Shown one piece after another: positions 1-24,046 of a stretch of 24,046 nt of DNA. The notes under the pieces were generated by a model that was not told the DNA's origin, did no database searches, and saw only the letters and a list, made by a program, of their open reading frames with translations. Positions within the stretch are counted from its first letter, which is position 1. Each line of letters begins with the position of its first letter. The DNA is from an uncultured virus (IMG/VR IMGVR_UViG_3300032069_000862) (taxonomy: Duplodnaviria; Heunggongvirae; Uroviricota; Caudoviricetes), in IMG/VR virus record IMGVR_UViG_3300032069_000862; one strand, 5' to 3'. Made by a program: the position numbers and the translations under genes.

Positions 1-440
1 TTTGCATCCTTATTATATTCGGCTTCACAAACTAGAAATTGTCCACTTATGAATACTTTTTTAATGGTTTCTAAAAATGATTTCATGTTCTTAGGTTTTA
101 ATCCGACTCCACGAATTGAATACCAACGTTCACGTTCAGTTGACCATTCAAACTTAATTTTTGCAAGAGTTTCTTCAGTCAACGGCACAAGAGTATCTTC
201 CTTCTTTTCTAATGTTGATACTGATTTAAGAATTTGTTCTAGACAAGGTTGACATATTAAAGTCATATCTTCCAACATGAATTTTGCTGGTTGTCTGCAA
301 GATTTACAAACTGCATCTTTAATAAATTCAGGAACAGGTAAAACTTTCACTTTAATAGACTTCTCTGGAACATAAGTATAATTCAAAGTTTTAGATAACT
401 TTTCTTCCTGTCCAGCCTTCAGTCTAATGAATATCTGCAC
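1..440 (-). CDS. Hypothetical protein with CxxC...CxxC zinc finger (partial, runs off left edge; not in ORF track)
   Basis: Translated by hand: GTG at 440 preceded by GGTGA (449-445) right after the GNAT stop; open for 146 codons to the edge (MQIFIRLKAGQEEK...AVCKSCRQPAKFMLEDMTLICQPCLEQ...). Confidence 0.75.
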   Translation of the reverse strand, partial: MQIFIRLKAGQEEKLSKTLNYTYVPEKSIKVKVLPVPEFIKDAVCKSCRQPAKFMLEDMTLICQPCLEQILKSVSTLEKKEDTLVPLTEETLAKIKFEWSTERERWYSIRGVGLKPKNMKSFLETIKKVFISGQFLVCEAEYNKDA

Positions 441-449
441 CTTTTCACC

Positions 450-851
450 TTAGATATAAACTGTAGCCTTTTTTTTCCCCTTCGGAATCCAAATCATGTC
501 AGCGTCATCTATTTGTTTTTCTTCAGGTTTCTCAGGATTCAGATTTTTAATGAAAATTTCACATGCACCAGTCCATTTCTTTATTCGACAAAAACCAAGT
601 TTTTCATAAAATGGAACGACATCTTCAAGGGAATAAAGATAAATTGGCTTTTTCTTTTCTTGAGCATATCGCATTACAACTTTCAACATAATTCGTCCAT
701 AACCCCGCATTTGAAATTTTTCGTCAACGTTCACATCTGTAATGGTTATCTGGGTTCTATCTTCCATGAATAACGTTTCGCCTATTTGTTTTCCATCTCG
801 TGTTAGACGGCACGTTCCATCTTTTGAATCGAACCTAACTATTAACTTCAT
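450..851 (-). CDS. GNAT-family N-acetyltransferase
   Basis: Acetyl-CoA motif A (VNVDEKFQMRGYGRIML) and motif B (VVPFYEKLGF). Start moved from 863 to ATG 851, 34 nt from a BRE-TATA element. Confidence 0.85.
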   Translation of the reverse strand: MKLIVRFDSKDGTCRLTRDGKQIGETLFMEDRTQITITDVNVDEKFQMRGYGRIMLKVVMRYAQEKKKPIYLYSLEDVVPFYEKLGFCRIKKWTGACEIFIKNLNPEKPEEKQIDDADMIWIPKGKKKATVYI

Positions 852-884
852 ATCTAACCACAAGAAGAATCTAATGCGTCTAAA

Positions 885-900
885 TATATAAAGATTACGG
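885..900 (-). promoter_or_regulatory. Archaeal BRE-TATA promoter of the GNAT gene
   Basis: CCGTAATCTTTATATA on the minus strand, one base different from the lon promoter CCGTAATCTTTAAATA. Confidence 0.7.
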
Positions 901-912
901 CTAATTTTAACA

Positions 913-932
913 GTTTAATCAATTGATTAAAC
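913..932. promoter_or_regulatory. Perfect palindrome, copy 1 (putative operator)
   Basis: GTTTAATCAATTGATTAAAC is its own reverse complement (20 bp); the 16-bp core recurs at 3798, 21775 and 21817. Confidence 0.8.
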
Positions 933-934
933 AA

Positions 935-950
935 CCACAATATTTAAATA
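935..950 (+). promoter_or_regulatory. BRE-TATA promoter of polB
   Basis: CCACAATATTTAAATA ending 31 nt before ATG 981. Confidence 0.7.
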
Positions 951-980
951 TCGCCGTGTCCATTCTAAATTAGTGATTCG

Positions 981-3458
981 ATGTTATACGTCATAAGTAG
1001 CAACTACAATCCTAAGTTAAACGCAATCGTGCTGAGACTTTATAATGATAAGACTCAGCAAATTGAAGAATGGACAGATGTAGATTATAAGGCATATTTC
1101 TTGGCGAGTGCCAAACTTGACCAACCGATAAAAGGCGTGATAAATTCAGAAGATATTATTAAGTATGATGCTCTTCAACATAAACATGTGACAATGAACA
1201 AGACATACTTGGCATATCCGTCATATGTTAAACAGACTCATGGAATGCCACAAGTTTATGAAAATCACGTTAAATTTTTCCAAGGATATATCTATGACAA
1301 GAACATTATGATGGGAATGCCATACGAAAGGAAAGATGGTAAACTCGAATTCGTGGCGGATTCAGAGGCGGAAAAACGTGTTGAACAAGTTTTGAAATTA
1401 ATGAAAATTGATGAAAATGATAAAAGTTGTTTCGAGACTTGGGCAAGATTGCTTGAGTATTCTGCTCCCAATTTTAAGAGGGCGAGTTTGGATTTAGAAA
1501 TTATGAATGAAACTGAAAATAAAGTCCCAAATGCTGAAAGTGCCAATTTACCAATTTTATGTGCGTGTCTGGCTTCGAATACTGGGGAAAGGATTGCACT
1601 CATATTACTTCGAGAAAATAAAGTTTTAGATGTCTATCCAGACTCTTGCACTCAGACTATATTTTTCTCATCCGAGATTGAACTTATCAAAATGATTTTT
1701 CGTCTGTTCAGTGAATATCCATTTATAATAACTTTCAATGGTGACGATTTTGACCTGAAATATCTTGCTATGCGAGCATTACGACTTGGAATTCCAGAAG
1801 CAGAAATTCCAATTGAAGTGAGAGATAGAATTACTTTGTTAACTAAGGGAATTCATATCGATTTATATAAATTCTTCTATATCCGAGCAATGCAAATCTA
1901 CGCCTTTCAGCAAAAATATAAAACTATTGACTTGGATACCATTTCAAAAGCATTAATTAATAAAGGTAAAATTCAGACGGATAAATGGGTCAATGACCTA
2001 TCATATTCGGAACTGGTTAATTATTGTATGCGTGATGCCGAACTAACCCTAGAATTAACCACATTCAATGATAATCTAGTTATGAACTTGATGCTTGTTC
2101 TTAATCGAATAAGTAGAATGCCAATTGAAAATGTTTCAAGAAAATCCGTTTCAAGTTGGATTCTCAGTTTCTTAACATATGAACACCGAAAGAGAAACTT
2201 TTTAATTCCAAACGCCGATGAAATTAAGACCATGAAAAGCATAACTTCTTCCACAGCAGTAGTTAAGGGCAAAAAATATAAAGGTGCAATCGTCATTCCC
2301 CCAAAAACTGGAATACACTTCAATGTTAAAGTGGGAGATTTCGCTTCGCTTTACCCTTCAATTATTAAGGTTTATAATATTGGTTACTCGACGATTGATT
2401 GTCCACATTTGGACTGCAAATCCAACACTGTGGGCGAACTTCCGCACTGGATGTGTTTGAAGGAAAAATCTCTTGAAAGTATATTGATTGGTTCTCTTAG
2501 AGATTTGAGGGTGAATTGGTATAAAAAGAAAGCTAAAGATAAAGAACTTCCAAAATCGCTTCGGACATGGTATAGCGTGGCAGAACAGTCAATTAAAGTA
2601 ATTTTGAATGCAAGTTACGGAGTCCTCGGTAGCGAATCATTTGAAATGTATTGTCCACCAGCAGCAGAAGAAATCACTGCAATTGGAAGATATATCATTG
2701 GTCAGACAATTAAGCACGGTCAAGAACTGGGTTTGGAAATTCTTTATGGTGATACAGATAGCATATTTATTAAGAATCCACCTAAAGAAATATTAGACCA
2801 ATTAATTGGTTGGGCTAAAGAAAAATTTGACATTGAATTTGAACTCGACAAATCTTATCGCTATGTATGTCTGTCGGAAAGAAAGAAGAATTATCTCGGC
2901 GTTCTCGAAGATGGATTCGTAGATGTCAAAGGATTAACGGGCAAGAAAAAACACACTCCGCCAATTATTAAAAATGCCTTTGACGACACTAAACTAATAT
3001 TATCGCAAGTAAATTCTGAGCAAGACATGACTTTGGCTAAACGTAAAATAATTGATTTGCTTAAATCAACTTATAAAAGTTTAAAGGAAAGAAAATGGAA
3101 TAATTTGGTAGATTTAGCATTTAATATAACTATTTCAAAAGAGATAGAAGATTATGGTAAACAAAACGAGAAAGGCGAACGAAGTAGCAAAGGAATTCCA
3201 CAACATGTCAGAGCCGCTAAAATGTTGAAATCTGAGGATATTGGAATTGGTTCATCAATAAAATTTGTGAAGGTTAATCCAGAACTATGTAAAGGTGAAA
3301 ATGTGAAACCTCTCGAACTTGCTAAAACCGAAGAAGTCGATGTTGAAAAATACATTGAATATCTCCGCACCACGTTCGAGCAAATACTAGACTCACTTAA
3401 TTTGTCGTTCGAGAAAGATATTCTAGGCATAACTCGAATGGATTCATGGATGCATTAA
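981..3458 (+). CDS. polB: Family B DNA polymerase, archaeal PolB1-like, with proofreading exonuclease
   Basis: ExoI SLDLEI, ExoII TFNGDDFD, ExoIII YCMRDA; polymerase motifs DFASLYPSII, KVILNASYG, YGDTDS; KGLTGKKKHTP and the CPHLDC...HWMC segment resemble TACK PolB1; C-terminal PIP-like ITRMDSWM. Confidence 0.96.
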   Translation: MLYVISSNYNPKLNAIVLRLYNDKTQQIEEWTDVDYKAYFLASAKLDQPIKGVINSEDIIKYDALQHKHVTMNKTYLAYPSYVKQTHGMPQVYENHVKFFQGYIYDKNIMMGMPYERKDGKLEFVADSEAEKRVEQVLKLMKIDENDKSCFETWARLLEYSAPNFKRASLDLEIMNETENKVPNAESANLPILCACLASNTGERIALILLRENKVLDVYPDSCTQTIFFSSEIELIKMIFRLFSEYPFIITFNGDDFDLKYLAMRALRLGIPEAEIPIEVRDRITLLTKGIHIDLYKFFYIRAMQIYAFQQKYKTIDLDTISKALINKGKIQTDKWVNDLSYSELVNYCMRDAELTLELTTFNDNLVMNLMLVLNRISRMPIENVSRKSVSSWILSFLTYEHRKRNFLIPNADEIKTMKSITSSTAVVKGKKYKGAIVIPPKTGIHFNVKVGDFASLYPSIIKVYNIGYSTIDCPHLDCKSNTVGELPHWMCLKEKSLESILIGSLRDLRVNWYKKKAKDKELPKSLRTWYSVAEQSIKVILNASYGVLGSESFEMYCPPAAEEITAIGRYIIGQTIKHGQELGLEILYGDTDSIFIKNPPKEILDQLIGWAKEKFDIEFELDKSYRYVCLSERKKNYLGVLEDGFVDVKGLTGKKKHTPPIIKNAFDDTKLILSQVNSEQDMTLAKRKIIDLLKSTYKSLKERKWNNLVDLAFNITISKEIEDYGKQNEKGERSSKGIPQHVRAAKMLKSEDIGIGSSIKFVKVNPELCKGENVKPLELAKTEEVDVEKYIEYLRTTFEQILDSLNLSFEKDILGITRMDSWMH

Positions 3459-3471
3459 GTGTTAAGTTTCA

Positions 3472-3487
3472 CCATAAATTTTATATA
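3472..3487 (+). promoter_or_regulatory. BRE-TATA promoter of the small membrane protein
   Basis: CCATAAATTTTATATA ending 33 nt before ATG 3520. Confidence 0.6.
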
Positions 3488-3519
3488 TTAGTTTGCACCT
3501 ATTCATGTGCGTGGATGCT

Positions 3520-3780
3520 ATGGACAAGGAATTTGAGCAATTGATTGATGAATTCACGGATTGTCCCGAAGAATTGTTCAAATTAGCCAAATCGCCATTT
3601 GAAAAAGCCGTGGCTGTTGAATTCTTTGCTTTACATAAAAAATTAGATGAACAAACAATATCATCGAAAAAAGACATCAACTGGTTGAAATGGTTAATTG
3701 TTTCTGTTTTCGGCTTAACTGTTCTTGGCGTATTGTCACAATGGTATCCTATCATTATCAAAATTTTCACTGGTGCATAA
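3520..3780 (+). CDS. Small hypothetical protein with one C-terminal transmembrane helix
   Basis: MDKEFEQLIDEF...; charged helical N-terminus, hydrophobic WLIVSVFGLTVLGVLSQW. Start reassigned from 3493 on promoter spacing. Confidence 0.7.
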   Translation: MDKEFEQLIDEFTDCPEELFKLAKSPFEKAVAVEFFALHKKLDEQTISSKKDINWLKWLIVSVFGLTVLGVLSQWYPIIIKIFTGA

Positions 3781-3797
3781 ATCATTAACTTCAACGT

Positions 3798-3813
3798 TTA
3801 ATCAATTGATTAA
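3798..3813. promoter_or_regulatory. Perfect palindrome, copy 2 (putative operator)
   Basis: TTAATCAATTGATTAA followed after 8 nt by AATATTTAAATATCG, exactly as upstream of polB. Confidence 0.8.
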
Positions 3814-3817
3814 GTCG

Positions 3818-3833
3818 GGGTAATATTTAAATA
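3818..3833 (+). promoter_or_regulatory. TATA promoter of mcm
   Basis: GGGTAATATTTAAATA ending 35 nt before ATG 3868. Confidence 0.65.
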
Positions 3834-3867
3834 TCGGCATTCACATACTATTTCTAGGTCTAAATAG

Positions 3868-6852
3868 ATGAGTATGCAGGATTACTTTAAGGAATTCTTT
3901 GAGAAACAAGGTCGGAAATATATTAAGGAAATCGTTGCTCAGAAAAGGAATCACGTTGTTTTTGATTTTGATGAATTAATGAATTGGGATTCAACAGTTA
4001 CTAATATATTAATAGAATCTCCAGAAAGAGGAGCATTTGAAGAGTTTCGGCAAGCCATGATAGATGCGATAGCCATAGAAAGTTCTAATCAAATTGATGG
4101 AAATGATATTGAAATCGGATTTATAGATAATAAATCTGTTCCCCTAGTCAAATTACATAATATTGGGGCGAAACACGTTGGAAAAATAATCAAGGTTAGA
4201 GGATTAGTCAACAGATTATCATTTGTCAGACCAATGTATCTGAATGTTGTTTTTAAATGTCGTGAATGCGGTAAGACAACAAGTCCAATATTGCAAGAAA
4301 GTCCATTAGCATTAACGTTGCCGTCAAAAGGTTGTTGCAGTAAAAATAAACTTTTTGACCCAGTAGAATCTTTGAGTAGTGCAATAGATAGCCAAGAATT
4401 CGCCCTTCAAGAATTACATGAGGATGTTACTAGCCGAGTTCCCCAAAGAACACGAATGTTTATTAAATTGCAGTATCTTATAAATCGGGTTAATTGTGGA
4501 GATGAAGTCGAAGTTATTGGTTTGGTCAAATTAACTTCCATGTATAAACAACACGTTAAATCGAGATTTAATGAAATTTATCTGGAAGTTTTGGGAATTG
4601 ACAAAAAAAGCAAAGACCCAGAAACTCTTGAGATAACGCCCGAAGAAGAATTGGAAATTCAAGAACTGGCTAATAAACCAAATATTTATCAAATTTTAAT
4701 AGATAATGTTGCCCCATCAATTTTTGGTCATAGAGATTTGAAGGAAGCATGTTTATTAAGTCTTTTTGGTGGGGTTGATAGGCAACGGGAAATAAACATT
4801 AGAGGGAACATTCACGTTCTTTTCGTGGGCGACCCAAGCACAAGTAAGAGTCAATTGCTTAGAGCCACGGCTGAATTGTCGCCTCGTGGAATGTATAGTT
4901 GTTATGATGACCAAACAGAGATACTAACTGAAAACGGTTGGAAATATTTTAAAGATTTAGAGAAAGGAGAAAAAGTAGCAACGCTCGAAGGCAATAATCT
5001 TCTTTATGTTGTTCCATCGAGTTACATGGAATATGATTATAACGGTATAATGTTTCATCAAAGGAATCGTTTCATAGACTTATTGGTTACTCCAAATCAT
5101 AATTTATGGATAAAAACAGAATTTGGAAAACCAGAATTCAAATTCATATCAGCCGAAAAGTCGCCTCGTCACGTTATATATAAAAAAGGCGGTGTTAACT
5201 GGAATGGAACAGATATTGAGTGGTTCAATCTTCCGTCAATAGAAAACAAAAGATGGAATGGACGATGTTACTACAGAGAGATTGTTCCAATCAAATCTAT
5301 TTTAATGGATGATTGGCTTGCTTTTTTTGGTATATGGCTCGCTGAAGGCTGTGTGATTAAAAACGGCTATCGAGTCGTAATTACGCAAAAAAAGAAGGAG
5401 AATTTAAGTATTATTAAATCATGGATTGAAAAATGCGGATTCCATACTTGGTATCGTAATAGTCGTTATAGTTTTGAAATAAAGAATAAGCAATTGTGGA
5501 GTTATCTTAAACAGTTTGGCAAGGCAGGAGATAAGTTTATTCCAAAAGAAATAAAACAGTTAAATTCTCGTCAACTTAAAATATTGTTTGATAGTATGAT
5601 GTTAGGTGATGGATGCTATGGTGAAAGTGGGAGTAGTTATTCTTCGAAATCTAAAAGATTGATAGGAGACGTTCAAGAACTTTTATTGAAGGTTGGTCTA
5701 TCTGGACAAATATGGGGGGGAAGGGAAAGAAACACATATGGTTTAGCAATAAGTAAAAAAAGTGAAATAGAAGTAAATAGTTATAGAGATGATAGGTCAT
5801 ATGTAAATTATTCTGGTAAAGTATATTGTGTTACTGTTCCAAATCATTTGTTGTATGTTAGGCGTAATGGAAAACCTATTTGGTGTGGAAATAGTGGTCA
5901 GGGAGTAACTGCGGCTGGATTGACGGCGGCTATGAATAAGGATGATAGTGGCGAATGGATGATTGAGGCGGGCGTTTTGGTTTTGAGTGATAACGGAGTT
6001 GCATGTATAGATGAAATCGACAAAATGCGGAAGGAAGACCGTGTAAATATTCATGAAGCGATGGAACAGCAAATTGTTTCAATAAATAAGGCAGGAATCC
6101 ATGCCACATTGAAGGCTAGAACATCAGTTATAGCAGCAGCTAATCCATTAAGTGGAAAGTATGACCCATCAAAAACAGTTGTGGAAAATCTGTCAAGTTT
6201 TCCGCCAACGCTTTTCAGTAGATTTGATTTGATTTTCATAGTAATTGACAAACCAAATGAAGACCTCGATACAAAAGTTATTGAACATATTTGGGGCGAT
6301 GGAGAAGAAAAAGAAAAAGTTAAATTAGACCGTGAACTTTTCAAGAAATATATTGCATATGCCAAAAGAATCAAGCCAGAAGTTTCACCAGAAGCCAGAA
6401 AAATTTTAAATAATTATTTCTTATCTATCAGAAAACACATGCAAAATAATGGTGAAAGTGACACAATTCCAATTTATTTTAGACAGTTTGAAGCATTGAG
6501 GCGAGTTTGTGAAGCCCATGCTAGAATATTACTTAAACCGATAGCAGATGAATCTGATGCTGAAGCGACGAAAAAGATTTTTAATTCTTTTCTCGAAAGT
6601 GTAAGATTTGATATGGAAGTTATCGAGACAGGTAAATCGCCTAAAGATGCAGAGTTGCAAATTTTAGAAATAATTAGAGAACATCAAGGCAGCGACCATA
6701 CGATTGGAGTTACTCATGCTGAACTACTTGAAATAGTGAGAAGTCGGGGATTAACAGAAAAATCTTTTAATAAAGCCCTTTCAGAACTGTTAAATACTGG
6801 CAAAATTCACAGTCCAAGCGTGAATTGTTATAGAACGGTTGGATTAGCCTAA
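3868..6852 (+). CDS. mcm: MCM replicative helicase, intein-containing (about 663 aa after splicing)
   Basis: N-terminal OB fold/Zn finger (CRECG), Walker A GDPSTSKS, TAAGLTAA, Walker B CIDEIDK, HEAMEQQ, IAAANP, arginine finger SRFDL, probable C-terminal winged helix. Confidence 0.97.
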   Translation: MSMQDYFKEFFEKQGRKYIKEIVAQKRNHVVFDFDELMNWDSTVTNILIESPERGAFEEFRQAMIDAIAIESSNQIDGNDIEIGFIDNKSVPLVKLHNIGAKHVGKIIKVRGLVNRLSFVRPMYLNVVFKCRECGKTTSPILQESPLALTLPSKGCCSKNKLFDPVESLSSAIDSQEFALQELHEDVTSRVPQRTRMFIKLQYLINRVNCGDEVEVIGLVKLTSMYKQHVKSRFNEIYLEVLGIDKKSKDPETLEITPEEELEIQELANKPNIYQILIDNVAPSIFGHRDLKEACLLSLFGGVDRQREINIRGNIHVLFVGDPSTSKSQLLRATAELSPRGMYSCYDDQTEILTENGWKYFKDLEKGEKVATLEGNNLLYVVPSSYMEYDYNGIMFHQRNRFIDLLVTPNHNLWIKTEFGKPEFKFISAEKSPRHVIYKKGGVNWNGTDIEWFNLPSIENKRWNGRCYYREIVPIKSILMDDWLAFFGIWLAEGCVIKNGYRVVITQKKKENLSIIKSWIEKCGFHTWYRNSRYSFEIKNKQLWSYLKQFGKAGDKFIPKEIKQLNSRQLKILFDSMMLGDGCYGESGSSYSSKSKRLIGDVQELLLKVGLSGQIWGGRERNTYGLAISKKSEIEVNSYRDDRSYVNYSGKVYCVTVPNHLLYVRRNGKPIWCGNSGQGVTAAGLTAAMNKDDSGEWMIEAGVLVLSDNGVACIDEIDKMRKEDRVNIHEAMEQQIVSINKAGIHATLKARTSVIAAANPLSGKYDPSKTVVENLSSFPPTLFSRFDLIFIVIDKPNEDLDTKVIEHIWGDGEEKEKVKLDRELFKKYIAYAKRIKPEVSPEARKILNNYFLSIRKHMQNNGESDTIPIYFRQFEALRRVCEAHARILLKPIADESDAEATKKIFNSFLESVRFDMEVIETGKSPKDAELQILEIIREHQGSDHTIGVTHAELLEIVRSRGLTEKSFNKALSELLNTGKIHSPSVNCYRTVGLA
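4900..5892 (+). mobile_element. Intein with LAGLIDADG homing endonuclease in MCM (331 aa)
   Basis: Begins CYDDQTEILTENGWK, block B VTPNH, LAGLIDADG helices FFGIWLAEG and FDSMMLGDG, ends IWCGN before Ser; removal restores SPRGMYS-SGQGVTAAGLTAA. Confidence 0.95.
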
Positions 6853-6868
6853 CCGTAATCTTTAAATA
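6853..6868 (+). promoter_or_regulatory. BRE-TATA promoter of the lon-glycan operon
   Basis: CCGTAATCTTTAAATA directly after the mcm stop, ending 33 nt before ATG 6901. Confidence 0.7.
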
Positions 6869-6900
6869 TTGGTATGACTTTATTTTTATTCGGTGCACTT

Positions 6901-9900
6901 ATGCCAGATGACTATTTCGGCGAGAAAAATGAGAAATGGGATTGGAAAAACTTTAAAAACACACAGGGATTTCCCATTTCAGACCAATTAATTGAATGGA
7001 TTATTGGACAGGACCAAGCAATTCGAGAATGCCGTTTGTGCATTGACGAGTGGGTTCACAAACTTACATATTTAAAGAAGAAGAAATGGTGGAAAGCCTT
7101 TGAAGACCCAATGGGACTGAAGCCCCAACCTAAAGAATGGTTACCAGCAGGACCATTTTTGCTATTGTTAGGCGACGCTGGAACAGGCAAGTCATTGATT
7201 GGACGAGCCATGTCTTCATATATGACTGAAGTTTATAAAAAACATAAAATTAAACTTTATGATGTTTTATCTTGGAAAAATAAAGACTTACCATCAGAGC
7301 CAAAAATTAGTATCCATCAGGCAGGTAAAGGAAAAGAAATAATTTTTTCTCAAACTCATAAAATTGAGAGAAAATCATGGTTTCAGCGTTGGGGCATAAA
7401 ACTATTACGATTATTCATGGGGGGATTTGGATTAGTATTAATAGGTTTATCAATGTTTATTATATTAGCATCAGAAAATCCTTTGTGGACGCTCATTACA
7501 GTTTCACCTCTAGTAATTGGTGGGGGCTCATTATTGTTTTTTGCTGTGATGATAGGATGGTTTGGAAAATTAAGTGGCGGTGGTCCCGCACAAGGAATTG
7601 GCGGGGCAGAAAGGTCTGACGCTCCTAAATTATTGGTTGATAATTCATCTGGAAGAGTTCCTTATATTGATGCTTGTTTGCTACCAGAGACAATGGTTTG
7701 GACGAATCAAACACTTAGAAATAACTATCAAATTACAGATTCTATACTGAATAGAGAAGGTTATTCTCAGAAGATAATTAACATTGAAAAACGGCAATGG
7801 AAAGGAAAAATAGTAAGAATAAAGCCAAGACTCTTGCCAGAAATAGTCGTAACGGAAAATCATCCAATTCTCACTCAAAATCGTGGATGGATAATTGCAA
7901 AAGAATTACAACCTAATGATGTTCTCATAATTCAAATTCCAAAATCAGTAAATCGTGAAATACCAGAAGATTTAGCGTGGCTTTTCGGAATTTATCTTGC
8001 AGAGGGGTTTGTGAAGAAAGAAGGATATAATTGGAATCAAAAGAAACATGGAGAACATTGGGCAAGAGAACTTGGGTTTACATTAGGATTTCACGAAGAA
8101 GAATTGTCAACCCGAATAAAGACTATTTTTAAGAAATATTATAACTATAAATTAAAGGAAGATTATCATAACAGTCAAGAAATACAATTAAATTGTTATT
8201 CCGCAAATCTTAATAGATTTTTCAGAAACTCTTTTGGAGAATCAGCTACATCTAAACATATTCCAGCAGATGTATTTATGTGGAATGAAAAAGGAAAGAG
8301 AGCATTCTTACGAGGATATTGGGAAGGAGATAGAATAAACTCCAAACAAAATGGCTATGCTACTGCTTCCAAACAGTTATTCTACGACCTTATTGCTTTA
8401 CATCTTTCTCTTGGAGAAATACCTTCAACCTTTATTCATGTTTGCAAAGGTGGAATTATTAGAGGACGGAAAGTAATTCCATCACTCCAATATTCAATGG
8501 TCATTAATGGAAAAGAAAAAGCTCGAAATTATAAACAAAAAGGTTCACAATTATTACTTCCAGTTAGAAACGTAAGAATAGAGAATTATTCTGGCGAAAT
8601 AATTAATCTGGAAACCGAAGATGGAACAGTTCCATTACCATTTATAACTCATAATACAGGGCATGGAAGTGCTCAATTATTCGGAAGTATTGCGTGGGAC
8701 CCATATCAAACAGGCGGATTAGGCACTCCAGAACATCAAAGAGTTAGTGCTGGTGATGTGCATCGTGCTCATTTAGGAATATTATTTATAGATGAGATTA
8801 AAAATTTGACAGGTGCAGAAGCTATTACATTGTTGACAGTTCTTGAAGAGGGACAAATTCCAATTGCTCTTCGAAGTCTGTTTCATGGTGGCGATACTGC
8901 GGCTATGGCAGTCTCAACTGAACCTGTTCCAGCAATGGTATTCTTCATAGCTGCTGGAAACTTGGATTCATTGCCAAACATTCATCCAGCATTATTAGAC
9001 CGCATTCAAGGTTATGGTAAAACAGTCTATATGAATAATTATATGGATAATACTGTTGAAAACCGTCGAAAAGTTGTTCAGTTCATTGCTCAAGAGATTA
9101 AACGGTTCAATCTTTTACCATTCACCAGAGAATCTTGCATAGAAATTATTGAAGAATCTAGGAGAAAAAGTGGAAGAAAAGATAAATTGACAACCAAATT
9201 CAGACCGTTGATTTCCATAATTAAGACTGCGAGCACACTGGCAAGAGATAAAGATGAATCCGAGGTTGATGTTAAATATGTCCGTGAAGCCGTAGAAGTG
9301 CATTGCAAATCAATATATCAACAAATATTAGAGAGAATTGTCACTGAAAAGAATGTTTATCTGATAATTAATCCGAAATCTGAACCTAAAATCGGTCAAA
9401 TCTATGGTTTAGCAGTGACAAAAGACCCAAATGCAGATGAAATGATGGGCACAGTCCTACCAATCAGGGCTTCAATGGAAGAACCAAAAAAGAAACAAAA
9501 TGGATATTTCCATATAACTGGCGTTGATGTAAAAAATGAATCTTATATTCAACATTCAATATCTAAAGTTTCTCATGTAATTCAACAAATATGCGGATTC
9601 TCTCCACTTGATAAACGAACACATATAGATTTCGCTCAGTCACACGGTGTTGAAGGACCAAGTGCTGGCGTTGCAATGACTTTGGCATTATTGTCAATAA
9701 TAAATAAAAAGGAAATTAGACAAGATGTGGCGGTTACTGGAGAGATAAACGTGGGTGTTGACGGTCAAATTATGATTACTCCCATTGGCGGAACACATGA
9801 AAAAATCATGGCGGCTCAAAGATGGGGCTTCTCAAAAGTCCTTATACCTCTGAAAAACTATGAAAATGATATAATACCAAGCGAATATAAAATAAAAGTT

Positions 9901-9948
9901 GTTGGATGTCAAACCATTGAGGATTATGCGAGGGAGATATTTGATTAA
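6901..9948 (+). CDS. lonB: Membrane-anchored ATP-dependent protease LonB, intein-containing (about 688 aa after splicing)
   Basis: IIGQDQA, Walker A GDAGTGKS, two TM helices inside the AAA+ domain, DPYQTGGLGTPEHQRV, Walker B LFIDEI, HPALLDRI, catalytic Ser in EGPSAG and Lys in GGTHEK. ATG 6901 preferred over 6874 (GGTG at 6892, promoter spacing). Confidence 0.95.
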   Translation: MPDDYFGEKNEKWDWKNFKNTQGFPISDQLIEWIIGQDQAIRECRLCIDEWVHKLTYLKKKKWWKAFEDPMGLKPQPKEWLPAGPFLLLLGDAGTGKSLIGRAMSSYMTEVYKKHKIKLYDVLSWKNKDLPSEPKISIHQAGKGKEIIFSQTHKIERKSWFQRWGIKLLRLFMGGFGLVLIGLSMFIILASENPLWTLITVSPLVIGGGSLLFFAVMIGWFGKLSGGGPAQGIGGAERSDAPKLLVDNSSGRVPYIDACLLPETMVWTNQTLRNNYQITDSILNREGYSQKIINIEKRQWKGKIVRIKPRLLPEIVVTENHPILTQNRGWIIAKELQPNDVLIIQIPKSVNREIPEDLAWLFGIYLAEGFVKKEGYNWNQKKHGEHWARELGFTLGFHEEELSTRIKTIFKKYYNYKLKEDYHNSQEIQLNCYSANLNRFFRNSFGESATSKHIPADVFMWNEKGKRAFLRGYWEGDRINSKQNGYATASKQLFYDLIALHLSLGEIPSTFIHVCKGGIIRGRKVIPSLQYSMVINGKEKARNYKQKGSQLLLPVRNVRIENYSGEIINLETEDGTVPLPFITHNTGHGSAQLFGSIAWDPYQTGGLGTPEHQRVSAGDVHRAHLGILFIDEIKNLTGAEAITLLTVLEEGQIPIALRSLFHGGDTAAMAVSTEPVPAMVFFIAAGNLDSLPNIHPALLDRIQGYGKTVYMNNYMDNTVENRRKVVQFIAQEIKRFNLLPFTRESCIEIIEESRRKSGRKDKLTTKFRPLISIIKTASTLARDKDESEVDVKYVREAVEVHCKSIYQQILERIVTEKNVYLIINPKSEPKIGQIYGLAVTKDPNADEMMGTVLPIRASMEEPKKKQNGYFHITGVDVKNESYIQHSISKVSHVIQQICGFSPLDKRTHIDFAQSHGVEGPSAGVAMTLALLSIINKKEIRQDVAVTGEINVGVDGQIMITPIGGTHEKIMAAQRWGFSKVLIPLKNYENDIIPSEYKIKVVGCQTIEDYAREIFD
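7675..8655 (+). mobile_element. Intein with LAGLIDADG-type endonuclease in LonB (327 aa)
   Basis: Begins CLLPETMV, block B VTENH, LFGIYLAEG and FLRGYWEGD, ends ITHN before Thr; removal restores PYIDA-TGHGSAQLFG. Confidence 0.94.
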
Positions 9949-10933
9949 TCTTTGTTTTGTTATGAATCTTCCACAGGAAAACTTCTTTCAATGGGAAATT
10001 GCTTTAAGAAATTATGTCAGTTCAGAGTTTAAGATTGATTTTGTTACCATAGATTCAGATTTGATTCCTGAAAGTAAATTGGAAACTCTAAAGAATGCTG
10101 ATGTTATTTTTGTAAGATGTGTAGGTCATAATATTAATTGGGAATGGTATAAACTTCCGTTCATAATACGCAAAGTTGCACCAAAAACTAAAATTATCTA
10201 TCAAGAAGATATGGACTTCATGTGGCTTTTTATTCCAAATCATTATATATGGAATGATTTGCCAACAGAGGCTAAGGGAAAGTCACCCGAAGAATTTCTT
10301 GATGAATGTAATTTATTAGAAGTAATTGATGCATGGAATATTGAATATAATCCTCTTTTGGAACAATACATTAGGAAAAGAAGTTCTAAGCCAATATATC
10401 ATTTGATTCTGCCTCAACTTGTCAGATACAAAGAATATTTACAAGTTTTTCCCAGCAAATCAGAATTAAAGACTAAAATGAGAAATATTGCACTACTTAA
10501 ACACAGTGTTAAATCCGCATCCATCAAACATTTAGTTGAGAATTTATCGTATCACTTTAAGATTTTTAATTCAACCTCACACGAGGGACGGATGCCACTA
10601 CAGGGATTCATGTTTTTATTAAGTCATAATTGTTATATTGCCATTGATGATAATGAAAACTATAAAGCGTGGTCAAGATTTGGTATGGAATGTGCTTTGG
10701 CTCATGTGCCTTGCATCGGTTCAATGCCATCTGTTAAGTTATTCTTTCCAGAACTATATACTGAACACCAAGACTATGACAAACAAAAGAAATTAATTGA
10801 ACGGTTATTTAATGATGAAGATTTCTGGTTGAGAATGGCAAAAACTGGAAAGGAAAACGTTTTACGAATAATGAATACGTCTCAATTGACCAATAAACTT
10901 TTCCAGATTGTTAAGAGGGTGCAAAATGCATAG
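9941..10933 (+). CDS. Divergent GT-B fold glycosyltransferase-like protein
   Basis: C-terminal SRFGMECALAHVPCIGS...IERLFNDEDFWLRMAKTGKENV resembles GT-B C-terminal domains; glycan-operon context. TTG 9941 with GGGAG upstream overlaps the lon stop (track start 9899). Confidence 0.55.
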   Translation: MINLCFVMNLPQENFFQWEIALRNYVSSEFKIDFVTIDSDLIPESKLETLKNADVIFVRCVGHNINWEWYKLPFIIRKVAPKTKIIYQEDMDFMWLFIPNHYIWNDLPTEAKGKSPEEFLDECNLLEVIDAWNIEYNPLLEQYIRKRSSKPIYHLILPQLVRYKEYLQVFPSKSELKTKMRNIALLKHSVKSASIKHLVENLSYHFKIFNSTSHEGRMPLQGFMFLLSHNCYIAIDDNENYKAWSRFGMECALAHVPCIGSMPSVKLFFPELYTEHQDYDKQKKLIERLFNDEDFWLRMAKTGKENVLRIMNTSQLTNKLFQIVKRVQNA

Positions 10934-11840
10934 ATTAAAAATTTTAATAGTAATAGACCAATATGGTTGGGCGTTTGATTTTGCAGCTAGAGGAATTCAA
11001 AAATATTCAAAGCACGATGTTACAATAGAAAGATACGATAAAATTTCTGGGATATGGCAATCTTATGATGTTATATTCTTTATGAATAATTCAATTTTTC
11101 GTGATAAGAAACGATTTATAACTTCTGGAAAACGAATATGTGTAGGAATTAGAGGTGGATTAATAATACAAGAAAAAGGATGTGATAGAATTATACAAGG
11201 ATGCGATAATACTGTAGAAGGATGTGATATTGCCTGCGTATCCAAAGAAATCTATGATTTTCTATCTCAAAAGAAAATTTCAAGACTTCATCTTTGTCAC
11301 AATGGCGTTGATGATGAAATTTTTAAACCCTTTCAGAGACCGAAAGATAGGTTTGTTGTTGGTTGGGCAGGAAATCCCAATTCCAGTCCTAAAAGATATT
11401 ATTTACTTGGGCTGTTTGGAGAATTCGGGTTTCCAGTTAAAGTGATGGGAAGGTGGGGAAGACAATATTTTATTCCAAATAGGTCTCGTCAGGAAATGAT
11501 TGATTTTTATGAAAGTATAGATTGTCTCATTTGTGTAAGTGACGCTGAAGGGATGCCTCAGCCAATATTAGAAGCAGCTGCTACTGGATTACCCGTTATT
11601 TCGACTGATGTTGGTGGTGTTCCAGAGTTTTTAGACAAAGAATGGTTAATTCCCATTCAATCTAATCCAAAACTTCAAGTTGAAGAGTTTATAAAAAAAC
11701 TTCGTATATTAAAAGAAAATTCCGAATTAAGATTCGAAGTTGGTCAACGTAATTTACAGAAAACTTTAAATACTTGGTCGTGGAAGAATATTGTAAAAGA
11801 ATACGATAGGATGTTTGAGGGAAATGAATTATCTAAATAA
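10926..11840 (+). CDS. Glycosyltransferase family 4
   Basis: HNGVDDEIF, VGWAG, E-x7-E signature EGMPQPILE, AAATGLPVISTDVGGVPE. ATG 10926 follows GAGGGTG. Confidence 0.92.
   Translation: MHRLKILIVIDQYGWAFDFAARGIQKYSKHDVTIERYDKISGIWQSYDVIFFMNNSIFRDKKRFITSGKRICVGIRGGLIIQEKGCDRIIQGCDNTVEGCDIACVSKEIYDFLSQKKISRLHLCHNGVDDEIFKPFQRPKDRFVVGWAGNPNSSPKRYYLLGLFGEFGFPVKVMGRWGRQYFIPNRSRQEMIDFYESIDCLICVSDAEGMPQPILEAAATGLPVISTDVGGVPEFLDKEWLIPIQSNPKLQVEEFIKKLRILKENSELRFEVGQRNLQKTLNTWSWKNIVKEYDRMFEGNELSK
11176..11229 (+). repeat. Three degenerate in-frame repeats of 21-nt period
   Basis: AAGGATGYGATA at 11176, 11197 and 11218, encoding GCDRIIQ-GCDNTVE-GCDI. Confidence 0.7.
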
Positions 11841-13110
11841 AATTAATCTTGATTTTCTGTTTAAATCACAATATTGGACAAAAGAACAATTAAAAGAATT
11901 ACAGTTTGATGGTTTGAAGGATTTAATAATTCACGCTAAAAAGAACTGTTTGTTTTATAAGAATTTACCTATTATTCACGATATAGATGATTTAAAGAAT
12001 ATTCCAATATTGACCAAACGACAAATTCACAACAATTTTTCTGCACTAACGGCAAATAATATTCCAAGTTGTAGAAAATGGACTGGTGGAACTTCTGAAC
12101 AGGTGGTCATTCTCTCGAACTTAGACCAAAAACAAATAATAGATATGAAAATAAGATTTGATTCTTGGCATCCGAAAGAAACATGGAAACGCCAAGCTGT
12201 AGTTTGGGGTGGTGGCGAACTTGCCCACAAAGAGCCATATGAAGTTCGAAATGCTCTACATGAATATTTTGGAATATATAGTGTGCATTATTTTCCAATA
12301 GAATGGATGGTTGACGAAGAAACAACACTTAGATATTTAAAAATGATGGTAAAATTCAATCCAACATCAATAAGAGGTTATGCTTCAGCCCTACGGAAAT
12401 TGTCTTATTATGCAATTAAACACAATATAAAATTATCAGATTTAAAATGTATTATTAATAATTGTGAACCTCTTACAGAGGACACTCGAAAACTTGCTAG
12501 AGAAGCATTTAATGCTGAAATCTTTAATTTTTATGGCTCTCAGGATTTGGGTTCTATGGCACAAGACTGTGAAAAACACGAAGGACTACATTTAGGTATG
12601 GAACGCTATATTCTTGAAATTATGCCAGATGGACGACTTATATGGACTGATTTACTTAATTATGCTATGCCATTAATACGTTATGAAAATGGAGATATTG
12701 GCGAACTAGATAAATCATGTTCATGTGGTAGAGGACTAACTACTTTAAAAAACATTGTTGGTCGAACATTTCAATACCTATGGACGAAACAGGGAACTTG
12801 GTTAAACGTGACGGAAATTAATGAAGCCATGTATTACGATGTTCCAAATTATCTTGATTTAATTGAAGCTCACCAAGTTCAGCAAGATGAAAAAGGCAAA
12901 ATTAAATTATTATTAAAACCATGGGATAAGAATAAGTTACCTAATATGACCATAATTCAGAAATATTTTGCTAATCGACTGGACATTGAAATTATTTATG
13001 TTGACGAAATGGTTCTTTCAAAAAGTGGAAAACAATTAGCTTGTATTACTAAATTTAGACCACCGTGGATAAATAAAAATGAGTGGGAAATCGACAGAAC
13101 CGAAGGCTGA
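11824..13110 (+). CDS. Phenylacetate-CoA ligase (PaaK/CapK-like) adenylate-forming enzyme
   Basis: IPILTK, degenerate P-loop WTGGTS, GYASAL, CEPL, FYGSQD, MPLIRYENGD, IVGR, SKSGK. ATG 11824 follows GAGGG. Confidence 0.85.
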   Translation: MNYLNKINLDFLFKSQYWTKEQLKELQFDGLKDLIIHAKKNCLFYKNLPIIHDIDDLKNIPILTKRQIHNNFSALTANNIPSCRKWTGGTSEQVVILSNLDQKQIIDMKIRFDSWHPKETWKRQAVVWGGGELAHKEPYEVRNALHEYFGIYSVHYFPIEWMVDEETTLRYLKMMVKFNPTSIRGYASALRKLSYYAIKHNIKLSDLKCIINNCEPLTEDTRKLAREAFNAEIFNFYGSQDLGSMAQDCEKHEGLHLGMERYILEIMPDGRLIWTDLLNYAMPLIRYENGDIGELDKSCSCGRGLTTLKNIVGRTFQYLWTKQGTWLNVTEINEAMYYDVPNYLDLIEAHQVQQDEKGKIKLLLKPWDKNKLPNMTIIQKYFANRLDIEIIYVDEMVLSKSGKQLACITKFRPPWINKNEWEIDRTEG

Positions 13111-13116
13111 TGGGCA

Positions 13117-14325
13117 TTGAAAGTTCTGTGGATTTTTAGAAATACGTTGCCCGTTCAGTTTAATTCTGAGTTTATAAAAGATTTTGAAAAGAAGATTGGA
13201 AAAAATAATATTGTTTTTTATGGAATTGCGGGACTTCCGAAGTATGATTCTTCGGGATTGGCTTTTTATCCATCTAATTATAAAATATTTCGTGGAAACA
13301 ATTTTAAAGAAGTAGTGAAAGAAGAAACGCCCGATGTAGTAGTGGTAGATAAGGATTATGTTAATACTGGCGGAGTAGATATTCCGAGAGCAACATTTAT
13401 GATGGACGTTCATGGAGAATGGTTTAACCGATTTGAACGAGTTAAGACTGGTCAAATAGATATGATTTTTCTTAGATATTATGGTAATGGAATAGCTTTT
13501 AGAGTGAAGCACGATATGAAATGTGCCGTTGGATATTGTCCGTGGTCAATTTCTCCTAAATTATTTTATGATTTGAATTTGGAACGTGTTCGAGATGTTT
13601 ATATTACAGGTTCTCATAATCCTATTTATCCAATTAGAATGATGCTTCATTTTCCTATCCAACAAAAATATGGACACACGCCAATAGAAGGATACATCGA
13701 TGATTTCACATTTATTGCCGATGAGAAGAAATTTCTTTATTATAGATATTTTTCTACGTTAAATACTTCGAAGATGGCGGTTTTTGATTCCAGTCTCTTC
13801 AAATATCCCCTTATGAAGTTTTTTGAGGTAATGGCTTGTAATACTCTGGCTATGTCTGATTTGCCTGTTGATTGGGAAGTATTAGGATTTAAACCTGAAA
13901 TCAATATGGTTTCAATAAATTATTATGATTATTTAGACAAGATTAAATATTATATTCGAAATGAGGACGAGCGGAAACGAATTGCCCAAAATGGCATGAA
14001 TCTCATTTTAAATTATCATACAAATGAAATTAGGGCAGAACAATTAATATTTCAACTTGAGGAATTAATAAATGCAAAAAATGAGGAAAGAACATTTAGT
14101 GAACAAAACGTTAAGGGCGAAATGGGTAAAATGTTATCTATTTTAAAACAAAACGAAAAATATTATGACAGGGGCAATCTTCTTCATCAAACTATAGATA
14201 GAGGATATGTAAATTTAATAGACAACTGGTATCCTAAAGCCCATGCATTGTGGGGAAAAATATATAAAAAAGAAGCAACAATACAAGATTGGATTAATTT
14301 TGTCGAACATGGAGATGATAAATAA
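13117..14325 (+). CDS. CgeB-like glycosyltransferase (Glyco_trans_1_2 type)
   Basis: YPLMKFFEVMACNTL and DKIKYYIRNEDERKRIAQNGMNLILNYHTNEIRA match the typical C-terminal pattern; TTG start. Confidence 0.8.
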   Translation: MKVLWIFRNTLPVQFNSEFIKDFEKKIGKNNIVFYGIAGLPKYDSSGLAFYPSNYKIFRGNNFKEVVKEETPDVVVVDKDYVNTGGVDIPRATFMMDVHGEWFNRFERVKTGQIDMIFLRYYGNGIAFRVKHDMKCAVGYCPWSISPKLFYDLNLERVRDVYITGSHNPIYPIRMMLHFPIQQKYGHTPIEGYIDDFTFIADEKKFLYYRYFSTLNTSKMAVFDSSLFKYPLMKFFEVMACNTLAMSDLPVDWEVLGFKPEINMVSINYYDYLDKIKYYIRNEDERKRIAQNGMNLILNYHTNEIRAEQLIFQLEELINAKNEERTFSEQNVKGEMGKMLSILKQNEKYYDRGNLLHQTIDRGYVNLIDNWYPKAHALWGKIYKKEATIQDWINFVEHGDDK

Positions 14326-15198
14326 ATGAAAATTCTAGTAACTGGCGGTTCAGGATTTATCGGAACATCTTTGGCTAGGCGATTAATGAAAGCTGGTCAT
14401 AAAGTAATGAGTTTAGATGTTTATCCGCCACGGATTGATATTGATTACGTTAAAGCAGATATTACTGACCCCAAAATAAAAGAGGCGAAGTTTTGGAAAG
14501 GAATTGATGTTTGTTATCATCTTGCGGCTATGGCAAACGTGGATGATTGCAGAGTTTATAAAGACAAAGCATTCTTTGTAAATCTTTACGGCACATTCAA
14601 CATTGCTGAAGCGTGCAGGCGACACAATATTAAAATGATTTTTGCCAGCACAGTCTGTGTTTATGGAATTACTACTCAACACCCATCAACTGAGGATGGA
14701 CCGACACATCCGATGGATTTATATGGCGTGACGAAACGGGCTGGTGAGGAAATTGTAAAACTCCTTCCAATATGGGTGATTCTAAGATTTGGAACAACAG
14801 TAGGTCCAGAAATGCGTCCCGCCCTTGTAACATGGATATTTCTTAATCAGGCTCATAATAATGAACCATTTACTATAACTGGAACTGGTGGGCAAAGTCG
14901 AAATTGGATTTATGTCGAAGATTTGGTAGAAGGCTGTTATAAAGCCCTTAAAGCCGAAAATCAAATCATTAATCTTGTCGGTAAAAAATCTTATACAGTT
15001 TATGAAGTGGCGGAAATGTGTGCTGAAGTCGTTAATGGAACTGCTAAAAACATGCGAGTAAAATATATTCCAGCAAGAGAAGGCGACGTATTTAAAGAGG
15101 ATATATCAATCGAAAAAGCCAGAAAACTGTTGAAGTGGACTCCCAAAGTCGATTTGAAGGAAGCCCTACGGAAATCATACAAACAAATATTCAGATAA
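14326..15198 (+). CDS. NAD-dependent nucleotide-sugar epimerase/dehydratase (extended SDR)
   Basis: ILVTGGSGFIG, HLAA, FAST, catalytic YGVTK, GTGGQSRNWIYVEDL, REGD. Confidence 0.93.
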   Translation: MKILVTGGSGFIGTSLARRLMKAGHKVMSLDVYPPRIDIDYVKADITDPKIKEAKFWKGIDVCYHLAAMANVDDCRVYKDKAFFVNLYGTFNIAEACRRHNIKMIFASTVCVYGITTQHPSTEDGPTHPMDLYGVTKRAGEEIVKLLPIWVILRFGTTVGPEMRPALVTWIFLNQAHNNEPFTITGTGGQSRNWIYVEDLVEGCYKALKAENQIINLVGKKSYTVYEVAEMCAEVVNGTAKNMRVKYIPAREGDVFKEDISIEKARKLLKWTPKVDLKEALRKSYKQIFR

Positions 15199-15204
15199 AT
15201 TTAT

Positions 15205-15220
15205 CCAAAAGACTTAAATA
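15205..15220 (+). promoter_or_regulatory. BRE-TATA promoter
   Basis: CCAAAAGACTTAAATA ending 33 nt before ATG 15253. Confidence 0.55.
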
Positions 15221-15252
15221 ATTGATTGAGTGTTATAGATTGAGGTAAGTCT

Positions 15253-15726
15253 ATGCCTGAAGATAAACCTAAACCGTATGTTGTTGGAACTCCTATCTGT
15301 GATGAATGCGGTAAACATCGTCCAGTAATTATCTCAGTTCTTGAAAGAAAGGAAACAAATTATGGTTATGAACTTGTTAAGAGGAATCTTTGCGTTTATC
15401 ATTTTGCCATGATGCTTGAGACTTATGATGATAAATATCCAGATGAAGTGCCAGATGATATGAAACATGATGATATGGATGATAATGGTGATGAAGAACC
15501 AATTAATCCCGATGATGATGAAGAAGATTTTGGAACGAATGTTGAATGTGAAAAGACTGATTGTTTATGGAACGAAAAAGATGGAGAATGTCAAAGATGT
15601 GAAATCAGATTGATTGACATGGGTTTGAAAGACAGTTTGCCGTTAGTAACCTGCGACTCCTATGTAAAGAAAGACAGTAAAATTGGCAAACTTATCAGTT
15701 TCTTATATCGTATCTCAAAACCGTAA
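15253..15726 (+). CDS. Hypothetical Cys-rich protein with acidic linker; C-terminal part DUF1540-like
   Basis: CDECG...CVYH, Asp/Glu-rich centre, then VECEKTDCLWN...C...I...TCDSY; GAGGT ribosome-binding site. Confidence 0.65.
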   Translation: MPEDKPKPYVVGTPICDECGKHRPVIISVLERKETNYGYELVKRNLCVYHFAMMLETYDDKYPDEVPDDMKHDDMDDNGDEEPINPDDDEEDFGTNVECEKTDCLWNEKDGECQRCEIRLIDMGLKDSLPLVTCDSYVKKDSKIGKLISFLYRISKP

Positions 15727-15736
15727 GATTTAAATA
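15721..15736 (+). promoter_or_regulatory. BRE-TATA promoter of the serine protease
   Basis: CCGTAAGATTTAAATA overlapping the upstream stop, ending 36 nt before ATG 15772; AGGTGA site upstream of the ATG. Confidence 0.65.
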
Positions 15737-15771
15737 GTTGAAAGACTTAATTCTAATTAAAGGTGAATTGA

Positions 15772-16650
15772 ATGGTTGACTTAACTCAAACCAAAATAGA
15801 GGAAATCCATCGCAAAGTTTTATACCCAGTAGTGAGGGTAAGGACCGAGAAAGCTGGCGGCAGTGGTCTCATTATCTATTCTAAACCAACCCCAGAAAAT
15901 CCAGAAATTTTTGAGACCTATGTGATAACTTGCCATCACGTTGTTGAAGATGCCATTCAATTTGTTACACAGTGGTCAAGTATAGCTCAGAGAAACTTAA
16001 CCGTCGAAGACAGACAATTAGTTCAAGTTGAAATTTTCAAGTATGAGAAACTTAGTCGTTGTATTGGAAGCACTACTTTACAGGCTGAAATTGTAGCGTG
16101 GGATAAGAACTTTGATGTTGCTGTTCTAAAAATCAGGACTGAAGATGAATTCAAACATGTTGCAAAACTTTATCCGAAAGATAAGGAAGACGATATAAAA
16201 CTGGGCAGACCATTAGTTACATGCGGATGCTCACTTGGACATGAACCAATATTCACTCTTGGAAACTTGGTTGCAAAACATGATATGATTGAGAACAAAG
16301 AATACTGGATGAGCACGGCAAACTCAATATTCGGAAATTCAGGTGGAGCAATCTTCTTGGCAGACACTTATGAATACGTAGGCATTACAGCAAGAATAAC
16401 TGCAATACAACTGGGATTCGGCGTGGACATAATAACTTGGATGGGATTCATGATACCAATAACAAATATTTATGCATTTCTAGATGACGAATTTCTACAA
16501 TTCCTATACGACCCTGCATACACAAGCACACAATGTGCCGAAATGAGAAAGGCAAAAATGCTAGAGGAAGAGAAGAAACTTATCCTTCCACCAGAAATTC
16601 CAAAAGGCGGAAAACTCGTAAAACGTGAAGAAGAAAGTTTGCCCAAATAA
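15772..16650 (+). CDS. Trypsin-like (S1) serine protease
   Basis: GGSGLII, His in ITCHHV, Asp in FDVAVL, Ser in GNSGG; no signal peptide or PDZ domain visible. Confidence 0.88.
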   Translation: MVDLTQTKIEEIHRKVLYPVVRVRTEKAGGSGLIIYSKPTPENPEIFETYVITCHHVVEDAIQFVTQWSSIAQRNLTVEDRQLVQVEIFKYEKLSRCIGSTTLQAEIVAWDKNFDVAVLKIRTEDEFKHVAKLYPKDKEDDIKLGRPLVTCGCSLGHEPIFTLGNLVAKHDMIENKEYWMSTANSIFGNSGGAIFLADTYEYVGITARITAIQLGFGVDIITWMGFMIPITNIYAFLDDEFLQFLYDPAYTSTQCAEMRKAKMLEEEKKLILPPEIPKGGKLVKREEESLPK

Positions 16651-16680
16651 ATTCTCCCCCTTCTTTAATGGTGATATACG

Positions 16681-16815
16681 GTGGATTTCAATTATCAAGC
16701 GTGTCCTCTATGTAAAGGCAAAGGTATAGATGAAAATCTTAAAGTATGTTCTCTTTGTAAAGGAACTGGAAGAATTATAGTTCGATTTTTACCACCAATA
16801 GTCACCATTAAATAA
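16681..16815 (+). CDS. 44-aa DnaJ-type CxxCxGxG zinc-finger microprotein (not in ORF track)
   Basis: GTG start with GGTGA at 16670; MDFNYQACPLCKGKGIDENLKVCSLCKGTGRIIVRFLPPIVTIK. Confidence 0.8.
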   Translation: MDFNYQACPLCKGKGIDENLKVCSLCKGTGRIIVRFLPPIVTIK

Positions 16816-16831
16816 CCGCAATCTTTAAATA
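16816..16831 (+). promoter_or_regulatory. BRE-TATA promoter of the methyltransferase operon
   Basis: CCGCAATCTTTAAATA ending 35 nt before ATG 16866. Confidence 0.7.
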
Positions 16832-16865
16832 GTCTTGCCGATATATTTTTTGTTAGGTCTAATTA

Positions 16866-18485
16866 ATGAATGAATCCGTTAAACCTATAGAATGGTGGCT
16901 CAATAAGATTCATTGCGAAAAAATAGGGCAAATGATAATTAAAGAAATACCAGATAATTCTATTGATTGTATAGTAACTGACCCGCCTTATGGTTATAAT
17001 TTTATGGGTAAAGATTGGGATAAGGCTGTTCCGAGTGTGGAATGGTGGAAGGAATGTTTGCGGGTCTTGAAGGCTGGGGCGTTCATGTTTGTTATGTCTG
17101 CTCCACGGCAAGACGTTCTTAGCCAAATGATAGTGAGGTTGGGGCAAGCTGGATTTGAAACTGGGTTCACAAGCATTTACTGGGCTTATGCAAGCGGATT
17201 TCCAAAAGCCATGAATGTTTCATTAGCCGTTGATAAACAAGAGTGCAGGAAACAGTTGAGGGAGAAACTTGGTAGAGAACCAAGCAAGGAAGAATTTAAA
17301 GAGGCGTGGAAACAATTTAGAAAAGTTTTAGGTGAGAGTCCTTACAATTATAAAAGACCAAATGAGGGAAAAACTGGCAATACTACTTATGCTCAAGGTG
17401 GTTACAAAGCATATATTACTGAACCCGTTTCTGATAAAGCCAAAGTCTTAGACGGTAGTTACGGCGGTTTCCAGCCTAAACCAGCAGTCGAAATCATCAT
17501 TGTCTGCATGAAACCGTTAAGCGAGAAAACGTATGTTGAGCAAGCGTTGAAGAATGGGAAGGGGATAACATTGCTTGATGATGCAAGAATACCATATACA
17601 TCCAAAGATGATGTAAGTGGTTGGAGTAAAACTGGTGCAGATGGAAGCAAAGGTTATCAACGAACAGACACTTTTAAAATTAGACCAATTACACCTGAAG
17701 AAATCCAAGAAAGATGTGTAAGTAAAGGTCGTTTTCCAGCCAACTTGCTCGTGAGCGATGACGTGTTGAATGATGGAAAATTATATGAGGGAAAGAAACC
17801 CTTCAAGAAATTAAGCAAGTATGCTTGGGTAGAACAACAACAGAAAAATCAGAAGTTTGAAAGTCAAGCTGGATTGGGAGAGAAAGGTTCTTTCGGTTCT
17901 TTCAGTCGTTACTTCGATTTGGATAAGTGGTTCGAGAAAGCGGTTGAGAATCTTCCAGAAGATGTTAAGAAGACGTTTCCGTTTCTGATTTGTCCAAAAG
18001 CAAGCAAGAGTGAAAGAGAAGCGGGTGGAACGGGTGAGCGTAGTGTAACCGAAGGATTCCCAGAAACACAACGAGTCAATATTCATCCAACGGTTAAGCC
18101 CATTAAACTTATGAGTTATCTGGTTACGTTGGGTAGTCGTGAAGGCGATATAATTCTTGACCCGTTTGTTGGTAGTGGAACAACTTGCATATCGGCGAAG
18201 ATGCTTAATAGAAAATGGATAGGCATTGATTGTTATCCAGAATATTGTGAGATAGCGAGTGCTAGACTTGAAAACTGCGAAATAGTTAGACATGATTTAA
18301 CTTCTGAAGAAAAAATTGTTGAACAACAATCAACAGTTCAACCAATAGAAAAACCAGTAGAGATAAAACAAGAGATAAAAGAAGAAGGTATTAAATGCCC
18401 AAAATGCGGAACTAAAATGTATAAGGGAAAGAAGGCATATTATTGCATAAAAGCAAACTGTGATGGAATGATGGAAATAAAATGA
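16866..18485 (+). CDS. Beta-class DNA amino-methyltransferase (probably N6-adenine), phage type, with C-terminal Zn ribbon
   Basis: Motif IV VTDPPY near the N-terminus, GRFPAN, HPTVKP, motif I DPFVGSGTT; tail CPKCG...CIKANC. Confidence 0.92.
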   Translation: MNESVKPIEWWLNKIHCEKIGQMIIKEIPDNSIDCIVTDPPYGYNFMGKDWDKAVPSVEWWKECLRVLKAGAFMFVMSAPRQDVLSQMIVRLGQAGFETGFTSIYWAYASGFPKAMNVSLAVDKQECRKQLREKLGREPSKEEFKEAWKQFRKVLGESPYNYKRPNEGKTGNTTYAQGGYKAYITEPVSDKAKVLDGSYGGFQPKPAVEIIIVCMKPLSEKTYVEQALKNGKGITLLDDARIPYTSKDDVSGWSKTGADGSKGYQRTDTFKIRPITPEEIQERCVSKGRFPANLLVSDDVLNDGKLYEGKKPFKKLSKYAWVEQQQKNQKFESQAGLGEKGSFGSFSRYFDLDKWFEKAVENLPEDVKKTFPFLICPKASKSEREAGGTGERSVTEGFPETQRVNIHPTVKPIKLMSYLVTLGSREGDIILDPFVGSGTTCISAKMLNRKWIGIDCYPEYCEIASARLENCEIVRHDLTSEEKIVEQQSTVQPIEKPVEIKQEIKEEGIKCPKCGTKMYKGKKAYYCIKANCDGMMEIK

Positions 18486-19267
18486 TTGAACTTAATAAAA
18501 TCTTTTTGGAAAAGCAAGGAAAATTAGATATTTTGAAACAGATTCCAGATAAAACTATTCATCTAATTGTTACATCTCCACCCTATCCTATGATAGAAAT
18601 GTGGGATGAAATATTTGAAAATGTTGGTTGTAGAACTTATGATGGGATGCATGATTTTCTTGCAAAGTTTTGGAAAAAATGCTATAATATTTTAATAGAT
18701 GGCGGCATTCTTTGTATAAATATAGGAGATGCAACACGTTCTATAAATGGAAAATTCAAACTATATCCAAATCATGCTAGAATAATTGAGATTTGTGAAC
18801 AAATTGGATTTAAAACACTTCCTTTTATTTTATGGAAAAAACCAACTAATAAACCCAATGCCTTTTTGGGGTCGGGATTCTTACCACCAAATGCATATGT
18901 CACTCTGGATTGCGAATTTATCTTAATTTTCAGAAAGGGAGACCTCAGAAAGTTTTCTCCAAATGATAAAATTCGTTATGATAGTCAATATACAAAGGAA
19001 GAAAGAGATAAATATTTCTCTCAAATATGGGAAATAAAAGGCTGTCCGCAAAACAATCTAGGAAAGAGAACGGCATCTTTTCCAGAAGAGATTCCATATA
19101 GATTAATCAAAATGTTTTCGGTAAAAAATGATATTATTTTAGACCCCTTTGTAGGAATTGGAACTACTTGTATAGCGGCTAAAAGGCTTAATAGAAGATA
19201 TATAGGAATTGAAATTTATCAAGAATATATAGATTATGCTAATAAGGAGTTAGCAAAAATTGAATAA
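18482..19267 (+). CDS. Beta-class DNA methyltransferase (probably N4-cytosine)
   Basis: VTSPPY, ASFPEEIPYRLIKMFS, DPFVGIGTT; ATGA overlap with the upstream gene. Confidence 0.93.
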   Translation: MIELNKIFLEKQGKLDILKQIPDKTIHLIVTSPPYPMIEMWDEIFENVGCRTYDGMHDFLAKFWKKCYNILIDGGILCINIGDATRSINGKFKLYPNHARIIEICEQIGFKTLPFILWKKPTNKPNAFLGSGFLPPNAYVTLDCEFILIFRKGDLRKFSPNDKIRYDSQYTKEERDKYFSQIWEIKGCPQNNLGKRTASFPEEIPYRLIKMFSVKNDIILDPFVGIGTTCIAAKRLNRRYIGIEIYQEYIDYANKELAKIE

Positions 19268-20213
19268 AATTGAGATAATTGAATATAAGTCGAATGGTCA
19301 TCCAGATACGTTGACTGACCTCTGTGTTGAAGCGTGTGCATCGTCTTTGGATGAATATTACGTTAAAAAATATGGACGAGTTTTACATTATAATGTTGAT
19401 AAGGCAGTTTTTCTTGCTGGCGATGCTAAAGTCTGGTTTGGCGGTGGACGAATAATTAAACCGCCATGCTTTATTCTTGGCGGTCAAGTAAGCAATTTAA
19501 CAAACGAATTAAAACAAACTCTAATTAGAACAATTACCGAAACCATAAAACTACACCTTCCAAATCTTGAAAAATTCAATATTGAAATAAGATGTAATAA
19601 TGTCGCTCAAAATCTTACAGATATATCTGTTCAAAATAAAATATTATGTAATGATACATCTTTTGGTGTAGGTTATTATCCGTTTTCCGTTAACGAATTG
19701 AAAGTAATGTCTATTCGTGATGAATTATATAAAATGATTTTAGAACAAGAAATTCCTATCGGAGAACTTTTCAAGATAATGTTAACTCCGAAAACAATTT
19801 CTATATCTGCCCCGCTTTATGCACAAAGAGTTCATAACATAGAGCAGTATGCAAAATATAAAGCCGAAATAGAAAAACATTTAAGCAAATACGGAAATGT
19901 GGTTTTTAATCCAGACTTTGAAAGTGGTTTTCCTTATTTAACTTTAACTGGCTCGTCAATTGAATGTGGTGATGATGGACAGGTTGGTAGAGGAAATCGC
20001 TATAACGGACTGATTACGCCATGCAGACCAATGACCATGGAAGCATATCACGGAAAAAATAACAAAAACCATATTGGTAAAATATACCAGAAATGGGCGT
20101 TTGAAAAAGCCAAACAAATTTATGAAAAAACTGGCAAATATACAGAAATCATTCTAGTTGGTAAAATAGGAAAACCAATAACTGACTATGAAATTTATCA
20201 ATTAACGGGGTGA
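19260..20213 (+). CDS. mat: Archaeal-type S-adenosylmethionine synthetase, shortened (317 aa)
   Basis: EYKSNGHPDTLTD, HYNVDK, NDTSFGVGYYPFS, YLTLTGSSIECGDDGQVGRGNR, GLITPCRPMTMEA, GKN..NHIGKIY; TTG start after AAGGAG. Confidence 0.9.
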   Translation: MNKIEIIEYKSNGHPDTLTDLCVEACASSLDEYYVKKYGRVLHYNVDKAVFLAGDAKVWFGGGRIIKPPCFILGGQVSNLTNELKQTLIRTITETIKLHLPNLEKFNIEIRCNNVAQNLTDISVQNKILCNDTSFGVGYYPFSVNELKVMSIRDELYKMILEQEIPIGELFKIMLTPKTISISAPLYAQRVHNIEQYAKYKAEIEKHLSKYGNVVFNPDFESGFPYLTLTGSSIECGDDGQVGRGNRYNGLITPCRPMTMEAYHGKNNKNHIGKIYQKWAFEKAKQIYEKTGKYTEIILVGKIGKPITDYEIYQLTG

Positions 20214-20216
20214 TAA

Positions 20217-21089
20217 ATGATGGCAAAGAAGAAAACTGGTTGGAAACGGTATCCACACATTCCACTTTTGCTTTCACTTAAACCGTCTCCACGAATTCTT
20301 CTTGGACAACGATTATTCTGGACTACAAAAGCCGATGGAAGTTGCATAGCCCTCTGGCTTGACGAAAAATCAAAAATCAGAATATCCAGTAGAAATCTTG
20401 AAACCGCTTCAATTGGTTTACAAAATCTAGTTAAAAATTATGAGGATTATCCTAAATTATTAGAATTATTAAAAGAAAATCCGCAGTTCATAATTTATGT
20501 TGAAGCCTGCCGAAAAGGAAGAAGCGTGACTGGAATTGAAAATTATGAGCGAAATATCCTCTATGTATTCGACATCTACGATAAAAATTCGGCGAAATTT
20601 TTGCCCTATGTGAATGTCCACCAACATGCTTACCACCACAATATCCCCTGCGTGAAATTATTCGCCGAAACTCGTCATCGAAGCATGAAAGACTTGCTAA
20701 AGTTTTCAAACCACGCTTTAGAATATTGTGAGGCGATGCATATTGAAGGTATGGTAATCAAGGCTTATAAAGTGCCAGAAACATTTTCTGAATGGCGTGA
20801 ATTTGAGGACGGATTGATTCAAGCGAAAGTTAAACTTGACGTTCCTGAACCAATTAAACGCAAAATTAGTAAAGGGGAAGTTATTCTTCCGCCAATGCCA
20901 GACAATGAAGTTTACGGGGCAATATCGAAGGTTGAAGCTGATTCTGGATTAACTGGCGAAGCAAAACACGATTTACCACTTATTGCGAAATATGTTAACG
21001 AAGAATGCAAAAAACATTTGTATAAAGAACCTAAAGGAAAACTGTATAACTATTGGAAAGATTATTTAGAAAGGATGATGAAAAAATGA
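20217..21089 (+). CDS. ATP-dependent RNA ligase family protein
   Basis: Nucleotidyltransferase motifs I TKADGS, Ia ISSRN, III YVE, IIIa YVFDI, IV EGMVIK, V AKVK; N-terminal RYPHI as in RNA ligases; no OB domain evident. Confidence 0.82.
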   Translation: MMAKKKTGWKRYPHIPLLLSLKPSPRILLGQRLFWTTKADGSCIALWLDEKSKIRISSRNLETASIGLQNLVKNYEDYPKLLELLKENPQFIIYVEACRKGRSVTGIENYERNILYVFDIYDKNSAKFLPYVNVHQHAYHHNIPCVKLFAETRHRSMKDLLKFSNHALEYCEAMHIEGMVIKAYKVPETFSEWREFEDGLIQAKVKLDVPEPIKRKISKGEVILPPMPDNEVYGAISKVEADSGLTGEAKHDLPLIAKYVNEECKKHLYKEPKGKLYNYWKDYLERMMKK

Positions 21090-21421
21090 TGCGAATAAAA
21101 ATCAGGCGAATAAGACATAACTACGATGCCAGATTCTTTAAATATGAAAGGATAAAAAAGCCATCAGATTCTGGAATTTCGTTTCTTCATAATAAAATTT
21201 TTGTGGCTGATTGTTATATGGAAAATTGTGGGTTCTGGCTGCATGAATTAACTGAACTATCAATCATTCGCATTCTAAATCGTTGGAAATATCCATGGAG
21301 AAATTGGGTTCGTTTTAGAGGTTTTAAAGAGGCGAAAATTGCTCATTTTATAAGTCCTTTTGGATTAAATAATAATCGTTGTTTGTTGCCTCAAAAAAAT
21401 AAGCGTGACCCTAAATGGTGA
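21086..21421 (+). CDS. Hypothetical basic protein with HExxE motif
   Basis: WLHELTE with downstream AH; ATG 21086 overlaps the ligase stop (ATGA); track start 21053. Confidence 0.6.
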   Translation: MMRIKIRRIRHNYDARFFKYERIKKPSDSGISFLHNKIFVADCYMENCGFWLHELTELSIIRILNRWKYPWRNWVRFRGFKEAKIAHFISPFGLNNNRCLLPQKNKRDPKW

Positions 21422-21714
21422 AACGGTTAGAAATTAGAACTGGAGAATGTGGCTGTTTTTCTTTCTTCCCCCCCAGTCCATATGGTCATTATTGTCATCA
21501 TAAAAAATCCATTTATCTTGGAAATAAATGCACGGAACGATATATTGAAAGAGTTCTTAATCATGAGTCAATTCATTGGATAATTTCTCAAAATATAGGT
21601 TTTAAGATGTCTAGTGAATTCGATAATTTATTCTATGGAGTCAATAGTGTTGCTTCGAATGGAACGCCAAATAAAATAATTGATTTAAAAAAAGAGCAAA
21701 TTATTATACGATAA
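21415..21714 (+). CDS. Small zincin-like (HExxH) protein
   Basis: SIYL...VLNHESIHWII, the strand-then-HExxH-helix layout of minimal zincins. Confidence 0.6.
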   Translation: MVKRLEIRTGECGCFSFFPPSPYGHYCHHKKSIYLGNKCTERYIERVLNHESIHWIISQNIGFKMSSEFDNLFYGVNSVASNGTPNKIIDLKKEQIIIR

Positions 21715-21770
21715 TATTTGAATATCTGGAGTAAGACTCTGTAAGAATTCTACAGATAGTTAAATCTGAA

Positions 21771-21834
21771 AAGATTAATCAATTGATTAAACGAATCTTA
21801 CTAATTTTTGGCAAGATTAATCAATTGATTAAAC
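21771..21834. repeat. Two 22-bp direct repeats containing palindrome copies 3 and 4
   Basis: AAGATTAATCAATTGATTAAAC at 21771-21792 and 21813-21834 (42-bp period). Confidence 0.9.
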
Positions 21835-21835
21835 A

Positions 21836-21851
21836 TAGCAACGTTTATAAG
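21836..21851 (+). promoter_or_regulatory. Probable TATA promoter of the right-hand small-ORF operon
   Basis: TAGCAACGTTTATAAG ending 34 nt before ATG 21885. Confidence 0.55.
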
Positions 21852-21884
21852 GCGGGATGTGCATTCTATCAGTAGTGAAATAAA

Positions 21885-22067
21885 ATGACACCACCACCAT
21901 TTAGAAAACCAAAACCCTTATTCGATTCAGAGGTAGGATATTGCCCGTTCATGAAGGATACATGCCGAAGAGACTGTGTATTCCATAGTAATGGTTCAAA
22001 TGTGAATGTTAACTATACTGAATGTTTAATAATGAAAGCGATAACAAAGATTATTTATGGTGTTTAA
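21885..22067 (+). CDS. Small Cys-rich hypothetical protein
   Basis: CPF..DTCRRDCVF...EC pattern; first gene after the promoter. Confidence 0.65.
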   Translation: MTPPPFRKPKPLFDSEVGYCPFMKDTCRRDCVFHSNGSNVNVNYTECLIMKAITKIIYGV

Positions 22068-22069
22068 AA

Positions 22070-22309
22070 ATGAAATCGCCAGCACGAATAAGAATACCAT
22101 TAGAAAATCTCACCCAAGAAGAACGCAAAGAAATAGATAATGCTATGGGAAAGACCCTCATAATCATTGCCGACGAACCGTGCTTAACTTGTGGACATAA
22201 AATTAGAATCCAAAGAATTGAACGTTCAGATGGACAGAAAGAACTCGTTCAAGAATGCCTTTACTGTGCCACAAAAATTCATACGAAAGCTAATCGTTCC
22301 AGTCCATAA
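22070..22309 (+). CDS. Small Zn-ribbon protein
   Basis: CLTCG...CLYC; ATG 22070 is 2 nt after the upstream stop (track start 22022). Confidence 0.65.
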   Translation: MKSPARIRIPLENLTQEERKEIDNAMGKTLIIIADEPCLTCGHKIRIQRIERSDGQKELVQECLYCATKIHTKANRSSP

Positions 22310-22320
22310 AATAATTGGAG

Positions 22321-22629
22321 ATGATTGAAATCCCATACATAAAAAAAGAAAAACGTCCAAACTTTGATGAAGCAATCAATAAACTCGTTGCTCTCTTGAA
22401 AAGTTCCACAGATTCTGGGCAACATGACAATGGGGATGTGGTCTATGCAATCTATAGAATTATAATTGACATTTATGCCTATGGAAACTTTGAAATCAAA
22501 AGCAATGCTTTAAAAGTTCTTGAGTCGGCTAAATTGGAATATTATCGAAAAGTCATGGGACCTTATGAAAATTTAAAGATTGCTGAAAATGGTGATGTAA
22601 AAGAGGGGGGTGAATCGCAAAATGTGTGA
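22321..22629 (+). CDS. Conserved phage hypothetical protein (DUF6899-like)
   Basis: PYIK near the N-terminus and LESAKLEYYRKVMGPYENLKIAENGDV, a pattern I recognise from tailed-virus proteins; GGAG before ATG 22321. Confidence 0.7.
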   Translation: MIEIPYIKKEKRPNFDEAINKLVALLKSSTDSGQHDNGDVVYAIYRIIIDIYAYGNFEIKSNALKVLESAKLEYYRKVMGPYENLKIAENGDVKEGGESQNV

Positions 22630-22891
22630 GCATTGTGCAACACCTGAATCGTGTCCTCATGCATGTCCACAACAAGAAGTTAAAAAGAATCCAATCAAAT
22701 CATTTGTCACGCAAATAGTTTATCTGACCGTTCTATTAATACCTGAAATCCTATTAAAGAAATTAACTAAACTGCGAATGAAGAGAGCCTTAATCAAACA
22801 ATGGAATGCTATGCCAGTAGAACAACAATTGTTCTTTTGGCAGTTAAGTCAGAAAATTAAAGAAACTATGAAAAAGGAGATGATGCAATGA
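22622..22891 (+). CDS. Hypothetical protein with N-terminal Cys cluster
   Basis: MCEHCATPESCPHAC; GGGGTGA upstream; overlaps both neighbours. Confidence 0.6.
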   Translation: MCEHCATPESCPHACPQQEVKKNPIKSFVTQIVYLTVLLIPEILLKKLTKLRMKRALIKQWNAMPVEQQLFFWQLSQKIKETMKKEMMQ

Positions 22892-23178
22892 CAAATCCCC
22901 TATGTCCAGAAAAAGGTTGCAAACGTGTAATGATAATCAAGGAATTCACAAACTGTATTGAAAAAGGTCGATGGGGTCTCAGTAAATATTGGGTTTGTCC
23001 AGTTCATAAACATCAAAGATTCAAGGTTGGTGCTGAAGTTATCCTAAGAAAGCCAGTTCCAATAAAAGAACCAAATCTCTATGAAGGGTCAGAAAAAGCA
23101 ACTAAGCCAAGTCGTCAAAGGCGATTTCTTGTTCCGAGAAAAATTAGAAGGAAGATAATCCGTGAACAAAAAGAATGA
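22888..23178 (+). CDS. Hypothetical Zn-ribbon protein with basic tail
   Basis: CPEKGC...CPVH, Arg/Lys-rich C-terminus; AAGGAG site and ATGA overlap. Confidence 0.65.
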   Translation: MTNPLCPEKGCKRVMIIKEFTNCIEKGRWGLSKYWVCPVHKHQRFKVGAEVILRKPVPIKEPNLYEGSEKATKPSRQRRFLVPRKIRRKIIREQKE

Positions 23179-24046
23179 AGAATCTGTAATTATTTGGGAT
23201 TTAATGAACGGCGACCATAACCAAAAACATAAAGTTTGTGAGTCTCATCTACGCTCAATTTTTAAAGGCATTACTGCAAAAGCGATGGAAGTTATTGTTG
23301 ATTTCGTTGTGATTAACATTTTCCTCAATCGTTCGATGGAATCTTTTGGAATTGCTATGGGAATTGAATTCTTCTGTTATTGTGTGAATTACGTAAATGA
23401 ACGAATGTGGCTTCGTTTCTCATATGGAAGAAAAATAATAGACGTGGACAATTCCCCACAAGATTCTTTTTGGATTTATATTGCATCTTTCTTAGATGGA
23501 GAAGGTTACATAGTGAAACGAAAAACAAGAACAAACGACAAATTTCCAATAATAGGACTTTCACAGGTGAAACCAAAAGTTCTCGAAGTTATCAGAGAAT
23601 TTTTGTCCAATAATGAAATAACGACAAGTTTTTTTAGTCATAGGAGCGGAATCAACAATTCTCTTTGTTGGCACTTAACAGTTAATAGGCATGAAGACAA
23701 GATTAAATTTTTGGAAAACGTCATTCCATTTATGATTGTAAAGAAAAAATTAGCTGAAGAAGCACTGCATTGGTTAAAATTTGAGAGAAAAATTAAAAGA
23801 AAATCATTTTCAGACTTTCAAATTTCTGAAATCATTAGAGCGTTTAAAACTGGTCGAAAATGCGAAGATTTGGGGTTTAAATATGGTTGCAATGCTAGAA
23901 CTATAGGGAAATTATTACAGAAAAATGGCGTAAATTTGAGAACATACAGCCAAAAAAGAAATCGTAATAAAAATGGAAGATTTCTAACTAAATCCATTTA
24001 CCAAAAGATAATTCAATGGGGACGGAAAATTACTCACAAAAAATAG
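23162..24046 (+). CDS. DUF2061-like domain fused to a single-motif LAGLIDADG homing endonuclease with probable C-terminal HTH
   Basis: ESHLRSIFKGIT...YVNERMWLRFSYG (DUF2061-like), YIASFLDGEGYI, FLENVIPFMIVKKK, EDLGFKYGCNARTIGKLL. True start may be ATG 23204. Confidence 0.78.
   Translation: MNKKNEESVIIWDLMNGDHNQKHKVCESHLRSIFKGITAKAMEVIVDFVVINIFLNRSMESFGIAMGIEFFCYCVNYVNERMWLRFSYGRKIIDVDNSPQDSFWIYIASFLDGEGYIVKRKTRTNDKFPIIGLSQVKPKVLEVIREFLSNNEITTSFFSHRSGINNSLCWHLTVNRHEDKIKFLENVIPFMIVKKKLAEEALHWLKFERKIKRKSFSDFQISEIIRAFKTGRKCEDLGFKYGCNARTIGKLLQKNGVNLRTYSQKRNRNKNGRFLTKSIYQKIIQWGRKITHKK

What the first reader, a model, noticed from the sequence alone, without database searches (positions are those of the whole stretch)
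16816..21714. Operon linking two DNA methyltransferases, their own SAM synthetase and an RNA ligase: candidate counter-defence cassette
Seen: one promoter, then DPPY MTase, SPPY MTase, MAT, RNA ligase and two zincin-like ORFs, all overlapping or 3 nt apart, with no recognisable restriction endonuclease. Established: orphan viral MTases protect against restriction; T4 RNA ligase repairs tRNA cut by the PrrC anticodon nuclease; T3 encodes a SAM lyase that depletes SAM. Inference: this element does the reverse, supplying SAM for its own m6A/m4C methylation or offsetting SAM depletion, while repairing cut RNA. I do not know a described archaeal virus with this arrangement.
Basis: partly seen in the sequence, partly recalled or inferred. 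Interest (0 to 1): 0.8.

Follow-up and report, generated by a model that had tools for sequence, protein, structure and literature searches.

The report
Viral DNA-methylase plus SAM-synthetase cassette
An uncultured, probably archaeal virus carries two DNA methylases next to its own stripped-down enzyme for making their methyl donor (SAM), a pairing that recurs in related viruses, while the neighbouring RNA-ligase gene belongs to the virus backbone and is not part of that unit.

Summary
The six tightly packed + strand genes at 16866-21714 are real. They are two beta-class N6/N4 DNA methylases (DPPY, SPPY), a 317-aa archaeal-type SAM synthetase (MAT), an RNA-ligase-type nucleotidyltransferase and two small ORFs. 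All lie behind one archaeal-style TATA box.

The MAT-methylase link is strongly supported:
- A DNA methylase is the immediate neighbour of this short MAT in 17 of 24 distinct loci. For full-length cellular MATs the figure is 0 of 47.
- The partner methylase comes from four families and sits on either side.
- The partner differs even between sister MATs.
- The MAT is under purifying selection (dN/dS about 0.1) and folds like archaeal MATs.
- It keeps all catalytic residues checked except one ribose-binding Asp, which is Leu here.

The RNA-ligase link is not supported. In the closest syntenic relative (L174) the same promoter and the same ligase/small-ORF backbone are present, but two unrelated genes replace the MT1-MT2-MAT block. 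None of 8 ligase-bearing viral loci has a MAT nearby.

Only one of the two small ORFs is zincin-like. No restriction enzyme was recognisable.

Best reading: a swappable self-methylation cassette with its own SAM supply. The function is inferred, not shown. This scan found the same short-MAT/methylase module before on other DNA (e1-6225010).

The parts
16824..16831 (+). TATA-box-like promoter element TTTAAATA, 42 nt upstream of the MT1 start codon
   Evidence: TTTAWATA occurs 21 times against 9.4 expected, and 0 of 100 shuffles reach 21. + strand copies sit 38-43 nt before the ATGs of PolB (943), MCM (3826), the trypsin-like gene (15729) and MT1 (16824). The promoter stretch is conserved up to the ATG in L174.
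16866..18485 (+). MT1: 539-aa beta-class N6/N4 DNA methyltransferase. It has DPPY, a roughly 200-aa insertion between motif IV and the SAM-binding motif, and a C-terminal CxxC...C zinc-ribbon-like tail
   Evidence: PF01555 3.8e-32 covering profile 1-219 over residues 33-464; PADLOC Type II MTase models; CcrM, DpnA and N4C MTases in the PDB; sequence.
18482..19267 (+). MT2: 261-aa beta-class N6/N4 DNA methyltransferase with SPPY
   Evidence: PF01555 1.8e-49; PADLOC MTase_II 3e-94; PDB 2zie 3.5e-41.
19260..20213 (+). Short (317 aa) archaeal-type methionine adenosyltransferase (SAM synthetase). It lacks the archaeal N-terminal strand and about 40 C-terminal residues
   Evidence: PF01941 1.8e-74, profile 16-353 of 395; PDB archaeal MATs about 1e-48; model pLDDT 91 with TMq 0.89-0.91 to 6s81/4k0b/7p83; dN/dS 0.099 against L014.
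20217..21089 (+). 290-aa ATP-dependent RNA-ligase-type nucleotidyltransferase with a small helical C-terminal domain. This is a backbone gene, not part of the methylation cassette
   Evidence: PF09414 1.7e-11. K38xDG, E96, E177-G178, K204xK206 are invariant in 32 homologues. The NTase domain gives Z 16.9-15.3 to Rnl3, Rnl5, Rnl2 and Rnl1 structures, and DNA ligases give 13-14.5. Syntenic in L174 at 83% identity.
21086..21421 (+). 111-aa ORF of unknown function (listed from TTG 21053; ATG 21086 overlaps the ligase stop). It contains HELTE, not HExxH
   Evidence: junction; 73% identical homologue directly after the ligase in L174; no Pfam or Atlas hit.
21415..21714 (+). 99-aa mini zincin-like protein (HESIH plus a downstream FDNLF Asp, and N-terminal Cys residues)
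   Evidence: 24 representative clusters at E<=1e-3. H50 and E51 are invariant, H54 and D70 nearly invariant in 25 aligned sequences, including the L174 protein in the same position. Atlas lead to SprT-like is weak.
21771..21834 (.). Operon boundary: two copies of a 22-nt repeat, each holding the perfect 16-nt palindrome TTAATCAATTGATTAA, followed by a TATA-like GTTTATAA and the next ATG (21885)

Best explanation
The window is part of a roughly 96-kb DNA virus or virus-like element of an uncultured, probably archaeal, host. One archaeal-type promoter at 16824 drives a six-gene operon.

The first three genes form a portable self-methylation cassette. It holds two orphan beta-class DNA methyltransferases of different specificity, and a minimal archaeal-type methionine adenosyltransferase that makes S-adenosylmethionine from host methionine and ATP. 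The MAT keeps the methyl-donor supply high, or independent of the host pool, while the viral genome is replicated. The viral methylases can then fully modify new DNA and shield it from host restriction.

The cassette sits in a swappable cargo slot at the head of the operon. The RNA-ligase-type gene, the 111-aa ORF and the mini-zincin behind it are conserved backbone genes of this virus group. Their role is separate and still unknown.

Shown: gene identities, linkage statistics, selection, fold and synteny.
Inferred: SAM synthesis activity, DNA targets, protection from restriction, and the host.
For: (1) Adjacency. Of 24 distinct loci with a short-clade MAT (the window plus 23 from viral and metagenome contigs), 17 have a DNA methyltransferase as the immediate neighbour. 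Fifteen are above the Pfam cut-off and two are weak or truncated. The families are N6_N4, C-5, MT-A70 and N6_Mtase-like, upstream or downstream.

(2) Control. Of 47 full-length cellular MAT loci (93 neighbour ORFs), 0 have one. Fisher p = 3e-11.

(3) Partner switching. Sister MATs with 100% bootstrap support differ in partner: MT-A70 upstream against N6_N4 downstream, and N6_N4 upstream against downstream.

(4) Selection. dN/dS is 0.099 for window against L014 and 0.108 for L001 against L021. All 136 computable pairs are below 0.28.

(5) Fold and residues. The model has pLDDT 91 and TMq about 0.9 to archaeal MATs. H14, D16, N45, D132 and K172 are invariant in 94 of 94 short-clade representatives; H43, D238, R244, R247, K266 and H271 in 93 of 94.

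(6) Restricted to mobile DNA. The short form makes a 100%-supported clade. The best hit among the 80 loci kept from 185,579 species genomes is 41% identical. The best among 400 genomes of one archaeal phylum is 44%.

(7) Cargo swap. L174 keeps epimerase (83%), the trypsin-like gene (93%), the small CxxC ORF, the promoter, the ligase (83%), the 111-aa ORF (73%) and downstream genes. It has 119-aa and 210-aa unknown ORFs in place of MT1-MT2-MAT.

(8) Earlier scan note e1-6225010 reports the same kind of module in another genome.
Against: - No activity, methylome or expression data exist.
- One named ribose-hydroxyl ligand (TkMAT Asp201) is Leu170 here, and is Leu in 71 of 94 short-clade representatives, against Asp in 26 of 26 long forms. 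Normal SAM synthesis is therefore not guaranteed.
- The MAT scores below every NCBIfam curated cut-off (259 bits against 435).
- 7 of 24 loci show no adjacent DNA methylase. Four of these are cut on one side, two have neighbours of unknown family, and one has a Methyltransf_31/glycosyltransferase fusion.
- Loci share ancestry, so the Fisher test overstates independence.
- The dimer needed for MAT active sites could not be tested.
- The window itself holds no capsid or terminase gene, so 'virus' rests on relatives.
Confidence: 0.55

Rival explanations
1. One reading: all six genes form one counter-defence cassette. The methylases and MAT protect DNA, while the RNA ligase reseals tRNA or other RNA cut by a host anticodon nuclease.
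For: - In this window the ligase is co-directional, 3 nt after the MAT and behind the same promoter.
- All ligase motifs are intact and RNA ligases are its best structural matches.
- L003 has a different PF09414 ligase about 3 kb upstream of its MAT.
Against: - L174 keeps the ligase, the small ORFs and the promoter without MT1-MT2-MAT.
- 0 of 8 viral loci with ligase homologues (L174-L181) have a MAT within 5 kb, and 1 of 8 has a methylase within two genes.
- Only 2 of 24 MAT loci have any PF09414 gene.
- No polynucleotide kinase/phosphatase and no tRNA gene lie in the window.
- Six contig lengths recur in the ligase and MCM hit lists. This suggests the ligase travels with the replication backbone.
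Confidence: 0.1
2. The MAT is a general auxiliary metabolic gene. It raises SAM for any SAM-using process in the infected cell (RNA, protein or glycan methylation, polyamines, radical-SAM enzymes). It sits near methylases only because SAM-related genes are co-regulated or co-transferred.
For: - Viromic surveys list metK among common viral auxiliary genes. In PMC12180181 (passages read) 8.59% of 11,505 AMGs were metK and 22.8% were dcm. PMC10980836 (passage read) also lists it.
- In L015 the neighbour is a Methyltransf_31/glycosyltransferase fusion rather than a DNA methylase.
- A BT1-family transporter lies beside the module in L003, L019 and L029.
- The window has a large glycosylation cluster.
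Against: The immediate neighbour is a DNA methylase in 17 of 24 loci, across four DNA-methylase families. Hardly any other methylase was found among the roughly 100 flanking ORFs scanned. The selected link is therefore to DNA methylation.
Confidence: 0.2
3. The short MAT has changed function. It may make a SAM analogue from another nucleotide, or act as a non-catalytic partner or regulator of methylases.
For: - The clade-specific Asp-to-Leu change at the ribose-hydroxyl ligand occurs in 71 of 94 short forms and 0 of 26 long forms (residue role from PMC3853416, section 8 read).
- The N-terminal strand and the C-terminal ~40 residues are lost.
- The score is below the NCBIfam cut-offs.
Against: - All other named catalytic and substrate residues are kept and are invariant in the clade.
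- 19 of 94 short forms still have Asp.
- The partner methylases belong to ordinary SAM-dependent families.
- Binding to four unrelated methylase families is unlikely.
Confidence: 0.08

Closest known systems
Virus-encoded orphan DNA methyltransferases used for self-protection against restriction (for example phage Dam- or Dcm-like enzymes; recalled, not tested here)
   Same: MT1 and MT2 are beta-class PF01555 enzymes without a recognisable endonuclease partner, on a viral-type element.
   Different: Here, and in 16 other loci, the methylase is physically coupled to a dedicated SAM synthetase.
Viral metK/SAM-synthetase auxiliary metabolic genes listed in virome surveys (PMC12180181 and PMC10980836, passages read)
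   Same: A virus-borne SAM synthetase is discussed together with dcm as part of methionine metabolism.
   Different: In the passages I read, those surveys give counts by KEGG function. They do not describe a distinct shortened archaeal-type clade or its gene-by-gene adjacency to DNA methylases. No GenBank phage or archaeal-virus record of 50,697 holds a PF01941-type MAT by tblastn.
Archaeal methionine adenosyltransferases (TkMAT 4L4Q, PfMAT 6S81, SsMAT 4K0B, MjMAT 7P83; PMC3853416)
   Same: Same fold (TMq ~0.9), 30-33% identity, and the catalytic His and substrate residues are conserved.
   Different: About 80 residues shorter. It lacks the archaeal-specific N-terminal strand and the C-terminal strand/helix. 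Asp201 is replaced by Leu. It is found on viral and metagenome contigs, not in the cellular genomes searched.
Phage T3 SAM lyase, which degrades SAM and inhibits MetK (bioRxiv 10.1101/2023.02.27.530186, search listing and abstract start only)
   Same: A virus manipulates the SAM pool in the conflict with SAM-dependent host defence.
   Different: The direction is opposite (synthesis, not destruction) and the protein is unrelated.
T4 Rnl1/Pnkp repair of tRNA cut by PrrC (recalled)
   Same: A virus-encoded ATP-dependent RNA-ligase-type enzyme with intact motifs I, III, IIIa, IV and V.
   Different: - No Pnkp-like partner was seen.
- The NTase domain ties equally with Rnl3, Rnl5, Rnl2 and Rnl1 (Z 15.3-16.9).
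- The C-terminal domain is a short three-helix unit, not assigned to any family.
Earlier finding of this scan, e1-6225010 (another genome)
   Same: A shortened archaeal-type SAM synthetase wedged between DNA methylases on an uncultured viral genome.
   Different: That element was read as a phage and also has a SAM-lyase-like gene. None was seen here. Here the cassette is shown to be a swap-in relative to a syntenic relative.

Membership tests
Archaeal-type methionine adenosyltransferase (Pfam PF01941) | Sequence match above the curated family threshold | tested here: met
   251.4 bits against a cut-off of 27.
Archaeal-type methionine adenosyltransferase (NCBIfam PRK04439 models) | Score above the curated equivalog or subfamily cut-off for full-length enzymes | tested here: not met
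   Best 259.1 bits against a cut-off of 435 (NF003366); the others are 177-223 against 481-577.
Archaeal-type methionine adenosyltransferase | Catalytic His and substrate residues named for TkMAT (H33, H62, N64, N161, Y271, D283; loop D144/L145) | tested here: met
   They map to H14, H43, N45, N131, Y226 and D238 by the pairwise alignment, and are invariant or nearly so in 94 short forms. D121/I122 align to the loop residues, but that column is variable, so the mapping is uncertain.
Archaeal-type methionine adenosyltransferase | Second ribose-hydroxyl Asp (TkMAT D201) | tested here: not met
   Leu170 in the window. Short forms: Leu 71, Asp 19, other 4 of 94. Long forms: Asp 26 of 26.
Archaeal-type methionine adenosyltransferase | Three-domain MAT fold | tested here: met
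   Model pLDDT 91, pTM 0.89; Foldseek E 1e-33 and TMq 0.89-0.91 to 6s81, 4k0b and 7p83.
Archaeal-type methionine adenosyltransferase | Archaeal-specific N-terminal beta-strand (TkMAT 1-17) and full C-terminal domain | tested here: not met
   The profile match starts at position 16 and ends at 353 of 395. The alignment shows both ends missing in all short forms.
Archaeal-type methionine adenosyltransferase | Homodimer with active sites at the interface; SAM synthesis | not testable with these tools
There is no assay.
Beta-class N6-adenine/N4-cytosine DNA methyltransferases (PF01555) | Motif IV (D/S)PPY before the SAM-binding FxGxG motif, with a family score above cut-off | tested here: met
   MT1 has DPPY then DPFVGSGTT; MT2 has SPPY then DPFVGIGTT. 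Scores are 112.5 and 169.1 bits against 26.7.
Orphan (solitary) methyltransferase | No cognate restriction endonuclease nearby | tested here: inconclusive
   No endonuclease family hit any window ORF in four libraries. Restriction enzymes often escape profiles, and two small ORFs stay unassigned.
ATP-dependent RNA ligases (covalent nucleotidyltransferase superfamily) | Motifs I (KxDG), III, IIIa, IV (EGxVxK) and V (KxK) | tested here: met
   K38, D40, G41, E96, I120, E177, G178, V180, K204 and K206 are invariant, and D119 nearly invariant, in 32 sequences.
A specific RNA ligase family (Rnl1, Rnl2, Rnl3, Rnl5) | Family-specific flanking domain and best structural match clearly above the other families | tested here: inconclusive
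   Z is 16.9 (Rnl3 5d1o), 16.8 (Rnl5 5cot), 16.1 (Rnl2 2hvr) and 15.3 (Rnl1 2c5u), all over residues ~5-211 only. These are ties within about 1. The C-terminal helices 229-289 were barely tested.
T4-type tRNA repair system (Rnl1 with Pnkp) | End-healing kinase/phosphatase encoded with the ligase | tested here: not met
   No PNK or phosphatase family among the window ORFs. Only 24 of about 96 kb could be seen.
Zincin metallopeptidases | Conserved HExxH plus a third ligand | tested here: inconclusive
   ORF 21415-21714: H50 and E51 are invariant, H54 and D70 nearly invariant in 25 sequences, but there is no Pfam match. ORF 21086-21421 has HELTE only, so the motif is not met there.

The most novel reading that the evidence does not exclude
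The short MAT is a virus-specific minimal SAM synthetase whose clade-wide Asp-to-Leu change at a ribose-hydroxyl ligand alters its nucleotide or product specificity. The virus would then make a methyl donor, or donor analogue, that serves its own methylases. That donor would be useless to, or protected from, host SAM-dependent defences and SAM-degrading enzymes. On this reading the MAT-methylase cassette is a private cofactor economy rather than a simple booster.
Probability: 0.07. Interest if true: 0.9.

Novelty: new variant of a known kind. Interest (0 to 1): 0.55.

Why it matters
If the cassette works as proposed, the methyl donor itself is a contested resource in virus-host conflict. Some phages destroy SAM to disarm host systems. 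These viruses would do the reverse and bring a minimal SAM synthetase to guarantee their own epigenetic camouflage.

The repeated re-pairing of this MAT with four unrelated DNA-methylase families argues that selection acts on the pairing itself.

The 317-aa enzyme is also the smallest natural archaeal-type MAT form seen here. It could interest people who use MATs to make SAM and its analogues.

The finding also gives a clean example of a cargo slot behind a conserved promoter in an uncultured archaeal-type virus group.

Tried and rejected
- No whole genome is held for the window.
- Exact 36- and 40-base patterns from the window ends found no viral contig, so the rest of the ~96-kb contig could not be read.
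- The tree programs could not be loaded. A Biopython NJ tree with 100 bootstraps was used instead.
- The look-up of sequencing runs listed no RNA holder.
- Read laying on four sediment DNA runs gave contigs only. The whole stretch is covered in X1, possibly the source sample. The MT2/MAT junction is bridged by one X2 contig. X3 and X4 pieces end less than 31 nt beyond the junction and were not counted. Parts without cover say nothing.
- Sigma-70-type promoters are not enriched (38 against 33.3 expected), nor are terminator hairpins (3 against 4.8).
- The window has no tRNA and no Rfam family.
- The cassette shows no compositional anomaly. Gene GC is 0.30-0.39, inside the range of its neighbours, so a recent foreign origin is not shown.
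- The Atlas gave no usable hit for the 111-aa ORF, and only a weak SprT-like lead (11% of members, 120-127 shared features) for the 99-aa ORF.
- The 99-aa ORF is not related to the M48-like ORF of L001.
- The two unknown ORFs that replace the cassette in L174, and the unknown neighbours in L011 and L024, have no Pfam family at E<=0.1.
- Six literature searches found no paper describing MAT-methylase adjacency in viruses. Subscription journals and supplements were not searched.
- One preprint on mobile elements of Asgard archaea (10.1101/2024.03.22.586370, passages) held nothing on a SAM synthetase.

Full report
**Observation**

All genes of the 24-kb window but three at its left end lie on the + strand. 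At 16866-21714 there are six ORFs whose junctions I read directly:
- MT1/MT2 share ATGA.
- MT2/MAT overlap by 8 nt.
- The MAT stop and the ligase ATG are 3 nt apart.
- The ligase stop overlaps an in-frame ATG at 21086 of the next ORF. That ORF is listed from TTG 21053, so it is more likely 111 aa.
- The last two ORFs overlap by 7 nt.

Pfam identifies the following:

| ORF | Family | E-value |
|---|---|---|
| MT1 (539 aa, DPPY) | PF01555 | 3.8e-32 |
| MT2 (261 aa, SPPY) | PF01555 | 1.8e-49 |
| Third gene | PF01941 archaeal AdoMet synthase | 1.8e-74 |
| Fourth gene | PF09414 RNA ligase | 1.7e-11 |

PHROGs, NCBIfam and PADLOC agree on the methylases. They give no restriction endonuclease for any ORF of the window. 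Six minus-strand ORFs inside the region have no credible family (only one sub-threshold hit, FAST_1, E 0.048).

**Promoter and operon limits**

TTTAWATA occurs 21 times against 9.4 expected, and 0 of 100 shuffles reach 21. + strand copies lie 38-43 nt before the start codons of PolB, MCM, the trypsin-like gene and MT1 (16824-16831). This fits archaeal TATA boxes with short leaders.

No + strand copy lies between 16831 and 21137. Bacterial-type promoters and hairpin terminators are not enriched.

After the last ORF come two copies of a 22-nt repeat, each with a perfect 16-nt palindrome. A TATA-like element and the next ATG follow. One transcription unit from 16824 to about 21714 is the simplest reading. 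It is inferred, not shown.

**The element**

The window also encodes the following:
- PolB.
- An MCM interrupted by a LAGLIDADG-type insertion.
- A LonB-type protease with intein signatures.
- A glycosylation cluster.
- A trypsin-like protease.
- A LAGLIDADG protein.

The MAT's own cluster lies on a 96,147-bp contig. Named cellular relatives of the MCM C-terminal half are all archaeal and at most 46% identical. Closer hits are unnamed metagenome proteins.

Relatives of the MAT and of the ligase lie on contigs of a viral collection. One ligase-bearing relative (L175) has a terminase domain 1.5 kb downstream. The window itself has no capsid or terminase gene. 'Archaeal virus' is therefore a reasonable inference, not a result.

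**The MAT-methylase link**

A protein search found 94 cluster representatives of a short form (median 316 aa), at least 41% identical to the query. These were followed by 26 longer forms (median 369.5 aa) at 36-40% among the best 120 listed.

I collected every locus I could. There are 24 distinct loci with a short-clade MAT: the window, L001-L005, L011, L014-L017, L019-L021 and L023-L032. I dropped these as duplicates:
- L006-L010.
- L012, which equals L011.
- L018, which equals L002.
- L022, which has the same arrangement as L004.

I also left out L013, which is a 399-aa full-length MAT next to an integrase.

Pfam on the flanking ORFs shows a DNA methyltransferase as the immediate neighbour in 17 of 24:
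- N6_N4 upstream: window, L001, L016, L017, L028, L032.
- N6_N4 downstream: L014 (cut by the contig end, 23.8 bits, below cut-off), L019, L026, L027.
- N6_N4 on both sides: L004.
- C-5 upstream: L005, L025.
- C-5 downstream: L002, which also has an N6_Mtase-like fragment upstream.
- MT-A70 downstream: L003. MT-A70 upstream: L023.
- A weak N6_Mtase hit downstream: L029.

The seven without one are:
- L011 and L024, whose neighbours have no family.
- L015, with a Methyltransf_31/glycosyltransferase fusion.
- L020, L021, L030 and L031, which start at the contig edge, so only one side is visible.

As a control I chose 56 loci with full-length cellular MATs from species genomes. Nine gave no clean MAT ORF under my simple ORF rule and were dropped. 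None of the 93 neighbour ORFs of the remaining 47 loci is a DNA methylase. Fisher's exact p is 3e-11, or 1.4e-9 counting only the 15 strong cases. The loci are related, so this overstates independence.

A neighbour-joining tree (BLOSUM62 distances, 100 bootstraps, 29 sequences) answers that in part. The short forms are one clade (100%) nested among 359-367-aa forms such as one labelled Micrarchaeota. Three sister pairs with 100% support differ in partner:
- L023 (MT-A70 upstream) and L026 (N6_N4 downstream).
- The window (N6_N4 upstream) and L014 (N6_N4 downstream).
- L004 (N6_N4 on both sides) and L024 (none).

**Where the short form occurs**

- Among the 80 loci kept from a scan of one genome per 185,579 species, the best match is 41% identical.
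- Among 400 genomes of the phylum of one Promethearchaeota chromosome, 305 have a MAT. The best is 44% identical, with open frames mostly of about 400-440 aa.
- One short-form cluster (P0022) carries an NCBI MAG label of that phylum. I could not inspect its contig.
- No record of 50,697 deposited phage and archaeal-virus genomes matches the MAT by tblastn.

**Is the MAT functional?**

- dN/dS (NG86) is 0.099 for window against L014 (dN 0.073, dS 0.741) and 0.108 for L001 against L021. No computable pair exceeds 0.28, and many distant pairs are saturated.
- An AlphaFold model from 24 short forms has pLDDT 91 and pTM 0.89. It matches archaeal MAT structures at E 1e-33 and TMq 0.89-0.91.

I mapped residues using the TkMAT paper (PMC3853416; abstract, passages and section 8 read) and the pairwise alignment.

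| TkMAT residue | Window residue | Status |
|---|---|---|
| H33 | H14 | kept |
| H62 | H43 | kept |
| N64 | N45 | kept |
| N161 | N131 | kept |
| Y271 | Y226 | kept |
| D283 | D238 | kept |
| D144 / L145 (loop) | D121 / I122 | aligned, but the column is variable in short and long forms alike, so the mapping is unsafe |
| D201 (one of two Asp said to hold the ribose hydroxyls) | L170 | replaced |

Across the family, position 170 is Leu in 71, Asp in 19 and other in 4 of 94 short forms. It is Asp in 26 of 26 long forms.

The short form lacks the archaeal-specific N-terminal strand (TkMAT 1-17) and about 40 C-terminal residues. That paper links the N-terminal strand to stability.

The protein scores below all NCBIfam cut-offs.

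**The RNA ligase is backbone, not cassette**

A scan with 32 ligase homologues found nine viral loci. L182 matches only 46 residues and was set aside.

L174 is a close syntenic relative of the window. It shares:
- The epimerase (83% identical).
- The 157-aa ORF (64%).
- The trypsin-like gene (93%).
- The small CxxC ORF.
- The ligase (83%).
- The 111-aa ORF (73%).
- A 115-aa HEVVH protein in the place of the 99-aa ORF.
- Four further downstream ORFs.

The DNA before the first gene, including the TATA element, is conserved up to the ATG and diverges right after it. Where the window has MT1-MT2-MAT (3.35 kb), L174 has a 119-aa and a 210-aa ORF of no known family.

None of L174-L181 has a MAT by tblastn (0 of 8). 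One (L178) has a methylase within two genes. Of the 24 MAT loci only the window and L003 have any PF09414 gene. L003's lies about 3 kb upstream and has a different architecture.

Six contig lengths recur in the ligase and MCM hit lists. This suggests that the ligase travels with the replication genes.

**What the ligase is**

Motifs I (K38xDG), III, IIIa, IV and V are conserved in 32 sequences, all but one position invariant. The model has pLDDT 91.3.

Its nucleotidyltransferase domain (residues ~5-211) gives these matches:

| Structure | Z |
|---|---|
| Archaeal Rnl3 | 16.9 |
| Naegleria Rnl5 | 16.8 |
| T4 Rnl2 | 16.1 |
| T4 Rnl1 | 15.3 |
| Trl1 | 14.8 |
| DNA ligases | 13-14.5 |

It is an RNA-ligase-type enzyme of no assignable family. 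Its three-helix C-terminal domain was barely tested. No healing enzyme and no tRNA gene are in the window. Its substrate is open.

**Small ORFs**

The 99-aa ORF has 24 relatives at E<=1e-3 among 1.84 billion representatives. H50 and E51 are invariant, and H54 and D70 nearly invariant, in 25 aligned sequences that include the L174 counterpart. This fits a minimal zincin. There is no Pfam match, and only a weak Atlas lead to SprT-like proteins.

The 111-aa ORF has HELTE, not HExxH, and no family.

**Mechanism**

I read MT1-MT2-MAT as a portable self-methylation cassette. Two methylases with different recognition domains modify the replicating viral DNA. The MAT makes their cofactor on site, so that methylation keeps pace and does not depend on the host pool.

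That DPPY points to adenine-N6 and SPPY to cytosine-N4 is recalled and not tested. The closest solved relatives of both include m6A and m4C enzymes.

The position of the cassette in a slot that holds other genes in a close relative fits the way accessory and counter-defence genes vary in viral genomes. This is an analogy, not a test.

Rivals are given with odds in their sections.

**Comparison and novelty**

Orphan viral methylases and viral metK genes are both known. Virome surveys count metK and dcm among common auxiliary genes (PMC12180181 and PMC10980836, passages read; PMC13037316, a passage that places metK in the bacterial host's genome, not in the phage).

In six searches I did not find a description of three things:
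- This shortened archaeal-type clade.
- Its restriction to viral or metagenome contigs.
- Its repeated pairing with four DNA-methylase families.

This window is therefore a second instance, with added evidence from the census, the control and the cargo swap. I rate it a new variant of a known kind.

**Limits**

- Everything about activity, targets, expression and host is inferred.
- Neighbourhoods could be read for only 24 of about 94 short-MAT clusters.
- Only a quarter of the contig was visible.

Noticed in passing
window 3868-6852 and 6874-9948: The MCM helicase (994 aa) carries a LAGLIDADG_3 domain between its OB and AAA+ parts. The LonB-type protease (1024 aa) carries Intein_splicing and LAGLIDADG signatures. 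Both look like intein-bearing replication or proteostasis genes. An intein-free MCM with its C-terminal half identical over 81% of the 335-aa query part exists in the database (P0228, 615 aa).
   Followed up: partly
window 16681-16815: A small ORF (GTG start, about 44 aa) with two CxxCxGxG motifs (DnaJ central domain, E 1.2e-4, below cut-off) lies between the trypsin-like gene and the promoter. It is conserved in L174 at 3825-3968.
   Followed up: partly
window 21771-21834: Two copies, 42 nt apart, of a 22-nt repeat that holds the perfect palindrome TTAATCAATTGATTAA lie just upstream of a TATA-like element and the ATG at 21885. This looks like an operator pair for a dimeric regulator.
   Followed up: no
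L003 3647-4864, L019 668-1846, L029 1256-2284: A BT1-family (folate-biopterin transporter type) membrane protein is encoded beside the MAT/methylase pair in three loci. From recall, this transporter family includes a SAM transporter in Leishmania. A viral one-carbon or SAM uptake function would be worth a look.
   Followed up: no
L174 4021-5005: In the syntenic relative the cargo slot behind the same promoter holds a 119-aa and a 210-aa ORF with no Pfam family. They are candidates for another accessory or counter-defence function.
   Followed up: partly
L179 4935-6572: A ligase homologue is split in two pieces (residues 1-171 and 151-285 of the query) by an ORF with an HNH endonuclease domain. 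This looks like a homing-endonuclease or intron insertion.
   Followed up: no
L030 1606-1989: A ribosomal protein L31e homologue (an archaeal/eukaryotic family) lies two genes after a short MAT and a PolB fragment on a 2.1-kb metagenome contig.
   Followed up: no
L015 1431-3065: Directly after a short MAT lies a 545-aa fusion of a Methyltransf_31-like domain (below cut-off) and a glycosyltransferase domain. This may be a non-DNA use of the SAM supply.
   Followed up: no
L178 7516-10746: A 1076-aa ORF combines MCM-like similarity, intein and LAGLIDADG signatures and DNA-methylase domains (UPF0020, Eco57I, N6_N4). It follows a Topo VI-A/Spo11-like gene next to a ligase homologue.
   Followed up: no
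window 23162-24046: This 294-aa ORF has an N-terminal ~95 residues homologous to an L174 ORF (42%), followed by a LAGLIDADG_3 domain that the L174 match does not cover. A homing endonuclease may have been inserted in, or fused to, a conserved small gene.
   Followed up: no
window 9899-15198: A cluster holds two or three glycosyltransferases, a phenylacetate-CoA-ligase-like adenylating enzyme and an NAD-dependent sugar epimerase/dehydratase. It suggests virus-directed glycan modification.
   Followed up: no
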